Program-made: the position numbers and the translations under genes
The notes under the pieces: generated by a model
Databases searched by the model: none
Told to the model about the DNA's origin: nothing
Seen by the model: the letters and a program-made list of their open reading frames with translations, nothing else
Part shown: one piece after another, positions 1 through 52,224 of the stretch
Numbering within the stretch: the stretch's first letter is position 1
Layout of the letters: every line of letters begins with the position of its first letter
Assembly (NCBI GenBank): GCA_964457475.1
Contig: CAYWEK010000001.1
Span: 1-52,224, forward strand
Length of the DNA stretch: 52,224 nucleotides
Reading direction: 5' to 3'
From: Candidatus Woesearchaeota archaeon
Lineage (GTDB): Archaea; Nanobdellota; Nanobdellia; Pacearchaeales; GW2011-AR1

Positions 1-1925
1 TAAACAACACAAATATAATCTATAATGTAACTTTAAGCTTAACAAATATTGGCGGGAGTAATGCCACGAATGTGAATATAACTGACTCTGATTCAACAAA
101 TTATAATATTGGGACTTTGATTGCCGGTCAAACAATAACTGAAAGTTATCTTGTGACTCTTAACAGAGGCGTTTATTTGACAATGCATTCTTTGAGCATT
201 GCAACTGCAAATGGAACTGATTCTATAAGTAATAATCTGATTCAAGTGAACTCAAGCCAGATTTCTGTCGTAATTCCGGCATTGAATAACCCTGCTTCTT
301 TCGTCTTAAGTAAAATAGCTAGTTTCGATAATGTGACGAACACAACAATCAGTTACAACGTAACATTAATACTTACAAATAATGGGGGCAGTAATGCAAC
401 GAATGTGAATATAACTGACTCTGATTCAGTTTCAAGCCCTTACATAATAGGAAGCTTAAATCAAAGTCAGGTAGTTACTGAGAGTTATATAGAAACATTC
501 AATAGGAATTCAACAACCTATTTCTCTCCTTTATCTGTAGCTCAAGTATTAGGAATTGATTCTTATAATAATGCTGTAATAGCTGCTAATTCAACTCAGA
601 GCAATGTTACGATTCCTATGACAAATACTGGACAGCAGTTAACTGTAATTAAGAATGATTACTATAACTCAGAGAACGTAACATCTGTTAATTATACTTT
701 AAGTGTTCAAGTCGTTAATTCTGGAGGTATTGACTTGAGTGGAATCGTCATTAATGATCAAGATCTTAATTTACTGACTACTCAATCTATAAACAGAAGC
801 CAAGCTTATGCTTATTCTGGATCGTTAATTATTAGCAAAGCAGCATCAAACTCAGAACACAACTTTTTCAAAACTACTGCAACTGCAAATTCTACGCAAT
901 ATGATTCTAATCAAATTGGAATTCTAATTCCAGGATATGGCGGACCAGCAGATACTTTAGTTTATTCGCCTGCTTCTGTAGATACTTTATCAAATTTTGA
1001 TTCTGTAATAGAAATAAAGAATCAAAACCCTGATGTTGGACAAAATTTCTTATTAGACTATTGGATAACGAGTAATGATGGTAATACTAATTATACCTCG
1101 AGTGAAGAAACTTTGTACATCGCTGCATCTTCATCCATTAATGTAACGGTAACTCTTACTTCTCCAGATTCTCCCGGGATTTATAAACTTATGGCCTTGG
1201 TAAATTATATTGGTGGGCCAGATATGGCTTTTGATAGCTTTGAAGTTAATAATCCTTCGCCTCCTGAAATCTCTTCTGGGAGCGCAAGTTTGAATGGAGG
1301 AGGTCCAGTCAATCTCACTCAGAAATATAATTGTAATATGTCATACATCTTATACGAGAATGAGTGTTGTTTGGATCAAAATAATGACAGTATTTGTGAC
1401 AAATATGAAACTCAAAAACTAAAAATACAAAATAAAAATCAAACAGAAAATTATAATAGCTCAGAACAAAACTCTTCTCAAAATAATATTTTTTATGAAT
1501 CAGTTAAGACCCTATTCTCTGATATTTCTATTATATATCAGTCATTTAAGGACAAGATAGATTATCAGATTTTGGTAAGTGTTATCTTAATACTCATAAT
1601 TTCCATTTTAATTATAGCTAATAGAAAGATAATACTTAATATCTTTAAAATCCATAGATTATTATGTATTTTCTTAAGCAAGAATAAAAAATATCCAATA
1701 AATAGCCTTAATGATTTAATAGGTAAGAAGATATATTCTGAAGATGGAAATTATGTCGGAAATGTCATTGATGTAACATTAGAAGAAAACAAGATTGATA
1801 GCCTTAAAGTGAAAATAGACAAGAATAATCCATTTGGAACAAGAGGGATAATTATTAAGTATAAACATGTTATTGGTGTTGGCGAAGTAGTGTTTATTGA
1901 TGAATCAATTTCTAAGCATATTTAA
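1..1925 (+). CDS. Surface protein (5' partial): tandem CARDB/DUF11-like repeats, Cys cluster, one TM helix, C-terminal PRC-barrel-like domain
   Basis: The reading frame is open from nt 3, and the upstream codons give NTNIIYNVTLSLTNIGGSNATNVNITDSDS, another copy of the internal repeat. There are at least 3 copies of a ~111-aa unit. Other elements are CNMSY..ECCLDQNNDSICD, a TM segment ILVSVILILIISILIIA, and a tail GKKIYSEDGNYVGNVIDVTLEENKIDSLKV typical of PRC barrels. Confidence 0.6.
   Translation, partial: NNTNIIYNVTLSLTNIGGSNATNVNITDSDSTNYNIGTLIAGQTITESYLVTLNRGVYLTMHSLSIATANGTDSISNNLIQVNSSQISVVIPALNNPASFVLSKIASFDNVTNTTISYNVTLILTNNGGSNATNVNITDSDSVSSPYIIGSLNQSQVVTESYIETFNRNSTTYFSPLSVAQVLGIDSYNNAVIAANSTQSNVTIPMTNTGQQLTVIKNDYYNSENVTSVNYTLSVQVVNSGGIDLSGIVINDQDLNLLTTQSINRSQAYAYSGSLIISKAASNSEHNFFKTTATANSTQYDSNQIGILIPGYGGPADTLVYSPASVDTLSNFDSVIEIKNQNPDVGQNFLLDYWITSNDGNTNYTSSEETLYIAASSSINVTVTLTSPDSPGIYKLMALVNYIGGPDMAFDSFEVNNPSPPEISSGSASLNGGGPVNLTQKYNCNMSYILYENECCLDQNNDSICDKYETQKLKIQNKNQTENYNSSEQNSSQNNIFYESVKTLFSDISIIYQSFKDKIDYQILVSVILILIISILIIANRKIILNIFKIHRLLCIFLSKNKKYPINSLNDLIGKKIYSEDGNYVGNVIDVTLEENKIDSLKVKIDKNNPFGTRGIIIKYKHVIGVGEVVFIDESISKHI
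57..428 (+). repeat. Intragenic tandem repeat, period 333 nt (111 aa), inside the surface protein gene
   Basis: The 39-nt block agtaatgc[c/a]acgaatgtgaatataactgactctgattca occurs at 57-95 and 390-428 with one mismatch. The flanking repeat sequence is much more diverged. A third, diverged unit follows ~333 nt later (SVNYTLSVQVVNSGGIDLSGIVINDQD). Confidence 0.8.
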
Positions 1926-2071
1926 ATCTCCTTCCTTTTTCTAAGTTTTAAGGACGCCCAGAGCAGAGGACGAAACAATTGTTCGGAATTTAAGTAATTA
2001 TTTATCAAAATCCTTTGTGGTCGATTTATTCATGCCTTTGTACATATATATTCTATTTTCATCTTGCTCTT

Positions 2072-3052
2072 TTATTTGGAATCTAAGAAGCATTCCTTCC
2101 TTCTGGCTTCCCTAATTAATTGCGGATGATATTTAATTCTACTATTAACTTCTTTATTAACTAATACTGGGCTTATGAGTTTGAGATTGTCAAAATGTTC
2201 TTTTGCTATTTCGGATGCTCTTAGTACAATATCTGAACCATAACTTTGCGGGTTACTTGGTTCAATAATCTTTACTTCGTATATGTTGCTTTTGTTTCCC
2301 AATGTTACTTTTATTTTAGGTTCATTTAAGTAATTACTATCAAATTCATGATTATAATACTCAAATTCACAATATCCTTTTTCTAATATCTTGCTTTTAA
2401 TCTTCTCTGATGTGTCTTTTTCAGCCAACTCAATTATTTCTTGAGCAATGTAAGGATTAAATTCATCTGGTTTATTTCCATAATCATTCCTTTTTAGTCT
2501 TTCATTAACTCTTTTGATAATGGCTTTTGCTCTCTTAGAATTCATTTTACTTAATTGAATCAATCTTTCATTAGGATTGTCATTTTGTCTACAAAAGGCA
2601 TAACTGAGCTTTGCAGTTAGTAGTCCTTTTTGACTATATTTAGATCTAAAGTTAAAATTTATTTTTACTGATACATTAGCTGGTTTCAGAAATTTTCCAT
2701 CAATCTTAACTAAATCTACTTCTTCATCTGTTTTGTATAATTTCCATAAAAGTGATTGCATTGATGTTGGATGGTGCCTAAATTTTCTTGCTACATCCAT
2801 ATAATCAAACAAAGTATTTTCTGGTAAATCTCTTACGAAGCTCAAAACATCTTCTAAAGCATAATTCTTTCTACCAGATATGTCTATATAATATCTAGAA
2901 GACTTTGATGCAGTTGCTCTTACCTCATTAACGAACTTTCTTGCCAGATTGGAAGGTAGTTTTTCACCAATTTCTCTCACAGACAATGCTAACTCAGCAA
3001 TTTGCTCTTCAAGTGGGGAAAGCCCTCTAGTTGTTATTTCAATTTTTTCCAT
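2072..3052 (-). CDS. Hypothetical protein (326 aa), no family recognised
   Basis: Long ORF with an AGGAG Shine-Dalgarno upstream (aaggagtaaaaATG on the minus strand). It is convergent with the upstream surface protein gene. Confidence 0.5.
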   Translation of the reverse strand: MEKIEITTRGLSPLEEQIAELALSVREIGEKLPSNLARKFVNEVRATASKSSRYYIDISGRKNYALEDVLSFVRDLPENTLFDYMDVARKFRHHPTSMQSLLWKLYKTDEEVDLVKIDGKFLKPANVSVKINFNFRSKYSQKGLLTAKLSYAFCRQNDNPNERLIQLSKMNSKRAKAIIKRVNERLKRNDYGNKPDEFNPYIAQEIIELAEKDTSEKIKSKILEKGYCEFEYYNHEFDSNYLNEPKIKVTLGNKSNIYEVKIIEPSNPQSYGSDIVLRASEIAKEHFDNLKLISPVLVNKEVNSRIKYHPQLIREARRKECFLDSK

Positions 3053-3148
3053 TTTTACTCCTTATAAGTAACTGCTAATCCATGGTATAATTACTTTTTG
3101 TTCTAAAAATAAGCATAAAATGGAAATATTTATATAATAAGCCATTTT

Positions 3149-4123
3149 ATGATAGATATGACAATTGAACTAGATAATATAGATAAAAGGATATTGTTTG
3201 AGCTTGAAAGAAATTCTCGTATTCCTGATGTGAATCTTGCTAAGATAGTTAAGAAAAGCAAAGATGCAGTTAGATATAGAATAAAAAGACTTGAAGATGA
3301 AGGTGTAATAACTGGCTATAAAACTTGGATAGATATGAGTAAATTAGGTTTTCAAAGCGGAACAATTTATCTTACTTTGTTAAATGTTCCTGAAAGAAAG
3401 AAAAAACTAATAGACTTTATCATTAACGATCCTAGAACATACTGGATAGGAGTTGCTGAAGGTGCATGGAATATCGGAGTTTCACCTTATTTTAAGTCAA
3501 ATGAAGAGCTTTTTAAGATAAAACATGAATTGATGAATAAGTTTGGGGAAATAATACTTGACATTAAAATGACCTCCCTTGTTGGAGTAAGCATTCATGA
3601 GAAGAATTTTCTCATAAATGAAAAAACTAAACTTACTTCATTTACCGAAAAAGTAGAAGAGAATGAACTTGATGAAGTGAGTAAGAAGATACTTAAAGAG
3701 ATATATTGGAATGCGAAAGAAAATATTGCCACACTCGCTGATAAATTGAAAACTACTGTTGATATTATTAGAACAAGAATCAAAAACCTAGAAAAAGATG
3801 GAATTATAATAAGGTATTCTTCTGTTATTGATTATCAAAAAATAGGATATGAGTTCCACAAAGCATTTATCTATCTTAAGATATTTGATTCTGAATTCTT
3901 TAAGAAGATGAATAATTATGTTGAAAATAGTAAAGTAGTCATAAATATGGTAAGACAAGTAGCTCCTTGGGATTTGGAATTGATAATGTTTACAAAAAAC
4001 TTTGCTGAATATGATGAAACAATAGGTGAAATCACTGAAATGTTTGAGGACAACATAAAGAAGATTGAAAGTGCAACAATGAGCTTAGATATTATATTCC
4101 CATCTAAAAAGCTTCCTTTCTGA
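3149..4123 (+). CDS. Lrp/AsnC-family transcriptional regulator, duplicated (two HTH + ligand-domain units)
   Basis: Two AsnC-type HTH segments: IDKRILFELERNSRIPDVNLAKIVKKSKDAVRYRIKRLEDEGVITGY and LDEVSKKILKEIYWNAKENIATLADKLKTTVDIIRTRIKNLEKDGIIIRY. Confidence 0.75.
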   Translation: MIDMTIELDNIDKRILFELERNSRIPDVNLAKIVKKSKDAVRYRIKRLEDEGVITGYKTWIDMSKLGFQSGTIYLTLLNVPERKKKLIDFIINDPRTYWIGVAEGAWNIGVSPYFKSNEELFKIKHELMNKFGEIILDIKMTSLVGVSIHEKNFLINEKTKLTSFTEKVEENELDEVSKKILKEIYWNAKENIATLADKLKTTVDIIRTRIKNLEKDGIIIRYSSVIDYQKIGYEFHKAFIYLKIFDSEFFKKMNNYVENSKVVINMVRQVAPWDLELIMFTKNFAEYDETIGEITEMFEDNIKKIESATMSLDIIFPSKKLPF

Positions 4124-4183
4124 ATATTTGTTTAGGTTCGACTCCGGGAAATATAGAATATATTTTGTCTTCGTGAAGAAAAT

Positions 4184-4265
4184 CGCCCAGACCAGGAGTC
4201 GAACCTGGAGATCCTTGCGGAAATCGCATTTCGAGTGCGACGGAGTACCGTTGTCCCATCTGGGC
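4184..4265 (-). tRNA. tRNA-Ser (anticodon CGA)
   Basis: The reverse complement folds as a cloverleaf: acceptor GCCCAGA/TCTGGGC, anticodon stem TCGCA/TGCGA with loop CTCGAAA, long variable arm TCCGCAAGGA, T arm CCAGG-TTCGACT-CCTGG. No CCA is encoded. Confidence 0.9.
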
Positions 4266-4316
4266 TGAAAAATTCAATGGGCGACAATTTAAATACTATA
4301 TCTTTTTGCTTAAATT

Positions 4317-4523
4317 ATGGCTGAAGAAACTAAGATGGGCAAAGAAGAACAAATTGGCTTCCATAAAGGAGCAATAAATACTTTGATGGCTGAGAGGAAT
4401 GAATTATTGAGAATTGTTAATGTTACTGAAGGATTGATTAATGCACATATATCTGAGCTTGATAAACTAGGCGTCAAACTTGTCCAAAGCGATGAGAATA
4501 GCAATTCTGGAAAGAAAAAATAA
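4317..4523 (+). CDS. Small hypothetical protein (68 aa, helical/coiled-coil-like)
   Basis: The ORF has a TATA-like atttaaatac ~26 nt upstream of the ATG. The antisense ORF 4310-4504 has low-complexity S/L composition and is less likely. Confidence 0.4.
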   Translation: MAEETKMGKEEQIGFHKGAINTLMAERNELLRIVNVTEGLINAHISELDKLGVKLVQSDENSNSGKKK

Positions 4524-4574
4524 CTTTTAAAATTGAAAACGTTATAAATTAATCATTTTAATTTTAATAAAAAA

Positions 4575-4653
4575 GAGGGAAGGGGGTCTTGGCGACCCCC
4601 ATACGTGTGGCGTTTCCCTTGCGTGTGTCGATATTAGACCACCCCCACAGCGA
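4575..4653. ncRNA. GC-rich structured island, candidate small RNA or cis-regulatory leader (family unknown)
   Basis: About 80 nt of G/C-rich sequence lies in an AT-rich spacer. Nested helices are AGGGAA(4576-4581)/TTCCCT(4614-4619) and GGGGGTC(4582-4588)/GACCCCC(4594-4600). An alternative partner ACCCCC sits at 4641-4646. A TATA-like gttataaatt is centred ~25 nt upstream of 4571. Confidence 0.3.
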
Positions 4654-4762
4654 TGTTGATTTAGTTAATATTTACAAGGAAACGGTATATAAATCACTTG
4701 AGAAAAGAGAATCAGGAAAATCTTTTCATAAGATTTAAAAAGCAATTCACACATGCATTTCA

Positions 4763-5422
4763 ATGGATTATACATATATAATTCCAAATTGGTTTTTCGG
4801 TTTTGACATTGCCATGGAGCTTCTTTTCAGCCTTATCACCTTTTTGGTCGTAATATTCGCATACAGAATAGGATACTTCACAAAAGAAAGAAAAATAAAA
4901 CTTTTTGGAACTTCTTTCCTATTGATAGGTCTATCTTATATAGTTTGGGCAGGAATTAACTTCTGGTTCGTCAATCTTGGACCCGAAGGAGTTAGGGAAC
5001 TCTCAATCCAGAGCATAACATTAATTGGAGTTTTGAGTCTATATGCCTACATGATTCTTTTCACTGCGGGACTTGTAAGTCTTGCATATCTTGTCTGCGA
5101 TACTAAGAAGGGCATAGTCTATTATCTGGTTTTCGGACTTAGCCTTCTGGTAATTTTCTCAAGCTACTACAAACTAATTAGTTTCAGGATACTTTCAATA
5201 TTCCTTATCTCAGTCATAACATATCATTATTTTGAAGAATACCTGAGGAACAAAAATAAGAAATCATTCCTCGTGCTTATTGCATTCCTTTTCCTTTTCT
5301 CTAGCAGCGTGGTATTTGTTTTCTCTGCAATCTATTATCAAGCATACGTTGCTGGGCATATATTAGAACTGGTGGCTTATCTGCTGATTCTGATAAACCT
5401 TATTCGAAGCGTGAAACGATGA
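4763..5422 (+). CDS. Polytopic membrane protein (~7 TM), unknown function
   Basis: Hydrophobic segments occur throughout. The stop overlaps the start of the next gene (ATGA). Confidence 0.6.
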   Translation: MDYTYIIPNWFFGFDIAMELLFSLITFLVVIFAYRIGYFTKERKIKLFGTSFLLIGLSYIVWAGINFWFVNLGPEGVRELSIQSITLIGVLSLYAYMILFTAGLVSLAYLVCDTKKGIVYYLVFGLSLLVIFSSYYKLISFRILSIFLISVITYHYFEEYLRNKNKKSFLVLIAFLFLFSSSVVFVFSAIYYQAYVAGHILELVAYLLILINLIRSVKR

Positions 5423-5709
5423 GCAAAAAAAGAAACCGACTTGAAATAATCAAAGATATACTTGAAGTAATAAAGAACAAGAGTGGAAAAGTCAAACCGA
5501 CACATATACTTTACAAGTCAAATCTATCGCATCAGATGATGGAACAATACATCTCTGAGCTTAAACAAAAGGAAATGATACTTGAAGGCAAAATGGGTAA
5601 TGGAAAGACCTATGCAATAACAAATAAGGGTATTGATTATTTAAACAAATATAGAATGATTTCAGAGTTCACCCAATCTTTTGGTCTCGGGGACGAACAG
5701 CAGTTATAG
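5419..5709 (+). CDS. Small winged-helix DNA-binding protein (archaeal HTH_45/COG3432-like)
   Basis: RLEIIKDILEVIKNKSGKVKPTHILYKSNLSHQMMEQYISELKQKEMILEGKMGNGKTYAITNKGIDYL matches the wHTH pattern. There is a 4-nt overlap with the upstream membrane protein gene. Confidence 0.6.
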   Translation: MSKKRNRLEIIKDILEVIKNKSGKVKPTHILYKSNLSHQMMEQYISELKQKEMILEGKMGNGKTYAITNKGIDYLNKYRMISEFTQSFGLGDEQQL

Positions 5710-5753
5710 TCAATCAGAATAATGATTATAAACAACGTAATTAATCCTTTTCT

Positions 5754-6284
5754 ATGGAAATAGAAGTTGAATTAAGAAGTTTCATAACTAAAGAACAATA
5801 TGAATATTTTCTTGATTTTTTCAGGAAAAATGGAAAATTTCTTAATGAAGATGAGCAGGAAACACATTATCTAAGCACTGATCAGGATTTAAGAATACAA
5901 AAAAACAATTATTATTCAAAAATATGGATGAAAAAAGGTAAGATTCATGATATGCAGAGGGAAGAAATAGAAGTTAAATATGGTAAAGAAGATTTTGACA
6001 AAATTTCCAAGATATTCAAAGAAATAGGGATCAATACTAAAATAAAGTGGTTTAGAAAAAGATATACATTTGACTGGGATGGAACAACTGTGGCTCTTGA
6101 TTACACAAAGGGATATGGTTATATAATAGAATTTGAGATATTATCCTCTAATGATAATAAAGATTCTACTCTTGAAATATTAAAGCAAAAGATGAACTTA
6201 CTTGAGATACCATTAACTCCAAAAGAAGATTTTGATAAGGCTTATAATTACTATGAGGAAAATTGGGAACAACTTACTAAATAA
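5754..6284 (+). CDS. CYTH-domain protein (CyaB/thiamine-triphosphatase-like)
   Basis: The N-terminal EIEVELR motif and C-terminal VALDYTKGYGYIIEFEI match the CYTH pattern (EIE.K ... lD.v..lG.f.EiE). Confidence 0.6.
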   Translation: MEIEVELRSFITKEQYEYFLDFFRKNGKFLNEDEQETHYLSTDQDLRIQKNNYYSKIWMKKGKIHDMQREEIEVKYGKEDFDKISKIFKEIGINTKIKWFRKRYTFDWDGTTVALDYTKGYGYIIEFEILSSNDNKDSTLEILKQKMNLLEIPLTPKEDFDKAYNYYEENWEQLTK

Positions 6285-6288
6285 TAAA

Positions 6289-6371
6289 CGCCCGGAGCAG
6301 GATTTGAACCTGCGAATCCTTGCGGAAATGTGCTCTCCAAGCACACGCGGTAACCACTGCGCCATCCGGGC
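6289..6371 (-). tRNA. tRNA-Ser (anticodon GGA)
   Basis: Reverse-complement cloverleaf: acceptor GCCCGGA/TCCGGGC, anticodon stem TGTGC/GCACA with loop TTGGAGA, long variable arm TCCGCAAGGA, T arm GCAGG-TTCAAAT-CCTGC. No CCA is encoded. Confidence 0.9.
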
Positions 6372-6396
6372 TAAAATCAAAGAGAATTGTGGATTT

Positions 6397-7101
6397 TTAA
6401 AGCCTTTTAGTAGCTAATTTTTGATTTTCTAAATAAAGATGGGGATTTTGAGAGAGATATTCTAATACGTGGTCAAGTATTTCTCTGCTTGTTCCATCAA
6501 TGTCCTTATGTTTATAAGATATAACCACAACTCTATCAGATTCACGAGAGGCAATATCCTGAAAACCTTGGTAAACCTTTTGATGAAAAATCAATTCTTG
6601 TGCATCCAATCTGTCATATTCTTCTTTGAATGGCAGATCAGCATTTCTGCTCTTGGCATTTTCCAGACCTTGTTCAACTGAAACATTAATCAGAAATGTC
6701 AAATCTGGTTCTAATCCTCCTGTTGCCAGATTAATTGTATTTGCTACTTGATCTAAATCTAATCCTCTACCATATCCTTGATAAGCAATTGTTGAATCAT
6801 AAAATCTATCACATAAAACAATTTCACCTTTATCCAAAGCAGGTCTTATCTTTTCTCTAACTATTTGAGCTCGGCTTGCGTTAATCAATAAAAGCTCTGT
6901 CTCAGGAGTCATTTTCACCCCATTCTTTGAGTGTTTTAGCGTATGTCTTATTTCTTCCCCTATTGGAGTGCCTCCTGGCTCTCTTAAAGCAGTTACATTG
7001 TATCCTTTGGACAACAGATTCAATCTCAAAAGCTCCAATTGAGAACTCTTTCCAGAACCTTCTCCTCCTTCAAACGTAATAAAAATACCCTTCTTTACCA
7101 T
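6397..7101 (-). CDS. tmk: Thymidylate (dTMP) kinase
   Basis: P-loop FITFEGGEGSGKSSQ plus LREPGGTPIGEEIR. I start it at Met42 of the tracked ORF (MVKKGIFITFEGG) because the longer N-terminus overlaps folA. That start lies 4 nt after the folA stop. Confidence 0.85.
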   Translation of the reverse strand: MVKKGIFITFEGGEGSGKSSQLELLRLNLLSKGYNVTALREPGGTPIGEEIRHTLKHSKNGVKMTPETELLLINASRAQIVREKIRPALDKGEIVLCDRFYDSTIAYQGYGRGLDLDQVANTINLATGGLEPDLTFLINVSVEQGLENAKSRNADLPFKEEYDRLDAQELIFHQKVYQGFQDIASRESDRVVVISYKHKDIDGTSREILDHVLEYLSQNPHLYLENQKLATKRL

Positions 7102-7105
7102 ACAA

Positions 7106-7606
7106 TTATTTTGGTCTCTCACTCCTCCTTTTATATGACACAAAATCGTAAGAACCTCTTGGTATTCTATTAACTTCTCTCCAGACTCCATTTTTATATT
7201 CTGGAAAATAAGAATCACCATCAAATTCTCCTCTAACTTCTGTTAACTCTAATCGGTCTGCCAAGTCTATAGTCTGCCTATAAATCTGCTCTCCTCCAAT
7301 AATAAATATCTTCTTTCCATAAAATTTTGCTCTCTGAAGAGCTTCATCAACTGATCCTGCTCTGATAACGCTATGCCCATCAAATCCATTATTACTTGTA
7401 ATAACTATGTTATTTCTCTCTGGCAAAGGTCGAAACTTTAGTGGTATTGACTCATAGGTCTTTCTCCCCATAATTACAGAATGACCAATAGTCAGCTTTT
7501 TGAATCTGCTTAAATCCTCTGGTAAATGCCAAGGAATTTTTCCATTTTTACCTATAATTCTGTTTTCTGCAAGTGCCGCGATGAGAACTAGTTGACTTGT
7601 GTCCAT
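7106..7606 (-). CDS. folA: Dihydrofolate reductase (FolA type)
   Basis: LIAALAENRIIGKNGKIPWHLPEDLSRFKKLTIGHSVIMGRKTYESI is the canonical DHFR N-terminal signature. The start overlaps the thyA stop by 1 nt. Confidence 0.85.
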   Translation of the reverse strand: MDTSQLVLIAALAENRIIGKNGKIPWHLPEDLSRFKKLTIGHSVIMGRKTYESIPLKFRPLPERNNIVITSNNGFDGHSVIRAGSVDEALQRAKFYGKKIFIIGGEQIYRQTIDLADRLELTEVRGEFDGDSYFPEYKNGVWREVNRIPRGSYDFVSYKRRSERPK

Positions 7607-8412
7607 TATACAGATATCGCAGCTTTTATAGCTGGATGTGGATCATAACCTGTAAGTTCAAAATCTTCATATTTGAAATCATAAATACTTTTTATATTTG
7701 GATTAAGTTTCATTTTTGGTGAGGGTTTTGGCTCTCTTGTTATCTGAAGTTTTGCCTGTTCAATATGATTAGAATATAAATGCAAATCTCCAAAAGTATG
7801 TACAAACTCGCCCGGCTTGAGATCTGTGACCTGGGCCACCATTTTTGTCAGAAGAGCATAGGAAGCTATATTGAATGGCACTCCTAAAAATAGATCTGCC
7901 GAGCGTTGATACAATTGACAGCTTAATTCTCCTTCGCTAACATAAAATTGGAACATGGCATGACATGGTGGAAGAGCCATATTATCAATTTCTCCAGGAT
8001 TCCATGCGGTTACTATCATTCTTCTTGAATTAGGCTTATTCCTAATCTGATTTATCACATCATCAATCTGGTTTATTGACCTTCCATTCGAAGTATGCCA
8101 ATCAAGCCATTGTGCTCCATAAACTCTTCCTAGATTTCCTTCATGATCTGCCCATTCATCCCAAATTGTAACTCCATTTTCTTTTAAATATCTAATATTT
8201 GTATCTCCTTTTAAAAACCAAAGTAGTTCGTGAATTATTGACTTGGTATGCATCTTCTTTGTTGTTAGCAGAGGAAAAGTATCATTTCTTAAGTCAAATC
8301 TGGTTTGGGCGCCAAAGATTGAATATGTTCCTGTTCCTGTTCTGTCTGCTTTGAATTTTCCAGTTTCCAATACTCTTCTTTCCAGATCCAGATATTGTTG
8401 CATATCTCTCAC
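7606..8412 (-). CDS. thyA: Thymidylate synthase (ThyA type)
   Basis: [38 protein letters not shown], the catalytic region [12 protein letters not shown] and DLHLYSNH. The true start may be the second Met (8403). Confidence 0.9.
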
Positions 8413-8451
8413 TCATAAAAGTTATATTTAAAGAAATGTATAGTTGAAAAA

Positions 8452-9066
8452 CTATTTTGAATTGAGAATGTTTTTTATTACTGGCCACGCAATTATTGAC
8501 CATCCTTCCAGCTCATTTTCTTGATTAGCTAGGATATTCTCAAAATCTTCTAATGTATAGAACTCGCCATGGGCCATTTCCTCATCTCCCTTACTTACTT
8601 CTTGCTCTGTATCGACGATTGCAGCAACACCAAAATGAACTTTTTCAACATCTCCCTTATCGTCGTTTATATAGCCGATTATTTTTGGATTTGGATATTT
8701 CTGCATTTTCACTTCTTCTTTTAGTTCTCGCATCATCCCGCTTTCTATGGGATCTTTATCATCTTTTCTTTCAATATGGCCGCCTATTCCCAAACTCCAC
8801 TTGTTGCGCAGCCTTGTTTCAGTATATTTTTCATCAGATGCTCTTCTATAAGCAAAAACTTTTCCTGCCTTTTTATTGATTATTATTACGTAAGGAATTA
8901 TTTGTTGCAGAGACATATCGTGTTCAAGTTTGTCTCCACGTTCACAATAAAAATAATTCTTTAGTATAACTCCAATAAAATCAAATTCTTGAGCTTTTAG
9001 AAAACCCTCAAAGTGTTTGTCTTTGAATAGAATATCTCTCTTGACAACCAATGCTTCTCTTGGCAT
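8452..9066 (-). CDS. Nudix-family hydrolase-like protein
   Basis: Nudix-box-like GIGGHIERKDDKDPIESGMMRELKEEVKM. Confidence 0.55.
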   Translation of the reverse strand: MPREALVVKRDILFKDKHFEGFLKAQEFDFIGVILKNYFYCERGDKLEHDMSLQQIIPYVIIINKKAGKVFAYRRASDEKYTETRLRNKWSLGIGGHIERKDDKDPIESGMMRELKEEVKMQKYPNPKIIGYINDDKGDVEKVHFGVAAIVDTEQEVSKGDEEMAHGEFYTLEDFENILANQENELEGWSIIAWPVIKNILNSK

Positions 9067-9067
9067 C

Positions 9068-9376
9068 TTATTCCTTCATTTCAATCTTGATCTGAACAGA
9101 TCTCGGAATCTGAAGTTTCATTATCTGATGCAAAACTCTATCTTCTGCAGGTATATCAATGATTCTTCTATGAACACGCATTTCAAATCTATCAAAAGTT
9201 GCTGTTCCGTTACCACATGGACTCTTTCTGGTTGTGACCTTAAGATGCTTTGTGGGAAGAGGAATTGGACCTCTGACTAAAACTCCTGATCTATCTGTAA
9301 TTTCCTTTATTGAAGATATTACGGGATTCAGAGCATTTATATCAATACTTGCTAACTTAATTCTTACTTTTGCCAT
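9068..9376 (-). CDS. rps10: 30S ribosomal protein S10 (uS10)
   Basis: MAKVRIKLASIDINALN...VRGPIPLPTKHLKVTTRKSPCGNGTATFDRFEMRVHRRIIDI. A TATA (tttttaaat, 9398-9406) is centred 26 nt upstream of the ATG. Confidence 0.9.
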   Translation of the reverse strand: MAKVRIKLASIDINALNPVISSIKEITDRSGVLVRGPIPLPTKHLKVTTRKSPCGNGTATFDRFEMRVHRRIIDIPAEDRVLHQIMKLQIPRSVQIKIEMKE

Positions 9377-9422
9377 GTGAACTTTAGAAAAAACTGCTTT
9401 TTAAATCTTTAGTTGAAAAGAT

Positions 9423-9473
9423 GGCCCAGAGCGCCGCGTGCTCTGAGCCTTTCATCCCAGCCTAAGCGGGATG
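9423..9473. ncRNA. Pair of GC-rich hairpins, candidate small RNA (family unknown)
   Basis: Hairpin 1 is GGCCCAGAGC(9423-9432)/GCTCTGAGCC(9440-9449), 9 of 10 bp. Hairpin 2 is CATCCC(9453-9458)/GGGATG(9468-9473). They sit between the rps10 and HIT promoters, ~25 nt downstream of the same TATA element read on the plus strand. Confidence 0.25.
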
Positions 9474-9566
9474 AATATGATAAAAAATAGATAAAATGTG
9501 CATTAATAAATATGTCTTTTTAATTGTAAGATTATAATTTAAAAACTACACGATATTGATTATAAT

Positions 9567-9977
9567 ATGCCATGCCAATTATGCAAAGAATATGAGAGTA
9601 ATAAAACCACAATATATAGCACTAAGTACTCTTTTTGTATCGTAGCTAAATGGCCTTTAAAACCAGGACATGTTTTGGTCTTGCCTAAAAGACATGTAAA
9701 AAAGCTTTCCTCTTTGAGTAAAAATGAGGCAAAGGATTTACTTGATGAGGTCGAGAAAATGTCTCAGGTACTAAAAAGAATTTACAAGGAAGATTGTATA
9801 ATTCACCTTAATCGAGGTAGATTAGGTAGCCAACATCATATTCATGTGCATATAGTACCATCAAAAGAAGGACTTAGACCATTAATATCTCATTTAGAAA
9901 AAATTCCGCAAAGAAAGCACATATCTCTAGAAGAAATGGAAAAAATTAGAGACTATATAAAAAATAAAATAACATAA
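9567..9977 (+). CDS. HIT (histidine triad) family hydrolase
   Basis: GHVLVLPKRHV and the histidine triad HHIHVHIVP. Confidence 0.8.
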   Translation: MPCQLCKEYESNKTTIYSTKYSFCIVAKWPLKPGHVLVLPKRHVKKLSSLSKNEAKDLLDEVEKMSQVLKRIYKEDCIIHLNRGRLGSQHHIHVHIVPSKEGLRPLISHLEKIPQRKHISLEEMEKIRDYIKNKIT

Positions 9978-10008
9978 GGTATTTAAAAACATCTTGTTTT
10001 GTTGGTAA

Positions 10009-11715
10009 ATGGCTGAGCAAATACTTGTTTCATTGAGCCTCATAATCGCTGTTGCGGCGGTTATTACTATTATTATGAGGGTAATCAAACAGCCACCTAT
10101 TATCGCTTATCTTATATCGGGAGTTATTGTTGGTCCCCTCTTCCTAAATATAATAAATCCTTCCAGCGCGACTTCTAGCCTTCTATTGTTATTTTCCCAT
10201 ATAGGAGTTTCTTTGCTTCTTTTCATAGTTGGTCTAAGTCTTGATTTTCGCCTTTTGAAAGAATTGGGAAATGTATCTTTTCTTGCAGGGCTTGCGCAAA
10301 TAATAATAACTGCGGGACTCGGTTATATGATTGCCATAGGTATGGGCTTTGGGGTTATGGGTGCGATATATATTGCTCTTGCTCTAGCTTTCTCATCAAC
10401 AGTGGTTGTGGTTAAGATATTATCCGATAAAAAGGAAATTGACACATTACATGGCAGAATAACTCTTGGAATTCTAATAGTTCAAGACTTTGTCGCGGCT
10501 CTTGCGTTAATGATAGTTCCATTTTTCAACAAAACTGGAAATCTTGCCAGCATTGCAAGTAACTTCGGAATAATAATCATATTTACAATACTTATCTTCA
10601 TCCTTTCAACATTTGTATTTAATAGGATGCTTAATTATCTTGCAAGAAACCAGGAGGTCCTCTTCCTTTTCGGAATTGCTTGGGCACTAATACTTGCCAC
10701 GGCATTTAATTATCTTGGATTCTCATCTGAAATAGGTGCGCTGATTGCAGGAATGAGTCTTGCTTCAAGCAAATACACGCTTGAACTTGAAGGTAAAATA
10801 AAACCACTACGTGATTTCTTCATAGTATTATTCTTCATATTTTTTGGGAATCAATTGGCTGGTAGCATAAATGCTGATTTAATAAGAAATGCTATACTAT
10901 TATCTGTATTTGTCATAGTAGGAAAGCCGATAATTGTGATGGGCATATTAAGATTCTTTGGCTATAAGAAAAGGACAAATTTCCTTGTTGGAACAGGTCT
11001 TGCACAGATAAGTGAATTCTCCCTGATTCTCGTATTGCTTGGATTCAGTCTGGGATACCTAAATCAAGAAGTCATGAGTCTTGTTGTATTGGTTTCGATA
11101 TTCACAATAGCATTCAGCAGCTATGGAATATATTATTCTGGCACAGTATATAAGTCAATTTCCAGCGTTCTTGGCATATTTGAAAACAAAAAGTACAAAT
11201 TGCAAAATGAGAAAAAAATCAGAGAAAAATATGATATCATCATGTTTGGTTATCATAGAATAGGATATAAAATATTGCAAACATTGAAAAAAAGCAATGC
11301 AAACTTTGCAGTTGTGGATTATAATCCAAAAGTAATACTTGCACTGAGCAAAGAAGGGGTAAACTGTATATATGGTGACGCTGCGAATAAAGAGTTTTTA
11401 AGAGAAATATCCATTGACAAAACAAAAATTATCATATCAACTATACCTGATGAGGCTTCAAATCTTGCCATAAGAGAGATACTAAAAGAAACAAATTCAA
11501 AAGCAACATTCCTCGCAACTGCTGAACAGCCAAGATCAGCACTTGACTTGTATGAGCAAGGCGTTGATTATGTCATAATTCCTCATCATCTTGGCGGAAG
11601 CTTTATTTCCACTCTAATAAGAGCTTTTGGAACAAGTAGAGAGAAATACAAGAAAGCCGGAAAAGACCATTATAATGAGCTTAAGAAGGCGAGAAATAAT
11701 TCCAACTTCATGTAA
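10009..11715 (+). CDS. CPA2 cation:proton antiporter (Kef-type) with C-terminal RCK/TrkA-N domain
   Basis: About 12 TM segments are followed by a Rossmann-like IIMFGYHRIGYKILQTLKKSNANFAVVDYN. Confidence 0.8.
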   Translation: MAEQILVSLSLIIAVAAVITIIMRVIKQPPIIAYLISGVIVGPLFLNIINPSSATSSLLLLFSHIGVSLLLFIVGLSLDFRLLKELGNVSFLAGLAQIIITAGLGYMIAIGMGFGVMGAIYIALALAFSSTVVVVKILSDKKEIDTLHGRITLGILIVQDFVAALALMIVPFFNKTGNLASIASNFGIIIIFTILIFILSTFVFNRMLNYLARNQEVLFLFGIAWALILATAFNYLGFSSEIGALIAGMSLASSKYTLELEGKIKPLRDFFIVLFFIFFGNQLAGSINADLIRNAILLSVFVIVGKPIIVMGILRFFGYKKRTNFLVGTGLAQISEFSLILVLLGFSLGYLNQEVMSLVVLVSIFTIAFSSYGIYYSGTVYKSISSVLGIFENKKYKLQNEKKIREKYDIIMFGYHRIGYKILQTLKKSNANFAVVDYNPKVILALSKEGVNCIYGDAANKEFLREISIDKTKIIISTIPDEASNLAIREILKETNSKATFLATAEQPRSALDLYEQGVDYVIIPHHLGGSFISTLIRAFGTSREKYKKAGKDHYNELKKARNNSNFM

Positions 11716-11752
11716 TATTAAACTTTAAATAAGCCTTCTATTTATATTAAAT

Positions 11753-13054
11753 ATGATAGATATAAATCTTTTAAGGGAAAATCCTGAAGTTGTCGGAGAG
11801 AATATAATAAGAAAGGGACAGAAGGATAAACTAGTTCTTATTGATAAATCAAAGAAGCTGGATGAAGAGTGGAGAAAGCTAAAGACCGAATCTGATATGC
11901 TTAGAGCTGAAAGAAATTCAATCTCAAAGAAAATAAGTGAAGCTAAAAAAGAGGGTAAAGATGCCAAAGAGCTGATGAAGAAAGCACAGAAGATTCCAGA
12001 TGAAATATCTGAAATAGAAAACAAAATGGAAAAAATTCAGACGGAAATAACTGCTGCGATTAGACAAATGCCTAACATTATGTGGAAAGGCGTGCCAAAG
12101 GGCAAAGATTCATCAGAAAATGTTGAGATAAAGAAAGGCGGGAAAATACCTAAGTTTGATTTTCCTGTCAAAACTCATGTTGAATTAGCAGAAAAGCTTG
12201 ATTTGGCTGATTTCGATGCTTCTGCAAGAACATCAGGAAATGGTTTTTACTACCTGAAAAATGAGCTGGCTTTATTGAACCAGTCTCTTGTAAGATTTGC
12301 AATTGATTTTATGAAGGAAAAAGGATATACTTATATTGAACCTCCTTTAATGCTGCATGAGAAAGAAATTTATGCCTCAATGGATAAGACTGCGATAGAA
12401 CAATCCGTCTATTCAATAAAAGATGAGGACCTAAATTTGATAGGCACTGCAGAGCAATCTTTGCTTGCAATGCATTCTGGCCAAACAATACCTGAATGGG
12501 AACTACCAAAGAAATATTTTGCATATACGATGTGTTTCAGAAAAGAAGTTGGTGCACATGGAATCAATGAAAAAGGTTTATGGAGGACTCACCAATTCAA
12601 CAAGGTTGAACAGTTTATATTCTGCAGACCAGAGGATTCTGAGAAATTATATGATGAATTAATGAAGAACTCTGAGGAAATACTGAAGGCTCTTGAGATA
12701 CCATATAGAATATTGGAGATTTGCACTGGAGATTTGGCTGATTGGAAATATCGTTCAGCTGATTTTGATATCTGGAGACCCACAACAAATAGCTACGGAG
12801 AGGTCATGTCTCTTTCAAATTGTACCGATTACCAAGCACGTAAGCTTTCAATCAAATGTATTGATAGAAAAGGTGGGAAAAGAGTGGTTCACACATTGAA
12901 CAATACTGCTCTTGCAACATCACGAATTATGGTGGGTATAATGGAAAATTTCCAGCAAAAGGACGGCAGTATAAAAATACCTAAAGCTCTTTGGTCTTAT
13001 ACAGGATTCAAGGAAATAAAATCCAAAAAGGAAAAGAAACCTAAGAAAACTTAG
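11753..13054 (+). CDS. serS: Seryl-tRNA synthetase
   Basis: MIDINLLRENPE plus an N-terminal coiled-coil arm. Class II motifs are present (FRKEVGAHG..., TLNNTALATSR). Confidence 0.9.
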   Translation: MIDINLLRENPEVVGENIIRKGQKDKLVLIDKSKKLDEEWRKLKTESDMLRAERNSISKKISEAKKEGKDAKELMKKAQKIPDEISEIENKMEKIQTEITAAIRQMPNIMWKGVPKGKDSSENVEIKKGGKIPKFDFPVKTHVELAEKLDLADFDASARTSGNGFYYLKNELALLNQSLVRFAIDFMKEKGYTYIEPPLMLHEKEIYASMDKTAIEQSVYSIKDEDLNLIGTAEQSLLAMHSGQTIPEWELPKKYFAYTMCFRKEVGAHGINEKGLWRTHQFNKVEQFIFCRPEDSEKLYDELMKNSEEILKALEIPYRILEICTGDLADWKYRSADFDIWRPTTNSYGEVMSLSNCTDYQARKLSIKCIDRKGGKRVVHTLNNTALATSRIMVGIMENFQQKDGSIKIPKALWSYTGFKEIKSKKEKKPKKT

Positions 13055-13416
13055 TCTCTTTCAACTGATATTGAATTTTTTGCGTTTGAAATAACGACTC
13101 TGTTTTTGATACTTCTCTTTATTGCGGCATCGAGAGTCGCAATATAATATCCTTTCTTGCTTTTTTCTATCAGACCTTCATCAATTGGAACATTACCTAG
13201 CTTTATCTTCTTAATTTTTTTTGATTCAAACATAGTTATTGCTATTTCAACTGCTGCTTTGCTGTCTGGAGAGATCTTTTTTCTTAAATCCTTGAGTTCC
13301 TGATAAACTTCCCTAGGTAGAACTATCTTAAATCCGATTTCTTCCAACTCTGAGACAAAATCAATCTTCCTTTTTATGCAGGAGATGATAAAATTAGTAT
13401 CGAGAATCACTTCCAT
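13051..13416 (-). CDS. PIN-domain nuclease (Fcf1/VapC-like)
   Basis: The N-terminal VILDTNFII, VLPREVYQELKDL and the ~120 aa size fit small archaeal PIN proteins. The 3' end overlaps the serS stop. Confidence 0.6.
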   Translation of the reverse strand: MEVILDTNFIISCIKRKIDFVSELEEIGFKIVLPREVYQELKDLRKKISPDSKAAVEIAITMFESKKIKKIKLGNVPIDEGLIEKSKKGYYIATLDAAIKRSIKNRVVISNAKNSISVERD

Positions 13417-13467
13417 TCATTATATCAGGAATAAAAAATTTATAAACCTTGTTATGTATGTTATTTT

Positions 13468-14028
13468 ATGGAAGAGGTTGAGCACTTAGTCGAAGTTATC
13501 AAAGGGACTGAGATAGCTTTACTTAGAAAAGATGCTGTAAAACTTAAAGATTTATCAAACCAAACAGTACATCAGGCGGCAAGCCATCAGGATGAGGGTT
13601 GCATAACTCTTGCAGTCTTAATTTATGCATTAAGCAAGCTTATTGAGAGAAAAGATTATGAAAGAATAAAGAACTGGGATAAATTTGTCAAAAAAATATC
13701 TGCTTTTCTTGATTTAGCGATAACAACATTGAAAGAAGGGAATGAAAGCAAATATAAAGTTTATCTTGAAATGAGTAGAAAGACTTTAACTTCTATATCT
13801 GTCAATCTTAAACCATATATACAGGAAGTTTTAAGGAAGGCAGCAATAAACAAAGCATCGAAAATATATGAGCATGGCGTATCAATGGAAGCAACTGCGA
13901 AGATGCTTGGTATTACGCAATGGGAACTGTCTGAATATGCTGGACAGAAACAGACTTCTGATAACCCCTATAATGAAACTATTGATGTGAAAAAGAGAGC
14001 GCAGACGGCTCTGGAGTTTTTCTCATGA
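13468..14028 (+). CDS. Hypothetical protein with C-terminal HTH
   Basis: Helical protein ending in an XRE-like HTH (ATAKMLGITQWELSEYAGQ). A TATA is centred 26 nt upstream of the ATG. Confidence 0.5.
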   Translation: MEEVEHLVEVIKGTEIALLRKDAVKLKDLSNQTVHQAASHQDEGCITLAVLIYALSKLIERKDYERIKNWDKFVKKISAFLDLAITTLKEGNESKYKVYLEMSRKTLTSISVNLKPYIQEVLRKAAINKASKIYEHGVSMEATAKMLGITQWELSEYAGQKQTSDNPYNETIDVKKRAQTALEFFS

Positions 14029-14483
14029 AAATAAGAAAAGCCACGATTAAAGACCTGTATACCATTAAGAATCTCAATCAAGAACTATTTCACGATAATA
14101 AAAAATACGACAAGACTTTAGATATTATGTGGCCTAGAAAAAATTTGAAATATTATAGAAACTGTATATTGGGAAGGAATTCCGTTGCATTTGTAGCTGA
14201 AGAAGATAACAAGGTAGTAGGGTATATTATTGGTTCAATAGCTGAAGTTGAGGATTATAGAATTGTAAAAAAGATGGGTGAGGTTGAAAATTTGATTGTT
14301 CTTCCTTATTATAGAGGAAGAGGGATAGCCAAAAAATTGATGAGAGAATTTATCATTTGGGCTAAGAAAAGAAAGGTCAAAAGAATAAAAGTTTCAATTT
14401 ATGCTGATAATGAATTATCGGTAAATTTTCATAGAAAAATGGGTTTTGTCGATTATGATAAAACTATGGAGCTTGAGATATGA
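14025..14483 (+). CDS. GNAT-family N-acetyltransferase
   Basis: Acetyl-CoA-binding motif LIVLPYYRGRGIAKKLM. There are 4-nt overlaps with both neighbours. Confidence 0.75.
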   Translation: MKIRKATIKDLYTIKNLNQELFHDNKKYDKTLDIMWPRKNLKYYRNCILGRNSVAFVAEEDNKVVGYIIGSIAEVEDYRIVKKMGEVENLIVLPYYRGRGIAKKLMREFIIWAKKRKVKRIKVSIYADNELSVNFHRKMGFVDYDKTMELEI

Positions 14484-15154
14484 AAGTTCTTATTTTTGAT
14501 TCTGGAGTTTTGATAAATTTGTCAATGAGCGGGCTTTTGGATGTATTAGAAAATTTAAAGAAAGGATTTGACGGGAAATTTATTATAACCGAACCAGTAA
14601 GATATGAAACTATTGATCGACCTGTTGGTATTGAAAGATTTGAGCTTGGAGCATTAAGAGTTGAGAGTTTAATAAATTCAGGAATAATAGAGATGGCTTC
14701 TTCTCTTGGCGTTGATGATAGTGAACTTAAAAGGCATACAAAAGAGATGCTTGATCAGGCAAATCATTTGATGCAATTAAGAACTGGATGGACACATCTT
14801 GTTGACGAAGCAGAAGTTTCCTGCTTGGCATTAAGCTCTATGCTAACCGAAAAAGGAATAGAAAATCTTGTTGCAATAGATGAGAGAACTATGAGAACAA
14901 TATGTGAAAATCCAGAGCATCTTGAAATGATAATGTCAAGCAAATTACATGAAAATGTTCATCTTGTGAACCCTGAATATGCTGGATTTTCAAAATTTAG
15001 GGTAATAAGATCTTCAGAAATTGTATATGTTGCTTACAAAAAAGGTCTTATAGAATTAACAGGAAACAAAGTTCTTGAGGCTCTTTTATATGCCACAAAA
15101 TACCACGGAACATCCATATCATTTGAAGAGATAAATATTCTGAAAAAGATGTAA
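14480..15154 (+). CDS. PIN-like domain protein (hypothetical)
   Basis: Acidic residues are spaced as in the PIN fold (LIFDSG, ITEPV, LVDEAEVS, AIDERT). Assignment is by pattern only. Confidence 0.4.
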   Translation: MKVLIFDSGVLINLSMSGLLDVLENLKKGFDGKFIITEPVRYETIDRPVGIERFELGALRVESLINSGIIEMASSLGVDDSELKRHTKEMLDQANHLMQLRTGWTHLVDEAEVSCLALSSMLTEKGIENLVAIDERTMRTICENPEHLEMIMSSKLHENVHLVNPEYAGFSKFRVIRSSEIVYVAYKKGLIELTGNKVLEALLYATKYHGTSISFEEINILKKM

Positions 15155-15155
15155 T

Positions 15156-15839
15156 TTATTTCTTAATTCTCCAATCTTCTTTCCAGTCACTTGAGCTATT
15201 CAAATAATCTCTTAAAAAAACTATTTCATTACCGAATTCTCTTTTAAGCCTATTTCCAGGTTCTAAACTAGTGTATGCATGCCTTACCTTATAGCATGGA
15301 TCATCTTTAGATTCTTGTAGCTTTGGCATGTTAGCAAATTTTGGATCTCCATAGAGAGTATTTCCGCTTCCTATTCTAGTATCTGTTCCAAATCTAGGAT
15401 CATATAGCCGGCACCAATGCAATATTGAAGACCCGTCGCCAAATTTACATTTGCTCCCTACAACAGACCAAGCATCAATTTCAGACCCGTCCCCGAATTC
15501 GCAATTTGCACCTATATCTGCATAATGGCCGATTCTTACATTATTGCCTAATAATGAACTTTCGCCTATTCTTACATTATCTCTTATGTTTACATTGTTT
15601 CCGACCTTGCACTGGATTAGCGAACAATTTTCTCCTACTTGTACTCCCTCATCTAAAATACATCCTACAAGAAAGCTTTTCCTTCCTATATTTGAAGATG
15701 GTAATATTAATTGATTGACATATATTTGCTTTTCTTTAAAATCCTTTACGTTTATTTTTGGTAGGACATCTGGATTTTTTAATACTTCTTGTAAATCTAA
15801 ATAAGAAAACCTCAAAGCTGAAGAGAACTCCATAATCAT
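15156..15839 (-). CDS. Left-handed beta-helix (hexapeptide-repeat) protein
   Basis: Repeated [LIV]-G-x4 hexapeptides: VGNNVNIRDNVRIGESSLLGNNVRIGHYADIGANCEFGDGSEI. Confidence 0.55.
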   Translation of the reverse strand: MIMEFSSALRFSYLDLQEVLKNPDVLPKINVKDFKEKQIYVNQLILPSSNIGRKSFLVGCILDEGVQVGENCSLIQCKVGNNVNIRDNVRIGESSLLGNNVRIGHYADIGANCEFGDGSEIDAWSVVGSKCKFGDGSSILHWCRLYDPRFGTDTRIGSGNTLYGDPKFANMPKLQESKDDPCYKVRHAYTSLEPGNRLKREFGNEIVFLRDYLNSSSDWKEDWRIKK

Positions 15840-15901
15840 ATAATAACTGTAAGTATCTCGTTTAAATAGAATATTGTTATGGGAAATATATTATGATTAA
15901 A

Positions 15902-15972
15902 TGGGCCCAGGAGGAATCGAACCCCCGCCAAGCGGGCTGGAGCCGCTTATACTACCATTATACTATGGACCC
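15902..15972 (-). tRNA. tRNA-Trp (anticodon CCA)
   Basis: Reverse-complement cloverleaf: acceptor GGGTCCA/TGGGCCC, anticodon stem AGCGG/CCGCT with loop CTCCAGC, T arm GGGGG-TTCGATT-CCTCC. No CCA is encoded. Confidence 0.9.
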
Positions 15973-16051
15973 TCTAAATTGTTAAAGGAAATGGTATTTT
16001 AAGCTTTACTGATGGCTAAAGATTTATAAATAAAATTTACCTGTAAAAAGC

Positions 16052-16495
16052 ATGCCAAAGAGCAGTAAAAAAGATGGTTCTTCCGAGGTTTTGACGAAAG
16101 CTGAAACTCGAAGATTGCAAGAGAAGTTGATAGAAAATCTTATTGAATTGCAGAAAGTTCATACCGGCATGGCTGAAAAATTTGATAAGCTGTCCGGACA
16201 GATAGAAAACCTTCTAACATTATTTGAAATGGCTGCAAGGAGCTTTGCGGAACACCCGGCAAATCAGGGAACTGAGAAAGACAAGGACTTCCTTGAAAAG
16301 ATTAACAAATTACTTGATCAGAATAAGACAATAGCTAAAGGTCTTACTTTGATGGAAGAAAGATTTAGAGAAAAGCTTTATGGTGGTAATGAACCTGCTC
16401 CGCAAAAACAGCAACAGCAGCCGCGCCAGGATCAGCAGAGCAGAGACGATGAATATATGTCATCAGAAATCAGCAGACCTCTGCCGAAATTCTAA
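16052..16495 (+). CDS. Hypothetical coiled-coil protein with Q-rich tail
   Basis: Heptad-like helical N-terminal part and a QKQQQQPRQDQQSRDD tail. A TATA is centred 25 nt upstream of the ATG. Confidence 0.5.
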   Translation: MPKSSKKDGSSEVLTKAETRRLQEKLIENLIELQKVHTGMAEKFDKLSGQIENLLTLFEMAARSFAEHPANQGTEKDKDFLEKINKLLDQNKTIAKGLTLMEERFREKLYGGNEPAPQKQQQQPRQDQQSRDDEYMSSEISRPLPKF

Positions 16496-16500
16496 GTAAA

Positions 16501-17340
16501 ATGGCATCAAATAAAGAACTTGACCTTGGGGGAGATTTTCTAGTTTCATTTGTTCAGGCATTAATGAAAAATATGATTGACTCTGGAATGATCAAAGTTG
16601 ATAAATATCCTGACATCGAAAAAATAAAGCAGAATATAAAAATCTATGAAAAACCTGAAAATACAATTGCAAATGCAATTCTGATGAACCAAAATCCTGA
16701 AATACAAAAGATGATGATGCAACCTTATGAATCTGTAAAAGAAGTCTACACAAATAAGGCAAATATCGCAAGTATTATGCAAAACGGAAACATTACTGGT
16801 GCGCAAAATCCTAATTTACTTAGGATGTCAAATTTAAAGCAACAGATTAGATCAGTCAGAAATAACTCATTTACATCTCCAGTTTCTCAACCAATGCCTT
16901 TCATGCATAAAGAAACAAATATGAGAATGCTTCCTGCTTCAGGTAGGACAAATGTTGTTCAAATAAAGGAAATTCCTGTCCAAGCAGCCCCTGCTGCTCC
17001 TGAAAAAGTGACTTTACTTGGGTTATCACAGCTAGATGGTATTCTCTCTGATCCTTATGTACAAACGATTGAATGCCCTGGTCCAAATAAACCTCTTCTT
17101 ATATATAAGGGAGGAGCAGTACAGGCTTCAAAGTTTAATCTTACCTCTGATGAAATAAAGGGTATAATAAAAGATATATCTGAAAAAACGAGAATACCTT
17201 TGGCCTCAGGAGTTTTTAAGGCAGCATATGGGAATCTTATAATAACTGCTGTGATGTCTGATTTCGTAGGAACCAGATTTATGGTACAGAAGAAGCCCCA
17301 GTCTCCAGCTCCAGGACCAACTTCTATTTATCAGCAATAA
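16501..17340 (+). CDS. Protein whose C-terminal ~110 aa resemble the N-terminal domain of FlaI/PilB/VirB11 secretion ATPases; no ATPase domain
   Basis: LDGILSDPYVQTIECPGPNKPLLIYKGG ... SDEIKGIIKDISEKTRIPL ... GNLIITAVMSDFVGTRFMVQKK follows the L.DP.V.EI..NG...V.V...G ... P.vda.L.dG.R......G..f.IRK pattern. It ends where Walker A would normally begin. Confidence 0.45.
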   Translation: MASNKELDLGGDFLVSFVQALMKNMIDSGMIKVDKYPDIEKIKQNIKIYEKPENTIANAILMNQNPEIQKMMMQPYESVKEVYTNKANIASIMQNGNITGAQNPNLLRMSNLKQQIRSVRNNSFTSPVSQPMPFMHKETNMRMLPASGRTNVVQIKEIPVQAAPAAPEKVTLLGLSQLDGILSDPYVQTIECPGPNKPLLIYKGGAVQASKFNLTSDEIKGIIKDISEKTRIPLASGVFKAAYGNLIITAVMSDFVGTRFMVQKKPQSPAPGPTSIYQQ

Positions 17341-17368
17341 ATTTAAACCCTTTTTTATCTAGTAATTA

Positions 17369-17971
17369 ATGAAAAATGAATTAAGAGATCTTTATAATTC
17401 TAAAAAAGAAGAAATTAAACTAAGATTATCAAAATTTAACAATCTGGATGAAGATAAGCAATTCAAAGAAATGCTTTTCTGCTTGCTTACTCCACAGAGT
17501 AAAGCTCAAAAATGCTGGCAAGCCGTAGAAGAAATTTCTAAATTAAAGGAGTGGAACAGAAATAATATAAGTAACATATTGAGGAAATATACAAGATTCC
17601 ACAATAATAAAACAGGTTATATCCTTGAATCTAGCAAAACGTGGCAATTGATCTCTCCAAATCTTAATAATAAAGATAGAATGAATTTAAGAAACTTTAT
17701 TGCTGATAATGTCAAGGGTTATGGCTTAAAAGAATCAGGACATTTTCTTCGTAATATAGGAAAATCTGATAATCAGATTGCTATTCTTGACAGACACATA
17801 TTAAGGAATCTCAAAGAACTAGGAGTCATTGAAAATGATAAAATAAAAAATAAAAGAAACTATTTTGACATTGAGAACAAATTCCTTGATTTTTCAAAAT
17901 CGATTGGAATTCCAATCGATGAGCTTGATCTCCTCTTCTGGAGTAAAGAGAACGGAGAGATATTTAAGTAA
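17369..17971 (+). CDS. ogg: N-glycosylase/DNA lyase (archaeal Ogg2-type 8-oxoguanine glycosylase)
   Basis: FKEMLFCLLTPQSKA and the HhH region GYGLKESGHFLRNIG...AILDRHILR. Confidence 0.65.
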   Translation: MKNELRDLYNSKKEEIKLRLSKFNNLDEDKQFKEMLFCLLTPQSKAQKCWQAVEEISKLKEWNRNNISNILRKYTRFHNNKTGYILESSKTWQLISPNLNNKDRMNLRNFIADNVKGYGLKESGHFLRNIGKSDNQIAILDRHILRNLKELGVIENDKIKNKRNYFDIENKFLDFSKSIGIPIDELDLLFWSKENGEIFK

Positions 17972-18002
17972 GGTTTAAATAAAATCTTTCTTTGATAATG
18001 AG

Positions 18003-18686
18003 ATGAAGGTGATGGTACTAAGCTTGGGTGGGTCTTTGATTGTGCCCGACGCTATTGATTTCTCATTCCTTGATAAATTCAAGAAAGAAATTGAAAAAAA
18101 CTGCAAAAAAACTAAGTTTGTAATTGTTTGCGGTGGAGGAAGTGTTGCACGCAAATATATTAATGCCCTTCGCAAAGAAGGAAAAAGTGAAAAAGAACTT
18201 GCATTTGCAGGAATGGAATCTACCAGGATGAACGCTCGCTTTTTGATGCAGTTTTTCGGAAAAGAAGCAAACCATTCCCTTCCAAGAGACATGCAGGATG
18301 TACGCAATGACCTCTTGAAGCACAATATTGTAATTTGTGGGGCTTTAAGATACGCCGACAATGAAACATCTGATGGTACTGCTGCAAAGATTGCAAACTT
18401 CCTTAGTGCAGAGTTCATCAATCTTACAAATGTTAAAGGATTATATACATCTGATCCTAGAAAGAATAAAAATTCAAAGTTTATTTCAAAAATAGATTGG
18501 ATAGATTTCCAAAAAATGATAGACAAGATAAAATTTGAGGCTGGACAGCACTTCGTCCTTGACCAACAAGCCGCAAAGGTGATAAAAGAGCATAAAATTA
18601 AGACATATATCATTGATGGCAGACCAAATAACATAGAAAAGATCATAAACGGAAAGAGATTTATAGGCACACTTATTTCTGACTAG
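18003..18686 (+). CDS. pyrH: Uridylate (UMP) kinase, archaeal type
   Basis: LSLGGSLIVPD, VIVCGGGSVARKYI, TSDGTAAKIANFL and NVKGLYTSDPRKN are collinear with archaeal PyrH. Confidence 0.85.
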   Translation: MKVMVLSLGGSLIVPDAIDFSFLDKFKKEIEKNCKKTKFVIVCGGGSVARKYINALRKEGKSEKELAFAGMESTRMNARFLMQFFGKEANHSLPRDMQDVRNDLLKHNIVICGALRYADNETSDGTAAKIANFLSAEFINLTNVKGLYTSDPRKNKNSKFISKIDWIDFQKMIDKIKFEAGQHFVLDQQAAKVIKEHKIKTYIIDGRPNNIEKIINGKRFIGTLISD

Positions 18687-19124
18687 ATGATAAATACAGA
18701 TAACATTGAGAAGGCAAAAAGGTTGATAAAAGACTGTAAGGAGAAACCCTTAGTCGTTAATGCTCAAGATGATTTTTTTAATAGAAAAATTCTTGAATAT
18801 GGCAAATTTGACATTCTTCAATCTGTTGAAAAAGGTACTCGGAAAGACAGTTTGAGGCAACTTGATTCTGGTTTTAATCATGTGCTTGCAAATATATCTG
18901 CTAAAAACAAAGTTGCCTTTGGAATTGATATAAATGAAATTGAAAATCTTTCAAAAAAAGAAAAATCAGAAAGAATCGCACGCTTAATACAAAACATCAT
19001 AATATGCCGCAAAGTTGGAGTAAAAATTATTGCTCTTAATTATAAAGATAAAAAAGATGCATTTTCTTTCCTTTTAGGTATCGGCGCGTCAAGTATACAG
19101 GCGAAAGAAGCAATATCTTTTTAA
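18687..19124 (+). CDS. rnp3: RNase P protein component 3 (Rpp30-like), short form
   Basis: FDILQSVEKG..., VAFGIDINEI..., ERIARLIQNIIICRKVGVKIIALNYKDKKDAFSFLLGIGAS matches the C-terminal two-thirds of archaeal Rpp30. At 145 aa it is shorter than the >200 aa I recall as typical. Confidence 0.55.
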   Translation: MINTDNIEKAKRLIKDCKEKPLVVNAQDDFFNRKILEYGKFDILQSVEKGTRKDSLRQLDSGFNHVLANISAKNKVAFGIDINEIENLSKKEKSERIARLIQNIIICRKVGVKIIALNYKDKKDAFSFLLGIGASSIQAKEAISF

Positions 19125-19146
19125 CCCTTAATGCACTAAAAAAAGG

Positions 19147-20655
19147 ATGGATAAAATTAACGAAATAATTGAAAAATTATCGCCTATTGAACGTAAAATA
19201 GTTCCTTTTTTGAATGTTGGAATTGATAAGATAAGTTCGAAATCAGGGCTTGATGATACAACCGTGCTGCGTGCACTAAAATTTCTTGAAAACAAGGGGA
19301 TTTTAAAGATAAAAGCTAATGAAAAAACTATAATTGATCTTGGCACTAATGGAATTTATTACAAAAAGAATAATCTTCCTGAAAGAAAACTTTTGACTAT
19401 CTTGGAAACTAAGAATCATCTCTCTCTTGAGGAAGCAAAAAAGATTTCGAGGCTTAGTGATAATGAATTCAAGGTATCTCTTGGTGTTTTAAAGGACAAG
19501 GCCCTAATCAATCTTGCGAATGGCAAAATTTCTCTAAATGCTTCAAAAGAAGAGATGATAAAAAAAAGCCTTGAAGAGCAATTCCTTGATCTTTTGCCTA
19601 TTGAAGCTAATAAAATAACTCCTGAACAAAAATTTGCATTTGAGAATTTAAAAAAAAGAAAGGAAATTATTGAAATTAAGACAAGAAACTTTTATTCGAT
19701 TGAATTAAGTGATCTAGGCAGAGAAATTGCTGGAAAGGAAATAAAATCTGATTTGATTGAGGAAGTCACTCCTGAAATTATAAAGTCCGGTCAAAAAGGT
19801 TTGAAATTCAGAAAATATGATATCATTGCACCTGTTCCAGCCATATTTGGTGGTAAAAGACACTTCGTAAATCAGTCCATCGAATATGCTAGGAGAATCT
19901 GGAGTGAACTTGGGTTTAAGGAAATGGTCGGACCGATGGTCGATAGCGAATTTTGGGTGTTTGACAGCCTTTTTACTCCCCAAGATCATCCGGCAAGAGA
20001 AATGCAGGACACCTTTTTTATTGATAAGATAAAGGCTAAACTTCCTGATAAAAAACTTATTGCAAATGTCAAGAAATCACATGAAGGTGGATTGGCGCAA
20101 AGTAAGGGTTGGAGATATGCATGGAAAGAATCGCAAGCTGAAAGGGTCGTACTAAGAACTCATACAACTTCTCTTTCAGCAAGAACGCTCGCAAATCTTG
20201 ACTTAAAAAAAATTCCAGCTAAATATTTCGCTATAGGCAAAGTATTTAGAAATGAAACTGTAGACTGGAAGCATGCATTTGAATTCTATCAAACAGAAGG
20301 AATAGTTATTGATGAAAATGCAAATTTTAGAAATTTGCTCGGATACTTAAAAGAATTTTATACTAAAATGGGATTTGAAAAGATAAAGTTCGTTCCAAGC
20401 TTCTTCCCTTACACAGAACCAAGTGTGGAAATACAGGTATGGCATCCTACAAGGAAAGAATGGGTTGAGCTTGGCGGAGCAGGAATATTCAGACCAGAAG
20501 TGGCTACTGCTTTACTCGGAAAGCCAATACCCGTACTTGCCTGGGGTCAAGGATTTGACAGAATAATAATGGACTATTATAAAATAAAGGACTTGAGAGA
20601 GATGTATTCAAATGATATTAAACAACTGAGAAACAAGGAGTTCTGGGTGAAATAA
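19147..20655 (+). CDS. pheS: Phenylalanyl-tRNA synthetase alpha subunit (archaeal/eukaryal type)
   Basis: N-terminal wHTH repeats plus a class II core (HPAREMQDTFF, LRTHTTS, FRNETVD, FPYTEPSVE, GAGIFRPEV). Confidence 0.9.
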   Translation: MDKINEIIEKLSPIERKIVPFLNVGIDKISSKSGLDDTTVLRALKFLENKGILKIKANEKTIIDLGTNGIYYKKNNLPERKLLTILETKNHLSLEEAKKISRLSDNEFKVSLGVLKDKALINLANGKISLNASKEEMIKKSLEEQFLDLLPIEANKITPEQKFAFENLKKRKEIIEIKTRNFYSIELSDLGREIAGKEIKSDLIEEVTPEIIKSGQKGLKFRKYDIIAPVPAIFGGKRHFVNQSIEYARRIWSELGFKEMVGPMVDSEFWVFDSLFTPQDHPAREMQDTFFIDKIKAKLPDKKLIANVKKSHEGGLAQSKGWRYAWKESQAERVVLRTHTTSLSARTLANLDLKKIPAKYFAIGKVFRNETVDWKHAFEFYQTEGIVIDENANFRNLLGYLKEFYTKMGFEKIKFVPSFFPYTEPSVEIQVWHPTRKEWVELGGAGIFRPEVATALLGKPIPVLAWGQGFDRIIMDYYKIKDLREMYSNDIKQLRNKEFWVK

Positions 20656-22301
20656 TGGCAACCTTAAGCTTTAATAAAAAAGAAATTGAGAAGGAAATTA
20701 AATTGAATGATACTATTATTGAAAAAATAAATATGATGGGAATTCCTGCTGAAGTTTCTGGGGAAAAACTTGATATTGAAATTCTGCCAAATCGTTCAGA
20801 CTTGCTTTCAATGCAAGGTTTTCTAAGAGCTGTAAAGGCCTTCTTGGGAAAAGAAACTGGTTTAAAAAAATATCTTGTAAATAAACCTGAAAGGGATTAT
20901 AAGGTAAGAATTGATGCTTCTCTTAAAAATATCAGACCATATACTGCCTGCGCTATTGTTAAGGGATTAAAGTTTGATGAGGCTAAGATAAAAGAAATAA
21001 TTGATATGCAGGAAAAACTTCATGCAACACTTGGTAGAAATAGAAAAAAGGCTGCAATTGGAATCTATCCTCTTGAAAAGATTTCTTTACCTATAAAATT
21101 TGAGGCTCGCAAGCCAACTGATATTAAATTTGTTCCTTTGGAAATGTCTGAGGAACTAAATGGGTTGCAAATATTACAAAAACATCCAACTGGAAGAGAG
21201 TATGCATATTTACTTGATGAAATGGAGAAATATCCTGTTTTTGTTGATGCTAAGGGAAAAATACTTTCAATGCCTCCAGTAATCAACAGTAATGAAACTG
21301 GCAAAATAGAAGAAAAAACTAGAGATGTTTTCGTAGAATGTTCTGGATTTGATTTTGAGTCATTAAATAAAATATTGAATATTATCGTCACAACACTCGC
21401 TGATATGGGTGGTAAGATTTACGCGATGGAACTTGATTATGGCAAAAAAGAGGTTACTCCAAATCTTTTACCTGAAAAAATTAAGATTAACCTTGATTAT
21501 TTCAACAAAATTGTCGGGTTAAATATAAAAGAAAATGATCTAGAAAAACTGCTGCCAAAAATGGGCTACGAATACAAAAATGGTGAGGTGCTTGTTCCAG
21601 CTTGGAGATCAGATATTTTACATGAGAGAGATATAGTGGAAGATATAGCGATAGCCTATGGTTACGAAAATCTCTTACCTGAAATACCTAAAGTTGCTAC
21701 GATTGGTGAGGAAAGCAATGAGGCAAAAATAGAAAGTAAGGTGGCAGATATTCTGACAGGATTAGGAATCATCGAAGTATCTTCTCTGCATTTAATAAAG
21801 GAAGATGAAGCGAAAAGATTAGGCTTGGGAGAAAATGAGAAAATAGAAGTTTCAAATTCCAAAACTGAATTCAAAATTCTAAGACCAAATCTTTCGATAC
21901 CTGCTTTTAGAATATTATCTGAAAATAAAGATAATGAATATCCTCAGAAAATATTTGAAATAGGAAATGCTTTTGAAAGAGACAAGAGTGGAAAAAGTGA
22001 AACTGGAATAAATGAAAATAAAAAATTACTGGTCGCCTGCTCTCCTTCAAATTTTACTGAGGCAAAGCAAATTCTTGAATATCTAGCAAGAATGCTCAGA
22101 ATAAAATTTGAGTTGAGAGAATCAAAGAACAAAAATATGATTGAGGGAAGAACTGGTTCTGTTGTTATAAATGGAAAAGAAATAGGATTTATCGGGGACG
22201 TAGACATTGAAACATTGCGCAGGTGGAATATCAAGATGCCAGTTTCACTTTTTGAAATTGATCTTGGAGAAATATTTAATATTTTAAGGTTTAAAAACTA
22301 A
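20655..22301 (+). CDS. pheT: Phenylalanyl-tRNA synthetase beta subunit (archaeal type)
   Basis: B3_4/B5 domain pattern (ILPNRSDLLSMQGF, LHATLGRNRKKAAIG, VPAWRSDILHERDIVEDIAIAYGY). The start overlaps the pheS stop. Confidence 0.9.
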   Translation: MATLSFNKKEIEKEIKLNDTIIEKINMMGIPAEVSGEKLDIEILPNRSDLLSMQGFLRAVKAFLGKETGLKKYLVNKPERDYKVRIDASLKNIRPYTACAIVKGLKFDEAKIKEIIDMQEKLHATLGRNRKKAAIGIYPLEKISLPIKFEARKPTDIKFVPLEMSEELNGLQILQKHPTGREYAYLLDEMEKYPVFVDAKGKILSMPPVINSNETGKIEEKTRDVFVECSGFDFESLNKILNIIVTTLADMGGKIYAMELDYGKKEVTPNLLPEKIKINLDYFNKIVGLNIKENDLEKLLPKMGYEYKNGEVLVPAWRSDILHERDIVEDIAIAYGYENLLPEIPKVATIGEESNEAKIESKVADILTGLGIIEVSSLHLIKEDEAKRLGLGENEKIEVSNSKTEFKILRPNLSIPAFRILSENKDNEYPQKIFEIGNAFERDKSGKSETGINENKKLLVACSPSNFTEAKQILEYLARMLRIKFELRESKNKNMIEGRTGSVVINGKEIGFIGDVDIETLRRWNIKMPVSLFEIDLGEIFNILRFKN

Positions 22302-22765
22302 CCAAAGTAGGTTTTATCTTTCTTTGCTATGACCTTGTTAGGCTTTTTCATGTTAGTCATTATTTTTCTGAACTTTGGCTTTACAGATTCCCAGGCAGAA
22401 CATATTCTTTTTATTATCTCAGCCTCTTTTTTCTCGGATGAATCTATTTCAAGTTCCAAGGAGGATAGACTCACATCTCCAAGAATTGAATATATTTCAT
22501 CAATCACTTTCCTATCTTCAATTGAAAGACTTCTCGAATAACTGACATACATTCTAGGGGCATTGACCGGGTTAAGCAAAAGATCAAGAAAACCCATTGA
22601 GTTGACTAATTTCTCCATCATCACTTTTCTTATTAAACGAAGAGGTGTCTCGGTTTCTCTGTCAATCTTGTCTATCTCAAAATTTTCATTCAGATTTTCA
22701 AAAGAAGGAAGTTTATACTTCTTTGCCAGTATAGAGTAATTTTTCTTCAGTTCTTTTAGTTCCAT
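22298..22765 (-). CDS. Hypothetical protein (155 aa)
   Basis: Clean ORF. The overlapping antisense ORF is low-complexity. Confidence 0.5.
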   Translation of the reverse strand: MELKELKKNYSILAKKYKLPSFENLNENFEIDKIDRETETPLRLIRKVMMEKLVNSMGFLDLLLNPVNAPRMYVSYSRSLSIEDRKVIDEIYSILGDVSLSSLELEIDSSEKKEAEIIKRICSAWESVKPKFRKIMTNMKKPNKVIAKKDKTYFG

Positions 22766-22802
22766 TAAGCAGGTTGAGAAAGGAGATTTATATATTTATT
22801 GA

Positions 22803-23078
22803 CTAGATACCAAAAAGTCTCTTCCAAAAGGATTTTTTCTCTTCCACTATCGCGCCCTTTGGCTCAACAACATCATAAGTTATCTCGGGCTTTGTTTTTA
22901 GAAGTGGCGCTTCCCTTGAAAGGTCATCTTCCGCCTGTTTTATTGCCTTTTCAACTTCAAGCTTGGAATGTCCTTGGTTTACTAGAGCCCATTTCAAGGA
23001 TTCCTTCGTATATCCCTTTCTAAGGTTCTTTTTTATATAATCAGATAACTCGCCTACGTAATCTCCCTTCTTTATCAT
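22803..23078 (-). CDS. Hypothetical small protein (91 aa)
   Basis: ORF with plausible helical composition. The antisense ORF 22799-23023 is P/L-rich and unlikely. Confidence 0.45.
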   Translation of the reverse strand: MIKKGDYVGELSDYIKKNLRKGYTKESLKWALVNQGHSKLEVEKAIKQAEDDLSREAPLLKTKPEITYDVVEPKGAIVEEKKSFWKRLFGI

Positions 23079-23118
23079 AATATTTTTTAGTACAACCTGT
23101 ATTTAAATTTATTTATAC

Positions 23119-24591
23119 TTAACCAATCACTATCGGCTTTTTGAGATAAAAGTGTTCTATTGCCTCATTCAGCTTCTTATCCGATTCGGAATATAAAGTA
23201 AGAAGAAAATCTCCTTTTTTTACGCGCTCGTTTCTGTGCTTACTGATGTAAATTCCCGATCCTTTATCAGCCGGACAGCCAAGAATCCTTGAAATATGGT
23301 TTATTAGTTTGTTATCTATTCTCATTATTTTCCCCGACTTGCTCGACTTTATCTGATAAGAATACTTTGCGGGCTTAAGAGAACCTTTTTTCCTTCCCTG
23401 AGCATTAATAATCTCATTAAATTTTTTAAGGGCTTTTTTTGAGTTAAGAATCTCTTTAGCAAGAGTCAGCCCCTCGCCCTTCTTAGCTTTTCCCACCAAT
23501 TCAAGTATTGCTGCAGAAAGAATTAATGACTTCTTCTCAAGATCTTTTGGAGGATTGTCTCTTTTCAGAACTTTCAAAACATCAATCATCTCAAGAACAG
23601 GACCGATGCCATTTCCTATGGGCTGACTACCATCAGTAATCAGAACAATCATCTTGAGGTTGAAGTGTTTACTTATCTTAAGAAATTTTCCCTTGAGCTT
23701 TTCTGCCTCAGTTCTTGTAACTTTTGCCCCTGTTCCTGATGGGATATCTATTAATACATACTCACTGCCCGCTGCAAGTTTCTTGGAGATAATTGAGGCT
23801 AGAAGTTGTGATTCAGGGTCAACATCAAGAATCCTTTCAACTCTTATTAACTTGTCATCTGCTGGCGCAAGACCGAGAGAACCTCCCCATGCTAAACACG
23901 CACCTGTTTTTGCAACAATTTTTTTTAATTCTAGAATGGGAAAATCAACTTTTGCAATACTTTCAACCGTATCAGCAGTTCCAGCAGCACTAGTTATTGC
24001 TCTTGATGATGTTTTTGGCATTATCACACCTGCTGCTGCGCAGATTGAAACAACAATAGGTGTTGTCCTATTTCCCGGAATCCCTCCTATACTGTGCTTA
24101 TCAGCCACTTTATAGGATGAGGGCCATTTGATTATCTGCCCAGTGTTGCACATTGCCTCTGTGAGATATATTGTTTCTCTGAAACTCATTCCGTTCTCAT
24201 AGACACCTGAGACAAAATAGGAAACCTCTGCTTCTGTGAGGGCATCATTTGAAATGTCTTTGATTATCGCATAAATCTCATCCTTCTTAAGCTCCTTTGC
24301 GTTCATTTTCTTGGAGATGAACTCCGCACTTGCGGCTGTAAGCGTCGGACTTATATCAACCATCTCGCCAACTTTGGCTTTAATGTAACCTGCGATGCCA
24401 TCGGAAAGAGAGATTTCATCTTCTTTAATTATTCCCTTTACTGTATCGACTATTAAAATTGCTTTTTTTCCATGATGAGATACTTCTATTCTATCACCAA
24501 CGTGAACGTCTATCTTCTTGGCAGCTTCTTCGTGCAGGAATGCAATTGGTCTTCCAGCATCAAGACTTATTTTTCTTAACTTAAGCTTCAT
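23119..24591 (-). CDS. deoA: AMP phosphorylase (archaeal thymidine-phosphorylase family, DeoA-like)
   Basis: The archaeal-specific N-terminal extension (KLKLRKISLDAGRPIAFLHEEAAKKIDVHVGDRIEV) is followed by a glycosyltransferase family 3 core (DKHSIGGIPGNRTT, SRAITSAAGTAD). Confidence 0.8.
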   Translation of the reverse strand: MKLKLRKISLDAGRPIAFLHEEAAKKIDVHVGDRIEVSHHGKKAILIVDTVKGIIKEDEISLSDGIAGYIKAKVGEMVDISPTLTAASAEFISKKMNAKELKKDEIYAIIKDISNDALTEAEVSYFVSGVYENGMSFRETIYLTEAMCNTGQIIKWPSSYKVADKHSIGGIPGNRTTPIVVSICAAAGVIMPKTSSRAITSAAGTADTVESIAKVDFPILELKKIVAKTGACLAWGGSLGLAPADDKLIRVERILDVDPESQLLASIISKKLAAGSEYVLIDIPSGTGAKVTRTEAEKLKGKFLKISKHFNLKMIVLITDGSQPIGNGIGPVLEMIDVLKVLKRDNPPKDLEKKSLILSAAILELVGKAKKGEGLTLAKEILNSKKALKKFNEIINAQGRKKGSLKPAKYSYQIKSSKSGKIMRIDNKLINHISRILGCPADKGSGIYISKHRNERVKKGDFLLTLYSESDKKLNEAIEHFYLKKPIVIG

Positions 24592-24620
24592 TTTTTATTA
24601 ATCCTCTTTTTAAGATAGCA

Positions 24621-25661
24621 CTAAGCAAATAGTACGTATATGCTTTTGTCCTTGAAAGACTCAAGCAATGTAAGTAGATAGGAAAGTATTAACGGACCAA
24701 CAACAATCCCAACTACTCCAAATACAAATATTCCTCCTATCATCCCCACCAATATTATTGCTGGAGAAATATCTGTTCTCTTTGAGATTATATATGATCG
24801 CATTATATTGTCGATAAGTGAGACAATGAGCAAATTGTATATCACGTAGCCTATGACTGTCTGTACATTTCCAGTGATAAGCAGATAAACCGAAACTGGT
24901 ACCCATACAAATGCTGGACCTAGGAAAGGAATTATTGACAAGAATATTGCTAGTAAAGTCAGTACAAGAGCACCCTGAACTCCAAACAAGAAAAATCCTA
25001 TACCTGCAAGTATTCCTTGTATTATTCCAACTATTATCCAACCATATATTATCGCGCTCGTCATATCTTTAAATCTCTTCACAACTATCTTTTCTTTTGC
25101 CTCTGAAAGAGGAGAGATTGTCTTTGCAAAATCAACCAATTTATCAGAATCTCTTATGGCAAAGAAGAATACAAAACCTAGTATGAAAAAGTCAAGAAGT
25201 ATATTTGGAAGGCTTGTGATAAAATCGCTTAAGCTTGAAGTTCCGGATGAAAATGCTGAGCTTACAACATTATTTAAAGTTAGGGAGAGCTGCGTTACAA
25301 AGGCAGTGGAAGCTGATGGGAATAGAGTTTTGACAACAGCAGTCATATCAACTTTCTGTAATGTCACAAGAAAATCAAATGATTGTCTTATAACGAGGGG
25401 AGTAACAAACCATAAAAATACCAAAAGGCTTACTACTATGATAATTACTACTAAAGAAGCGGAAGCATTTTTATTTTTTACATAACGATTGATTATTTTG
25501 TAGACTGGCATGAAAACATAAGCCAAAAGTAGGCCTCCTATTACCGAAACGAGAATTGGCAGTACAATCATAACTGAAAGAATTATCAAAGCAGCAACTA
25601 TTATAATAATAGATATTTTCTTGACATCTTTCTCGCCAAAATCCATATATATTATTATCAA
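24621..25661 (-). CDS. AI-2E/PerM (UPF0118) family membrane transporter
   Basis: About 8 TM helices with the typical C-terminal half (IPFLGPAFVWVPVS..., ISPAIILVGMIGG). An alternative start is at Met6 (25646). Confidence 0.65.
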   Translation of the reverse strand: MIIIYMDFGEKDVKKISIIIIVAALIILSVMIVLPILVSVIGGLLLAYVFMPVYKIINRYVKNKNASASLVVIIIVVSLLVFLWFVTPLVIRQSFDFLVTLQKVDMTAVVKTLFPSASTAFVTQLSLTLNNVVSSAFSSGTSSLSDFITSLPNILLDFFILGFVFFFAIRDSDKLVDFAKTISPLSEAKEKIVVKRFKDMTSAIIYGWIIVGIIQGILAGIGFFLFGVQGALVLTLLAIFLSIIPFLGPAFVWVPVSVYLLITGNVQTVIGYVIYNLLIVSLIDNIMRSYIISKRTDISPAIILVGMIGGIFVFGVVGIVVGPLILSYLLTLLESFKDKSIYVLFA

Positions 25662-25679
25662 GAAGCATATATAAATTCT

Positions 25680-26441
25680 ATGCCTACTAAAAAAATTTAT
25701 AAAGCATATTTTTCTAGAGGAATGATGGAAAGTGTTTTGAAGAAGATTTTTTCAGGAAAAAGCGATGAGTATGTCCACAATGAATTTACCAAATTCAGCA
25801 GAGGTAGTTTTGGTAACCGTTATCTTATTGATGCTAAAAAAAAGGCTGACAAATTTAGTATAAAAACCGGTGCGGAGTTTGCGAACTTTTTAGTCCGTAG
25901 TTGCCTTGAAAAAATAAATGGAAGTGTTGAAGTATCTGGAGTAATCGTCTCAACTTTTGACATAAAGAAGGATATGGGTGGTTCTGTTTTTAATCCTGAT
26001 GAAGATGTTAAGCAATTTATGGGCATAAAACAACTAAAAGTGAACGGAAACATACCTACAAAGAAGATTATTGAAATAATGGATAAATATCCTAAAGCAT
26101 TTTTCGCCCTGACATTTTCTGGAAAGGATTTTGAACTTAAAATAAAAGCTAAAGCACCAAAAAGCGCTAAGCCATCGACTAAAGGTGCTGATGAAATAAA
26201 GGCCGACTTCTGCTCATTAAAAACCTCAGATAAATCAATTGTAAATGACCTTTTCTTTGATATTCCCGAATTTAAAGAAATAAAAATAAATCATACGATA
26301 CAAATAGATAATATAACTTTACCTAAAGGAGAAAAAGACCCTATCAAAATAAGAGAAAATGCGACAAGAGAAGGCAAGATAATAAGAAAAGTTATTGCTG
26401 ATGGGAATATTTCTAGGAAAGAAGCAGAGTTTAAAGCTTAG
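25680..26441 (+). CDS. Hypothetical protein (253 aa)
   Basis: Long ORF, K-rich and soluble. No family recognised. Confidence 0.5.
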   Translation: MPTKKIYKAYFSRGMMESVLKKIFSGKSDEYVHNEFTKFSRGSFGNRYLIDAKKKADKFSIKTGAEFANFLVRSCLEKINGSVEVSGVIVSTFDIKKDMGGSVFNPDEDVKQFMGIKQLKVNGNIPTKKIIEIMDKYPKAFFALTFSGKDFELKIKAKAPKSAKPSTKGADEIKADFCSLKTSDKSIVNDLFFDIPEFKEIKINHTIQIDNITLPKGEKDPIKIRENATREGKIIRKVIADGNISRKEAEFKA

Positions 26442-26995
26442 AACTCCAAACCTTTTCTCGCCAAAATACCTGAATCATATGGATGTTTTACTTTCTTTAT
26501 TTCAGTTACAAGATCTGCAAGAGCAAATATTTCTTCAATAGGTTTATGGCTTCCCGTTAGAATAAGCTCTTTATTTTTTGGTTTATTCCTTATCAAATTA
26601 ACAACTTGTTCTTTTTCTAGCAGTCCGAGTTGTATAGTATAAAGTATTTCGTCTGCAATTATTATGTCATATTTATTATCACTTAAAGAAGAAGCAACAT
26701 GGTTTAGGGCTTCATTAACTTTTTCTTTGTGCACTGATTCATTTTTTCCTTTTACATACCAATCTCCAACTCCAAACCTTTTGTATGAGAAATTCTGAAA
26801 TCTTTCTAGTGCCTTTATTTCTCCAGGTATTTGTTCGTCCAGTGTCTCCGCACCATTTTTCATGAATTGTACAAGATGAACATTATATCCGTTTCCGCAC
26901 GCCCTCAACGCCGTACCAAGGGCAGAAGTAGTCTTCCCCTTACCGTTTCCCCAGAAAACCTGTACAAAACCTAGCTGAGATTTATCAGGATCCAT
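26438..26995 (-). CDS. cobO: Cob(I)yrinic acid a,c-diamide adenosyltransferase (CobO/BtuR type)
   Basis: VQVFWGNGKGKTTSALGTALRACGNGYNVHLVQFMK, IIIADEILY and HPYDSGILARKGLEF are collinear with BtuR/CobO. Confidence 0.8.
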   Translation of the reverse strand: MDPDKSQLGFVQVFWGNGKGKTTSALGTALRACGNGYNVHLVQFMKNGAETLDEQIPGEIKALERFQNFSYKRFGVGDWYVKGKNESVHKEKVNEALNHVASSLSDNKYDIIIADEILYTIQLGLLEKEQVVNLIRNKPKNKELILTGSHKPIEEIFALADLVTEIKKVKHPYDSGILARKGLEF

Positions 26996-27057
26996 CTAGA
27001 CTTTCAGATCTTCAAATATATAAATATAATTAATTTTCAATACTATTCTTCTTGTAA

Positions 27058-27102
27058 GTATTTATACGTATAAATACTCTTAGATATGTTTAAATACGTA
27101 TT
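27058..27102. promoter_or_regulatory. Promoter and operator candidate: 20-bp perfect palindrome, a second ATACGTAT palindrome, and a TATA box
   Basis: GTATTTATACGTATAAATAC (27058-27077) is a perfect palindrome. AATACGTATT (27093-27102) is a second one. The ATACGTAT cores lie 30 bp apart. The TATA tttaaata (27089-27096) is centred 26 nt upstream of the RHH gene ATG. Confidence 0.45.
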
Positions 27103-27118
27103 GATATAAATAGATATA

Positions 27119-27295
27119 ATGAAAAAGGGGCAGAAGGATAAGCTGACAGTCCTGATTGATAGAAATATAAAGGAAAAATACCGCGTATTTTGTGACTTGC
27201 GCGGGCTAATTCTCGGCAAGCAAATAGAATTGTTTATGGAAAGAGAGCTGGAAAAGATAGAAAAAGGAGATAGAAGTGGTGAACGGAAAAAATAA
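27119..27295 (+). CDS. Small ribbon-helix-helix (CopG/ParG-like) DNA-binding protein, 58 aa (below the ORF-track cutoff)
   Basis: My own translation is MKKGQKDKLTVLIDRNIKEKYRVFCDLRGLILGKQIELFMERELEKIEKGDRSGERKK. It has a beta-strand followed by two helices in the RHH pattern. Its 3' end overlaps the next gene by 20 nt. Confidence 0.5.
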   Translation: MKKGQKDKLTVLIDRNIKEKYRVFCDLRGLILGKQIELFMERELEKIEKGDRSGERKK

Positions 27296-28040
27296 AAGAG
27301 GGCAGATAGCGATATGGATAATAATCGCGATTGTGATCGTAGCAGTAATTTTTATGCTTTTCCTACTAAACAAAAGCCCGACAACGATTACACAAGGTCA
27401 ATATGACTTCCAAAGCTCAATAGAAAAATGTGTCAGAGATGCAACAAGCAATGCCATCGATGTAATGATTCCTCAGGGGGGTTTTCTGCAGCCAGAGAAT
27501 TACAAGCTATACAATAATATCAATGTTACATTTTTGTGTCAAAATACTGGATATTTCAAACCATGTATCAATCAACATCCTTTGTTAATTAATGAGGAAA
27601 TCAATGAAATTGAGAATTATACGACACCAATAATAAATAATTGCTTTTCAAGCGCTCAAAGTGAACTTGAAAGTAGAAATTATGGCGTTTCCATAAGCCC
27701 GATTTCACTAAATGTTTCTTTCGGTTCTGGTAGAGTCTACACCCTTATCGTCACAAATGTAACGATAAGTAAAAATGGGCAAACGCAAACATATGATAAC
27801 TTCAATGTAGAATTGAATAGCCCGATATATGATTTAAGTAAGGTTGCGATGGATATAACTAATAACGAGGCCAAGTACTGCTATTTTGAATATGTAGGAT
27901 ATATGCTTCTTTATCCAAGGTGGCAGATATCTAAATTTACTTTCTCAGATTCGACAAAAATATATACTATAGAAGATCTACAATCAAAGAAGGAGATGAA
28001 TATAGCCGTAAGAGGATGCGCTATACCTCCAGGAATTTAA
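27276..28040 (+). CDS. Pilin-like secreted protein A1 (class III signal peptide)
   Basis: GTG start preceded by AAGGAGA. The N-terminus is MVNGKNKRGQIAIWIIIAIVIVAVIFMLFLL (basic residues, then G, Q, then a hydrophobic helix). It is a paralog of 31943-32710. Confidence 0.6.
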   Translation: MVNGKNKRGQIAIWIIIAIVIVAVIFMLFLLNKSPTTITQGQYDFQSSIEKCVRDATSNAIDVMIPQGGFLQPENYKLYNNINVTFLCQNTGYFKPCINQHPLLINEEINEIENYTTPIINNCFSSAQSELESRNYGVSISPISLNVSFGSGRVYTLIVTNVTISKNGQTQTYDNFNVELNSPIYDLSKVAMDITNNEAKYCYFEYVGYMLLYPRWQISKFTFSDSTKIYTIEDLQSKKEMNIAVRGCAIPPGI

Positions 28041-28041
28041 A

Positions 28042-31000
28042 ATGAGGGAAGAAAAAACCGAAAAAAATATTTATTTTTCAGTAATTCTAGAGATGTCTCT
28101 GATGATAGGGATGATTTTTGCAATTTCTTATATGATGGGGCAATATTCTCCTAACGGAACTATGATTATCCAATATAATTCATATGCTATTAATCCTGAT
28201 GCTATATTTTTGAAAGCTCTTGGAATATTTGACAAAATTGTGTTTGGCAACACTGGTTTTGCTTCCGCATTATCACAAAGTGACTTGACGAGTGGGGCAT
28301 ATACTTGCCCTATCGATAAGAATGGTTCAATCTGCCAGCAATATACTGCAAGTGACTGCGCAGCGAACTGCGCTGTTGACTGTCTTCCTACAACAGCAGA
28401 CCAAACTTCTCAATGTAAAATAGGAACATGTTATGATCCTGTGCAGGGAACGTGCCAAATAGGGGCGCCTCAAGTTGCGTGCCAACAGGACGGTGGGCAA
28501 TGGTTCAATGATCCTAATGGAAATGTGGCGCAATGTAAACCTGGATGTTGTCTCCTTGGTAGTAATGCATATTTTGAGACTTCACAACAATGTTCGCATG
28601 ATTCTAATGTAACTGGTCTAACGGAGGATTTTAGACCCGAAGTCAGCACTGAACTCGCATGCCTTGCATTATCACAAACACAAGTACAAGGAGCTTGCGT
28701 AATTGCATCTAATACGCAAAATTCTTGTAAGTTCACAACACAGGTTAATTGCGAACAAGATTTAGGTGGAAAATTTTATCCTAACTTATTATGCTCCAAT
28801 AACGCGTTAAACACAGGTTGTAAATCACAGGCAACAATTGGATGTGTACAGGGTAAAGACGAAGTTTATTGGTTTGATTCATGTGGAAATCAGGAGAATA
28901 TTTATGATGCAAATAAAGTCAAAAGTTATAACAATGGAATGATTCTTTCAAAAAATTCCGCCTGTTCGCTTGCCAGCGGAAATAATTTGCTTGCTAATCA
29001 AGCCACGTGTGGAAATTGCAATTTTGTTCTTGGAAGCATATGTGGAGCCAGTACAAATACACAAAAACTTTCTGAGCCGAATGCAAATGTAGTCTGCAAA
29101 GACTTATCATGTGTTGATGCAGATGGACAAAAAAGAGTAAATGGAGAGTCCTGGTGTGCATATCAAGGTTCAACAGGAACTGCCGCAGGAGCAGGAGGAT
29201 TTTTGAGATCTACAGACACTGTTGGAAGTAGAGATTTCAGGGAAACGTGCATAAACGGACAAATAGAAACAGACCAGTGTGCTGATTATAGAAATGAAAT
29301 CTGTGTTGAGTCGCAAACAAGCACTCCCAATACTCCCACTGGTAAAATATCTTCTGCCGCATGTAGAATAAATCTGGGTTATGAATGTTATGATTACAAT
29401 AAAAATAATGACATGAACAGTTGTAAGCAAAACCCTGATTGTTTCGTGAAAAGTGTTCAAGTATCAGGAAGTTTTAATTTTAATATTTGCGCTCCCAAAT
29501 ATGTTCCTGGTTTTGACTTAACTCAAAGAGGTACTGGAGCGGCTGCAATCTGTTCAATAGCTAATCAACAATGCCAAGTCGTTTATGTCAAAGAACTTTT
29601 TGGAGGATGGCAATGCAAAGCAAATTGTGAATGCCAAACTTCATCATTTGCGGAACAAATGAATGATTTATGTATCTCATTAGGAGATTGCGGAACAAAA
29701 GTAAATTATATTGGAGATTTAACGAAAAATGAACATGTTTTCAAGAGCACTAGTAAGGATAGTCTTGGAAATGAAGTTGGAGCAAGCAGTGGAGATTTAA
29801 GCAATAATTATGTTAATGGGTTGGTGAAATATGCTGATGAGAATTTGTTCAAGAATCAGTATATACAAGCATCAGATATATCTTCGCTGTATGGAAATAT
29901 CGGAATTCCTGGATGGCTTGGACAGGCTCAGTCTCCTACAGATCCAACCGCCGGCGTTACCGGAGAACTTTCCATGATATCTGGGATGGTTGGAATTTTA
30001 GTTCTTGCAGCGGCGCATACGAGTATAGGATTAGCATCACTTGGAGCTCTTAGTAGCGCTGTGGCCCAACCAACTGAAATAGGTCAGGTAACTGGCACCG
30101 GAGCTTATGGGCTAACTCCCGCGGCATCTGCAGCGTTCGGCGCAATAGGCGGCGCCACTTTAGGATTAGCTTTAGTTTCTTTCTTGATTGACTTCACAGG
30201 AATAGGAAAGGGCTTACCTCCAGCTGTGACTTATTCTTTAATGGCGGTGGGAGCGACTGCTGGAGGAATAATAGGGGCAAATATAGCTGCTGGCGGAGGA
30301 TTAGGAAGCTTTAGCGCTGCCTGGACAAGCTTGGCATTCTTATCTGCCCTTTCTGTTGTACTGATTGCTATTGTGATTATAGCAATAATAGTCTTATCAT
30401 TACTTGGAATTGGTGATACAAAAACAGTCTATTACTCTTTTGAATGTGATCCATGGCAAGCTCCTAATGGTGGAGCAAAATGCGATCAGTGTGGAAAAGA
30501 TGGATTCCCATGCTCGCAATATTCCTGCCAAAGTCTTGGCCAAAACTGCCAACTAATCAATGAAGGTAGCGCAAATCCTGCATGTGTTAATATTAATCCA
30601 AATGATACTAGCTCACCAGTAATAACTCCTGCAACAAATCTCTTGCCTGATGGATATACTGCACAGCAAACACAGAATGGAGTAAAAATCACAACTTCCA
30701 ATGGTGGATGTCTGACTGAAAATTACCAACAAATACCTTTTGGAATCAATCTTAATAAATATGGACAGTGCAAAATAGACACGGAGCATACTGCATCATT
30801 TGATGATATGCAACAACCACTTGATTCAGGACTTTATCTCGAAAACCATAGTCTTCCATTAGTTATACCTAGTCTTGAAAGCCTTGGAGTTCAAAGCTTT
30901 AATCCAAATGCGACTGCTGATTATAATATTTATTTGAGATGCCAGGACAAATCAGGAAATACGAATACAAATGAGTATGATATAAACTTCTGCATAGCTC

Positions 31001-31920
31001 CTGGTAATGATACAACTCCTGCAGCAATAACATATTCTGATCCTTCAACAAAAACTCTTGCTTTTAATACAACAAGTATTAACGCATCTGTTTACACAAG
31101 CGAACCGGCAAATTGCAACTGGGACACTAAAGATACAGACTATAATTTGATGGCAAATAACTTTAGTTGCGCAACTGATTTTGCACAGAGAACATTATAT
31201 GGATGGAAATGTAATGCTCTTCTTCCTTTCTCTGGAAATTCAACTACGTATTATGTTAGATGTCTTGACCAACCTTGGTTGACTGGGGATAATGCGACAA
31301 AGAGAAATGCAAACACCCAGAGTTATCCTCTAACTTTCACACGTAGTTCAAAAGCATTAAACATAGACTCTATAAATGTTGATGGCAAAAATTTAAGTTT
31401 TGGAGTTGCCCCAGCAAGTGTTGAAGTTGATGTCAAAACATCTGGTGGATTAGATGGCACTGCTGAATGTGCCTATGTTTGGGGAAATTCAACCATTGAC
31501 TTTTTCAGCACATTGAGCACAAGTCACAGCCAAGTATTTCAGACTTTATATCCTGGGGAAATAACTCTTCCAATAATATGCACCGATTCTGTGGGCAACG
31601 TTGCGCAGAAAACAGCACATTTCAATATCCTTCTAGATACAACTCCGCCGATAATAACAAGAATCTATTCTCAATCTGGACAACTCAATATAATAACCGA
31701 TGAACAATCAACATGCTATTATAGTAATGATGATAGTCAAAAATGTCTTTTCGATATAAGCAATGCGAGCATCTTTAACGGGATTTATACAAATGATCAT
31801 AGTATAAACTTTGACACAAGTCAAGTGTATTATGTAAAATGTAAAGATAAAATTGGAAATTATCCTGGAACATGCAGCACAATAGTAAGAGAGGGGAATT
31901 ATGATTCGCAACAATTATAA
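28042..31920 (+). CDS. Giant cysteine-rich surface/membrane protein B1C1 (1292 aa), no family recognised
   Basis: N-terminal signal anchor, a Cys-dense ectodomain (nt ~28290-29725), a Gly/Ala-rich hydrophobic block (~29960-30420), a Cys knot (CDPWQAPNGGAKCDQCGKDGFPCSQYSCQSLGQNCQ) and four repeats delimited by TTPP-like linkers. The N-terminal half is paralogous to 32712-34256 and the C-terminal half to 35025-37217. Confidence 0.7.
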   Translation: MREEKTEKNIYFSVILEMSLMIGMIFAISYMMGQYSPNGTMIIQYNSYAINPDAIFLKALGIFDKIVFGNTGFASALSQSDLTSGAYTCPIDKNGSICQQYTASDCAANCAVDCLPTTADQTSQCKIGTCYDPVQGTCQIGAPQVACQQDGGQWFNDPNGNVAQCKPGCCLLGSNAYFETSQQCSHDSNVTGLTEDFRPEVSTELACLALSQTQVQGACVIASNTQNSCKFTTQVNCEQDLGGKFYPNLLCSNNALNTGCKSQATIGCVQGKDEVYWFDSCGNQENIYDANKVKSYNNGMILSKNSACSLASGNNLLANQATCGNCNFVLGSICGASTNTQKLSEPNANVVCKDLSCVDADGQKRVNGESWCAYQGSTGTAAGAGGFLRSTDTVGSRDFRETCINGQIETDQCADYRNEICVESQTSTPNTPTGKISSAACRINLGYECYDYNKNNDMNSCKQNPDCFVKSVQVSGSFNFNICAPKYVPGFDLTQRGTGAAAICSIANQQCQVVYVKELFGGWQCKANCECQTSSFAEQMNDLCISLGDCGTKVNYIGDLTKNEHVFKSTSKDSLGNEVGASSGDLSNNYVNGLVKYADENLFKNQYIQASDISSLYGNIGIPGWLGQAQSPTDPTAGVTGELSMISGMVGILVLAAAHTSIGLASLGALSSAVAQPTEIGQVTGTGAYGLTPAASAAFGAIGGATLGLALVSFLIDFTGIGKGLPPAVTYSLMAVGATAGGIIGANIAAGGGLGSFSAAWTSLAFLSALSVVLIAIVIIAIIVLSLLGIGDTKTVYYSFECDPWQAPNGGAKCDQCGKDGFPCSQYSCQSLGQNCQLINEGSANPACVNINPNDTSSPVITPATNLLPDGYTAQQTQNGVKITTSNGGCLTENYQQIPFGINLNKYGQCKIDTEHTASFDDMQQPLDSGLYLENHSLPLVIPSLESLGVQSFNPNATADYNIYLRCQDKSGNTNTNEYDINFCIAPGNDTTPAAITYSDPSTKTLAFNTTSINASVYTSEPANCNWDTKDTDYNLMANNFSCATDFAQRTLYGWKCNALLPFSGNSTTYYVRCLDQPWLTGDNATKRNANTQSYPLTFTRSSKALNIDSINVDGKNLSFGVAPASVEVDVKTSGGLDGTAECAYVWGNSTIDFFSTLSTSHSQVFQTLYPGEITLPIICTDSVGNVAQKTAHFNILLDTTPPIITRIYSQSGQLNIITDEQSTCYYSNDDSQKCLFDISNASIFNGIYTNDHSINFDTSQVYYVKCKDKIGNYPGTCSTIVREGNYDSQQL

Positions 31921-31942
31921 ATACGAGTCTTCTCGGATATTC

Positions 31943-32710
31943 ATGCGAGGCAAAAAGGGGCAAATAGCGATATTTGTTATAATAGCAATAGTGATTGTTG
32001 CTATAATCCTGCTCATTGTTTTTTATCCAAGACTTCCTTCTATCACCCAAGGAGCTGAGCTTTCACCTGTTTCTTTTCTTGCAAGTTGCATTCAACCAGA
32101 TCTGAAAACTGATGTTGCTTTGCTTGGTGGCACTGGGGGTTATGCAACACCTGATGCATATCTTGAATATCAAGGAGCTAAAATACAATATTTGTGTTAT
32201 ACTGCTGAAGACTATAAGACCTGTGTTGTGCAACAGCCACTTATAAAAGAAAATTTTGAAAGACAATTAAATACTTTGATAAAAAGTAAAGTTAGCGGAT
32301 GCGTACAAAGTTTGAATCAGGAATATACTAATCAAGGATATCAAGTCACTATAGGAAATGTTGATAGTCAGACAAGCATAAATCCTGGAGACATTCTAAT
32401 ATCAATAACTGCACCTATGACTGCTACAAAGTCTGGAGTGACAAAGAGTTTCACCGGATTCAATGTTGAAGTACCAAGTAAGATGTATGACTTGTTGATG
32501 ATAGCAACAAGCGTAATCGATTATGAATCAACACTTGGAGACTCTGAAACAACACTTTATGTTCAATACTATCCTAATTTGGTGATGCAAAAAATAAGAC
32601 TTGATGATGGCAGTAAAGTTTATAGCCTGACTGATGTTACAACTAATGAAAGTTTTAGATTTGCCTCGAGAAGCCTAGTATGGCCTCCAGGATATGGAAC
32701 AACTACGTAA
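31943..32710 (+). CDS. Pilin-like secreted protein A2 (class III signal peptide)
   Basis: MRGKKGQIAIFVIIAIVIVAIILLIVFY. The shared Cys pattern (C..LC....YK.C..Q.PL) and the C-terminal WPPGY/IPPGI match A1. The tracked start at 31901 would overlap the upstream gene; I prefer Met15. Confidence 0.6.
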   Translation: MRGKKGQIAIFVIIAIVIVAIILLIVFYPRLPSITQGAELSPVSFLASCIQPDLKTDVALLGGTGGYATPDAYLEYQGAKIQYLCYTAEDYKTCVVQQPLIKENFERQLNTLIKSKVSGCVQSLNQEYTNQGYQVTIGNVDSQTSINPGDILISITAPMTATKSGVTKSFTGFNVEVPSKMYDLLMIATSVIDYESTLGDSETTLYVQYYPNLVMQKIRLDDGSKVYSLTDVTTNESFRFASRSLVWPPGYGTTT

Positions 32711-32711
32711 A

Positions 32712-34256
32712 ATGAAAGTAAAAATTAAAAATCTTGGACTAAGAATTACTTTATTAATCAGTTTAGTACTCTTTGTTTCTGTTTTTAGTACTTATTTTAC
32801 TTTGGCAGATAGTCTGAACCAGACAGTTTGTTGTGAAAAAACAACTTCTAATTTATATTGTCAAAATGTTCCAGCAAGTCAGTGCGCTTCTGGATCAAGG
32901 CAAGTGCCAACTTCATGTTCATCAACTTCATTCTGCAATCCTGGAACATGTTACAATTCTGTGCAAGGAACATGTCTTCAAAATACACCACAAATAACCT
33001 GCAATGCAAATGGTGGAATATGGTCTGCACAAAGTCCACCTCAGTGTAATCTTGGATGTTGCCTTCTTGGAGACCAAGCAGCTTATGTGACATTAACAAG
33101 ATGTAAATATCTTTCATCTTCCCTTGGCTTGCAAACAAATTATGATCCTAGCATAACAAGTGAAACTGCTTGTATACAGCAAGTCCAAGGTCAGGATCAA
33201 GGCGCATGTGTTTATACTTCATCCGACTTGCAAACAACATGCAAGTTTACAACTAGAGCACAGTGTAATCTCGGATTTAATGATACTAACACTGCACAAA
33301 CACCACAATTCTATAAGGATACCTTGTGCACAGCTCCAGTTCTTGGCACTAATTGCGCTCCTACTACAAAGACTACTTGCGTTCCAGGTAAAGATGGAGT
33401 TTATTTCGTTGATACATGCGGTAACCCTGCAAATATTTATGATGCATCAAAAATAAATGACCAAGAGTATTGGACTAATGTTAAAACTATCACACAATCA
33501 TGCAGCCCTAACTCAGGAAATTCGAACTCTCAGACATGTGGAAACTGTAATTATCTTCAGGGAAGTATCTGTAGACAATCATCATCAAGTACTGCTAAGC
33601 CAAGCTATGGAAATTATATTTGTCAGGACTTAAATTGTCAACAAACTTCTGATGGTAAGTCTTACAAACAGGGAGAATCATGGTGCGTTTATACTGATTC
33701 GGGATCTCAAAACACTGGCAATAATGCTGTGGGAAGTGAGTTCTACAAACATATATGTGAAAATGGACAAGAAATTCTTGAGCAATGTTCTGGATTTAGG
33801 CAAGAGGTTTGTCTTCAGGGAAGTATACAAACATCTTCAGGATTGTTTTCGCAGGCAGCATGTAGAGTAAATAGATGGCAAGATTGCACTGCACAAACAA
33901 ATCAACAGGATTGCCAGAATACTGATAAAAGAGATTGTCTTTGGGAAAATGGAGTAGGACTTAATGGTTCAACTGGGGGAGCATGTATCCCACAATACAC
34001 TCCAGGTTTGCAATTCTGGAGCGGTAGTGATGCTCAAAATATATGTGCGCAAGGAAACGCGCAATGTATAGTTACATTTGAAAAAGGTTTGTTTGGTGGA
34101 GAGACATGTAAGTCAAATTGTGACTGTTTAACATCTGACTGGCAGAAACAGAGAATACAAGTGTGCGAGGCACTTGGTGATTGTGGACCAAAGGTAAACT
34201 GGATAGGCCAGCAAGGATATGGTTCTGGTTATAATATAACAACAAGTAGCGCCTAA
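32712..34256 (+). CDS. Cysteine-rich secreted protein B2 (paralog of the N-terminal half of the 1292-aa protein)
   Basis: Signal peptide MKVKIKNLGLRITLLISLVLFVSVFSTYFTLA. About 43 Cys by hand count. Collinear anchors with B1 include GTCYNSVQGTC, GCCLLGDQAAYVT, CGNCNYLQGSIC, GESWCVY and LGDCGPKVNWIG. The tracked start is 32694. Confidence 0.7.
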   Translation: MKVKIKNLGLRITLLISLVLFVSVFSTYFTLADSLNQTVCCEKTTSNLYCQNVPASQCASGSRQVPTSCSSTSFCNPGTCYNSVQGTCLQNTPQITCNANGGIWSAQSPPQCNLGCCLLGDQAAYVTLTRCKYLSSSLGLQTNYDPSITSETACIQQVQGQDQGACVYTSSDLQTTCKFTTRAQCNLGFNDTNTAQTPQFYKDTLCTAPVLGTNCAPTTKTTCVPGKDGVYFVDTCGNPANIYDASKINDQEYWTNVKTITQSCSPNSGNSNSQTCGNCNYLQGSICRQSSSSTAKPSYGNYICQDLNCQQTSDGKSYKQGESWCVYTDSGSQNTGNNAVGSEFYKHICENGQEILEQCSGFRQEVCLQGSIQTSSGLFSQAACRVNRWQDCTAQTNQQDCQNTDKRDCLWENGVGLNGSTGGACIPQYTPGLQFWSGSDAQNICAQGNAQCIVTFEKGLFGGETCKSNCDCLTSDWQKQRIQVCEALGDCGPKVNWIGQQGYGSGYNITTSSA

Positions 34257-34317
34257 TTATTTATGTCACTTATTAGTAACAGCAAAGTTTAAATATCTAT
34301 AATTTTCTTAATCTTTT

Positions 34318-34971
34318 ATGAAAATAGGTAAACATTTAGGAATTGCAGGTTTAGTTACTGCCGGAACTATTTTGAGTGGGTGCGATGCTACTATGCGAGA
34401 AGATGGTGCAAATGTCTTAGACAATCTAGCAAACAGAGTAGTTACTGGAGGAGCAGTATATGATGCTAATTCACAAATTCAGGCAAACCAAGGCAATTAC
34501 AGAGCCGCTGCAGCGTGGGGCGCACTTGCAGAAACTGCACAAAATGACTACAATAGGCAAACAGCTATAGATGCTGCTGAGGCTGGAAGAAGCGATATAA
34601 CTATCAATAATTATCCTTCCCAGAAGAATAGGCAGATAGATTTAATTCTTTGTTATTGGAAAGACATGAACAATAATGGTAAAATTGATTTAAATGAAAT
34701 TTCTATAAGAAAAACTTTTTATGCTCCTGCAAATGTAACTATATTGGATACAAGTACGGTTACTATTCCATACAACGTTGATATTAAATTATTCAAAGAT
34801 GCAGACGTATTAAGTATAAAAGAAATGCGTTTGAATGGACTTACTCATGACGGTTTCTCGGAAATCTCTGCGCTGACATTTTATGGTCTGACAGATGGTT
34901 ATTACTCTGCTGAGTGCTCTGTTAATGGCGAAATAATCAAAGAATTGACATTTAATGTTGTAAATGAATGA
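34318..34971 (+). CDS. Putative lipoprotein (217 aa)
   Basis: Lipobox-like N-terminus MKIGKHLGIAGLVTAGTILSGC. It has its own TATA (gtttaaatat) centred 26 nt upstream of the ATG. Confidence 0.6.
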   Translation: MKIGKHLGIAGLVTAGTILSGCDATMREDGANVLDNLANRVVTGGAVYDANSQIQANQGNYRAAAAWGALAETAQNDYNRQTAIDAAEAGRSDITINNYPSQKNRQIDLILCYWKDMNNNGKIDLNEISIRKTFYAPANVTILDTSTVTIPYNVDIKLFKDADVLSIKEMRLNGLTHDGFSEISALTFYGLTDGYYSAECSVNGEIIKELTFNVVNE

Positions 34972-35024
34972 TGGAATTATTAACCTTCAAGAATATTTAT
35001 AAACATAAAAATTCTTGATAAGAT

Positions 35025-37217
35025 ATGAGGAAAGGGCTGAAAAAGAGGTTCGTTTATTTTGGAGTTATTGCGCAAATCTTTCTTATGATTTCATTCAGTT
35101 TTACTCTTTCTTTTATCATAAATAATAATTTTGTTAATGCTGCAATTGATAATACTAATTTGGCTCTTGATAATCCTAGTGGAACAGGCATATCTACTAC
35201 GGCTGGGCTTGGTGGCGTTTCCGACTTCAACGGTTTTAACGGTCCGTATAATGGACTAGCTAATCAAATATTGCCTCCTCCAGCAGCTATAAATCCAGTC
35301 TCTGGATCCGCACCTATAATAGTATCACATGCAAATGGATATACTCCTTATCAATTACCTGGAGGTTTAGGCACTATTAGTAATCCTCTTCTTGGGCATC
35401 TTGCTCAAGGACTTGTTTGGGCCGGACTTGTTGCCGGAGCTATTCAATTATTAGGTGCTTTTGGTCTAGGAAAAGGAACAACTAATGCATTGACTATTTC
35501 TGCAGTTGGAGGCATTCTTGCTGGACAAGCCGTAACTGGAGCCTTTCAAAGCGGCTATCTAAACTCATTAGTGGCAGGTAATGGAAAATTTTTTGGATTG
35601 TTTAAGACTGCTGGACAGGCAGGCTTTGCAGTAGGAGCAGTAGTCGCAATAGCACTTTTCATCGCAACTTATTCATCCCAAACTAAAAAAATGGTGAACT
35701 TTCAATGCCTTCCTTTCCAACCAGCTCTTGGCGGCTCGCAATGCCAGAAGTGCAATAATAATCCTTTCGAGCCATGTACTGAATATAGATGCAGAGCACT
35801 AGGACAGGCATGTCAGCTACTAAATGCTGGAAGCAATGATCAACAGTGTGCGTGGGTAAGTCCAAATGATGTAGCTGCACCAACTATAACTCCATGGAAT
35901 GACGCGCTTTCCCCTACTGGATTAAAGTATACTCCTGATACTGCTGTAAATCCTCCGGCAATTGGAACGAAAATAGTTACATCTGGTGGAGGATGTCTTC
36001 CTGCTTTCACACCATTACAATTCGGTATTACTACGAATGAACCTGCACAGTGCAAAATAGATTATAATCATACTGCAAACTATAGTGATATGCAATATTA
36101 TTTTGGAGGAAGCAATTATTTTGATTACAATCATACTGAAATATTATCATTGCCCGGTCCAAATACTGGAAATAATTCTATTGCTCCAGCATTACAAAAT
36201 AATGGTCAATTCTCTCTTTATGTGAGGTGTATGGATGCAAATGGAAATACAAACGTTGCTGAATATGCATTCGCATTCTGTGTTGATCAAGGACCGGACA
36301 CAACTCCTCCAGTAATAGAAGGTTCTTCAATACCATCTGGAAGTTATGTTGGATATGGACAAAGCAATGTGCCTATAGAATTATACACGAATGAGCCGGC
36401 TACTTGTAACTGGGACACTCAAGATAAAGATTATGATTCTATGGCTAATAACATGACTTGTACAACACAAAGTTACCAAGTAAATGCAAATCTACAATAT
36501 ACATGTTTTGGAAATCTTACTGGAATTCAAAATAATAAAGATAATACTTTCTACTTTAGATGCAAGGATCAGCCTGACAAGCCTGATAATCAGAGAAATG
36601 TTGATGTACAAAGTACAACTATTGTATTGAAGGGGAGCCAACCTTTAGTGATTCTTTCTGCTGCACCAAATGGAACTATAACTGGAAGTACGGATACAAT
36701 ACCTGTTAATCTACAGCTTGAAACAAGTGCTGGAGCAACTGGGGATGGTAATTCAACATGTTCATTCTCTTCAACAGGACAAAATGACAGCTATGTCGCG
36801 ATGTTCCAGACAGATAGCTTTACACACAGTCAGACACTTAACCTAGCTACAGGAGATTATACATATTATTTCAGATGCATAGATTCTGGAGGAAACGCTG
36901 CGGAAACCAACACGACTTTCAGTGTGTCTGTTGATACTCAGCCTCCAATAGTAACAAGAGTATACAAGCAGGATGCATTGAAGATAGTCACAAATGAGAA
37001 CGCCCAATGTAGCTATTCTCTTACTTCCTGTAACTTTAATATAGCTGATGGGATAAAGATGATATATTCGAATCCAGACATACAGAATAATCTATTTGCT
37101 GAATGGAAATCAAGCCAGACATATTATATAAGATGCATGGACTTGTATGGAAATGAACCTGCTCCAAATCAATGTAGCATAATTGTAAGTCCTGTTACAA
37201 TAAGCGGAGCTCAATAG
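35025..37217 (+). CDS. Membrane/surface protein C2 (paralog of the C-terminal half of the 1292-aa protein)
   Basis: Signal anchor, a Gly/Ala-rich hydrophobic block (~35390-35680), a Cys knot (CLPFQPALGGSQCQKCNNNPFEPCTEYRCRALGQACQ) and four repeats (NEPATCNWDTQDKDYDSMANN, YYFRCIDSGGN, DTQPPIVTRVY, YYIRCMDLYGN). It has its own TATA 25 nt upstream. Confidence 0.7.
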   Translation: MRKGLKKRFVYFGVIAQIFLMISFSFTLSFIINNNFVNAAIDNTNLALDNPSGTGISTTAGLGGVSDFNGFNGPYNGLANQILPPPAAINPVSGSAPIIVSHANGYTPYQLPGGLGTISNPLLGHLAQGLVWAGLVAGAIQLLGAFGLGKGTTNALTISAVGGILAGQAVTGAFQSGYLNSLVAGNGKFFGLFKTAGQAGFAVGAVVAIALFIATYSSQTKKMVNFQCLPFQPALGGSQCQKCNNNPFEPCTEYRCRALGQACQLLNAGSNDQQCAWVSPNDVAAPTITPWNDALSPTGLKYTPDTAVNPPAIGTKIVTSGGGCLPAFTPLQFGITTNEPAQCKIDYNHTANYSDMQYYFGGSNYFDYNHTEILSLPGPNTGNNSIAPALQNNGQFSLYVRCMDANGNTNVAEYAFAFCVDQGPDTTPPVIEGSSIPSGSYVGYGQSNVPIELYTNEPATCNWDTQDKDYDSMANNMTCTTQSYQVNANLQYTCFGNLTGIQNNKDNTFYFRCKDQPDKPDNQRNVDVQSTTIVLKGSQPLVILSAAPNGTITGSTDTIPVNLQLETSAGATGDGNSTCSFSSTGQNDSYVAMFQTDSFTHSQTLNLATGDYTYYFRCIDSGGNAAETNTTFSVSVDTQPPIVTRVYKQDALKIVTNENAQCSYSLTSCNFNIADGIKMIYSNPDIQNNLFAEWKSSQTYYIRCMDLYGNEPAPNQCSIIVSPVTISGAQ

Positions 37218-37228
37218 TTAAATTAATT

Positions 37229-37618
37229 TTAACTGAAAAATTGGCCGAATTTTTGTCCTACTTCCTTTGCTTTTGCTCTTCTAACAACAAAATTCTTTCC
37301 TGAATCCTCAAGTTGCTCTGGGAAGATAAAAAGCCAACCTTCATAAGTAAATCTAAGTGCAATCACTGGCTTTAGTCCAATTATATTTGAGAAAAGAATA
37401 AAATCCTCTATCTGTGACTTCTTTATATAGATATAATTGCTTCTTGAAGATTTTGCCTCTATAGTATGTCCTTTCTGACCTACTTTTCCAACTATTATAT
37501 CACATGGAGATTCATCATTAACTCCTGAACCAGCAACTCTAACAGCTCTCCAGCCATTTTCGGTGAATAAGGAAACTAATTCCCTTTCGGCATTTGAGCC
37601 TTTTGACTTATTTGACAT
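37229..37618 (-). CDS. hjc: Holliday junction resolvase Hjc
   Basis: KGSNAERELVSLFTENGWRAVRVAGSG...CDIIVGK...IEAKSS is the archaeal Hjc nuclease motif set. Confidence 0.8.
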   Translation of the reverse strand: MSNKSKGSNAERELVSLFTENGWRAVRVAGSGVNDESPCDIIVGKVGQKGHTIEAKSSRSNYIYIKKSQIEDFILFSNIIGLKPVIALRFTYEGWLFIFPEQLEDSGKNFVVRRAKAKEVGQKFGQFFS

Positions 37619-37619
37619 A

Positions 37620-37787
37620 TTAATTAGCAGTTCTCGCAGAATGGTTGATTATCATACCTATTGCAATAACTATTATGATTAGCGGTATCCAAGGTACATT
37701 AATACTAACTACCCCCATATCACTCAGCAACCATATTATTCCTAAAATCAACAAAATTACTGCAAAAGTTGGGAATCTTCTTTTCAT
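37620..37787 (-). CDS. Small membrane protein, 55 aa, 2 TM (below the ORF-track cutoff)
   Basis: My own translation is MKRRFPTFAVILLILGIIWLLSDMGVVSINVPWIPLIIIVIAIGMIINHSARTAN. A strong SD is present (aagaggtgataaaATG). Its stop lies 1 nt from the hjc start. Confidence 0.45.
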   Translation of the reverse strand: MKRRFPTFAVILLILGIIWLLSDMGVVSINVPWIPLIIIVIAIGMIINHSARTAN

Positions 37788-37868
37788 TTTATCACCTCTT
37801 AGAGATTAGACAATAAGAGTTTTTAAATTTTATTAGAAGAAAAAAAGGAAATAAAAAAGAAAAATAAT

Positions 37869-38684
37869 TTACCTTCCTCTTAATCTGTTAAATAGCGATT
37901 GCCAAAATCCTACCTTCGCTCCGCTTCCATTCAAAGAACCAACTATTCCTCCGCCAGAGATATTTCCTCTATTGTCTGAAGGCATATTCTGAGGATTACC
38001 AACCACTCTAGGTTGGACGATTCCACTTGACTTAGAAGCTATTGAGACGCTATATGTGCCAGCAAAATTTCCAGAGTTCAGATTCAAATTTCCTGTCCAG
38101 ATAGATACTGCTGAATAATCAGTAGAAGAGAGACTTAAAGTCCCCAACGAATTTGAATTACTTTTATCGTTCGTTGCATAAACATTAAAGACTAAACTTG
38201 CGTTTGTTGAAGCACCCATATCTTCAACTATTTTAAACGCACCACGATTGGCTCCGACATCTATATTTATTCTTCCATCAGTTCTTTTTATGAAACTAGT
38301 GTTGACTGCATTCGCCAATGCGCCTCTTATTGCCTGATTCCTGTCCCTTGAGTCATTCTGGTATTGGCTCCTTATACTATTTATATCGCTACTAGATATA
38401 TTTGTTAAAGTTTGTGTTACCCACAATGCGTTGAAAAGATAACCTGTACTATTAGTACTAGAAGTTATCCATCCTTGCCCATATGTGATTACGCTTGAAC
38501 TTACCATTCTATAACCAGATGATTGGTTTAAGTCTGAGAGAGATGAACTAATGTCATCGCTAACACTTGCTGGAGTTATGGTTGAAAAATCTGTGCCATT
38601 ATCATCTGCAACAGCAAATGAAGTGGCAAATACTCCTGCGACTAGCAAAAAGGTCATCGCAAACATAGTTATTTTACTTGTCAT
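37869..38684 (-). CDS. Secreted S/N-rich protein (271 aa), unknown function
   Basis: Signal peptide MTSKITMFAMTFLLVAGVFATSFAVA, with an SD (aaaggaggaaaaa) upstream. Confidence 0.55.
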   Translation of the reverse strand: MTSKITMFAMTFLLVAGVFATSFAVADDNGTDFSTITPASVSDDISSSLSDLNQSSGYRMVSSSVITYGQGWITSSTNSTGYLFNALWVTQTLTNISSSDINSIRSQYQNDSRDRNQAIRGALANAVNTSFIKRTDGRINIDVGANRGAFKIVEDMGASTNASLVFNVYATNDKSNSNSLGTLSLSSTDYSAVSIWTGNLNLNSGNFAGTYSVSIASKSSGIVQPRVVGNPQNMPSDNRGNISGGGIVGSLNGSGAKVGFWQSLFNRLRGR

Positions 38685-38787
38685 TTTATTTTTCCTCCTT
38701 TCAGTCTATAATATGTCTTTTTCATAGAAATTGTAGTGAAAAAAAGTATAAATAAGTCGCCTGGAACTAAAGTGGAACGATATTGAT

Positions 38788-39552
38788 CTATTTTCCTACC
38801 AACTCTACCAGCTTATTTTTTCCTTCTCCAAACCTTCTTACCAAACCTTTTTTCTCCAATTCTTGCAAATGCCTTGAGAATGAAGCCTTAGGTATATTAG
38901 ACAGTTTCCTCAAATAGGACATTTTTATTTTACCAGTTTTTTTCAGATTTGAGAGAATAATCTTTTCTCTTTCATTTAATACTTTCTCTATTATTTCAAG
39001 ATTTGAGATTTTATTATTTTTATTATTAATATTTAGCTTTCTTTTATTCTTTTTACTCATTCTTACATTGAAAAAAACTATCAGAGATATTAAAGCGGCA
39101 ATTGCTATTATAAGAAAGACAATTATTGTTATTGGACTACTATCTTGACTTTGTGAGGTAAAAGAGTAAGTTATATTTAAATAATCTTTCGAAGAAACTA
39201 TTACATCTCTATCAGAAACTTCTATATCTCCGTTGGAGTTGCTTGTTATTTTTATACTGTTAGGAAGAATTAAGTTTAATGTTGAATATTTTAATGAATA
39301 TTGGAAAGTCCAATTATCTCCTTGTTTTGATGTTAAAGTATTAGTTATTCCAGATATTTTATAATTATTAACTTCCACACCATCCGGTAATGAAGAATTT
39401 GTGATATTATCTGTAGTTGTTCCAATAAAGACTGCTTCTCCAGTTTGGTCAAGATATATATTAATTGTTGAATAAGCTGATGCAATATTAGGCAAGACCA
39501 ATACTAGCATAACTCCTAATAACAGTGATAAAATTATCTTTTTAGCCCGCAT
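38788..39552 (-). CDS. Membrane-anchored transcriptional regulator: signal peptide, extracytoplasmic domain, TM helix and C-terminal winged HTH
   Basis: Met17 start (MRAKKIILSLLLGVMLVLVLPNIASA), TM helix ITIIVFLIIAIAALISLIVFF, and C-terminal wHTH MSYLRKLSNIPKASFSRHLQELEKKGLVRRFGEGKNKLVEL. The longer tracked N-terminus overlaps the upstream small gene. Confidence 0.6.
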   Translation of the reverse strand: MRAKKIILSLLLGVMLVLVLPNIASAYSTINIYLDQTGEAVFIGTTTDNITNSSLPDGVEVNNYKISGITNTLTSKQGDNWTFQYSLKYSTLNLILPNSIKITSNSNGDIEVSDRDVIVSSKDYLNITYSFTSQSQDSSPITIIVFLIIAIAALISLIVFFNVRMSKKNKRKLNINNKNNKISNLEIIEKVLNEREKIILSNLKKTGKIKMSYLRKLSNIPKASFSRHLQELEKKGLVRRFGEGKNKLVELVGK

Positions 39553-39565
39553 TTTTTGAATTGTC

Positions 39566-39733
39566 CTACAAATCTCTTGCCTGCAAAGTGCGGCGGCCAT
39601 TTAGTTTGGTCCTATTTGCCGCTACATCAAGCAATTCTTGAACTTTTTTGTTTAATGCATCTGGAACATCACCTGCAACAGACAAATCAGGAACAGCTGC
39701 TTTTATCTTACTTTTTATTATTAAATCAACCAT
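39566..39733 (-). CDS. DUF1931-like histone-fold small protein, 55 aa (below the ORF-track cutoff)
   Basis: My own translation is MVDLIIKSKIKAAVPDLSVAGDVPDALNKKVQELLDVAANRTKLNGRRTLQARDL. The ...A.NGR[KR]T[LV]..RD[LI] end matches the histone-fold alpha2-L2-alpha3 region. The ATG overlaps the lysS stop (ATGGTTGA). Confidence 0.55.
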   Translation of the reverse strand: MVDLIIKSKIKAAVPDLSVAGDVPDALNKKVQELLDVAANRTKLNGRRTLQARDL

Positions 39734-41237
39734 TATTTTTACCTCCTTTTTTATCTTTTTTATTCAGTATATCAGTTGGCTTCATAAGAGGGAAGATAAC
39801 TGTCTCTCTAATTGGTTTGCCTTCTAAGAATGCAAATAGTCTTTCTGAAACTCCAAAACCACAAGTTGGAGGCATACCATATTTCAAAGCTTCAACAAAG
39901 TCAACATCATGGCTTTGTGCCTCCGAATCCCCAGAATCCTTCATTGACTGTTGTTCCTTGAATCTTTCTTCCTGATCTATCGGATCATTTAATTCAGAAT
40001 ATCCATTTCCCACCTCACTCCCACCTAATATAACTTGAAAACGCTCTGTTTTTCTTGAATCTTTCTCATCTCTTTTTGCAAGAGGGGAGACATCAACTGT
40101 GGTCCCTACCAAAAATGCAGGGCCAGGGATCTTTGCACGACAATATTTCCATAGAGCATCAACAAGAGTTGAGTGACCAGCCTTCTTTTCATATTCAACC
40201 TTCAATTCTGAAAGTTTTTTTTCTATCTCATTATCTTTTGCCTTGAAAATATCTATCTTAGTCATTTTCTTTATCGTGTCTGCATAATCTATTCTTTCCC
40301 ATTTCTTGGACAAATCAAATTCGTGATCTCCAAACTTGAAATTCGTTCGATTATAAACTTCTTTAGCAATTTTTTTATACATTTCTTCAACCAACTTCAT
40401 GCCATCCTCATAATTTGCATATCCCCAATAAAATTCCATTTGTGAGTAATCCTGTAAGTGTTCAGCATCCATTCCTTCATTCCTGAATTGCCGACCTATC
40501 TCGAAAGTTTTTGGATAGCTAGCAACCATTAATCTTTTCTGCCAAAGCTCACCCATCGATATTCTTAAGTAAACATCCAAATCAAGTGAGTTATGATGAG
40601 TCACAAAGGGTTTTGCACTCGCTCCGCCTGCTGAAGTCTCCAAAACAGGAGTTTCAACTTCTAGAAATCCTCTTTCAATAAGAAAATTTCTTATAGTATT
40701 CCAAAATTTTGCCTTTCTTATGAAAATTTCTTTAACTTCCTGATTCATCAATATATCTAAATATCTTTTTCTTAATCTTTCTTCCGAATCCTGAAGTCCC
40801 TGCCATTTATCTGGTAATGGAAAAATTGATTTTGTAAGCAATATAATCTTACTCACTAAAATTGACAGCTCTCCTCTTTTAGTTCTTATTATATTACCTT
40901 CTGCAGCCACAAAATCTCCGGCATCAATATACTTTTTGAAAAAGTCAATTATCTTAGCAGGCGTCTCTTCTTCCTGAAGAATTATCTGGATTTTTCCATA
41001 ACCATCATTAACTGTCCCAAAAATTATCTTACCCATATCTCTTACAATCATCAATCTGCCTGAAACACTTACTGATTCCTTTGTCTTGCCTTCTTCTTTG
41101 AGTCCAGAATATTTTTCATGTAACTCAGATGATATATTGTCCGTCTTGTATTTAGAAAGATATGGATTTATCCCTAGTTTTTTCAATTCTGATAATTTCC
41201 TCAGTCTTTCTTTTACAATCTCATCTTGCCTTCCCAT
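39726..41237 (-). CDS. lysS: Lysyl-tRNA synthetase, class II
   Basis: An OB-fold N-domain is followed by a class II core (FLEVETPVL, FEIGRQFRNEG, GGSEVGNGYSELNDP, YGMPPTCGFGVSERL). A TATA is centred 26 nt upstream of the ATG. Confidence 0.9.
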   Translation of the reverse strand: MGRQDEIVKERLRKLSELKKLGINPYLSKYKTDNISSELHEKYSGLKEEGKTKESVSVSGRLMIVRDMGKIIFGTVNDGYGKIQIILQEEETPAKIIDFFKKYIDAGDFVAAEGNIIRTKRGELSILVSKIILLTKSIFPLPDKWQGLQDSEERLRKRYLDILMNQEVKEIFIRKAKFWNTIRNFLIERGFLEVETPVLETSAGGASAKPFVTHHNSLDLDVYLRISMGELWQKRLMVASYPKTFEIGRQFRNEGMDAEHLQDYSQMEFYWGYANYEDGMKLVEEMYKKIAKEVYNRTNFKFGDHEFDLSKKWERIDYADTIKKMTKIDIFKAKDNEIEKKLSELKVEYEKKAGHSTLVDALWKYCRAKIPGPAFLVGTTVDVSPLAKRDEKDSRKTERFQVILGGSEVGNGYSELNDPIDQEERFKEQQSMKDSGDSEAQSHDVDFVEALKYGMPPTCGFGVSERLFAFLEGKPIRETVIFPLMKPTDILNKKDKKGGKNNG

Positions 41238-41271
41238 TCTTTTGACTGGAAAAGGGCATTTATATAAATTA

Positions 41272-41616
41272 CTAATAACCTATGTCATCCAGTCTATGTA
41301 GAGCTGCCAAATGGGTGCCTATTGCTTTTCTAAAACGATAAAATCTATGCGCTGTAGTAACATGACCTGGAGAATCTTCATGGAATGCTCTTCTATCTCT
41401 TTCCAAGGCAGGCTCATTGTTTGTTATTAAAATTGTATATATCGGAATAAAAAAATAACGTCTACCTTTTATAGTTGTTACATTTAAATATTTTAAACTT
41501 GTTCTTTGGCTTACTGAGAATGTCCAGGCGTTAGAATGATCTCTCTTATTGAAAGATTCAGGCTTCAATCCATCCCAAAAGTCAGAAGTATAAGTATTAG
41601 TGTGTCCCGAATCCAT
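41272..41616 (-). CDS. Hypothetical protein (114 aa)
   Basis: ORF with its own TATA (tttataaaa) ~25 nt upstream of the ATG. No family recognised. Confidence 0.4.
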   Translation of the reverse strand: MDSGHTNTYTSDFWDGLKPESFNKRDHSNAWTFSVSQRTSLKYLNVTTIKGRRYFFIPIYTILITNNEPALERDRRAFHEDSPGHVTTAHRFYRFRKAIGTHLAALHRLDDIGY

Positions 41617-41660
41617 AAAAAAGAGGCTTAAACTTATTTTATAAAGATTTATGAGATGTA

Positions 41661-41936
41661 CTAAAAGTTGATTATTCTGAAATCTTTGAAACCTTGCAGG
41701 TGCTCTGACTTTTCTTCAGCTCCTCTTATCTGGGCATATTTCGGACCCTTTTTGCAAATTGCAGCCGCAGCGTCAACATTTACACTCTCTCCCTCAAGAA
41801 ATATCTCTGCTTTTCCATTTTCAAGCTTTCTAAAAAAGCCCTTCACATCAAGATTTTCCATATTTTCTTTTATAAATAGACGAAAAAACATTGATTGAAC
41901 TGTTCCAGTTAAATAAATTCTTATTGCTTTCTTCAT
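41661..41936 (-). CDS. acyP: Acylphosphatase-like protein
   Basis: IRIYLTGTVQSMFFRLFIKENMENLDVKGFFRKLENGKAEIFLEG follows the V.G.VQGV.FR...A...G..G.V.N...G.VE pattern. Confidence 0.65.
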   Translation of the reverse strand: MKKAIRIYLTGTVQSMFFRLFIKENMENLDVKGFFRKLENGKAEIFLEGESVNVDAAAAICKKGPKYAQIRGAEEKSEHLQGFKDFRIINF

Positions 41937-41968
41937 ATCTTAGAGCAAGAAATACTACTTAATATAGC

Positions 41969-42751
41969 TTACTCTGGAGTTTTTACCTGATTTGGTTCTA
42001 GAGCAGGTTTTTCAGGAAACCTTTCCTCAATCAACTTCAAATACTGGATTGCTCTCCACTCTTTTCCCAGAAGCTTCGCAGCTTGTTTGTCCATATCAAA
42101 AGGCATTCCTGCGAGAATTGAGCCTTGTTCGGAAGCGTCAATAAGAGTAAAGTCGGGCATTTTACAAGCTAAGATATCATTCAAAGAGAATTTTAGGGGC
42201 CAACGCCTTATTTTGCTTTTATCTTTTGAAAACAAGCCTTTATAATAACGGGCAGGGAAAGCTCCAAGCATGTTTGAAAGTGCACTTTGCATCTCAATTT
42301 CTGAATCTTCAGAAAGTTTTGGAAGTGAGATAACAAAACTGTCAAGAAGTATTTTTGGATACATTATTGAATCAAATTTCATGAAATTTGTACTAGTTAC
42401 TTCTTGCGCCTCAGTATTATTCAAATCTATAATGCCTATTGAATACTTTTCTGCGAGATTCTTGTAACCAAATTTCTCAAAAACCTCGAGAGTATCTTCT
42501 CCATCTGAACCTTCTGCAACAAATATCTTTGCGTCTGGATTTTTATTAGCAAGGCAATAGTTTAAAACTGCGTCTGTAAAATCAACAGAAGTGTTTTGGG
42601 AATTTGAGTTTCTTAAACTAGGCTTTAGAACAATCTTATCATGCTTCTTCAGCTCCTGATCCATCTTTATAAGGTCAAGCAGCTTTGGAATTGTCTCTGT
42701 ATACGACTTGAATTTTATAGAAACTCCTTTTGCCATATTTTTCTGGGGCAA
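41969..42751 (-). CDS. DUF362-like protein
   Basis: KIVLKPSL..., IFVAEGSDG and IGIIDLNNTE resemble DUF362 family proteins. Confidence 0.5.
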   Translation of the reverse strand: MPQKNMAKGVSIKFKSYTETIPKLLDLIKMDQELKKHDKIVLKPSLRNSNSQNTSVDFTDAVLNYCLANKNPDAKIFVAEGSDGEDTLEVFEKFGYKNLAEKYSIGIIDLNNTEAQEVTSTNFMKFDSIMYPKILLDSFVISLPKLSEDSEIEMQSALSNMLGAFPARYYKGLFSKDKSKIRRWPLKFSLNDILACKMPDFTLIDASEQGSILAGMPFDMDKQAAKLLGKEWRAIQYLKLIEERFPEKPALEPNQVKTPE

Positions 42752-42791
42752 ATTGAGCTTTTAAATATTGTTGTAATAAAAAATATTTAAT

Positions 42792-43403
42792 TTATACAGC
42801 AGATGCCTCTCTTCTATCCAGCTCATTGTTGACTACTGCGATTGTCTGAGAAGCAAAATAGACTTTTGGGCCTATTGTTATAGGCTTACAAATTTGCTTA
42901 AGCCTTTTTAGCTCCTTTAATGGAAGACCTTTGTGATCACCAAGTATAAAAATAGGATCTTTTTCTATTACGGCCGATCTTATATCTTCTCCGTCTGGAT
43001 CTAGAATATACAAATTCCTTCCTTCTTTATACAACTCCTTGACTACTTCTAAAAAACTCTTTTTCTCAACCCAAAAACCAGGAAACACCTCTCTTTTTTC
43101 TCCTTCCCTATACTTGTAAAGCATTTTTTTAAGCACGGCTGAAACATTTGTTTTTGCAAGATATATTTTATCTATACCTGTTTTTCCCTCTGTAACTGGT
43201 TTTATTTCTAAATGCTTTGGTGGATCAGGTGGTCCGGCAAAACAAAGATGCAACTTTGCATCAGCTCTTATCTTGTGGCTTAGGAAGAACGTCGCAATTA
43301 CTGTATGAATAGCGATATCGATGCGCCCAGACTGCTGCAGATCTTCTTTGATATAATTTCCTGAAGTAGGGGCAGTTCTTGAATAATAAATAAATTCTCC
43401 CAT
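42792..43403 (-). CDS. trmY: tRNA (pseudouridine54-N1)-methyltransferase TrmY (SPOUT/DUF358)
   Basis: MGEFIYYSRTAPTSGNY...GRIDIAIHTVIATFFLSHKIRADAKLHLCF and ILGDHKGL match TrmY. Confidence 0.7.
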   Translation of the reverse strand: MGEFIYYSRTAPTSGNYIKEDLQQSGRIDIAIHTVIATFFLSHKIRADAKLHLCFAGPPDPPKHLEIKPVTEGKTGIDKIYLAKTNVSAVLKKMLYKYREGEKREVFPGFWVEKKSFLEVVKELYKEGRNLYILDPDGEDIRSAVIEKDPIFILGDHKGLPLKELKRLKQICKPITIGPKVYFASQTIAVVNNELDRREASAV

Positions 43404-43441
43404 ATCTCATTTTAGAATCTTCCACTTTTAAGCTTTAGCAT

Positions 43442-44314
43442 TCAATTCAAAACAAATTCAGGGACTGCAATAATTTCCTCACTGCCAACGAATTTATAGC
43501 AACCTATAATCTTGCTTTCTGAGAAAATGCAAAACTTCTCGCCTTCTTTTAATTCCTTAATTTCTTTACTGCTCTCCAGAAAATTTGGGAAAATTGGACT
43601 GCCAGTAAATGCTTTTTTGACTACTTGTTTCTTGATGTTAACAATTGGTAGTAAAGTTGCAACAATTTCTGCTGGAATAAGCATCTTTCTAAGAGAAGTT
43701 TCATCTCCTTTTTTATATTCTTCAAGTGCTTTTTCAAAATCATATAAAGTAAATAAATTCTCTTCTGAGAAAATGCCTGCATTTGTTCGACGCAATTCAA
43801 GCATGTGTGCTCCACCAATCTCCCTTCCAATATCATCGCATAATTTTCTAATATATGTTCCTGCTTGGACTTCTGTTCTAAACAATATATCTTTTCCATC
43901 GACTTCTAGGATTTCAAATGATTTAACTTCTCTTTCTCTTATCGTTCTTTTTACGCGGGAGCGTTTTGGAGGCAATTGCATTATTTTTCCTATAAACTTA
44001 TTAATTATCTGATTTAGTTCTTCCTGAGATATCTCTTTATGTAATCTCATTATTCCAATGTAAATCTTATTCCTATGCATAAGATATTCGTTTAAGCGAC
44101 AAGCTCTTCCCAGAAGAATAGGCAGAACGCCGGAAACCATTGGATCGAGAGTCCCCAAATGAGAAGTTTTATTTAAACCAAGTAATTCTCTTATAAAATC
44201 GGATACTGAAAATGATGTTGGGCCAGAAGGCTTATCAATGTTTATTATTCCAAAATGCAAGAGTTCCTTAGTACTTTTACTTTTTTTTATCTTGTCTATG
44301 TCTAATTTTTCCAT
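43442..44314 (-). CDS. cbf5: tRNA/rRNA pseudouridine synthase Cbf5 (archaeal TruB) with PUA domain
   Basis: FGIINIDKPSGPTSFSVSDFIR...SHLGTLDPMVSGVLPILLGRACRL, with a C-terminal PUA-like region. Confidence 0.85.
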   Translation of the reverse strand: MEKLDIDKIKKSKSTKELLHFGIINIDKPSGPTSFSVSDFIRELLGLNKTSHLGTLDPMVSGVLPILLGRACRLNEYLMHRNKIYIGIMRLHKEISQEELNQIINKFIGKIMQLPPKRSRVKRTIREREVKSFEILEVDGKDILFRTEVQAGTYIRKLCDDIGREIGGAHMLELRRTNAGIFSEENLFTLYDFEKALEEYKKGDETSLRKMLIPAEIVATLLPIVNIKKQVVKKAFTGSPIFPNFLESSKEIKELKEGEKFCIFSESKIIGCYKFVGSEEIIAVPEFVLN

Positions 44315-44338
44315 AAACCAATAATCAACAGATGATAT

Positions 44339-45043
44339 TTAAATCTCGCCTTTCAAGTATGCTTTCCTTTTGCTCTCAGAGAATCTTTCAATAGCATATC
44401 TCAGCATTGTTCTTGGCATTGATTTATAATGCTTTTTTAAGAAGTCTTCTTCTATTTTTTGATTCTTTTTTCCTATCTCTCTGAGCATCCAGCCAACAGC
44501 TTTGTGGATTAGATCGTGTTTATCCTTCAATAAAATCTTTGATATTTCCAAAGATTCATTAAACTTATTATTTCTAATGAAGGGAAATGTTGAAATTACA
44601 GCAATACGTTTTTCCCAGATATTTTGAGACTTTGCTAATTTGTATAACACATCAATATTTTTTCCTAAAAGATAGTTTCCTACTATTTCATGCGAGGATA
44701 AATCCACTAGGTCCCAATTATTGATATATTTTGTATTTTTTAGATAAAAATTAAATATTTCGCGCCTTTTTTGAGGATTTTTCTCATAATTATGAACTAA
44801 TATTAAAAGTGCAATAAGCCTTTCTTCATGAATTTTAGATCTGAGCAAAGATTCAACATCTTTCAATGATATGTGTCTATATTTTATTGCAACTTTTCTG
44901 CTTTCTGGCACAGTGATTCCTAAAAAAATATCTCCTTCTCCATATTCTCCCTTTCCTGTTTTAAAATATCTGGCTAAAAGTCTAGCCTTTGTATGGTTAG
45001 TGAGTCCTCGCAATTCTTTTTTTAATTCAGACAATAAAGACAT
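44339..45043 (-). CDS. DNA alkylation repair protein (AlkD/AlkC-like HEAT repeats)
   Basis: KARLLARYFKTGKGEYGEGDIFLGITVPESRKVA and WDLVDLS...IHKAVGWMLREIGK. Confidence 0.7.
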   Translation of the reverse strand: MSLLSELKKELRGLTNHTKARLLARYFKTGKGEYGEGDIFLGITVPESRKVAIKYRHISLKDVESLLRSKIHEERLIALLILVHNYEKNPQKRREIFNFYLKNTKYINNWDLVDLSSHEIVGNYLLGKNIDVLYKLAKSQNIWEKRIAVISTFPFIRNNKFNESLEISKILLKDKHDLIHKAVGWMLREIGKKNQKIEEDFLKKHYKSMPRTMLRYAIERFSESKRKAYLKGEI

Positions 45044-45077
45044 AGAAGTAAGAGAAATAAAGATATTATAATATTAC

Positions 45078-45614
45078 CTATTTCTTTAATGCCATTCTGT
45101 GAATTTGCTGTTCTTTAGCTTTTGTAGTGTGCTTCTGGGCTTTTGTCTGCTGTTCTGCCTGCTTTATGTTTTGCTGCTCAACTGCTTTTTCTTTCTCTTT
45201 CTCATTGGTTTTCTGTTCTTCTGTCTGCTGTTCCTGAGCAGATTCTTCTCTCTTCTCTTCTGGCTTCTTGACTTCTGCTTTCTTATGAGCCTTTAAATTC
45301 TTAATCTTTAGGAAATTAACATATTGCGGAGTCTCAGCAAACTTTACTTGCACAATATCTCCTTCCTTTATTGCTTTGACTTTTATTTTTGCAGGCGGTT
45401 TTGAATGTCCTCTAAACCAGATTTCATTATTCAAATAAACATCGAGCTTAACATTCTTAATATTTCTGTCATCTACTTTCATATGTCTTGCTATAAATTT
45501 CTTTATGGTCATAACTGCTTTTCTTGCTCTCTTATATTCTGGAACATTTACCCACGCTCTTCTCAATGGGATAATATATTCTCTTTCAATTTTTATTGCT
45601 TTTGTATCTGCCAT
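45078..45614 (-). CDS. rpl31e: 50S ribosomal protein L31e (eL31) with a long K/E/Q-rich C-terminal extension
   Basis: EREYIIPLRRAWVNVPEYKRARKAVMTIKKFIARHMKV...LNNEIWFRGHSKPPAKIKVK. About 80 extra residues follow (KKAEVKKPEEKREESAQEQQTEEQKTNEKEKEKAVEQQ...). Confidence 0.8.
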   Translation of the reverse strand: MADTKAIKIEREYIIPLRRAWVNVPEYKRARKAVMTIKKFIARHMKVDDRNIKNVKLDVYLNNEIWFRGHSKPPAKIKVKAIKEGDIVQVKFAETPQYVNFLKIKNLKAHKKAEVKKPEEKREESAQEQQTEEQKTNEKEKEKAVEQQNIKQAEQQTKAQKHTTKAKEQQIHRMALKK

Positions 45615-45618
45615 ATTA

Positions 45619-45819
45619 TTATCCTAGATGAGACTTAGGAGTCCTCCTTGGCTTGATCTTCAACTTTGTTCTTCTCCAATGTCTTCTGTTTTTAGTCATC
45701 TGGGAAGGATGTACTCTTTTACCTTTCCCATATCTTTTCATGACTGCCCAAAATGGAGCCCACTTTGTCTGTCTTTCCTTTACAGCCAACTTGACTTTTT
45801 TTTGATGCTCTGGTTTCAT
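45619..45819 (-). CDS. rpl39e: 50S ribosomal protein L39e (eL39)
   Basis: KWAPFWAVMKRYGKGKRVHPSQMTKNRRHWRRTKLKI. There is a 4-nt overlap with rps19e. Confidence 0.85.
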   Translation of the reverse strand: MKPEHQKKVKLAVKERQTKWAPFWAVMKRYGKGKRVHPSQMTKNRRHWRRTKLKIKPRRTPKSHLG

Positions 45820-46226
45820 TTTACAATGCTCTCCATAAAATCTTTACCTTTCTGAGTTAACTGGCGACCAGCCTTCTTACTTGTAGATTTTTCAGCTAAT
45901 CCTGCTAATTCTGCCTGCTGTAATAATTTTCTTATTATTTTTCCACCCGACTTTGTAAAACGTGGTGGCTTCATTCCCCTATCTTTCCTACCACCATATC
46001 TGGTCCTCAAACGCTGAACACCTACTATTTTATTTATATAAAGTTGTCTAAGAATACTTGCACCTCTTTTATACCAAAAATCTTCATCTAAAATTGGTCT
46101 TTGCTTATGAGTGGACGACTTTACAAAGTCAGCCCATTCTGGCTTTTCAAATTCAGGAATTTTTTTCAAAGCCTCTGCTAGAGCTTTGTTATATTTCCCC
46201 GGTTCAATTGATCTTACATCCGTCAT
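45816..46226 (-). CDS. rps19e: 30S ribosomal protein S19e (eS19)
   Basis: PEWADFVKSSTHKQRPILDEDFWYKRGASILRQLYI...GVQRLRTRYGGRKDRG. Confidence 0.85.
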   Translation of the reverse strand: MTDVRSIEPGKYNKALAEALKKIPEFEKPEWADFVKSSTHKQRPILDEDFWYKRGASILRQLYINKIVGVQRLRTRYGGRKDRGMKPPRFTKSGGKIIRKLLQQAELAGLAEKSTSKKAGRQLTQKGKDFMESIVK

Positions 46227-46312
46227 TTTAATATAATAGGCCGCACTTTTCAGTGCTAGACCGGCTTAAAGCCGTTAAACCTAAATATGACTAAATTAGA
46301 GCGTTTATAAAC

Positions 46313-46573
46313 TTATTCTTTGCTTGAAGTATGTTTATTTAAAATAATAGTGAAACCTATTATTTTGTATCCGAATCTGTTCTTTCCATCCTTACCTAAG
46401 TTGGTTACAATCTCAGTTGCCATATTTTCGATTGAATTTCTATCTCTACCTGAAGATTTTAACATGTTAACTCTGACTTGCTTATGATTCTTGAAAGCCA
46501 AAGTTAGGGAATCAAAAACGCCCTGATTAATGCCATTCTTACCTATCTGGAATTTTATTGGTGGGAGAGTCAT
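46313..46573 (-). CDS. YhbY/CRM-domain RNA-binding protein
   Basis: IKFQIGKNGINQGVFDSLTLAFKNHKQVRVNMLK and GYKIIGFTIIL match the CRS1/YhbY pattern. Confidence 0.65.
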   Translation of the reverse strand: MTLPPIKFQIGKNGINQGVFDSLTLAFKNHKQVRVNMLKSSGRDRNSIENMATEIVTNLGKDGKNRFGYKIIGFTIILNKHTSSKE

Positions 46574-46574
46574 C

Positions 46575-46898
46575 TTATAGGATATTTATAGATCTTTTAA
46601 TTACTACGAATGCGTATGCCCACAAAATTGGCAGCCATATAGGCATAATTCCAAAAAGAGTGTTTCTATTGAAAGTTTCTACACCCATTAATATAAAGAA
46701 AGATTCTGAAACAATCATTATGACAAAACCAAATATCAAAAACAACGCATCCTTCCTTTCATATTTAATAAAAAAACATGCTGCGATTATTAATAAATAA
46801 AGCAGGGTTAGAATGTAATCATTAATTATGTTTGGTATAAGTAAAATCATCAGAATTATAGGAATTGCTTCTGCGATTATTTTCATTACTTTATTCAT
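46575..46898 (-). CDS. Small membrane protein (3-4 TM), unknown function
   Basis: Hydrophobic ORF tightly packed between neighbours, with 1-nt gaps on each side. Confidence 0.45.
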   Translation of the reverse strand: MNKVMKIIAEAIPIILMILLIPNIINDYILTLLYLLIIAACFFIKYERKDALFLIFGFVIMIVSESFFILMGVETFNRNTLFGIMPIWLPILWAYAFVVIKRSINIL

Positions 46899-46899
46899 T

Positions 46900-47490
46900 T
46901 TATTTTTTTGAAATTGAGATTCCGCCTGCCGGAAGAGCAGCTAGAATCTCAGACTGGCTGAAATGATTATCAAGTTCAACAGCAAGTTTGGCTAGAATTT
47001 CCTCTTTCTTAATTTTCCCCGGCTTGATGGATAGCAGAATATCTTTACTATTTTTCACAGATTTTACAGGAACAGCTCTTAATACTGAGTCCTGTTTTAT
47101 CATAACAAGATGTAATGGAGCTGAAATCTTTTGCACTTGACCAGCAACCCCCCATGTTCCCTCAGGCATTTCCCTACTCTTGTAAATCTGTGATGAAGAA
47201 AATATGTGTATTAGTGCTTCTTTCTTCCCTAACTTCCAGGTTTTACCAAAGCATGCTGTAAAGATTGCACATTCCTCAATGTCTCTCTTTGCAATCCTAT
47301 TTACATCGGAAATAATAATTGTAAAAGGACTACCTGGTTCTGCAGTATGCATCACCATATATTCTCGACCAGAGGAGGAGACCTTACTCAAGAGAGAATC
47401 ATTTTGCGCTGAATTTTTCCCACCTATAACAAGCTTTCCTGACAAAGTGTAAAACCATCTGTACTTCTTATAATCTTCAAACTCTTTCAT
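46900..47490 (-). CDS. NFACT-R (DUF814) domain protein
   Basis: LVIGGKNSAQNDSLLSKV...YMVMHTAEPGSPFTII follows the GG.NA.QNE.L...HA...GS pattern of DUF814. Confidence 0.55.
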   Translation of the reverse strand: MKEFEDYKKYRWFYTLSGKLVIGGKNSAQNDSLLSKVSSSGREYMVMHTAEPGSPFTIIISDVNRIAKRDIEECAIFTACFGKTWKLGKKEALIHIFSSSQIYKSREMPEGTWGVAGQVQKISAPLHLVMIKQDSVLRAVPVKSVKNSKDILLSIKPGKIKKEEILAKLAVELDNHFSQSEILAALPAGGISISKK

Positions 47491-47530
47491 AAAAAATCTA
47501 ACAATAGAGGGTTTTTAATTGTTTTTAGAA

Positions 47531-48100
47531 TCAACAGATTGCACCCTGCACTGTTCCTACTCTACTTATTGTAAAATCAAGGTCTTGCGTTGATAATAAT
47601 GTCCCATCCTTAGTTACTTGGACTTGTATTGTTATTGCTCCTTCAGGAGCATTTGAAGGAATATCTATCCTAACAACTTTCTTTGGAATAGAATCTCCAG
47701 GTGCAACTGTTCCAGAATATTGAGATTGCACTATCCATTTTTGAAGTTGATCATTGGTAAGTGAAGATATCCCTGAACGAACACTCGTCACGCTGACCTG
47801 ATAATCTGCTTGGGCTGGGGCTCTTATTCCGCAATAAACTATATTTTCCTGACCTGTAGCCATCTTTATGGGATCGCCCGAAGCACCAATGCATGCGACT
47901 TCACCTCCTGAATCTCCAAAATATTTGTTGATTTCAGAATTCACAGCACCATTTATGTTGCCCGTTAATCCTATTGCACTGCACAATATGCTCCTAATCA
48001 GAACCATTCCGAGTATCAACATGGAAACACCTAAAACGATAATTATAATCGTACTTACCGATAATTCAATTGCCGCTTTTTTATTTTTCATCATTTTCAT
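47531..48100 (-). CDS. Pilin-like secreted protein (class III signal-peptide-like N-terminus)
   Basis: MKMMKNKKAAIELSVSTIIIIVLGVSMLILGMVLI: a basic stretch, small residues, then a long hydrophobic helix with an early Glu. Confidence 0.55.
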   Translation of the reverse strand: MKMMKNKKAAIELSVSTIIIIVLGVSMLILGMVLIRSILCSAIGLTGNINGAVNSEINKYFGDSGGEVACIGASGDPIKMATGQENIVYCGIRAPAQADYQVSVTSVRSGISSLTNDQLQKWIVQSQYSGTVAPGDSIPKKVVRIDIPSNAPEGAITIQVQVTKDGTLLSTQDLDFTISRVGTVQGAIC

Positions 48101-48396
48101 TGTGAACTCTGCAAGGCACTATTAATGTAAGGTGAGAGAACTGTTGTAAGTAATACCCAGAGTAAAATTGAGAGCACAATTCCTATGATTGAAAGAATAA
48201 TTCCTGATTTTGACCAAGAATTTCTGTTCACTCTTCTTTGCTTAAGACCAAAAATGAGAGATATTAACCCAAGAATCACACCTAATGCAGGAATAAATAG
48301 AGAAAATATAATGCTCAGAATACCAAGATTAACTGAAGTAACTCCTAGACTGTTACCATCTTTCACACTCTCTTTTACCATTATTTTTAGAGGCAA
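48097..48396 (-). CDS. DUF4190-like small membrane protein
   Basis: GILSIIFSLFIPALGVILGLISLIFGLKQRR. There is a 4-nt overlap with the downstream pilin-like gene. Confidence 0.5.
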   Translation of the reverse strand: MPLKIMVKESVKDGNSLGVTSVNLGILSIIFSLFIPALGVILGLISLIFGLKQRRVNRNSWSKSGIILSIIGIVLSILLWVLLTTVLSPYINSALQSSQ

Positions 48397-48489
48397 AAGG
48401 GTTTTATAAATATTGCTCTATGGCTCACAACCGATAATGAAAATATTAAAAATAATTAAAGTATTTCTTCTAATCTTCTTTTAAAAAGA

Positions 48490-48582
48490 TTAACGTCTGC
48501 CTTTTTTCTTAGAACGATGAGTACTTCTCTTTTTTGTCTTTTGAGAAGTTTTTTTGGTTTTTCTTCTTGCCTTTTTTGGCAT
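48490..48582 (-). CDS. Candidate 30-aa highly basic peptide (uncertain)
   Basis: My own translation is MPKKARRKTKKTSQKTKKRSTHRSKKKGRR, with AGAGG upstream. It could also be a chance ORF in an A-rich spacer. Confidence 0.25.
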   Translation of the reverse strand: MPKKARRKTKKTSQKTKKRSTHRSKKKGRR

Positions 48583-48647
48583 TTTGTTGTGCCTCTTTGT
48601 AATATTAACAAGTGAAACTTTTATTTAAAGTTATGTAAAAGTAATTA

Positions 48648-48718
48648 TGGGAATAGGGGGAATCGAACCCCCACGGCGCGAGCTTCAATCGCGTGCACTC
48701 CCATTGTGCTATATTCCC
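48648..48718 (-). tRNA. tRNA-Phe (anticodon GAA)
   Basis: Reverse-complement cloverleaf: acceptor GGGAATA/TATTCCC, D arm GCAC/GTGC, anticodon stem CGCGA/TCGCG with loop TTGAAGC, T arm GGGGG-TTCGATT-CCCCC. No CCA is encoded. Confidence 0.9.
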
Positions 48719-48891
48719 GCAAAAAAGTTAAAGAGAACATGCTTTTAAATGTTTTTAAGAAAAATTAATATTAATTCTGTGGTTAGATAAAATAAGATGA
48801 ATAAAGATTGTCAAGTGACGTTACGCTTAACTTGACAGCTGGATAGATTGTCTGCTGAACAGCACTAAGCATTCCAAAATTTCCTTATTAG

Positions 48892-49005
48892 TCACTCAAC
48901 TTCATCATGAAAAAATAATGTTCCGAATGTCAACATAGCAATGCCACCTACTATGGAAACTCCTATCGCTTTCTGAATAGATTGATCTATGTATGATTCC
49001 AACAT
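48892..49005 (-). CDS. Candidate 37-aa single-TM peptide
   Basis: My own translation is MLESYIDQSIQKAIGVSIVGGIAMLTFGTLFFHDEVE. A strong SD is present (aaagaggtgtacttaaATG). Confidence 0.3.
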   Translation of the reverse strand: MLESYIDQSIQKAIGVSIVGGIAMLTFGTLFFHDEVE

Positions 49006-49129
49006 TTAAGTACACCTCTTTTATCTCCTCTTTTTTTATCCAAGCCGAATCCAGTGTAAAAAATTTATCAACGATATAAATTTGTCGACGTAGATATTGT
49101 TATTCTAAAATGCTAACCAAAAATAAAAA

Positions 49130-49438
49130 GAGTCGGAGTAGGCCAGATTTTGTTGAATGCTGTAATCAGACCATTCATGCTGACATCAGTCTTAGCAAGC
49201 GGCTTTGGCTTTTGCATCAGCGAAGTCGCCCGTTTCATCCTTTCTCTCATTTCCTAGCTTCTCACATGATTCATTGCTCTATGAGAGCGGTGTCGTTTCT
49301 GTTGCGGAGCTCAGCTTCACAACTGCTCCCCTTTCGAGGAGTCGCCTTATATGATGTCCGGACCTTCCTCAGAACTTAGAATTCATTACAATTCCTGCCA
49401 ATTTAATGGCAAAGTCCCGAAATCAGCTCTCCGACTCT
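49130..49438 (-). ncRNA. rnpB: RNase P RNA (archaeal)
   Basis: On the minus strand: terminal P1 pairing GAGTCGGAG/CTCCGACTC, CR-I GAGGAAGGTCCGGAC, GCAACAGAAACG, and CR-V-like ACAAAATCTGGCCTAC. Length is ~308 nt. A TATA (atttaaaa, complement of 49462-49469) is centred ~25 nt upstream of the 5' end. Confidence 0.82.
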
Positions 49439-49461
49439 TTAAAATTCAGCGCTGAGAAGGG

Positions 49462-49469
49462 TTTTAAAT
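49462..49469 (-). promoter_or_regulatory. TATA box for RNase P RNA
   Basis: atttaaaa on the minus strand, ~25 nt upstream of the first base of the P1 helix. Confidence 0.5.
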
Positions 49470-49477
49470 GTTACGAT

Positions 49478-49687
49478 TCACCCAAACTTCAAAACCTTGA
49501 AAACAATTTTTTCTGCGCCAAATTCCTCAACTTTCCAGATTCTTTTAGCACCAGAACCAGCATGAAGCTCTATTGTATCAAAAACAATATCTCCGTTTTC
49601 AGGCCCATAGATAGAATATGTTCCGTTTTCAAGAACATTTTTACTTTTTTCTTCCTTATTTTTCACAGCCTCTTTTTGTTCTTCCAT
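49478..49687 (-). CDS. Hypothetical small protein (69 aa)
   Basis: ORF with beta-rich composition (GTYSIYGPENGDIVFDTIELHAGSGAKRIWKVEEF). The overlapping plus-strand ORF is F/L-rich junk. Confidence 0.35.
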   Translation of the reverse strand: MEEQKEAVKNKEEKSKNVLENGTYSIYGPENGDIVFDTIELHAGSGAKRIWKVEEFGAEKIVFKVLKFG

Positions 49688-49727
49688 TGTTTTTCTAGAA
49701 TCATTATATTTAATAATGTTTGTATGA

Positions 49728-50363
49728 TTAAAAGCCTAATTTTTCCTTTACAATAATAAGATTGATCCTGTCTTGCTCAAATTCCTTATTAAATATTAAT
49801 ACCTTACTGACATTACTGCCTGTGTTTATATTATAAGCTTTATTTAATCTGACATTTTCTAATGGAAGAATATAATCGTAAATTCTTTTCATGGCTTCTT
49901 CGAGATTCTTAACTATCTTCTGCGCTCCTGCGACCCATATTACTTTCCCTGCACCATAAGCATAAGCTGGAAGTTGGCTGCCAGTGTTAGAAACAACAAC
50001 TACCTTTCCGTCTTCTGTAATCGCATGAACACTTCCAACAACGAATTCTGGAGAAGAACCTAGCTGCTTCTGCTGCATTTTTTGTGTATTTCTATCAAGA
50101 GAATTCAGTTTATTCCTTAAAGAAGTATAATTGCCTGAATTATTTATTTCTTCAGATAAACTGATGGAATCAAGAGTCACAGAAGTCATCTGCATAACTT
50201 CACTTCCATTAGGAATCAGTTTCAAAACCTCTTTTTTAGCTTCTTCTTTGGTACTAACGACAATAACATTTACGTTTGCCTGTTTAAGTGAATCTATAAC
50301 TTTCTTTATTGCTTCATCAGAAGCAATTTTATCCCATTTTACTACTTTTTTATTATCGGACAT
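49728..50363 (-). CDS. LUD-domain (DUF162/YkgG-like) protein
   Basis: VNVIVVSTKEEAKKEV..., GSVHAITEDGKVVVVSNTGSQL and VIWVAGAQKIV match the LUD/lactate-utilisation C-like fold pattern. Confidence 0.55.
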   Translation of the reverse strand: MSDNKKVVKWDKIASDEAIKKVIDSLKQANVNVIVVSTKEEAKKEVLKLIPNGSEVMQMTSVTLDSISLSEEINNSGNYTSLRNKLNSLDRNTQKMQQKQLGSSPEFVVGSVHAITEDGKVVVVSNTGSQLPAYAYGAGKVIWVAGAQKIVKNLEEAMKRIYDYILPLENVRLNKAYNINTGSNVSKVLIFNKEFEQDRINLIIVKEKLGF

Positions 50364-50393
50364 ACGATATTCAAAGAAAGGTAGTATTTAAAT

Positions 50394-50411
50394 ATATCGG
50401 ATAACCGATAT
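50394..50411. promoter_or_regulatory. Inverted repeat ATATCGG-N4-CCGATAT between the TATA box and the PadR start (operator candidate)
   Basis: 7-bp perfect arms at 50394-50400 and 50405-50411. The TATA tttaaata (50387-50394) is centred 26 nt upstream of the ATG at 50416. Confidence 0.4.
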
Positions 50412-50415
50412 CTAG

Positions 50416-50721
50416 ATGGTTGAGAAAAATAGTGTACCTGCCTGCTGCGATATGCGAGGATTACTTTCATTTTTGATATTATTTTTAATTTCAAAAAAAC
50501 AAATGAATGGACAAGATATTTCCAATGAGCTTGAAAAGAGAAAGGGCGAAAAACCTAGCCCTGGAACGATTTATCCGGCACTGAAGAGTCTTAAGGAATC
50601 AGGATTCATAAAGGAGAAGCAGGAAGGTAAAATGATAACTTATTCTTTAACATCTGAGGGAAAGAAAGCATTAAAAATTGCGAAGCAGAAATTTCACAAA
50701 ACTTTTGACGATGTTTTTTAA
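50416..50721 (+). CDS. PadR-family transcriptional regulator
   Basis: LLSFLILFLISKKQMNGQDISNELEKRKGEKPSPGTIYPALKSLKESGFIKEK...YSLTSEGKKAL. Confidence 0.7.
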   Translation: MVEKNSVPACCDMRGLLSFLILFLISKKQMNGQDISNELEKRKGEKPSPGTIYPALKSLKESGFIKEKQEGKMITYSLTSEGKKALKIAKQKFHKTFDDVF

Positions 50722-50724
50722 TAG

Positions 50725-51276
50725 TTAAAGCCCATAAAACATTCCTTTACTTGTAATTCTGCGAAGATGTCTGTCAGAGGATTCTCTTCTTCTTGGATCG
50801 CCTCCGACATCTTCTGCTTTTAATATTTTATTTAGAGGAACAATCCCCTTATCTTCTACTCTCGCAAAATGATTTCTTAGCATTAGCAATAATGCTTCCT
50901 GAAATAGTTTTTCGTCCAATTCCCCATATCTAGCAATTGCTGCTTTTCTCAAAGAGTCCTCGTCTTCAGGAGATTCTCTAATCAGCATAAACAACTCTGC
51001 CTCCAGTTTTCTCCTTTGAAGACCTCTTTTTCCCACTTTAGTTCCATCCAAAAGAATATATTTGTCATCTCTTAACACCAAAGCATAAGAACCAAGATAA
51101 GCTTCGCCTTCACTATTGCGTATGAGATGAATTATGGGAAGCCTATAAATTTTATTTGATGCTGAACTAACAACGGCTGTTGGCAGACCTTCAAGATTAG
51201 GAGAAACAAAATCATATTTTCTTACTGGATGCCCCGTTGTATAGACTTCTGCACCTCTTTTCACTCTCATTTTCAA
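50725..51276 (-). CDS. Hypothetical protein (183 aa)
   Basis: Clean ORF, no family recognised. Confidence 0.45.
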   Translation of the reverse strand: MKMRVKRGAEVYTTGHPVRKYDFVSPNLEGLPTAVVSSASNKIYRLPIIHLIRNSEGEAYLGSYALVLRDDKYILLDGTKVGKRGLQRRKLEAELFMLIRESPEDEDSLRKAAIARYGELDEKLFQEALLLMLRNHFARVEDKGIVPLNKILKAEDVGGDPRRRESSDRHLRRITSKGMFYGL

Positions 51277-51344
51277 TATATTAAGATAAAATAAGTTTAT
51301 AATAATTGCTATACCAAACTTAAAATAAGATTAGTAATATTAAA

Positions 51345-51773
51345 TTATATTTTCCGCGGATTCAATCCTGATAAAATATTAAAAATTTCAACATCTCCTT
51401 CTCTACCATTGGTAAATTCCCAATCTTTTATATCGGCTTCATACTCTACAGAATTATCTTTTTTTACATTATATCTTAATTCTATTCCTTTTCCTTTTTC
51501 ATTTGAAAATTTTTCTAAATTTCCAATGTTGTCAAAAGCAATTACTGCTTTACTATCTTCTCTGATTTTAAAATAAGATATTGTGAACTTTCCTGCCAGT
51601 TCTGGAGAAGAATATTTTTTATATATCTCTGAAATGCTACACTCTATATCTAAATCTTCAGGTATTAAGTTTCCTCTGAATCTACTGCTTCTGTTATTTT
51701 TTAAATCACTTAAAATTGCTCTAAAAACAATTTCATTTTTGACTGCACAATCCAAATATTCTTGTCTATACAT
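51345..51773 (-). CDS. Hypothetical protein (142 aa)
   Basis: Clean ORF, no family recognised. Confidence 0.45.
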   Translation of the reverse strand: MYRQEYLDCAVKNEIVFRAILSDLKNNRSSRFRGNLIPEDLDIECSISEIYKKYSSPELAGKFTISYFKIREDSKAVIAFDNIGNLEKFSNEKGKGIELRYNVKKDNSVEYEADIKDWEFTNGREGDVEIFNILSGLNPRKI

Positions 51774-51884
51774 AAAAAAATAGTTAGATCATAGATTATA
51801 AAGATTGTTGTCTTAAAATTTGAATAGAATCCTAAAAATATCAAATAAAACAAGCAGGAAGGTAAGGAAATTTGTCAGAAAATT

Positions 51885-52224
51885 ATTATTTATTGAGGCT
51901 ATTAGTAGTTGCATGCTAAAACTCTCGGGTTCTTGAGTCTTACACACCAACTCTATCAACGTCATCTTCTTTGACGGCCTTTATTGTCTCGTCTTGCGGA
52001 GGGCTTCGCACTTAGATGCTTTCAGTGCTTATCCCCTGGTGCGTGGCTGCCCGGCCTGCTCATAACAACCGGTAGACTAGAGGCACCAGAGTACCGTTCC
52101 TCTCGTACTAGATACTCTTTCCACTCAGACAATTACGCTCCTTGTAGATATTATACAAACTGTCTCGCGACGTTCTTAACCCAGCTAACGATCCCTTTTA
52201 ATGCGTGAACTCCGACACCCTTGG
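51885..52224 (-). rRNA. rrl: 23S rRNA, 3'-terminal ~340 nt (partial, continues past the window end)
   Basis: Reverse complements of universal 23S elements are present: the sarcin-ricin loop CTAGTACGAGAGGAAC (plus strand gttcctctcgtactag), AGCTGGGTTAAGAACGTCGCGAGAC, GCACTGAAAGCATCTAAG and CGTTGATAG..GGTGTGTAAG. The 3' end position is approximate. Confidence 0.9.

Follow-up and report, generated by a model that had tools for sequence, protein, structure and literature searches.

A 10-kb operon encodes two matched three-part sets of cell-surface proteins, and because its gene order is kept in hundreds of tiny DPANN symbionts while the proteins resemble neither a known family nor a solved structure, it probably specifies a core structure of the envelope. 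The explanation we favour, with about even confidence, is that the operon is ancient, has been inherited vertically in DPANN archaea of Pacearchaeota type, and encodes a membrane-anchored, disulfide-locked surface complex that would be a core envelope element. The operon lies in a window of 52,224 nucleotides (the whole stretch of DNA analysed), the remainder of which consists of housekeeping genes, as had been claimed. The original prediction, made from the sequence alone, had assigned the DNA to a small episymbiotic archaeon, and a DPANN source of Pacearchaeota type was supported.

All seven genes of the operon (RHH, A1, B1C1, A2, B2, lipoprotein and C2) were found on the plus strand where they had been placed (Table 1), and the tight spacing described for them was borne out. 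The 3' end of the RHH gene overlaps A1 by 20 nt, 1 nt separates the A1 stop from the B1C1 start, and with starts at 31943 and 32712 the distances from B1C1 to A2 and from A2 to B2 are 22 and 1 nt, respectively. The open reading frames of A2 and B2 open further upstream, at 31901 and 32694. The proposed paralogies, judged from the alignments, are far beyond chance: A1 and A2 share 28 % identity over 250 aa (E 1e-27), B1 and B2 36 % over 523 aa (E 1e-84), and C1 and C2 35 % over 603 aa (E 8e-82).

Table 1 Features of the operon and its promoter region (positions in the window)
Feature	Position	Strand	Description
Perfect 22-bp palindrome, AGTATTTATAC/GTATAAATACT	27057..27078	.	Promoter region
Second core, ATACGTAT	about 27091-27101		Near the palindrome in the promoter region
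RHH-like DNA-binding protein, 58 aa	27119..27295	+	Presumed regulator
A1, 254 aa, GTG start	27276..28040	+	Class III motif NKRG/QIAI, N-terminal helix, 6-Cys alpha/beta ectodomain
B1C1, 1292 aa	28042..31920	+	C-type membrane protein, B ectodomain within predicted first outside loop
B1C1 N-terminal membrane helix, aa 8-33	28063..28140	+	From hydropathy; motif [QE]IFLLI..SFAFSY common to C2
B1 ectodomain, aa ~85-615	28294..29886	+	~43 Cys, mixed beta-hairpin/helix
Gly/Ala-rich hydrophobic block, aa 636-787	29947..30402	+	Weak first segment and three conserved helices
7-Cys knot, aa 795-856	30424..30609	+	Directly after last membrane helix
Ig-like repeats R1-R4, aa 857-1285	30610..31896	+	4, 4, 2 and 4 conserved Cys
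A2, 255 aa from MRGKKGQIAIF start	31943..32710	+	A1 paralogue, class III-type motif, 4 Cys
B2, 514 aa	32712..34256	+	Free-standing B ectodomain, Sec-type signal peptide, 43 Cys
Lipobox protein, 217 aa	34318..34971	+	..TILSG/C at Cys22; between B2 and C2
C2, 730 aa	35025..37217	+	C-type N-terminal helix, loop, Gly/Ala block, knot, four Ig-like repeats

A relative of the module was found in 314 species-representative genomes, and the same gene order is present in 80 or more species-level genomes of Pacearchaeota, Woesearchaeota and Nanoarchaeota. The view that the parts are maintained as a collinear, selected unit gained support, as practically all loci of sufficient length (86 examined) have retained the order A1-BC-A2-B2-(lipoprotein)-C2, with an A2-type gene always before B2. 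Absence of A-B-C co-occurrence in relatives and a confident match to a known family were both looked for, and neither was found. The flanks are always housekeeping genes; these are an AI-2E transporter, a CobA-like gene and Hjc where the relative is close, and PCNA and primase where it is distant. Since this order always recurs amid housekeeping genes, the duplication appears to be ancient and vertically inherited, not mobile. The module is single-copy, and median identities to orthologues are 53.5 % for B2, 42 % for B1, 41–44 % for A and 37–41 % for C, B2 being by this measure the most conserved part. Such sequence conservation is higher than would be expected for a host-specific adhesin; together with the single copy and the housekeeping neighbours it would be at least as compatible with a core structure of the envelope.

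B1C1 had been regarded as a fusion of a B and a C protein. Both parts are present, but instead of a simple fusion it appears to be a C-type protein into which B is inserted, because its N-terminal helix is of the C type. Residues 1–32 of B1C1 and of C2 align in a second HSP (E 2e-4), the N-terminal family consensus of BC is identical to that of C2 and differs from that of B2, and the helix motif is common to B1C1, C2 and the B2C2 fusion of locus L060. The NCBI gene call (1269 aa) starts 23 codons downstream, so that this conserved helix would be lost. More than 300 full-length homologues of B1C1 (1200–1450 aa) were found, all of them 'hypothetical' and without a Pfam domain. The Gly/Ala-rich block and the Cys knot, both of them part of the original prediction, are conserved across the family. 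In B1C1 the block contains the motif GGALAGAAIG.AVTS, a TG.G.GL turn and AAGA.AGA.IG, then a strongly hydrophobic last helix; helices are modelled at residues 660–685, 693–715 and 728–753 (pLDDT 72–91). The first segment is poorly conserved (pLDDT about 35) and is missing from the L060 fusion. The knot cysteines (802, 814, 817, 824, 829, 836 and 848) are invariant and the knot is modelled with pLDDT 91–97. The four repeats are mutually homologous, as had been claimed (hhalign E 1e-6 to 5e-11 in five of the six pairs). C2 consists of the N-terminal helix (aa 7–34), a low-complexity loop (35–121), the block (122–220), and the knot with four Ig-like repeats (228–730).

The B ectodomain is modelled by AlphaFold with pLDDT above 90 across its whole length in B1, where 41 Cys positions are each conserved in 90 % or more of 54 homologues and the motifs YWFDSCGN.ENIYD, NGESWC and SLGDCG..VN occur. 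Foldseek with this model gave best E values of 2.7 (PDB) and 0.24 (BFVD), a B profile did not match any PDB sequence, and no internal repeat was found within B1. The signal-peptide consensus of the B2 family is ..FVSA/..TVCCEKT.

The A proteins had been described as pilin-like, and this is true of the signal but not of the head. The class III (prepilin-type) pattern, [KR][GA]Q with an uncharged tail, is present in 66 of 83 A1 and 67 of 79 A2 orthologues, compared to 1/85 BC, 3/72 B2 and 2/44 C2 proteins, and Q+1 is nearly invariant. The A1 model (pLDDT 90.2), with a helix at aa 7–31 joined to the head via a disordered linker, had no PDB match at E<1e-3 (top TM-score 0.16) and no BFVD neighbour; the alpha/beta head differs from pilins and archaellins in that neither was found as its neighbour in the PDB. 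None of 85 A members matched Pfam. The profile and structure comparisons that had been proposed thus gave neither a family match nor a solved-fold neighbour for A or B, folds which, as models, are shown with confidence and have no known relative.

The gap between B2 and C2 is a positional slot for variable lipoproteins. Of the 39 loci whose B2 and C2 share a strand, 29 carry in it one to three ORFs with [LS][SAT]GC lipoboxes, mostly unrelated in sequence; Pfam gave no family for the lipobox protein of the window. At the 5' end, the RHH protein has weak RepB/RepA regulator matches (E 0.007 and 0.017, under the cut-off) and is presumed to regulate the operon. Elsewhere, small DNA-binding proteins that are unrelated to it take its position (a second RHH type, a wHTH and an AbrB-like type); the small regulator is swapped among four unrelated types. 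The arms of the upstream palindrome (11 + 11 nt) are 100 % complementary, and when the 123-nt intergenic region was shuffled 2000 times, arms of 11 nt were reached only once. The words TACGTATAAATAC and TTTAAATAC recur upstream of the orthologous, same-type RHH genes in L008, L020 and L021, and the palindrome is conserved in four genomes. It is likely to be the operator of the RHH protein, to which binding is predicted.

Searches with Pfam, NCBIfam, PHROGs, PADLOC and PDB sequences and profiles gave only weak Ig-like (Big_13) matches in the C repeats, and no known S-layer domain was found in the module proteins. Big_13 matched C2 aa 584–638 (29.4 bits, the cut-off being 27; E 1.2e-6) and 9 of 37 family members; DUF4625 and Y_Y_Y matches also occurred within the family. 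The claim that no characterised family is recognisable is thus upheld for A, B, the hydrophobic block and the knot, but not for the C repeats. The location in the cell envelope was corroborated: signal peptides, conserved Cys, low charge and two conserved N-X-S/T N-glycosylation sequons in the C repeats make the module proteins look extracytoplasmic. Charged residues make up 13–17 % of them, compared to 24–33 % in cytoplasmic proteins encoded in the window, relative to which S/T/N/Q/G content is high. The C ectodomain, with 13–15 % charged residues and 42 % S/T/N/Q/G, is like B and a secreted neighbour. The Cys count is odd in B (61/69 fused, 70/72 free orthologues) and in C (66/69 fused; 38/38 free, each with 21 Cys), and even in A1 (82/83, with six Cys each) and A2 (75/79). 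Odd numbers in B and C, both fused and split, with even numbers in A suggest one B–C disulfide, and from this parity one bond probably ties B to the C knot. In co-loss mapping, Cys of B and C were almost never lost.

In the complex that we propose, the two paralogous sets would together form a spike or surface-coat unit. C would be the membrane part, with an N-terminal helix containing a buried Gln/Glu and three Gly/Ala-rich helices, and would expose the membrane-adjacent knot and an arm made up of the four Ig-like domains. B, a large globular ectodomain of ~530 aa and ~43 Cys, would be held in the first outside loop of C in set 1 and secreted alone via its Sec signal peptide in set 2, while A would be exported by its class III signal and anchored by the helix at its N-terminus. 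Between one and three variable lipoproteins would be co-produced, and the small DNA-binding protein would control the operon from the palindromic operator.

It is possible, but we consider it unlikely, that the module is instead an apparatus dedicated to host contact or transfer. In that case a heteromeric portal or channel in the membrane of the symbiont would be built from the Gly/Ala-rich helices of C1 and C2. The host envelope would be engaged by the Ig arms together with the B heads and the variable lipoproteins, the regulator would switch expression, and the module would be a protein component of attachment structures like those that cryo-ET has shown in other DPANN. Small-residue helix packing motifs are conserved in C, the operon, which takes up ~1 % of a very small genome, is never lost, and the lipoprotein slot and the length-varying loops and linkers could carry host specificity. 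The dedicated regulator with its putative operator also fits, and one so repeatedly replaced would be unusual for a constitutive coat protein. Pacearchaeota are attached to their hosts unusually firmly (PMC7906910), and which proteins build the attachment organelles of DPANN is not known (PMC11420986). However, strong conservation of the main ectodomains extends across species whose hosts must differ, the operon lacks an ATPase, an energising component and a cytoplasmic domain, and similarities to pore-forming or membrane-rupturing proteins were not significant (AopB E 2.6; NINJ1 E 5). A type IV pilus-like fibre or pseudopilus is improbable. A1 and A2 would be pilins cut by a prepilin peptidase and polymerised by an ATPase/TadC machine encoded elsewhere, with B and C as S-layer-like or adhesin accessories. 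The A-specific signal and the pili borne by ultrasmall groundwater cells (PMC7906910) would agree with this, as would archaeal pilus loci, which often contain S-layer-like or adhesin proteins that are large and rich in Cys, and the many archaeal pilin genes that lie apart from the ATPase (PMC4858521). But no pilus ATPase, TadC/FlaJ platform or prepilin peptidase was found either in the window or, in relatives, within 10 kb (86 loci), and the modelled A helix is split from a head without pilin relatives. The strict 1:1 pairing of one A per B/C set is not that of tandem pilin arrays, and the median identity of A across species contrasts with the fast evolution described for archaeal pilins (PMC4858521).

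Very improbable, in our view, is a transmembrane receptor-like protein with B outside and the knot and Ig-like repeats in the cytoplasm, where the Cys would bind metal, acting in signalling or as a scaffold across the membrane. The simple helix count of C2 (N-terminal helix plus three) is even, and Lys/Arg-rich stretches occur at the N-terminus and directly behind the last helix (consensus GIGK.KK), which by the positive-inside rule would place the Ig arm inside the cell; the knot also contains one CxxC. Such a location conflicts with the composition of C, its sequons and the complementary odd Cys counts of B and C. Furthermore, the Cys spacing in the repeats (17–20 or 37 residues) fits Ig-type disulfides, not zinc knuckles, and Big_13 is an extracellular domain class. 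The small RHH gene, the overlapping genes and a G+C content of 0.385–0.40 compared to 0.33–0.35 in the flanks hint at a mobile element, or what is left of a provirus, that had integrated here and encodes envelope or fusion proteins. This reading is hardly credible and effectively refuted by synteny, the module having the same housekeeping-gene position in many genomes. There were no PHROGs, PADLOC or viral-structure matches, the ORFs examined included no integrase and showed no tRNA-linked boundary, and the higher G+C is plausibly due to the Gly/Ala/Cys/Thr-rich composition.

The lineage-specific protein families of Pacearchaeota are unannotated and mostly membrane-bound or extracellular (PMC8204110). 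If the core envelope complex is the coat of an episymbiont, that same coat would be the face touching the host, and host contact by the module is possible and plausible as a prediction.

The original prediction described a duplicated three-part surface module without a recognisable family, and as an observation it was confirmed as a whole. The ORFs were taken from a six-frame list of the window and are collected in the table together with other features of the region; the overlaps and gaps quoted earlier (20, 1, 22 and 1 nt) match their coordinates exactly. Pairwise BLASTP supported the paralogy of all three parts between set 1 (A1 and B1C1) and set 2 (A2, B2 and C2): A1 and A2 are 28 % identical over 250 aa (E 1e-27), B1 and B2 36 % over 523 aa (E 1e-84), and C1 and C2 35 % over 603 aa (E 8e-82). 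For B1C1 the public annotation gives 1269 aa, starting 23 codons downstream of the ORF start. The longer start lies 1 nt past the A1 stop, and since the shorter one would cut most of a conserved N-terminal helix motif, the longer start is better supported. The G+C content of the module is 0.385-0.40, compared to 0.33-0.35 around it; a protein composition rich in Gly, Ala, Cys and Thr is a sufficient cause, and thus a foreign origin is not implied.

Positions of the module genes and associated features (window coordinates unless a related locus is named)
Feature	Position	Strand	Description
PRC-barrel protein	72-1925	+	617 aa; C-terminal PRC-barrel domain is the sole recognisable part
253-aa protein	25680-26441	+	no Pfam family
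CobA/CobO-type protein	26438-26995	-	corrinoid adenosyltransferase-like P-loop protein
Region of raised G+C	27000-37200		
Palindrome	27057-27078		22 bp, perfect
Second palindrome core	~27091-27101		
RHH-like ORF	27119-27295	+	58 aa
A1	27276-28040	+	254 aa, GTG start
B1C1	28042-31920	+	1292 aa
Segment missing from public B1C1 call	28042-28110		23 codons
Helix-parity span of B1C1	29947-30402		
A2	31901-32710	+	255 aa counted from MRGKKGQ start at 31943
B2	32694-34256	+	514 aa from 32712
Lipobox protein	34318-34971	+	217 aa
C2	35025-37217	+	730 aa
Helix-parity span of C2	35025-35700		N-terminal third
271-aa protein	37869-38684	-	secreted, Ser/Asn-rich, no family
DUF7343-like protein	38788-39600	-	N-terminal signal/ectodomain, one membrane helix, C-terminal MarR/TrmB-type winged helix
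Regulator ORF, locus L001	9054-9203		
Regulator ORF, locus L005	9049-9234		
Regulator ORF, locus L023	980-1144		

Searching 5.8 billion proteins with B1C1 yielded over 300 full-length relatives, 1200-1450 aa long and 39-64 % identical; all of them are unnamed or 'hypothetical', lack a Pfam domain and derive from Pacearchaeota or 'Nanoarchaeota' MAGs. A1 gave 400 relatives. When one genome per GTDB species was scanned, 314 genomes had a relative, the best 80 of these 314 being labelled Pacearchaeota, Woesearchaeota or Nanoarchaeota. ORFs were called in 86 related loci (L001-L086) and labelled by BLASTP against the window proteins. The same-strand order A1-BC-A2-B2-(x)-C2, with BC the orthologue of B1C1, was the rule wherever the contig was long enough. 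A third A1-BC set was present in L059 and L079, A2-B2 was inverted in L085 and A1 in L055, and in L060 B2 and C2 were fused to a 1368-aa protein with a 250-aa extra linker region. The partner of BC was always A1-like and that of B2 A2-like. This fixed pairing and order indicate that the duplication predates the radiation of these species.

The module is flanked in the window by archaeal housekeeping genes, which encode PheRS alpha and beta, SerRS, an AspRS-type synthetase, ThyA, thymidylate kinase, TruB, a Na+/H+ exchanger, an AI-2E transporter, a CobA-like protein and Hjc. Close relatives share neighbours with it, namely the AI-2E transporter, a 220-250-aa hypothetical protein, the CobA-like gene and Hjc, while distant relatives have different housekeeping neighbours, PCNA and primase. 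The 253-aa protein and the CobA/CobO-type protein are immediate neighbours of the module in 35 and 29 loci, respectively; this conservation is odd for organisms with a minimal metabolism. The DUF7343-like protein, whose gene adjoins that of the 271-aa protein, may be a membrane-tethered regulator, and a DUF7343 protein is also found close to the module in L006. A PRC-barrel protein is encoded near the start of the window.

The A proteins had been called pilin-like, and the class III signal is present. The family consensus of the N-terminus is xxNK[KR]GQ[VI][TA]I[WF][VI]IIAI.IVA, with RGQIAI in A1, KGQIAI in A2 and a nearly invariant Q at +1. A FlaFind-type pattern followed by 15 uncharged residues was found in 66 of 83 A1 and 67 of 79 A2 orthologues, compared to 1 of 85 BC, 3 of 72 B2 and 2 of 44 C2 proteins. 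In the AlphaFold model, built on an alignment of 85 sequences (pLDDT 90.2), residues 7-31 form a helix and residues 35-40 a linker of low confidence, followed by an alpha/beta head of three helix-plus-sheet units. For this head no pilin or archaellin neighbour was found: Foldseek against 350,000 PDB chains gave nothing below E 8e-3, with TM-scores of at most 0.16 and no pilin among the top 50 matches. Neither did the family profile match PDB sequences, nor the 85 members any Pfam family, Class_IIIsignal included. A thus carries a class III-type signal without a recognisable pilin head. The earlier interpretation is partly supported. When 1.84 billion cluster representatives were searched with the A profile, the number of hits rose from 541 at E<=1e-30 to 1799 at E<=1e-10 and 5664 at E<=1e-3, which implies that a broader A superfamily exists.

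In the B ectodomain each of 41 Cys is retained by 90 % or more of 54 homologues, and there are the motifs YWFDSCGN.ENIYD, NGESWC, DTPGSRHFR and SLGDCG..VN. B2 has an ordinary Sec-type signal peptide with the consensus MKKK...FVSA/..TVCCEKT. Residues 35-860 of B1C1, comprising B, the hydrophobic block and the knot (the 7-Cys segment of C that follows the last membrane helix), were modelled with a mean pLDDT of 82.6; the Ig-like repeats were left out as they would swamp the fold search. B and the knot had pLDDT values above 90 throughout. The best Foldseek matches of this model were at E 2.7 in PDB and 0.24 in BFVD, and the corresponding profile gave no match among PDB sequences. Profile-profile comparison revealed no internal repeats in B, the two halves of which are unrelated. 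Likeness of this model of B, hydrophobic block and knot to fusogen ectodomains (fusexin, class I-III) was not found by Foldseek in PDB or BFVD, and the PHROGs search was empty. Similarities to NINJ1 and AopB were non-significant and were discarded. GDCG was considered as a protease-like motif and dropped, since the local model is a helix followed by a strand and no protease fold matched.

B1C1 and C2 have in common an N-terminal helix, [QE]IFLLI..SFAFSY, which in the fused B2C2 protein of L060 also stands ahead of the B part. As the shared helix precedes B in both fusions, the preferred view is that B has been inserted into the first loop of a C-type protein; in set 2, B is encoded separately. 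The conserved membrane core of C consists of three helices, the first with GGALAGAAIG.AVTS, the second, past a tight TG.G.GL turn, with AAGA.AGA.IG, and the last strongly hydrophobic; an extra hydrophobic segment upstream of it in B1C1 is poorly conserved, has a pLDDT of ~35 and is absent from C2 and the L060 fusion. The knot follows the hydrophobic helices (pLDDT 91-97), and past it are four repeats, in which 4, 4, 2 and 4 Cys, respectively, are conserved. That the repeats are homologous to one another was borne out by profile-profile comparison on a 54-sequence alignment, with E values from 2e-10 to 3e-6 for five of the six pairs. By sequence comparison the repeats are Ig-like: Big_13 (PF19077) matched aa 584-638 of C2 with 29.4 bits (cut-off 27, E 1.2e-6) but B1C1 itself only at E 0.098, and matches to Big_13, DUF4625, Y_Y_Y or Big_3_3 were obtained in a minority of members (9 of 37 at E<=0.01). 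These Ig-like matches in C were the only ones obtained when the seven module proteins, 85 A-family and 37 BC-family members were scanned against Pfam, NCBIfam, PHROGs and PADLOC, and phmmer and profile searches of PDB sequences gave nothing.

The most telling result on how the parts fit together comes from the Cys counts. The number of Cys in the B part is odd in 61 of 69 fused proteins and in 70 of 72 free B2 (mostly 43), and that in the C part is odd in 66 of 69 fused proteins and in all 38 C2 (21, i.e. 7 + 14). A, on the other hand, has an even number, 6 in 82 of 83 A1 and 4 in 75 of 79 A2. Because every repeat of C has an even count, the unpaired Cys of C would sit in the knot. The simplest reading of these counts would be a single disulfide between B and the knot, within one chain in set 1 and between two chains in set 2, which would place B and C in the same compartment. 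Correlated Cys loss mapped no disulfide partners, as Cys are almost never lost in the orthologues.

Other features also bear on the location of the parts. The A, B and C ectodomains contain 13-17 % charged residues and 36-48 % S/T/N/Q/G, resembling a secreted neighbour, compared to 24-33 % and 22-31 %, respectively, in seven cytoplasmic window proteins, and C has two N-X-S/T sequons, near aa 935 and 1241, that 47 and 46 of 54 homologues keep. An extracellular location of B and C is suggested by signal peptides, composition, sequons and the Cys pattern, against which stands the even number of predicted membrane helices in C2 (the N-terminal one and three more). This number, together with a Lys-rich stretch past the last helix, would at face value place the Ig arm inside the cell. 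The puzzle concerns the helix-parity spans of C2 and B1C1 in the table, and hydropathy counts across the orthologues and the L060 fusion leave the topology of C ambiguous. We rate composition, sequons and Cys parity, which point to an outside Ig arm, above the helix count.

The lipoprotein of the window has a ..GTILSG/C lipobox with Cys at residue 22, and lipid modification is predicted. Of the 39 loci in which B2 and C2 share a strand, 29 have one to three lipobox ORFs in the gap between them. The lipoproteins in this slot are mostly unrelated in sequence, and ten of them gave no match to Pfam, where glycine-zipper lipoprotein families were sought.

In the loci examined, the ORF overlapping the A1 start always encodes a DNA-binding-type protein of 41-90 aa, with position and overlap kept although the protein is of at least four unrelated kinds: the RHH-like type of the window (also in L008, L020 and L021), a second RHH-like type (SATID..YRNKSH), a winged helix (wHTH; VVTSSEIAK..SWNTA) and an AbrB-like type. 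The 58-aa protein itself gave weak matches to RepB-RCR_reg (E 0.007; 16.7 bits, below the cut-off of 21) and RepA (E 0.017). Upstream of its gene, in the promoter region, lies a perfect 22-bp palindrome, with a second core following; the arm length of the palindrome was reached in only 1 of 2000 shuffles. The palindrome words TACGTATAAATAC and TTTAAATAC recur upstream of the same-type RHH gene in L008, L020 and L021. The palindrome, which overlaps TATA-like sequence, is a likely operator.

No description of the module was found in the literature. The nearest described systems are the sets of a pilin and 'S-layer-like' or adhesin proteins in archaeal type IV pilus loci, and a predicted secretion system, arCOG01314, with membrane-associated Ig-like proteins. 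In these, pilin-type proteins are encoded together with large secreted or membrane proteins which combine Ig-like domains with 2-4 membrane helices and numerous conserved Cys (Makarova et al. 2015, 2016; PMC5898192, PMC4858521). The class III signal, Ig-like domains, few membrane helices and many Cys are common to them and the module; their descriptions contain neither the B domain nor a layout of paralogous triads. The module matched no model of those families: DUF1616 (PF07760, COG4743) gave no match at E<=1 for B1C1, C2 or 37 members. Of the partners that define those systems, neither a pilus ATPase or TadC nor arCOG01314, a MoxR ATPase or a vWA protein was found beside the module in the window or the 86 loci. 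With archaeal class III signal proteins (pilin-like substrates of PibD, EppA or FlaK) A1 and A2 share the basic segment, [KR][GA]/Q and an uncharged helix, but their head has no pilin or archaellin neighbour and is parted from the helix by a disordered linker, there is one A for each B/C set, and ATPase, platform and peptidase are not nearby. The DPANN-specific cls.004306 (NEQ255) has been described as a 'secreted protein next to S-layer-like proteins' by Makarova et al. (PMC6393860), and this family might correspond to A.

Two-component S-layers (SlaA/SlaB of Sulfolobales) and Ig-domain S-layer proteins are membrane-anchored extracellular arrays of beta-sandwich or Ig-like domains, encoded by adjacent genes and universal in their lineage (PMC11329633). 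The module is likewise universal in its lineage, with adjacent genes, and would share the other features. Their anchor is a single C-terminal helix, whereas that of the module is an N-terminal helix and a Gly/Ala three-helix block, and the module, compared to a two-component S-layer, has seven genes including a regulator. No Pfam or NCBIfam model, PDB sequence, profile or fold of S-layer families matched B or C. The C repeats match Big_13 and its relatives weakly and have the typical boundary motifs D..GN and DTTPP, but differ from Big_13 adhesins in having a Cys pattern of their own (4, 4, 2, 4) and in the unrelated remainder of the protein. The resemblance to the attachment organelle and intercellular bridges seen by cryo-ET in cultured DPANN (Nanobdellota YN1, Nanobdella aerobiophila) is purely one of context, i.e. 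lifestyle and cell compartment: each would be an apparatus embedded in the envelope of an episymbiotic DPANN archaeon. The proteins of the DPANN attachment organelle are unknown (PMC11420986). Castelle et al. reported Pacearchaeota-specific family modules without annotation, mostly membrane-bound or extracellular (PMC8204110), and the operon probably belongs to these.

The reading we favour, and to which we give about an even chance, is that the module encodes a core envelope complex with sets 1 and 2 as matched halves. The C helices and the A helix would anchor it, a disulfide-locked base of B and knot would lie close to the membrane, the Ig-repeat arm would be directed outward, the variable lipoproteins would be accessory parts, and the whole would be expressed as one regulated operon. 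A structural role is preferred because the module is universal, single-copy and order-keeping among housekeeping genes, and because its ectodomains are highly conserved (median identity to orthologues 53 % for B2, 42 % for B1, 41-44 % for A and 37-41 % for C). In an episymbiont such a surface would also be the face that meets the host. The attachment of Pacearchaeota to their hosts is reported to be unusually firm (PMC7906910), and the adhesion function originally proposed as a hypothesis would be compatible with this. A dedicated contact or transfer apparatus we consider doubtful.

The class III signal of A would also suit a pilus-type module with its machinery encoded elsewhere. This we regard as improbable: no FlaI/PilB-type ATPase, FlaJ/TadC platform or prepilin peptidase was found among the scanned window ORFs or in the recurrent flanks up to 10 kb in the 86 loci, which contained housekeeping genes only. 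That the module is a receptor whose C arm is cytoplasmic, as the helix number would have it, seems very improbable beside the extracellular signs. A mobile element is hardly credible, as the conserved housekeeping flanks and the kept gene order exclude it; close relatives have the module between the same genes, and the rise in G+C, which might have suggested such an origin, is explicable by composition. A bolder reading, which we think rather unlikely, is that the operon encodes the core of the long-sought DPANN host-contact machine. C1 and C2 would then form a heteromeric portal of the glycine-zipper type within the symbiont membrane, and B heads locked by disulfides would sit on top of it together with the Ig arms. 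Pilin-type A and the swappable lipoproteins would serve as host-specific adaptors, and the module's own regulator would switch the machine on. If so, the A superfamily, as counted at E<=1e-3, would mark related machines across DPANN, possibly including the 'NEQ255' family.

The building blocks of the module, i.e. class III signal, Ig-like repeats, lipobox and RHH, are familiar, and its function is a prediction. What is new is that A and B fall outside every family and solved fold tested, and that the triad layout, with its lipoprotein slot and interchangeable regulators, is undescribed. A large part of archaeal diversity belongs to the DPANN, whose members live in attachment to other cells. 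To our knowledge, the Pacearchaeota-type lineage is not yet open to manipulation. The operon occupies ~1 % of a minimal genome and has been kept across hundreds of species, and the duplication of a whole multi-part surface module, retained as a matched pair, is an unusual case. With two confidently modelled domains that have no structural relative, it is a prime target for structural biology, metaproteomics and cryo-ET of Pacearchaeota, and the predicted B-C disulfide, prepilin-type processing of A and RHH operator are features open to experiment. As a tangible and strongly conserved unit, the operon is a candidate for the machinery by which a major group of uncultured archaea builds its envelope or makes contact with other cells.

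Follow-up and report, generated by a model that had tools for sequence, protein, structure and literature searches.

The S-layer of the Sulfolobales is formed by SlaA and SlaB, low-charge proteins encoded by adjacent and co-transcribed genes, in which a beta-sandwich stalk anchored in the membrane is combined with a larger outer subunit. Another set of archaeal proteins is recognized by its class III (prepilin-like) signal peptides, and includes the type IV pilins, the archaellins and the sugar-binding proteins of the Sulfolobus bindosome. The archaeal fusexin Fsx1, for its part, is reportedly related to the HAP2-type class II fusogens. At the level of gene organization, Rosetta-stone (domain fusion) pairs are said to have been used to predict interactions between proteins. 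A locus in a Candidatus Woesearchaeota archaeon, contained in a stretch of 52,224 nucleotides that was analysed as a whole (hereafter the window), resembles these systems in different respects. It shares with SlaA/SlaB the gene adjacency, a predicted anchored beta-sandwich stalk with an outer subunit and the low charge of the envelope proteins; with the class III proteins, a short basic N-terminus followed by Gly/Ala-Gln and about 20 hydrophobic residues; with Fsx1 and the HAP2-type fusogens, Cys-rich archaeal ectodomains on several membrane helices; and with the Rosetta-stone pairs, a collinear and non-overlapping match between a composite protein and its components as a hint of interaction. 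The reading preferred here, to which about an even chance is given, is that the two cassettes of one operon are old paralogs and specify a so far uncharacterised envelope complex, in which an Ig-like stalk anchored in the membrane is combined with a Cys-rich head. A tiny, symbiotic-type DPANN archaeon would then carry two versions of one unannotated surface machine, one fused and one split.

Organization of the locus and authenticity of the fused gene

The region 27276-37217 is one operon on the + strand carrying two paralogous cassettes, of which the first, p1-A, has the single-chain form and the second, p2-B-C, the split form. Only 1 nt separates the p1 stop from the start of A, whereas A and p2 overlap by 20 nt, and p2 and B by 17 nt. 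The features, in window coordinates, are the following:

27276..28040, + strand: p1, 254 aa, with a prepilin-like (class III) N-terminus; opens cassette 1; paralog of p2
28042..31920, + strand: A, the 1292-aa composite (fused) protein
28069..28140, + strand: N-terminal transmembrane helix of A (residues 10-33; hydropathy), homologous to the N-terminal helix of C
28204..28278, + strand: semi-hydrophobic stretch of A, then the motif F[VA]SALE..DLQ.G..TC (residues 55-79; hhalign)
28279..29721, + strand: Cys-rich B-type domain of A (residues 80-560, 43 Cys; alignment to B)
29722..30426, + strand: linker and Gly/Ala-rich hydrophobic helices of A (residues 561-795; hydropathy, hhalign)
30427..31917, + strand: C-type ectodomain of A (residues 796-1292, 21 Cys), with a 7-Cys module besides its tandem Ig-like domains
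31901..32710, + strand: p2, 269 aa, prepilin-like; opens cassette 2
32694..34256, + strand: B, 520 aa, a predicted secreted Cys-rich protein
34318..34971, + strand: X217, a 217-aa ORF between B and C with a lipobox-like N-terminus (LSGC)
35025..37217, + strand: C, 730 aa, a predicted membrane-anchored Ig-like stalk protein
35037..35123, + strand: N-terminal helix of C (residues 5-33), then an AXA-type motif (VNA); homologous to that of A
35124..35381, + strand: disordered Gly/Pro/Asn-rich linker of C (residues 34-119; pLDDT 33-40)
35382..35672, + strand: three Gly/Ala-rich helices of C (121-144, 150-175, 196-216) with GxxxG-type motifs, the putative membrane anchor
35700..35864, + strand: module of C near the membrane, in which 7 Cys are invariant (C228, C240, C243, C251, C256, C263, C275)
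35865..37199, + strand: about four tandem beta-sandwich (Ig-like) domains of C, with conserved Cys pairs in each

The NCBI gene call for A (P0001, 1269 aa) uses a later start and loses the conserved N-terminal helix. Local GC content peaks at 0.457 in 30000-30599, within the linker and helix region of A. Among 81 loci, X217 is present only in the window and in L007, so that it does not belong to the conserved gene set, and HMM database searches gave no family match for it.

A preliminary description of this DNA had proposed that the 1292-aa protein A equals the 520-aa protein B plus the 730-aa protein C. Pairwise BLASTP with composition-based statistics bears this out, since residues 55-558 of A match residues 9-505 of B with 36% identity (189/523, E 1e-84) and residues 715-1282 match residues 142-721 of C with 35% identity (212/603, E 8e-82); the two segments are collinear and non-overlapping, and all the anchor peptides originally listed are present in register within the alignments. 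The composite and both components do coexist in one operon, and the coordinates first given are right except for the start of the 520-aa ORF, which lies at 32694 and not at 32712. The upstream neighbours of A and B, p1 and p2, are likewise paralogous (28% identity, E 1e-27, BLASTP); that is, the whole cassette is duplicated. At the DNA level the similarity between the paralogs is restricted to short patches of 73-77%, which indicates that the duplication is not recent. The paralogy of p1 and p2 and the C-like N-terminus of A had both been absent from the preliminary description.

The possibility that A is a chimeric assembly join, or that its likeness to B and C comes from Cys and Gly richness alone, is refuted and retains practically no probability. 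Full-length fused homologues number more than 100 (98-100% query coverage) and were recovered from NCBI, JGI, ENA and Logan data assembled independently, and the fused form is seen in more than 150 clusters at 50% identity, which excludes a false join at 29725-29960. A 'broken' A gene occurs only in L054 and L074, and in both it contains runs of N, i.e., scaffold gaps. Regarding composition, the E-values above were obtained with composition adjustment, and about 32 Cys columns are invariant in the alignment of 121 B-type and A-type sequences, as are about 20 in that of 123 C-type and A-type sequences. These columns are in register, showing that the similarity is collinear and not merely compositional.

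Architecture and history of the fused protein

Family alignments suggest that A is more aptly seen as the frame of a C-type protein interrupted by a B module behind its first helix, and not as a simple head-to-tail fusion of B and C. Residues 1-60 of A and C are similar with z = 8 over shuffles, and in family-level hhalign comparisons the N-terminal helix of A matches that of C with a probability of 98.7% (E 1.5e-16), whereas the probability for the N-termini of A and B is 6%. When the N-terminal regions of the families are compared by hhalign, residues 55-79 of A line up with the cleavage region of the B signal peptide (E 1.5e-23). They may represent a processing site or what is left of a signal peptide, and their motif is kept in 108 of 115 A-type proteins. 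It is this combination of a first helix that is C-like, not B-like, with an internal relic of the B cleavage region that points to an inserted module. Further along the chain, the hhalign match between the mid-region of A and C (E 6e-39) is confined to the Cys module and the three final helices, A having three helices homologous to C residues 120-216 plus an extra one at about 640-665, for which hhalign detected no similarity to the N-terminal helix of C. The disordered linker of C (34-119) has no counterpart in A, where the B module sits at that position.

A simpler explanation would be the usual Rosetta-stone one, by which A arose through read-through fusion of adjacent B and C, or B and C through an end-to-end split of A. 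The collinear and non-overlapping arrangement of the two large domains fits such an origin, as do the position of B directly upstream of C in cassette 2 of most loci and the helix count, with 1 (B) plus 4 (C) adding up to 5 (A). However, this explanation is disfavoured and considered unlikely, given that the N-terminal helix of A is homologous to that of C and not to the signal peptide of B, that the B-type cleavage region is internal in A, and that the helix at about 640-665 does not resemble the one with which C begins; in addition, splitting A would leave an A-type N-terminus on B, the opposite of what is observed. Significant, collinear and non-overlapping alignments to a composite that is a genuine single gene are found as in Rosetta-stone pairs, whereas the end-to-end junction of component 1 and then component 2 is not, the composite having the order of a domain insertion (C N-terminus, B module, rest of C). 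Moreover, in the classic case the fused gene and the separate ones are orthologues from different genomes, whereas here the two forms are paralogs within the same operon, clade-wide.

A, B, and C are large unannotated families of Pacearchaeota/Woesearchaeota-type DPANN archaea, to which the proposed envelope complex is specific, and family annotation searches with p1/p2, A, B, and C yielded no functional annotation. About 80 loci at the species level have p1-A-p2-B-(C) in this order, within a wider conserved series (AI-2E / U253 / cobA / p1 / A / p2 / B / (C) / Hjc). No relatives were found in viral contigs or PHROGs, which fits a cellular origin of the system. One species-level locus (L057) has p2-B-C without p1-A, so that the two cassettes need not work together. 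In trees of both domains the A clade is separate from the split clade, with L079 basal in both subtrees, and the phylogeny of the B and C domains suggested at the outset thus gives distinct A-type and split-type clades. The two forms are old paralogs that the entire clade has retained, and do not stem from a recent event. Of the fusion or fission originally proposed, the coexistence of composite and parts stands, but the process was neither local nor recent, nor was B joined end-to-end to C. No outgroup with a single cassette was found, and fusion versus fission for this reason lacks a formal polarity; insertion or fusion is somewhat favoured as the derived state.

A predicted stalk and head in the cell envelope

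Lys plus Arg amount to 4-6% in the predicted surface proteins of the operon vs. 16% in the housekeeping proteins of the window, Ser/Thr/Asn/Gln/Gly to 42-48% vs. 24%, and Cys to 4-9% vs. 0.6%, a composition of the extracellular type. B has a single membrane-type helix, resembling a signal peptide (residues 14-35), ahead of a 43-Cys domain; its AF2 model is a confident, disulfide-rich fold (pLDDT 88.4, pTM 0.73), to which nothing in PDB or BFVD was significantly similar in fold searches, so B is predicted to have a novel fold. The AF2 model of C (pLDDT 83) shows three helices followed by an Ig-like array, for which Foldseek returned 440 PDB matches, all of them tandem Ig/FN3/cadherin ectodomains (E down to 3e-12). 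Pfam Big_13 scores 29.4 bits on C (residues 584-638), above the gathering threshold (cut-off 27), and 13.6 bits on A, below it. The predicted array of C matches the tandem ectodomains of this type in PTP-delta, titin, desmoglein, and the grappling-hook protein GhpA (Foldseek E 3e-12 to 1e-8), but only in the generic fold (7-14% identity, TM-scores 0.12-0.2 over the whole chain), and the match is not evidence of a common function.

Several traits of S-layer-type proteins are present, namely signal or anchor helices, low charge, and an Ig-like beta-sandwich array, from which we infer a surface location. On the other hand, SlaB is anchored by one C-terminal helix and C by N-terminal Gly/Ala-rich helices; the extreme Cys content, the fused paralog, and the prepilin-like partner genes have no counterpart in SlaA/SlaB, and no S-layer family or structure appeared among the sequence or fold matches. 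A literature search for expression or imaging of this family found nothing. With respect to the Fsx1/HAP2-type proteins, the domain order differs and the likeness is only conceptual; for the three-domain fold of class II fusogens there was no significant match with B, and C gave generic Ig arrays only. The fold searches with B, which returned no fusion protein, speak against an identity as fusexin or class II fusogen. Cell-membrane fusion is in itself a conceivable role in a symbiont.

Hydropathy gives five hydrophobic helices in A, four in C, and one in B, and a basic cluster follows the last hydrophobic helix. If all helices were spanning, the homologous Ig parts of A and C would lie on opposite sides of the membrane, which is not self-consistent. 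The Gly/Ala-rich, almost uncharged hydrophobic region covers 170-240 residues (G 16%, A 15%). This region, together with the one A helix that has no place in a consistent topology and a distribution limited to DPANN lineages thought to be host-dependent, could speak for a device with which an episymbiotic DPANN cell contacts its host or fuses membranes, with the Ig stalk presenting the Cys-rich head to the host. Such a device is nonetheless quite improbable, in view of the fold searches with B, which matched no fusion-protein structure, and of the conservation of B (0.63) and C (0.58), about level with neighbouring housekeeping genes and unlike that of typical host-recognition proteins; besides, nothing in the data indicates a host of this organism. 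Fusion peptides or a glycine-zipper pore are roles that might be imagined in it for the Gly/Ala-rich segments, including the extra helix of A. The housekeeping-like conservation of B and C fits a core structural role over that of a fast-evolving adhesin.

In the envelope complex favoured here, C would be held in the membrane by its Gly/Ala-rich helices, and its 7-Cys module together with about four Ig-like domains would form a stalk pointing away from the cell, on which B, a secreted disulfide-rich globular protein of novel fold, would dock. The leftover odd Cys of B and that of C may form a single intermolecular disulfide. Cassette 1 is the single-chain form, a C-type scaffold in which the B module replaces the disordered linker of C after the first helix, and each cassette has its own prepilin-like protein (p1 or p2). 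For the whole we infer a structural or adhesive envelope function, together with the role of p1 and p2.

The docking of B on C is a reasonable suggestion. B has 43 Cys in 95 of 119 orthologues and C has 21 in 84 of 114, both odd numbers, while the Cys total of A is even in 91 of 115 (its Ig part has 21 Cys in 97 of 99); this parity fits one B-C disulfide without being a proof of it, and no correlated gain of extra Cys was seen in the B and C orthologues. The odd Cys might also stay a free thiol or bind a metal, without joining the two subunits. The correlation of distance matrices is highest for B and C among the pairs tested (r = 0.87), but values are high throughout (0.6-0.87) and were hardly lowered by the housekeeping control, which makes this co-variation weak evidence. 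Overlapping or adjacent genes in an operon, Cys parity, and the top distance correlation together lend circumstantial support to an interaction, short of the 'strong genomic evidence' that had been claimed.

Alternatively, the paralogs could be functionally independent, B being a free secreted Cys-rich protein (such as a lectin, toxin, or binding protein) and C an unrelated Ig-like protein of the membrane, with no B-C complex. In accordance with this, C lies several kb from B in L001 and L003, B carries a signal peptide of its own and lacks an anchor, and about 240 residues with several membrane helices intervene between the two domains in A. The contiguity of p2-B-C in most loci, the odd-plus-odd parity kept across more than 100 orthologues of each protein, the strongest distance correlation, and the similar, high conservation of B and C all argue in the other direction, and make independence an unlikely explanation. 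With independent proteins, A would merely tether a B-like domain to the membrane.

Prepilin-like partners of the two cassettes

The N-terminus of p1 reads KNKRGQ and is followed by about 20 hydrophobic residues, and [KR][KR][GA]Q plus a hydrophobic stretch is found in nearly all of 149 sequences of the p1/p2 families, in which Q10 and 4 Cys are invariant. The class III signal-peptide layout is thus present, with a basic N-terminus, Gly/Ala at -1, and a hydrophobic helix of about 20 residues. Both proteins differ from the class III set in their globular domain of about 225 aa, with 4 invariant Cys and without known relatives, as well as in lacking a pilin or class III HMM match and nearby assembly genes: 50 members compared with curated pilin, archaellin, and class III signal models gave no match at E <= 0.1, and no Pfam, NCBIfam, or PDB match was obtained for p1/p2. 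Type IV filament systems have been reported in DPANN archaea (bioRxiv 10.64898/2026.04.22.720090), and together with the prepilin-like N-termini and the invariant Gln after Gly/Ala this report could favour an accessory or tip complex of a type IV pilus-like filament, with p1/p2 as minor pilins and A or B/C as adhesins. The absence of a pilus ATPase, platform protein, and prepilin peptidase from the 52-kb window and from the 10-kb flanks of L001 and L003, the lack of a pilin HMM match, and the polytopic nature of A and C, unexpected for filament-borne adhesins, make such a complex very unlikely. In the envelope complex, the conserved hydrophobic N-terminal helix of p1/p2 would probably pack onto the membrane helices that are conserved in A or C.

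Finally, there is a slim chance that p1-A and p2-B-C form an unrecognised envelope machine that defines the Pacearchaeota/Woesearchaeota clade and serves cell contact or exchange, combining a glycine-zipper membrane bundle, an Ig stalk, and a Cys-rich head of novel fold held by one disulfide between the subunits. If so, these ultra-small archaea would contact other cells, or exchange material with them, through this structure, and the faster-evolving single-chain paralog A would supply partner specificity.

A conserved operon of two paralogous cassettes

The DNA of the window is archaeal, with a GC content of about 34%; at its end lies the 3' part of an archaeal 23S rRNA gene, and an archaeal RNase P RNA and four tRNA genes are also present. 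The housekeeping genes of the neighborhood code for aminoacyl-tRNA synthetases, thymidylate synthase, dihydrofolate reductase (DHFR), thymidylate kinase, ribosomal proteins, Ogg and Hjc, as well as for an AI-2E transporter and a CobA-like ATP:corrinoid adenosyltransferase. Every one of the closest relatives of the proteins under study belongs to a metagenome-assembled genome labelled as Pacearchaeota, Woesearchaeota or Nanoarchaeota, all of them DPANN archaea. A scan for bacterial-type promoters and terminators returned 47 sites against 42 expected, and is not useful for an archaeon. The features of the operon and its upstream flank are the following.

25680-26441, plus strand: U253, a lysine-rich, apparently cytoplasmic protein of 253 aa
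27119-27295: ORF of 58 aa (MKKGQKDKLTVLIDRNIKEKYRVF...), overlapping the start of p1 by 20 nt
27276-28040, plus strand: p1, prepilin-like protein of 254 aa
28042-31920, plus strand: A, fused protein of 1292 aa
31901-32710, plus strand: p2, prepilin-like protein of 269 aa
32694-34256, plus strand: B, protein of 520 aa
34318-34971: ORF of 217 aa between B and C, with a lipobox-like N-terminus (GTILSGC)
35025-37217, plus strand: C, protein of 730 aa

The junctions (a gap of 1 nt between p1 and A, an overlap of 20 nt between A and p2 and one of 17 nt between p2 and B) indicate that p1, A, p2 and B belong to one operon. When the ORFs of 84 fetched loci and of the window were classified, almost every locus that was long enough showed the same array, namely AI-2E transporter (minus), U253 (plus), cobA (minus), p1, A, p2, B and usually C (all plus), and Hjc (minus). 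The synteny of the AI-2E transporter, U253 and cobA genes beside the operon was seen in about 34 examined loci; U253 itself had no match in Pfam or NCBIfam. All the genes are present together in roughly 50 genomes. There are two departures from this order. One locus (L057, 7883-11533) runs U253-cobA-p2-B-C without p1-A, which is attributed to secondary loss or relocation because the B of this locus sits deep within the tree; another (L068, 153-9678) carries two tandem copies of p1-A ahead of p2-B-C. The 58-aa ORF looks like a ribbon-helix-helix DNA-binding protein; homologues at this place before p1 are confined to three close relatives (L005, L012 and L073), and other loci carry a different small helix-turn-helix gene at this position (for example L001). 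Among 81 loci, a homologue of the 217-aa ORF was found only in L007, so that this gene is a lineage-specific insertion into the operon.

The preliminary description had considered A, B and C and missed that p1 and p2 are also paralogs (28% identity, E 1e-27). The whole cassette has been duplicated, therefore, and not A, B and C alone: the fused form consists of p1-A and the split form of p2-B-C. Members of both prepilin-like families share an N-terminal [KR][KR][GA]Q pattern followed by about 20 hydrophobic residues (KRGQ or KKGQ and a hydrophobic helix in p1 and p2 themselves), an invariant Gln, four invariant Cys and a conserved C-terminal motif of the RSCAWPPG type. We take the N-terminal pattern to be an archaeal class III (prepilin-like) signal peptide, an identification that rests on what is established for pilins and archaellins, since no curated model or solved structure matches; a profile of the two families found no match among PDB sequences.

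Age and mosaic build of the fused protein

The collinear similarity of A to B and C proposed in the preliminary description was borne out by BLASTP with composition-based statistics. Residues 55-558 of A align with residues 9-505 of B (36% identity, E 1e-84) and residues 715-1282 of A with residues 142-721 of C (35% identity, E 8e-82), with all the anchor peptides picked out earlier in register. In multiple alignments, about 32 invariant Cys columns are common to B-type and A-type sequences, and about 20 to C-type and A-type sequences. Together with the anchors, these columns show that the similarity is positional, and not a product of shared richness in Cys and Gly. At the DNA level, just short patches of 73-77% identity survive between the paralogs.

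Nor is A an artefact of assembly, as full-length fused relatives occur in NCBI, JGI, ENA and Logan assemblies, where proteins of 1210-1380 aa covering 98-100% of A form more than 100 clusters at 90% identity. Of the 4493 relatives that a profile search retrieved from 1.84 billion representatives, 2106 have E < 1e-30 and the best 150 are all fused. The search was aimed at distant outgroups with a single cassette; sequence weighting made its profile in effect one of full-length A, hence the fused proteins at the top, and it gives counts and says nothing of polarity. Proteins of the B type (about 490-560 aa, over 1600 matches) and of the C type (about 690-880 aa) are as widespread as the fused ones, and lie on the same contigs. 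Two loci in which A seemed to have undergone natural fission (L054 and L074) were rejected, as both carry runs of N, i.e., scaffold gaps. In the public annotation (P0001, 1269 aa), A begins 23 codons after the first ATG (28042-28110), and this late start removes part of a conserved membrane helix at the N-terminus, homologous to that of C and of other A-type proteins.

When neighbor-joining trees were built for the B-type domain and for the Ig-type part, both placed the A sequences in a clade apart from that of the split form. Outside this pattern fall only A genes truncated by a gap or by the end of a locus, and two basal A sequences on short branches, which still have A-type sequences as nearest neighbors. 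One species (L079) occupies the basal position in each of the two subtrees; this, together with the separation of the clades, indicates a duplication older than the radiation of all sampled species.

The picture of a simple fusion or fission, as first proposed, does not hold. The N-terminal 38 residues of the A family match the N-terminal 39 residues of the C family (hhalign probability 98.7%, E 1.5e-16; z = 8 against shuffles for the pair in the window), whereas no alignment was obtained between the N-termini of A and B (hhalign probability 6%). The B module of A opens with a semi-hydrophobic stretch and the motif F[VA]SALE..DLQ.G..TC, conserved in 108 of 115 members, and this stretch can be aligned with the cleavage region of B, which is of signal-peptidase type. 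That the internal motif is conserved suggests more than a decaying relic. Downstream, the homology between A and C restarts at the last three Gly/Ala-rich helices and runs through the cysteine module (E 6e-39). The linker and extra hydrophobic helix of A (about residues 640-665) have no counterpart in C, and the disordered linker of C (residues 34-119) has none in A. A thus reads as a mosaic in which a C-type N-terminal helix is followed by a B module with its relic signal peptide, a new linker and helix, and the rest of C. This order more likely arose when a copy of B entered the tolerant linker of a copied C, as the splitting of an A-like ancestor would have put an A-type N-terminus on B, the opposite of what is seen; the splitting still keeps a fair share of the probability, and no single-cassette outgroup was found. 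The locus illustrates that a "Rosetta stone" need not be a simple fusion and can instead be a domain insertion between paralogs that are ancient and share an operon, which is of relevance to automated interaction prediction.

Folds, cysteines and a putative envelope complex

No described family matches these proteins. Scans of all six proteins against Pfam, NCBIfam and PHROGs were empty except for weak Ig-like matches, the A/B profile matched no PDB sequence, the C profile found no relatives among viral contigs, and no description of the A/B/C family was found in the literature on DPANN surface biology. The model of B (pLDDT 88.4, pTM 0.73, from a 121-sequence alignment) consists of an N-terminal helix and a compact domain built mostly of beta-hairpins, for which Foldseek gave no significant match in the PDB (best E 0.2) or in BFVD (best E 0.29). 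This domain is therefore a confidently predicted fold without a solved or viral relative. In the model of C (pLDDT 83), a helix (residues 5-33) and a disordered stretch (34-119) precede helices 121-144, 150-175 and 196-216 and beta-sandwich domains at about 263-721, the latter with pLDDT above 90. All of its 440 PDB matches below 1e-3 are tandem Ig/FN3/cadherin ectodomains, a likeness between predicted and known structures that is one of generic fold only. The system combines known kinds of things, paralogs in a fused and a split version as well as Ig-like surface proteins of archaea accompanied by pilin-like partners, around a domain of novel fold.

Composition sets the ectodomains of A, B and C apart from the housekeeping proteins of the window, with 4-6% against 16% for Lys plus Arg, 42-48% against 24% for Ser/Thr/Asn/Gln/Gly and 4-9% against 0.6% for Cys. 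Along with the conserved Cys pairs in each Ig-like domain, these values argue for an extracellular location. The B-type domains are poor in N-x-S/T sequons relative to shuffled sequences (2 against 6.9 ± 2.2 at 28279-29721; 4 against 7.5 ± 2.3 at 32814-34253), and the Ig-like parts carry 12 and 10, as expected. The topology of A and C is less straightforward, as hydropathy and the positive-inside rule yielded no single solution. Five hydrophobic helices are counted in A and four in C, with a conserved basic cluster after the last one. If all of them spanned the membrane, the homologous Ig parts of the two proteins would lie on opposite sides; either helix H2 and the extra helix of A do not cross the membrane, or the N-terminus of C is treated in another way.

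The cysteine counts follow a parity. There are 43 Cys in 95 of 119 B orthologues (an odd number in 105) and 21 in 84 of 114 C orthologues (odd in 91); seven invariant Cys lie in the membrane-proximal module of C. The total is even in 91 of 115 A proteins, whose Ig part has 21 Cys in 97 of 99 cases and whose B part usually has 41 or 43. One unpaired Cys per half and an even sum are what a single disulfide would produce, and the parity would fit such a bond between B and C or, in A, between domains. A free thiol or a metal ligand would give identical counts, and a correlated gain of extra Cys in B and C of one genome was looked for and not seen.

The mean pairwise identities of B (0.63) and C (0.58) are comparable to those of neighboring genes (cobA 0.70, Hjc 0.67, AI-2E transporter 0.48), which points to a core function and not to a rapidly diversifying adhesin; A evolves faster (0.50 and 0.43). 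Of all pairwise-distance matrices, those of B and C correlate best (r = 0.87), which is weak support for a link, since all pairs are high and a housekeeping control removed almost nothing. Inferring B-C contact from the coexistence of fused and split forms is reasonable, even if it falls short of the strong genomic evidence first claimed.

Taken together, the data are read best as a conserved envelope complex specific to the clade, with two paralogous forms. C would be a membrane-anchored Ig-like stalk in the split form, and B a secreted cysteine-rich head that binds it; in the fused form, A would bear stalk and head on one chain, and each form would have its own prepilin-like partner, p1 or p2. 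A structural or adhesive function is plausible. Few uncultured archaea are as widespread as the Pacearchaeota and Woesearchaeota, and we know of nothing established about their cell envelope or partner attachment. The operon is unannotated, occurs in hundreds of species, is as conserved as the housekeeping genes beside it and encodes the greater part of the cysteine-rich surface protein of this genome region, which makes it a prime candidate for the structure that forms the core of the envelope in this clade or makes its contacts. Having the paralogs both fused and split offers a ready hypothesis on which parts touch, with one predicted B-C disulfide, and the significance lies more in DPANN cell biology than in the fusion as such.

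Other features of the window

The archaeal RNase P RNA has the following place.

49128-49439, minus strand: RNase P RNA (135 bits)

It overlaps the start of a mechanically listed ORF of 116 aa on the plus strand (49406-49756), which is probably not a gene. The tRNA-Ser(CGA) at 4184-4265 was called by ARAGORN and is absent from the Rfam tRNA matches at the gathering threshold; the other three tRNAs were recovered by both. Finally, the genes for thymidylate kinase, DHFR and thymidylate synthase (ThyA) form a contiguous cluster on the minus strand (6397-8412) in this reduced, DPANN-type genome. The listed thymidylate kinase ORF (tmk) overlaps that of DHFR by about 120 nt, and the true tmk start probably lies further downstream.

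Follow-up and report, generated by a model that had tools for sequence, protein, structure and literature searches.

Transmembrane helices can pack through GxxxG motifs, as in dimer motifs of the glycophorin A type, and class I viral fusion peptides are short, apolar, Gly/Ala-rich segments whose composition resembles that of the block described below. Kim et al. reportedly described zipper helices in 2005 for channel-forming proteins, among them VacA and MscS. For the Pacearchaeota and Woesearchaeota, passages in Castelle et al. 2021 (PMC8204110) report modules of membrane-bound or extracellular hypothetical proteins without functional prediction, and the family analyzed here corresponds to those lineage-specific modules in its organisms and in the kind of protein. 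In the literature searched, this family is described nowhere, though a supplementary table of PMC8204110 might list it.

The window, i.e. the whole stretch of 52,224 nucleotides from a Candidatus Woesearchaeota archaeon that was analyzed, encodes two proteins with a Gly/Ala-rich hydrophobic block, the 1292-aa p1292 and the 730-aa p730 (Table 1). Their module is composed of a pilin-like component A, a Cys-rich component B and a Cys-knot/Ig-like component C, with B and C fused in p1292 and C split off in p730. The block comprises 154 aa in p1292 (A 18 %, G 17 %, L 14 %, I 11 %, S 10 %; 5 charged residues) and 98 aa in p730 (G 19 %, A 18 %, L 14 %; 3 charged residues). Gly, Ala and Ser together account for 43-45 % of both blocks, and charge is nearly absent. 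The positions in both ORFs are those given in the initial annotation, and every peptide string quoted there was found in place. Three helices form the conserved core, H1, H2 and H3 of the split form corresponding to Hb, Hc and Hd of the fused form. In the domain order, no heptad-repeat or coiled-coil partner was noticed.

Table 1. Features of the A-B-C module in the window; AF2, AlphaFold2.
Feature	Position in window	Strand	Basis and remarks
A1, pilin-like partner	27276..28040	+	ORF; class III signal KRGQIAIW...; in-frame A-B-C fusion in distant relatives
p1292, fused B-C protein	28042..31920	+	ORF; AF2 mean pLDDT 81.7; N-terminal TM helix, Cys-rich B ectodomain, hydrophobic block, Cys-knot and Ig-like C ectodomain
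TM0' of p1292, aa 3-34, signal/anchor helix	28048..28143	+	AF2 helix 3-34; motif (E/Q)I.LL, family consensus qI.lli...fafsY
Block of p1292, aa 640-793	29960..30420		Translation
Ha of p1292, aa 638-658, weak hydrophobic helix	29953..30015	+	AF2 pLDDT about 34; fused form only; family median best-19-residue dG +3.8; only G648 and G651 conserved
Hb of p1292, aa 693-719, equals split H1	30118..30198	+	AF2; conserved G704xxxG708; median dG +1.5
Hc of p1292, aa 727-751, equals split H2	30220..30294	+	AF2; conserved zipper G737xxxG741xxxG745; median dG +2.5, among the less hydrophobic helices
Hd of p1292, aa 761-787, equals split H3	30322..30402	+	AF2; strongly hydrophobic; dG -5.8, family median -3.2
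Lys-rich juxtamembrane segment of p1292	30415..30447	+	Family consensus GKTKK..V.F.C; first beta-strand of C domain (AF2 strand 793-802, pLDDT about 96)
A2, second pilin-like partner	31901..32710	+	ORF; KKGQIAIF...; A fused to B and C in distant relatives
B2, stand-alone Cys-rich ectodomain protein	32694..34256	+	N-terminal helix, without block
p730, split C protein	35025..37217	+	ORF; AF2 mean pLDDT 84.2; TM0, variable linker, three-helix block, Cys-knot and Ig-like domains
TM0 of p730, aa 6-33, signal/anchor helix	35040..35123	+	AF2; conserved motif QIFLL.S.SFA.AF...VSA
Variable linker of p730, aa 34-120	35124..35384	+	Predicted disordered, pLDDT below 50 for aa 36-108; 40 to 230 aa over the aligned family
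Block of p730, aa 122-219	35390..35680		Translation
H1 of p730, aa 121-144	35385..35456	+	AF2; conserved G129xxxA133 and G144..G147
H2 of p730, aa 150-176	35472..35552	+	AF2; conserved A155xxxS159xxxG163; median dG +4.9; least hydrophobic helix; family-conserved Lys at position 168
H3 of p730, aa 196-216	35610..35672	+	AF2; conserved G204xxxA208, F212 and Y216
Lys-rich flank of p730, leading into Cys-knot	35673..35702	+	Family conservation; consensus YKKEKKK.V.F

The block is kept in 111 split-type and 79 fused-type homologues with charge nearly absent throughout both families, which, together with the helices modeled by AF2, confirms that it is real and not a product of chance. More than 600 homologues of p730 were found, annotated as 'hypothetical' proteins of Pacearchaeota/Nanoarchaeota-type DPANN archaea, and 98 fused-type homologues of p1292. 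Many of the sampled genomes contain two or three copies, and in a second genome (L005) a fused and a split copy lie side by side. A phmmer search with the p730 block against 1.84 billion representatives returned 30 matches. Those that were read through are members of the same family or contig-edge fragments of it, save one (P0232), a tandem-repeat protein whose match looks spurious. Thus, as judged from these matches, the block is restricted to one family and is not a shared module.

When Pfam, NCBIfam and the PDB were searched by sequence, neither the complete proteins nor the isolated blocks gave anything above noise. In hmmscan runs of both blocks alone against Pfam (E up to 10), in which HMMER filters may hide very weak matches, no match reached the curated cut-off; the p730 block gave sub-threshold matches to MtrF (the best, E = 0.025), ThrE (0.33) and DUF6332 (1.3), the p1292 block gave no match whatever, and neither matched the profiles Gly-zipper_Omp, Gly-zipper_YMGG, Rick_17kDa_Anti or Transgly_assoc. 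The best PDB sequence match, to a TAL effector repeat protein (E = 0.0035), was not significant. When longer family members were searched for additional diagnostic domains, e.g. a C-terminal sorting signal, only Big_13/DUF4625 was found.

Small-xxx-small repeats had initially been described as dominating the block. The spacing mostly mirrors composition, and the real zippers are the few that are conserved in the family. Compared with 2000 shuffles, none of three stretches has a significant excess of small-xxx-small pairs (p = 0.32, 0.18 and 0.08), and the triple zipper reaches p = 0.065-0.13. The sole spacing that stands out is GxxxG in residues 693-787 of p1292, with 6 occurrences against 2.2 expected from the shuffles (p = 0.006). 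Each of the positions G737, G741 and G745 carries Gly in no less than 70 % of the 79 fused homologues, a small residue occupies A155, S159 and G163 in no less than 85 % of the 111 split homologues, and both triplets lie on an AF2 helix. They form a putative transmembrane glycine-zipper motif that is located on a predicted membrane helix and kept among homologues.

The three core helices are modeled by AF2 with pLDDT values of 85-93 in p730 and 66-88 in p1292. H3/Hd is more hydrophobic than H1/Hb, H2/Hc lies well below Hd, and Ha is the weakest helix of the fused family. With hydrophobic moments of 0.21 or lower the block helices have no polar face, and a role of H2 as a surface amphipathic helix was ruled out at a moment of 0.2 or lower. 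Because the block is predicted to be helical and apolar, it is most likely membrane-embedded and not a disordered extracellular linker. The original choice of membrane helices over such a linker thus agrees with the AF2 models and with the apolar, nearly charge-free character of the block family-wide.

An extracellular location of both flanking domains, B and C, is supported by composition, predicted fold and homology. The C domain contains 4.5-5.2 % K+R and 35 % S+T+N+Q, similar to B and to the exported class of this genome, in which an N-terminal hydrophobic segment is present in 77 of 100 low-K+R ORFs versus 20 of 311 others. Foldseek matches the C domain of p730 to tandem Ig/FN3 ectodomains and to a bacterial grappling-hook protein. 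Moreover, the sequons N369-H-T/S and N549-x-T are retained while the residue in their middle varies, and each C repeat contains paired invariant cysteines. Apparent stand-alone C-domain genes with a signal peptide of their own turned out to be artefacts, caused by a masked N-run (G250) and a contig edge (G180).

Nine distant homologues (L011-L018, L020; 1058-1305 aa) are single chains with the order A-B-C. In eight of them the sole hydrophobic segment is the N-terminal class III signal helix, and no such segment lies between B and C; in L020 a TM-like segment is missing, and its start seems to have been called at an internal Met. The single chains start like A proteins, with the motif [KR][GA]Q[IV](T/A).F ahead of a hydrophobic helix. 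At block-bearing loci (the window, L005, L007, L019 and L022), A is instead a separate adjacent gene. By their signal motif and by the presence of a Peptidase_A24 prepilin peptidase in the genome (contig 4; 46.2 bits, above cut-off), A1 and A2 can be classed as putative archaeal type IV pilin-like proteins. The genome likewise encodes a platform protein and an ATPase of the T4P type, and with the peptidase these provide for the processing and handling of the A proteins. The TM0 helices of the B, C and B-C proteins were rejected as class III signals, as no [KR][GA] motif keeps a constant spacing to the conserved E/Q. Since the A-B-C relatives carry C behind one N-terminal pilin-type helix, the C domain is placed outside the cell. 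With both flanks extracellular, an even number of membrane passes is needed, as the initial annotation had argued.

The A-B-C single chains, which lack the block, show in addition that this putative anchor is dispensable and lineage-specific. The distant block-bearing relatives L019 and L023 have just two strong helices, and L022 has two strong helices and a short Lys-bearing middle segment. Although the block was earlier seen as the mechanistically most suggestive part of the module, it is not its mechanistic core, as some relatives are without it and others have only a two-helix hairpin.

The reading that we favor, at somewhat better than even chances, is that the Gly/Ala-rich helix bundle forms a hairpin embedded as an anchor in the cytoplasmic membrane of the archaeon itself and probably also mediates helix-helix assembly. 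The block would anchor the C ectodomain; in the fused p1292 it would in addition hold the B ectodomain by its C-terminal end. H1/Hb would cross the membrane from the outside to the inside and H3/Hd from the inside to the outside, bringing the Cys-knot and the Ig-like stalk to the surface. The glycine-zipper helix H2/Hc would not span the membrane fully but would be buried or re-entrant on the cytoplasmic side, and the weak Ha is probably a non-spanning element or else a fourth span. The conserved small-xxx-small faces would pack the block helices tightly and would probably also dock the pilin-type helix of A, the conserved TM0 helices at the N-termini and the block of the paralogue. Through such docking, the block may substitute for the covalent A-B-C linkage of the relatives. 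Both the assembly role and the choice of spanning helices are what we infer. The K/R residues in the H1-H2 loop and at position 168 of H2 fit a cytoplasmic middle segment, and the two-helix forms of L019 and L023 as well as the form of L022 match the proposed arrangement of a hairpin plus an accessory helix. A derivation of Ha from a TM0-type helix, suggested by eye (ELSMISGMVG versus EMSLMIGMIF), was dropped, as the family consensus gives no support.

Helix counts are 4 in p1292 (including the poorly modeled Ha), 3 after the signal helix in p730 and 2 in the distant relatives. p730 does contain the equivalent block that had been assigned to it, but its odd number of helices satisfies the even-pass condition only if one of them is non-spanning. 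Several features argue against the hairpin. H2/Hc, with 25-27 uniformly apolar residues and a moment of 0.2 or lower, resembles a full span, and Hc of the fused family comes close to Hb in hydrophobicity (medians in Table 1), so that a four-span arrangement including Ha is possible there. Furthermore, the Lys-rich flank after the last helix (YKKEKKK or GKTKK) is on the presumed outer side, against the positive-inside rule. Because of this flank and the odd helix count, a naive topology predictor may place one flank in the cytoplasm, although homology places that flank outside.

If, instead of forming a hairpin, all three core helices were full spans (four with TM0), the C domain would be cytoplasmic, and the protein could act as a receptor-like link between the outer B domain or linker and a cytoplasmic Ig-like chain. 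The three apolar stretches, some 21 residues long and with polar residues at both ends, are consistent with such a topology, and the Lys-rich flank and the K/R-bearing H1-H2 loop, all inside, would then fit the positive-inside rule perfectly. However, a homologous C domain follows a single N-terminal signal helix in the A-B-C relatives, its composition is of the exported class, and it has paired invariant cysteines in each repeat, conserved sequons and an adhesin-like fold. Moreover, the fused protein would obtain the opposite parity once Ha is counted. We therefore regard this topology as unlikely.

An oligomeric glycine-zipper channel, in which several copies or the fused and split paralogues form a pore in the cell's own membrane via GxxxGxxxG, gated or capped by the ectodomains, also appears improbable. 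GxxxGxxxG in Hc and AxxxSxxxG in H2 are conserved, the helices are weakly hydrophobic, as is often the case for pore-lining zipper helices, and the adjoining paralogues in L005 as well as the multiple copies in many sampled genomes also count in its favor. Yet a conserved polar or charged face is found on none of the helices, there is no significant match in Pfam or the PDB, and the system works without the block in the A-B-C relatives and with a minimal hairpin in others. The channel or membrane-perturbing role that had been put forward initially is thus unsupported, and because relatives do without the block, a pore or membrane-attacking function is unlikely.

A further alternative, which we consider very unlikely, is a host-directed membrane-inserting or fusion-peptide-like element that is tethered to the DPANN cell by TM0 and a flexible linker. 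The Gly/Ala-rich apolar segments recall viral fusion peptides in composition, the disordered stretch of 40-230 aa between TM0 and the block could act as a tether, and the Lys-rich flank and odd helix count make sense relative to a target membrane. DPANN organisms of this kind are thought to be episymbionts (PMC8204110). There is only a slim chance that the block enters or bridges the membrane of a partner cell with all three helices inserted and the flank obeying the positive-inside rule of that membrane; if so, it would be a dedicated archaeal device for cell-cell membrane attachment or fusion. Nevertheless, a charge-free run of about 95-155 aa without shielding amphipathic helices could not stay soluble, and Hd, with a dG of -3 to -7, should enter the cell's own membrane via the translocon. 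In addition, the block lies between B and C and not at the distal tip, and for a host-specific weapon the sequences of C and of the block vary unusually little. Finally, an extracellular low-complexity linker without membrane role is hardly credible: Gly, Ala and Ser abound in the region, and disorder is predicted for the adjoining residues 626-698 of p1292 and for residues 36-108 of p730, but the core of the region is confidently helical in AF2, apolar and charge-free family-wide, with invariant glycines at fixed positions.

Overall, the block is part of an undescribed surface module that is large and well conserved among Pacearchaeota-type DPANN archaea. The occurrence of a single pilin-headed A-B-C chain in some lineages versus A plus a block-anchored B-C in others ties the three components together functionally, and the A-B-C relatives fix the membrane side of the C domain. 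In expression constructs, the block should be the part that can be replaced by a generic anchor or omitted. The family is also a natural case of conflict between the positive-inside rule and homology-based topology and should be useful test material for topology predictors.

With the known glycine-zipper and GxxxG systems the block shares small-xxx-small motifs on apolar, weakly hydrophobic, Gly-rich helices, and G737/G741/G745 is one true (G/A)xxxGxxxG. It differs from them in that it has no sequence relationship to any described zipper family and in that its zipper lies in the middle helix of a proposed hairpin anchor with which relatives can dispense. Class I fusion peptides are N-terminal after a cleavage site, whereas the block, as seen from the domain order, is internal and followed by beta domains; it consists of three to four consecutive helices over about 95-155 aa, and no homology was detected. 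The block apparently assumes the anchoring role of the type IV pilin helix in the single-chain form, although it is internal, multi-helical and Gly/Ala-rich, is not preceded by a class III cleavage motif and is not a pilin helix itself. When compared with helical-hairpin anchors, the block of this lineage has an additional third zipper helix between the arms and, on what is presumed to be the outside, a Lys-rich flank, but the plan of two apolar helices joined by a short loop, with both large flanks outside, is the same, and L019 and L023 represent its minimal form.

The 1292-aa fused B-C protein (B, Cys-rich ectodomain; C, Cys-knot and Ig-like ectodomain) and the 730-aa split C protein each carry a Gly/Ala-rich hydrophobic block ahead of C at the position claimed in the initial annotation, and all peptide strings quoted there are found in the translations. 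The two stretches contain five and three charged residues, respectively, and Gly/Ala/Ser make up 43-45 % of both. The description of the block as dominated by small-xxx-small repeats holds only in part. As compared to 2000 shuffles of the stretches, such pairs show no significant enrichment (p = 0.08-0.32), and the 'zipper' look is thus mostly a by-product of the 45 % small residues. GxxxG alone stands out, within residues 693-787 of the fused protein (6 observed, 2.2 expected, p = 0.006, 2000 shuffles), and conserved zippers are present on a few helices.

Throughout the block, charged residues are almost missing in 111 split-type and 79 fused-type homologues. Fixed glycines are located at G648, G651, G704, G708, G720, G737, G741, G745, G789 and G791 in the fused family and at G129, G144, G147, G163 and G204 in the split family, the latter with small residues at 133, 155, 159 and 208. 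With these fixed residues, helix Hc has the one GxxxGxxxG that is both genuine and conserved, matched by AxxxSxxxG on the equivalent H2; the helices flanking Hc/H2 carry GxxxG/A motifs. Helices were predicted with AlphaFold2 using family alignments (aa 1-1200 of the fused protein). By consensus comparison (GxGL...YxLxxAGAxxGAxxG versus GLD...TNALxxAAxxGIxxGK), Hb, Hc and Hd of the fused protein equate with H1, H2 and H3 of the split protein. Thus, the conserved unit consists of three helices, with Ha as a weak extra. None of the block helices is amphipathic (moment <=0.21).

Coordinates of the features discussed; dG values are family medians of a crude Hessa-scale sum
Feature	Residues	Position (strand)	AlphaFold2	Median dG
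Fused B-C protein	1-1292	28042-31920 (+)
Block, fused	640-793	29960-30420
Ha	638-658		helix, pLDDT only ~34	+3.8
Hb	693-719		helix, pLDDT 66-88	+1.5
Hc	727-751		helix, pLDDT 66-88	+2.5
Hd	761-787		helix, pLDDT 66-88	-3.2
Lys-rich motif, fused		30415-30447
Split C protein (C2)	1-730	35025-37217 (+)
N-terminal helix TM0, split	6-33		helix, pLDDT 85-93
Linker, TM0 to block		35124-35384
Disordered part of linker	36-108		predicted disordered
Block, split	122-219	~35390-35680
H1	121-144		helix, pLDDT 85-93	+3.3
H2	150-176		helix, pLDDT 85-93	+4.9
H3	196-216		helix, pLDDT 85-93	+1.4
Lys-rich motif, split		35673-35702
Sequon N369-H-T/S, split	369-371	36129-36137
Sequon N549-x-T, split	549-551	36669-36677
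N-terminal helix, B-C		28048-28143
N-terminal helix, B		32694-32810
N-terminal helix, C (TM0, split)		35040-35123
Lipoprotein-like gene	217 aa	34318-34971 (+)
Exported-type ORF	617 aa	72-1925 (+)
Prepilin peptidase (Peptidase_A24)		contig 4, 23924-24256 (-)
T2SSF-type platform protein and T2SSE-type ATPase		contig 3, 24083-25181 (-) and 26477-27100 (-)

Aligned family members differ in linker length, with 40 to 230 aa separating TM0 from the block; in a remote member (P0240) the linker spans ~450 aa, looks partly folded and is Lys/Glu-rich. B-C, B and C have a common motif in their N-terminal helices, (E/Q)I(F/L)L(L/V).S..F, with the polar E/Q near the cytoplasmic end. This conservation is unusual for a mere signal peptide and suggests that the helix is kept and has a packing partner.

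Sequence searches of Pfam, NCBIfam and the PDB returned noise only. With the block alone, phmmer gave 30 matches among 1.84 billion representative proteins, and those inspected belonged to this family, as members or as fragments at contig edges, save one apparently spurious repeat-protein match. More than 600 relatives of the split protein were scored in a word-index search (48-69 % identity). Of 13 genomes sampled from the same taxonomic family, 12 contain members of this protein family, as do 92 of 301 sampled across the phylum (E ≤ 1e-10); a genome often has two or three copies.

Weak matches of the phylum search comprised nine single polypeptides of 1058-1305 aa (L011-L018 and L020; for example, ORFs of 1123 aa in L011 and 1272 aa in L013), which join a domain like A, the pilin-like partner, to the C-terminal half of B and to C (per-domain BLAST E ~1e-8 to 1e-26). 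Eight of them begin with a signal helix of the class III pilin type (MKKRGQVSYF..., MIKRKKGQITLF..., MLEKRGQITSF...; motif [KR][GA]Q[IV]T.F), and L020 was apparently called from an internal Met. In eight of the nine this helix is the only hydrophobic segment, with nothing hydrophobic between B and C. Such a chain is in effect a giant pilin-headed surface protein, and it links the three gene products of the module functionally. The block is present where a neighbouring gene encodes A separately (twice in the window, and in the related loci L005, L007, L019 and L022) and missing where A is fused. This comparison shows that the A-B-C system can do without the block, and a reading of the block as the mechanistic core of the module is not supported. 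In more distant relatives that bear a block, it is minimal: L019 has two contiguous Gly/Ala-rich helices ahead of the Cys-knot, the split-type L023 has two helices in addition to TM0, and in L022 two strong helices are accompanied by a short middle segment that bears Lys.

The reading of the block depends on the side of the membrane at which C resides, and here the evidence points in two directions. Three full spans with C inside would fit the three apolar spans of ~21 residues, the K/R in the H1-H2 loop and the charge pattern set by YKKEKKK (split) or GKTKK (fused), conserved directly after the last helix. On the other hand, C has the composition of B (K+R 4.5-5.2 %, S+T+N+Q 35 %), as compared to K+R of ~13-20 % in most cytoplasmic proteins of the window, and N-terminal hydrophobic segments are found genome-wide in 77 of 100 low-K+R ORFs versus 20 of 311 others. 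In Foldseek, C matches tandem Ig/FN3 ectodomains as well as a grappling-hook protein from bacteria, every C repeat has paired invariant cysteines, and the sequons at N369 and N549 (the latter with a variable middle residue), candidate N-glycosylation sites, occur in 107 and 105 of 111 members, respectively. In B domains, sequons are depleted (z about -2). The A-B-C relatives are decisive: since their sole hydrophobic segment is N-terminal, C in these proteins necessarily lies on the A/B side, i.e. outside. This supports the initial premise that both flanking domains are ectodomains, which calls for an even number of passes. A three-span topology with C inside, at odds with homology, composition and fold, is improbable. 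A naive topology predictor may well return 'C inside', initially named as a refuting outcome; given the A-B-C relatives, this would be an artefact or the sign of an unusual insertion mode.

The Lys-rich juxtamembrane motif lies on the homology-assigned extracellular side, against the positive-inside rule. Alternatively, its role might be to bind the head groups of anionic lipids or to serve as a processing site. At the L003 locus a gene for a subtilisin-like S8 peptidase immediately follows the homologue. In the fused protein the Lys-rich segment is the first beta-strand of C (793-802, pLDDT ~96, AlphaFold2), which would seat C right at the membrane surface.

The dispensability of the block and the minimal two-helix relatives argue for a hairpin anchor in the archaeon's own membrane as the best model. 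H1/Hb would cross inward and H3/Hd outward, H2/Hc would be an accessory glycine-zipper helix that stays at the cytoplasmic side without spanning, and Ha a weak peripheral element. The model requires H2 not to span, although it has 27 residues and is not amphipathic; the helix count of the split protein, signal helix plus three, is odd. The conserved small-xxx-small faces would most plausibly mediate tight helix packing within the hairpin. We infer that the block may also pack with the A pilin helix, the conserved TM0 helices and the paralogue, and would thereby rebuild non-covalently the unit made as one chain in the A-B-C relatives. Prepilin peptidase, platform protein and ATPase are not encoded within the window; all three are present elsewhere in the genome, and the pilin-like A proteins thus have processing and assembly machinery.

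A channel in the archaeon's own membrane, to which the zipper motif would lend itself, is unlikely, as the block has no polar lining and is dispensable. Insertion into a host membrane would account for the odd helix count, the distribution of charges and the length of the tether. Yet an apolar stretch of ~95-155 aa that is unshielded and free of charge, with one helix at dG -3 to -7, should enter the producer's own membrane, and we consider this reading very unlikely. A plain linker is effectively excluded; AlphaFold2 gives helices, so the disordered extracellular linker initially named as a refuting outcome does not apply.

The window has a low GC content (~34 %), comes from an archaeon (assembly of 0.70 Mb, 84 % complete) and encodes an archaeal-type Hjc resolvase; named homologues stem from Pacearchaeota/Nanoarchaeota metagenome bins. 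The entire double module is syntenic in L005: regulator, A1, fused B-C, A2, B2 (stand-alone B), variable gene, C2, then Hjc. For the lipoprotein-like gene between B2 and C2, a counterpart was not detected in L005, where an unrelated 264-aa gene occupies the slot; this position is variable. L003, the locus of homologue P0042, has a C-type gene without recognisable A or B genes upstream; its upstream neighbours are two small ORFs and the gene of a beta-helix (NosD-like) protein of 961 aa, and an S8 peptidase/NosD protein is encoded downstream; judging from this locus, C partners appear exchangeable. The 617-aa ORF, of exported-type composition and with 24 sequons versus 14.3 expected (z = 3.2), may encode an S-layer-type glycoprotein.

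Overall, the surface system containing the block is itself undescribed, and Pacearchaeota modules of this kind are noted to have no functional prediction (PMC8204110). Within this system, the best reading of the block is a hairpin anchor, rich in Gly/Ala and specific to the lineage, in which a glycine-zipper helix is embedded, rather than the module's mechanistic heart.

Follow-up and report, generated by a model that had tools for sequence, protein, structure and literature searches.

The window, a stretch of 52,224 nucleotides, holds an archaeal LSU rRNA and RNase P, and homologs of the B2 protein described below were found solely in MAGs of Pace-, Woese- and Nanoarchaeota. The DNA stems from a DPANN archaeon (Pacearchaeota/Woesearchaeota), and the archaeal origin of B2, which an earlier note had assumed from the DNA letters, is thereby confirmed. 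Six genes lie on one strand in the order A1, B1, A2, B2, L and C2 (Table 1). A1 and A2 encode pilin-like proteins, B2 a cysteine-rich protein, L a lipoprotein and C2 a membrane protein, and B1 is a paralog in which a B-type and a C-type part are fused.

Table 1. Genes and protein features of the A/B/L/C operon; nucleotide positions are those of the window, and ↓ marks the predicted cleavage site.
Feature	Position (nt)	Residues (aa)	Strand	Description
A1	27276..28040	254	+	Pilin-like; class III-type signal KRG↓QIAIW and hydrophobic helix; 6 Cys in an alpha/beta ectodomain; opens the operon
B1	28042..31920	1292	+	Fused paralog (B-type and C-type)
B1, N-terminal anchor		9-33	+	From hydropathy
B1, B-type ectodomain	28279-29721	~80-560	+	Cys-rich, 43 Cys
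B1, membrane region	29950-30432	637-797	+	Gly/Ala-rich, multi-helix, no Cys; from hydropathy
B1, C-type ectodomain	30439-31917	800-1292	+	21 Cys
A2	31901..32710		+	Pilin-like; 4 invariant Cys; database protein P0271 has 255 aa
B2 ORF	32694-34256	520	+	Translated ORF
B2, signal peptide	32694..32807	1-38	+	Lys-rich n-region, hydrophobic core, predicted cleavage TLA↓D; from hydropathy
B2, mature ectodomain	32808..34256	39-520	+	43 Cys, beta-rich, without a membrane anchor of its own
L	34318..34971	217	+	Lipobox LSG↓C, DxNxNG-type loop; between B2 and C2
C2	35025..37217	730	+	Membrane partner; 21 Cys; 10 N-glycosylation sequons
C2, N-terminal anchor		8-33	+	From hydropathy; followed by a Gly/Pro/Asn-rich outside loop
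C2, Gly/Ala-rich helices		129-219	+	From hydropathy
C2, 7-Cys knot	35706-35849	228-275	+	Directly outside the membrane

The 520 amino acids of B2 are obtained when translation begins at the ATG at 32694. The start at 32712, from which the earlier note had worked, corresponds to the in-frame Met7 and gives a protein of 514 amino acids; Met7 agrees better with the ortholog signal peptides than does the ATG at 32694. The choice of the start codon does not alter the cysteine content, because the first cysteine comes after residue 45. An exact count yields 43 cysteines in 520 residues (8.27%), which agrees with the hand count of about 43 (~8%) in the earlier note, and all motifs named there could be located in the translated ORF, i.e., the CC doublets at positions 46-47 and 122-123, CGNC (of CGNCN) at 282-285 and CKSNCDC at 472-478. 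Cysteine makes up on average 0.74% of the remaining 47 ORFs in the window, and at this rate the binomial probability of finding at least 43 cysteines in 520 residues is ~1e-30. The cysteine density of B2 is therefore extreme within the window, as had been claimed; however, unrelated proteins with predicted signal peptides and 9% cysteine are found in related genomes, and a high cysteine content is thus a trait of the lineage rather than a one-off.

Export of B2 was judged from hydropathy and from the layout of the orthologs, taking as hallmarks of a signal peptide that the n-region is basic, the h-region hydrophobic and positions -3 and -1 occupied by small residues. In most of 48 orthologs, an n-h-c layout ends in an (A/S)xA site located 3-8 residues ahead of the invariant sequence TVCCEKT. 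By these criteria, B2 carries a classic Sec signal peptide of the cleavable type, and the ortholog-wide layout upholds the view that it is secreted.

Across the 48 orthologs, 34 of the B2 cysteines are invariant and the other nine are at least 90% conserved. The N-terminal 560 amino acids of B1 likewise contain 43 cysteines, although the overall identity to B2 is 36% (BLASTP, E = 7e-85); 40 of the 43 cysteine columns of B2 are also cysteine in B1, and the remaining three are shifted by a few residues. The near-complete conservation of cysteines between diverged paralogs had been noticed before, and these counts bear it out. The joint loss of cysteines over 347 homologs revealed seven specific pairs, each a putative disulfide. 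Cysteines 46 and 75 were lost together 79 times, with 80 losses of each; in the same order, the counts are 10/10/10 for 94-118, 8/8/8 for 221-242, 9/10/10 for 229-293, which at 64 residues apart is the widest of the pairs, 56/56/61 for 472-476, 6/6/9 for 458-478 and 2/2/2 for 365-390. The cysteine totals of the B family also move in twos (39, 41, 43, 45, 47). Pairwise incorporation of cysteines is an accepted sign of disulfide formation (PMC2823432). The specific pairwise losses and the totals that change only by two are what a disulfide-knotted protein, as proposed for B2 in the earlier note, would be expected to leave in its sequences, and, judged from their evolution rather than from structure or chemistry, nearly all B2 cysteines are probably engaged in ~21 disulfide bonds.

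The parity of the cysteine totals differs between the operon members. The ectodomain of B2-type proteins has an odd total (41, 43 or 45) in all 81 orthologs, and the ectodomain of C2-type proteins contains exactly 21 cysteines in 52 of 52 orthologs. As an internal control for parity, the ectodomain of the A proteins has an even total in 133 of 134 cases (4 or 6 in the relatives of A2). The fused paralog B1 combines 43 cysteines in its B part with 21 in its C part, and fused B+C proteins are odd in both parts in 46 of 51 cases, with an even B part in the other five. An odd total in B, 21 cysteines in C and an even total in A together point to ~21 internal disulfides in B2 plus one putative bridge between B and C. 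Parity does not identify which of the B or C cysteines stay unpaired, and instead of joining each other, the odd cysteines of B and C might remain free thiols, bind metal or be sites of modification. In addition, the CxxC motifs at 282-285 of B2 and 240-243 of C2 could be redox-active or zinc-binding.

C2 shares 37% identity with the C-terminal half of B1 (BLASTP, E = 4e-80). It contains four Ig-like repeats, each of which terminates in Y(Y/F)(V/I)RCxDxxGN, and matches the Pfam family Big_13 (E = 1.2e-6); its 302 homologs are all unnamed and all belong to the same clade. The Gly/Ala-rich membrane region, present in C2 and B1, has a glycine content of 17-18% and is rich in small-xxx-small motifs ([GAS]xxx[GAS]xxx[GAS]), with counts of 11 and 17. 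The N-terminal anchor of B1 is homologous to the anchor of C2 (hhalign probability 96.8%, E = 2.8e-10) and not to the signal peptide of B2 (8.9%).

A1 and A2 are paralogs (28% identity, E = 2e-28). The true start of A2 is likely Met15 at 31943 (MRGKKG↓QIAIFVII...), which gives a protein of 255 amino acids. Both proteins carry a class III motif (KKG↓QIAIF in A2, KRG↓QIAIW in A1), whose G-Q (of KRGQ) does not vary among 50 A homologs; a gene for a PibD/EppA-type peptidase is absent from the window. The AlphaFold model of A2 (pLDDT 89.8) consists of a helix packed against an antiparallel sheet, for which Foldseek found no match in the PDB (best E = 0.011, TM 0.12), and all 320 homologs of A2 are annotated as 'hypothetical'. 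L matches no Pfam family. The slot between B2 and C2 evolves fast: a lipobox ORF on the same strand fills it in 29 of 44 related loci, many of them with DxDxDG-like loops, and a GT4 (AglH-type) glycosyltransferase is encoded between B2 and C2 in six loci.

The AlphaFold model of B2 is beta-rich and was predicted with a pLDDT of 82.5 (pTM 0.63), which is the opposite of the low-confidence structure that, according to the earlier note, would have spoken against a disulfide-rich fold. Foldseek searches with this model against 350,542 PDB chains gave a best E value of 0.26 with TM scores of at most 0.11 and no fusogen at a meaningful probability, and the best E value against the viral structures of BFVD was 0.32. 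No family was found for B2 in Pfam (E <= 1), NCBIfam or PHROGs, and profiles of B, A and C2 had no match among PDB sequences, in agreement with the statement that no known cysteine-rich family fits. The sole recurrent Pfam match, CoV_NSP4_N in 19 of 49 family members, reaches 14.8 bits (cut-off 25) over 32 residues and was treated as a chance resemblance of cysteine hairpins rather than as kinship. Internal cysteine-module repeats were also rejected, as hhalign of nine consecutive segments matched only the boundary residues shared by neighbours, and so were EGF-like or TNFR-type repeats, since tandem 6-Cys modules are lacking and none of the 49 members matches EGF or TNFR in Pfam. Nor was B2 found to resemble the three-domain beta-sandwich ectodomain of a class II fusogen or fusexin (HAP2-like) in the PDB set, in which HAP2/fusexin chains are assumed to be present. 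A module shared by the B2 motif VYFVDxCGN and the sequence DVYWYDSCGN of locus L023 was dismissed because both the full B profile and a sub-profile of the segment miss those proteins. A scan of IMG/VR for relatives of B returned 35 pattern matches, none of which was confirmed. The resemblance to eukaryotic or viral extracellular modules that had been suggested from the cysteine pattern is thus not borne out, and none of the folds named in this context (fusexin, EGF-like, TNFR-like) has a significant match to B2 in the PDB or BFVD. Full-text searches of the published literature found no description of a B/C surface-protein family. The B2 family is undescribed, and the searches of known families and structures detected no relative of it.

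A relative of B is encoded in at least 469 species-representative genomes, and a representative search for B yielded 1,650 clusters at 50% identity. Upstream of B, 59 of 61 related loci have an A gene, the gene of a fused B+C protein and a second A gene, with A1 thus preceding the fused gene, and a C gene follows downstream in 41 of 52; these genes all share one strand. In many genomes, the operon has the same chromosomal neighbours, with CobA upstream and Hjc, AspRS, DUF362 and an RNA methyltransferase downstream. The median identity of B2 to its orthologs is 56.6%, compared with 58.9% for DUF362 and 59.4% for TruB of the same loci; the conservation of B2 is comparable to that of housekeeping enzymes close by and exceeds that of the other operon members (A1 42%, B1 40%, A2 46%, C2 46%).

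On balance, and with some reserve, we favour a model in which B2 forms the secreted head of a surface complex that is specific to DPANN archaea of the Pacearchaeota/Woesearchaeota type and to which it would be tethered as follows. After export, B2 would fold with ~21 internal disulfides, and its leftover cysteine would pair with the leftover cysteine of the C2 ectodomain, probably within the 7-Cys knot beside the membrane. Through this B-C bridge, B2 would be covalently attached to the polytopic C2 with its Ig-like stalk. In the paralog B1, both parts would be present in one chain, where the B domain would occupy the first loop that a C-type protein exposes outside, and the pilin-like A proteins and the lipoprotein may be additional components of the complex. 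The link between B and C is backed by the gene fusion in B1 and by its C-type N-terminal anchor. The function is the least certain part of the model; in our reading, the complex would be an apparatus of the cell envelope with a structural or contact role. B2 appears to be under strong purifying selection and does not look like a fast-evolving adhesin. Far more speculative, and in our view doubtful, is the idea that the duplicated A/B/lipoprotein/C operon encodes an unrecognised surface machine that defines the Pacearchaeota-Woesearchaeota, in which a glycine-zipper ring, Ig-like stalks and a covalently bridged, disulfide-knotted cap would serve host contact or exchange.

A more specific role has to be weighed against this model. 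DPANN archaea of this clade are metabolically reduced and thought to be episymbionts, and lineage-specific modules of membrane and extracellular proteins have been proposed to be symbiosis-related (PMC8204110). The complex of A, B, L and C might accordingly be an attachment or feeding structure, in which the Gly/Ala-rich helices of C and B1 oligomerise to form a pore in the membrane, the Ig-like stalks extend and the B heads bind to or insert into the envelope of the host. The small-xxx-small motifs of the membrane region, the presence of pilin-like, lipoprotein and Ig-like parts in one operon and its occurrence in nearly all related genomes sampled would fit such a structure. However, recognition proteins that face varied hosts usually diversify, whereas B2 is as conserved as housekeeping enzymes; moreover, among PDB structures Foldseek found no resemblance of B2 to fusogens, toxins or pore proteins, genes for a secretion ATPase or pilus assembly do not adjoin the operon, and the pore is deduced from composition alone. 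We therefore regard a host-contact machine as unlikely. A slightly poorer prospect is an S-layer-type lattice or anchor with C/B1 as membrane stalk and B as lattice or capping domain. Its clade-wide presence and strong conservation, the combination of a membrane anchor, Ig-like repeats and 10 sequons in C and the GT4 gene found between B2 and C2 in six loci could be explained in this way. S-layer proteins are typically cysteine-poor, though, and a polytopic glycine-rich membrane domain is not known as an S-layer feature. The S-layers of Sulfolobales do consist of two parts, an anchor and a canopy (10.1101/2023.10.27.564410), yet the same source describes S-layer proteins as usually low in identity above the genus level, and B2 retains ~57% identity across the clade. 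In a structure-based survey, the S-layer proteins of Nanoarchaeota were of the MSTP-like beta-sandwich type (10.1101/2024.05.28.596244), which also speaks against a lattice role for B.

Two further explanations concern B2 itself. The CxxC and CxxxCxC motifs, a habitat that is often anoxic and the lack of a Dsb-like gene within the window could indicate a cytoplasmic or membrane-associated protein whose cysteines bind metal (Zn/Fe-S) or have redox activity. A scan of the 52-kb window revealed no ORF resembling thioredoxin, DsbA or VKOR, and the unannotated ORFs scanned are devoid of CxxC; the missing oxidoreductase also counts against the ~21 disulfides of the favoured model. Against metal or redox chemistry stand the conserved cleavable signal peptide, the loss of cysteines by twos and not by fours, with partners up to 64 residues apart, and the absence from B2 of a CxxCH haem motif and of any Fe-S or zinc-finger match in Pfam, and we consider it very improbable. 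A cytoplasmic metal-cluster (Fe-S/Zn) protein in particular was rejected because of the signal peptide and because the losses are pairwise rather than in sets of three to four. Hardly credible is a domesticated envelope glycoprotein of a virus or mobile element, which is suggested by a general likeness to viral spikes, namely a cysteine-rich ectodomain with a membrane-anchored partner, and by the sub-threshold match to the coronavirus NSP4_N family. That match is short and far below its cut-off, relatives are absent from IMG/VR, PHROGs and the BFVD structures, and the operon sits within a conserved chromosomal neighbourhood in many genomes.

In groundwater and lakes, Pacearchaeota and Woesearchaeota rank among the most abundant archaea that have not been cultured. 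The host organisms often live in anoxic water and are not known to have quinone-based respiration. With 128 cysteines encoded in one operon of archaea with minimal genomes, the supply of cysteine and its extracellular oxidation become a biochemical question, all the more so as cysteine biosynthesis is reportedly absent in these archaea (PMC11606122). If the unrecognised surface machine considered above exists, an unknown pathway would have to form dozens of extracytoplasmic disulfides without respiratory quinones or cysteine synthesis. The cysteine totals (odd for B, 21 for C and even for A), together with the fused paralog, predict a covalent B-C link, and the four-part surface operon in at least 469 species-level genomes is a concrete target.

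Several known systems resemble the B/C proteins in part. EGF-like and TNFR-type proteins and viral spikes share a dense set of conserved, in B2 presumably paired cysteines, a beta-rich secreted ectodomain and a membrane-anchored partner, the tether being a proposal in the case of B2; they differ in that B2 has no repeated cysteine modules of ~40 residues and no Pfam or Foldseek match. With fusexins and HAP2, the system has in common the archaeal origin, export and a beta-rich build, putatively stabilised by disulfides, and B1 has transmembrane helices after the ectodomain; the N-terminal signal, the placement of the B domain within a polytopic protein's loop and the Ig-like repeats set it apart. 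A1 and A2 resemble archaeal type IV pilins in their short basic N-terminus, the invariant G↓Q and a hydrophobic helix of ~20 residues, but they lack a significant match to pilins or archaellins (the best is the N-terminus of archaeal flagellin, E = 2). The same DPANN genomes also encode cysteine-rich CARDB exoproteins (L031:12973-14838, L048:2720-3598), which are predicted to be secreted and contain ~9% cysteine, and which show that archaea of this lineage make many disulfide-rich-looking proteins. They are not homologous to B, as the B profile finds none of them with filters off and B has no CARDB domain. A further partial parallel is found in the SlaA canopy and SlaB stalk of Sulfolobales, where, as in B/C, adjacent genes encode an outer part and a membrane-anchored, Ig-like, glycosylated stalk; in contrast, the B/C system is cysteine-dense and highly conserved, has a polytopic Gly/Ala-rich membrane region and pilin-like and lipoprotein partners, and shows no sequence similarity to them. 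Modules 98 and 222 of Castelle et al. (2021; PMC8204110) come from the same clade, are unannotated and were predicted to be membrane or extracellular proteins. These families were defined by presence or absence only, without cysteine content, operon structure or fused and split paralogs, and the main text never uses the word 'cysteine'. It is very likely that the B/C operon belongs within these two modules.

The protein B2 was described in the earlier note as carrying about 43 cysteines (~8%), together with CC doublets and CxxC/CxC motifs, and the exact count is indeed 43 of 520 residues (8.27%), all of them C-terminal to residue 45. The quoted motifs could all be located: the doublets lie at residues 46-47 and 122-123, CGNC at 282-285 and CKSNCDC at 472-478. 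The remaining 47 ORFs of the window contain on average 0.74% cysteine, and at this background the binomial probability of finding at least 43 cysteines in 520 residues is about 1e-30. The previously assumed start, 32712, corresponds to the in-frame Met7 and gives a protein of 514 amino acids; the signal peptides of the orthologs resemble this start more closely. B1, a paralog in which a B domain is fused to a C-type membrane protein, contains 43 cysteines within its first 560 residues. As claimed, the cysteine positions are kept in this diverged protein: identity is 36%, and B1 has a cysteine at 40 of the 43 cysteine columns of B2, the remaining three being displaced by a few residues. C407 appears to shift by three residues in the B1 type. 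The finding of the earlier note is real, and it is more interesting than a mere cysteine count.

B2 is a Sec-exported, anchorless, cysteine-dense and confidently folded domain of a very large clade-specific family. Residues 1-38 run from a Lys-rich n-region through a hydrophobic core to the sequence T-L-A↓D; this signal segment varies freely among 48 orthologs, nearly all of which share the n-h-c layout and have an (A/S)xA site 3-8 residues ahead of the invariant TVCCEKT. Mature B2 has no hydrophobic segment, so that a partner is needed for its retention on the cell. The AlphaFold2 model, built from a 49-sequence alignment, reaches a mean pLDDT of 82.5 and a pTM of 0.63 and consists, past the N-terminal helix, mainly of beta-hairpins and short helices. 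Relatives of B2 number 1,636 in a 90%-clustered protein collection and 1,650 among cluster representatives at 50% identity (934 with E <= 1e-30); in these clusters, none has a name beyond 'hypothetical protein' or a precomputed Pfam domain. All relatives with a stated organism stem from metagenome-assembled genomes (MAGs) of Pacearchaeota, Woesearchaeota or Nanoarchaeota, and at least 469 genomes encode one when each GTDB species is represented by a single genome. Among the best 80 loci, 79 belong to DPANN or unclassified-archaeon MAGs with these names (Pace-, Woese- or Nanoarchaeota), and the remaining one is labelled Candidatus Parvarchaeum sp. Two architectures recur, of ~500-600 (B2 type) and ~1,200-1,350 amino acids (B1 type). 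The window itself, with a GC content of ~34%, contains the end of an LSU rRNA and an RNase P RNA, both archaeal; its tRNA total is three by Rfam and four by ARAGORN, which reports a tRNA-Ser(CGA) absent from the Rfam gathering-threshold scan.

Features of the window and of related DPANN loci (L followed by a number; coordinates of the respective locus)
Feature	Coordinates	Strand	Length	Description
A1			254 aa	operon gene 1
B1	28042-31920	+	1292 aa	operon gene 2; B+C fusion
A2			255 aa from Met15	operon gene 3
B2	32694-34256	+	520 aa	operon gene 4
L	34318-34971	+	217 aa	operon gene 5; lipobox
C2			730 aa	operon gene 6
tRNA-Ser(CGA)	4184-4265	-		ARAGORN
Ser/Asn/Thr-rich protein	37869-38684	-	271 aa	signal peptide
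AspRS region	39726-41237	-		class II Asp/Asn-type tRNA synthetase
Pilin-like ORF	47531-48100	-	189 aa	4 Cys
Secreted protein, L023	2762-5848	+		predicted; ~9% Cys
Secreted protein, L031	12973-14838	-		predicted; ~9% Cys
Secreted protein, L048	2720-3598	+		predicted; ~9% Cys
Glycosyltransferase, L051	2075-3091	+		family 4; B2-C2 gap
Serial modules, L071	153-11297			three modules

The conserved operon that encodes B2 also contains genes for a pilin-like protein, for a lipoprotein and for a polytopic membrane protein with an Ig-like stalk; in the window, six co-directional genes (A1, B1, A2, B2, L and C2) lie within 27276-37217. The membrane protein C2 consists of an N-terminal anchor, a ~95-residue Gly/Pro/Asn-rich outside loop, Gly/Ala-rich helices, a 7-Cys knot right behind the last helix and four Ig-like repeats (Pfam Big_13, E = 1.2e-6), each of which terminates in Y(Y/F)(V/I)RCxDxxGN. 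In B1, the B domain is fused to such a protein: B2 is matched by the N-terminal half (E = 7e-85) and C2 by the C-terminal 490 amino acids (37% identity, E = 4e-80), with a Cys-free Gly/Ala-rich stretch of three to four predicted membrane helices in between. Profile-profile comparison revealed that the N-terminal anchor of B1 is homologous to that of C2 (probability 96.8%, E = 2.8e-10), whereas the B2 signal peptide is not (probability 8.9%); B1 is thus a C-type protein whose first outside loop holds a B domain, and B2 plus C2 are the split version of this arrangement. The paralogs A1 and A2 open with the archaeal class III (prepilin-type) signal motif, K(K/R)G↓Q ahead of a hydrophobic helix; the G and the Q are shared by all 50 sequences compared. 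The mechanical ORF of A2 at 31901 begins 14 codons too early; the Met15 start at 31943 (MRGKKGQIAI...) is that of the database protein and the orthologs and leaves a 22-nt spacer after B1 rather than an overlap. A further ORF of the window, which begins MKMMKNKKAAIELSVSTIIIIVLGV..., also has a pilin-like (class III-type) N-terminus and a weak Pfam match to Alph_Pro_TM just under the cut-off (23.4 versus 24.5 bits).

All family members lie on one strand within each of the 80 related loci. An A gene, a fused B+C gene and a second A gene directly precede the B2-type gene in 53 of the 61 loci with enough upstream sequence, or in 59 when loci with wider spacing or with an interrupted fusion gene are included, and a C-type gene follows in 41 of the 52 loci with enough downstream sequence (median gap 1.5 kb). 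This gap holds a same-strand lipobox ORF in 29 of 44 loci; these fast-evolving proteins, for which no Pfam family match was found, often have a DxDxDG-type (calcium-loop-like) motif followed by a beta-rich domain. Lipobox proteins reportedly occur widely in DPANN (10.1101/2024.08.27.609747). A family-4 glycosyltransferase (Glycos_transf_4, E = 5.6e-32 in L051), of a family that includes the enzymes starting N-glycan assembly, occupies the gap in six loci, which hints that the surface complex may be glycosylated. One locus (L071) has three modules in series, in the order A, fused B+C, A, fused B+C, A, B and C; the module was thus duplicated more than once. The operon is flanked by housekeeping genes, upstream CobA, an AI-2E transporter and PheRS, downstream Hjc, AspRS, DUF362 and an RNA methyltransferase. 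An adjoining Ser/Asn/Thr-rich protein with a signal peptide contrasts with the Cys-dense operon, as it contains no cysteine; it has no Pfam family match. Three predicted-secreted proteins of related DPANN genomes contain about 9% Cys and are non-homologous to B, two of them with a C-terminal CARDB domain, and disulfide-rich exoproteins seem to be a lineage trait.

The earlier note had proposed a disulfide-knotted extracellular fold, and the pattern of cysteine loss in this exported protein is consistent with it. When 347 distinct B domains were aligned to the family profile, cysteines were lost in specific pairs: 46-75 (79 joint losses; 80 and 80 per column), 94-118 (10; 10 and 10), 221-242 (8; 8 and 8), 229-293 (9; 10 and 10), 472-476 (56; 56 and 61), 458-478 (6; 6 and 9) and 365-390 (2; 2 and 2). 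The same seven pairs emerged from a 222-sequence run. Cysteine totals differ only by twos, with 41, 43 or 45 in B2-type ectodomains and 39 to 47 in fused B parts; at the genome level, paired cysteine incorporation is accepted as the mark of exported proteins that form disulfides (PMC2823432). The count is odd in B2-type ectodomains of 81/81 loci and exactly 21 in C2-type ectodomains of 52/52 loci, and both are odd in all 46 loci with one protein of each type. Fused proteins are odd plus odd, and hence even overall, in 46 of 51 cases, while the A ectodomains encoded by neighbouring genes of the same genomes have 4 or 6 cysteines in 133 of 134; none of these counts represents phylogenetically independent cases. 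B and C therefore each retain one internally unpartnered cysteine through many independent gains and losses of pairs. The simplest reading is that one disulfide joins B and C, between two chains in B2/C2 and within a single chain in B1. Since the 14 cysteines of the four Ig-like repeats are arranged as seven closely spaced twos, the membrane-proximal 7-Cys knot is left as the likely bridge site on C.

Constraint was measured as median identity to orthologs in the same related loci. B2 reaches 56.6%, next to 58.9% for DUF362, 59.4% for TruB, 50% for AspRS and 46.5% for the AI-2E transporter; C2 (45.7%), A2 (46.1%), A1 (42.0%) and B1 (39.9%) follow. The value for B2 is high for an exposed protein of fast-evolving symbionts, which speaks against a part in the recognition of variable partners and for a core function under structural or mechanistic constraint. 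The neighbouring synthetase falls into two identity classes (43-50% and 62-73%), whereas the identity of the genes around it varies smoothly, which suggests two paralog types or a replacement.

Taken together, B2 would form about 21 internal disulfides, one further bridge would tie it to C, and the operon products would assemble as one surface complex, whose role, at a guess, is that of an envelope or contact structure. A host-contact or pore machine and an S-layer-type lattice or anchor are rival readings that overlap with this proposal and differ mainly in function; the high identity of B2 speaks against the former, and the predicted S-layer proteins of Nanoarchaeota are of a different type (10.1101/2024.05.28.596244). 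Metal binding would offer another explanation for the cysteines; however, their loss by twos, at positions up to 64 residues apart, is unlike three- or four-ligand metal sites, and no CxxCH motif is present.

A viral origin is a further rival reading. The earlier note saw a likeness to eukaryotic or viral modules. This likeness is not supported: Foldseek searches with the B2 model gave no match in the PDB (best E = 0.26, TM at most 0.11) or in BFVD (best E = 0.32), and no relationship to class II fusogens/fusexins, EGF or TNFR domains or viral spikes was detectable in these two libraries. A short Pfam match to coronavirus NSP4_N, in its luminal part, occurs in 19 of 49 B members around residues 76-108 of B2, but stays below threshold (best E 4e-4; in one example 14.8 bits versus a cut-off of 25) and was judged a chance Cys-hairpin resemblance. 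The CobA, Hjc, AspRS and DUF362 neighbourhood is common to the related loci as well, which argues for vertical inheritance of the operon.

The statement that no known Cys-rich family fits stands, as B and A are covered by no curated family or solved structure and C alone carries generic bacterial Ig-like domains; the A2 model (pLDDT 89.8, two helix-on-sheet units) likewise had no Foldseek match in the PDB (best E = 0.011, TM 0.12). No description of the B family was found in the literature searched; a survey of DPANN protein families noted modules specific to Pacearchaeota/Woesearchaeota whose unannotated proteins have a predicted membrane-bound or extracellular location (PMC8204110), and the A/B/L/C operon is probably among them. 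B2 marks a surface operon, undescribed, strongly conserved and duplicated, in a major clade of uncultured archaea, and the cysteine bookkeeping of B and C predicts a covalent two-subunit architecture. Although the folds of B and A match nothing in the libraries searched, the B2 system would belong to the general kind of disulfide-stabilised, membrane-tethered surface protein complexes.
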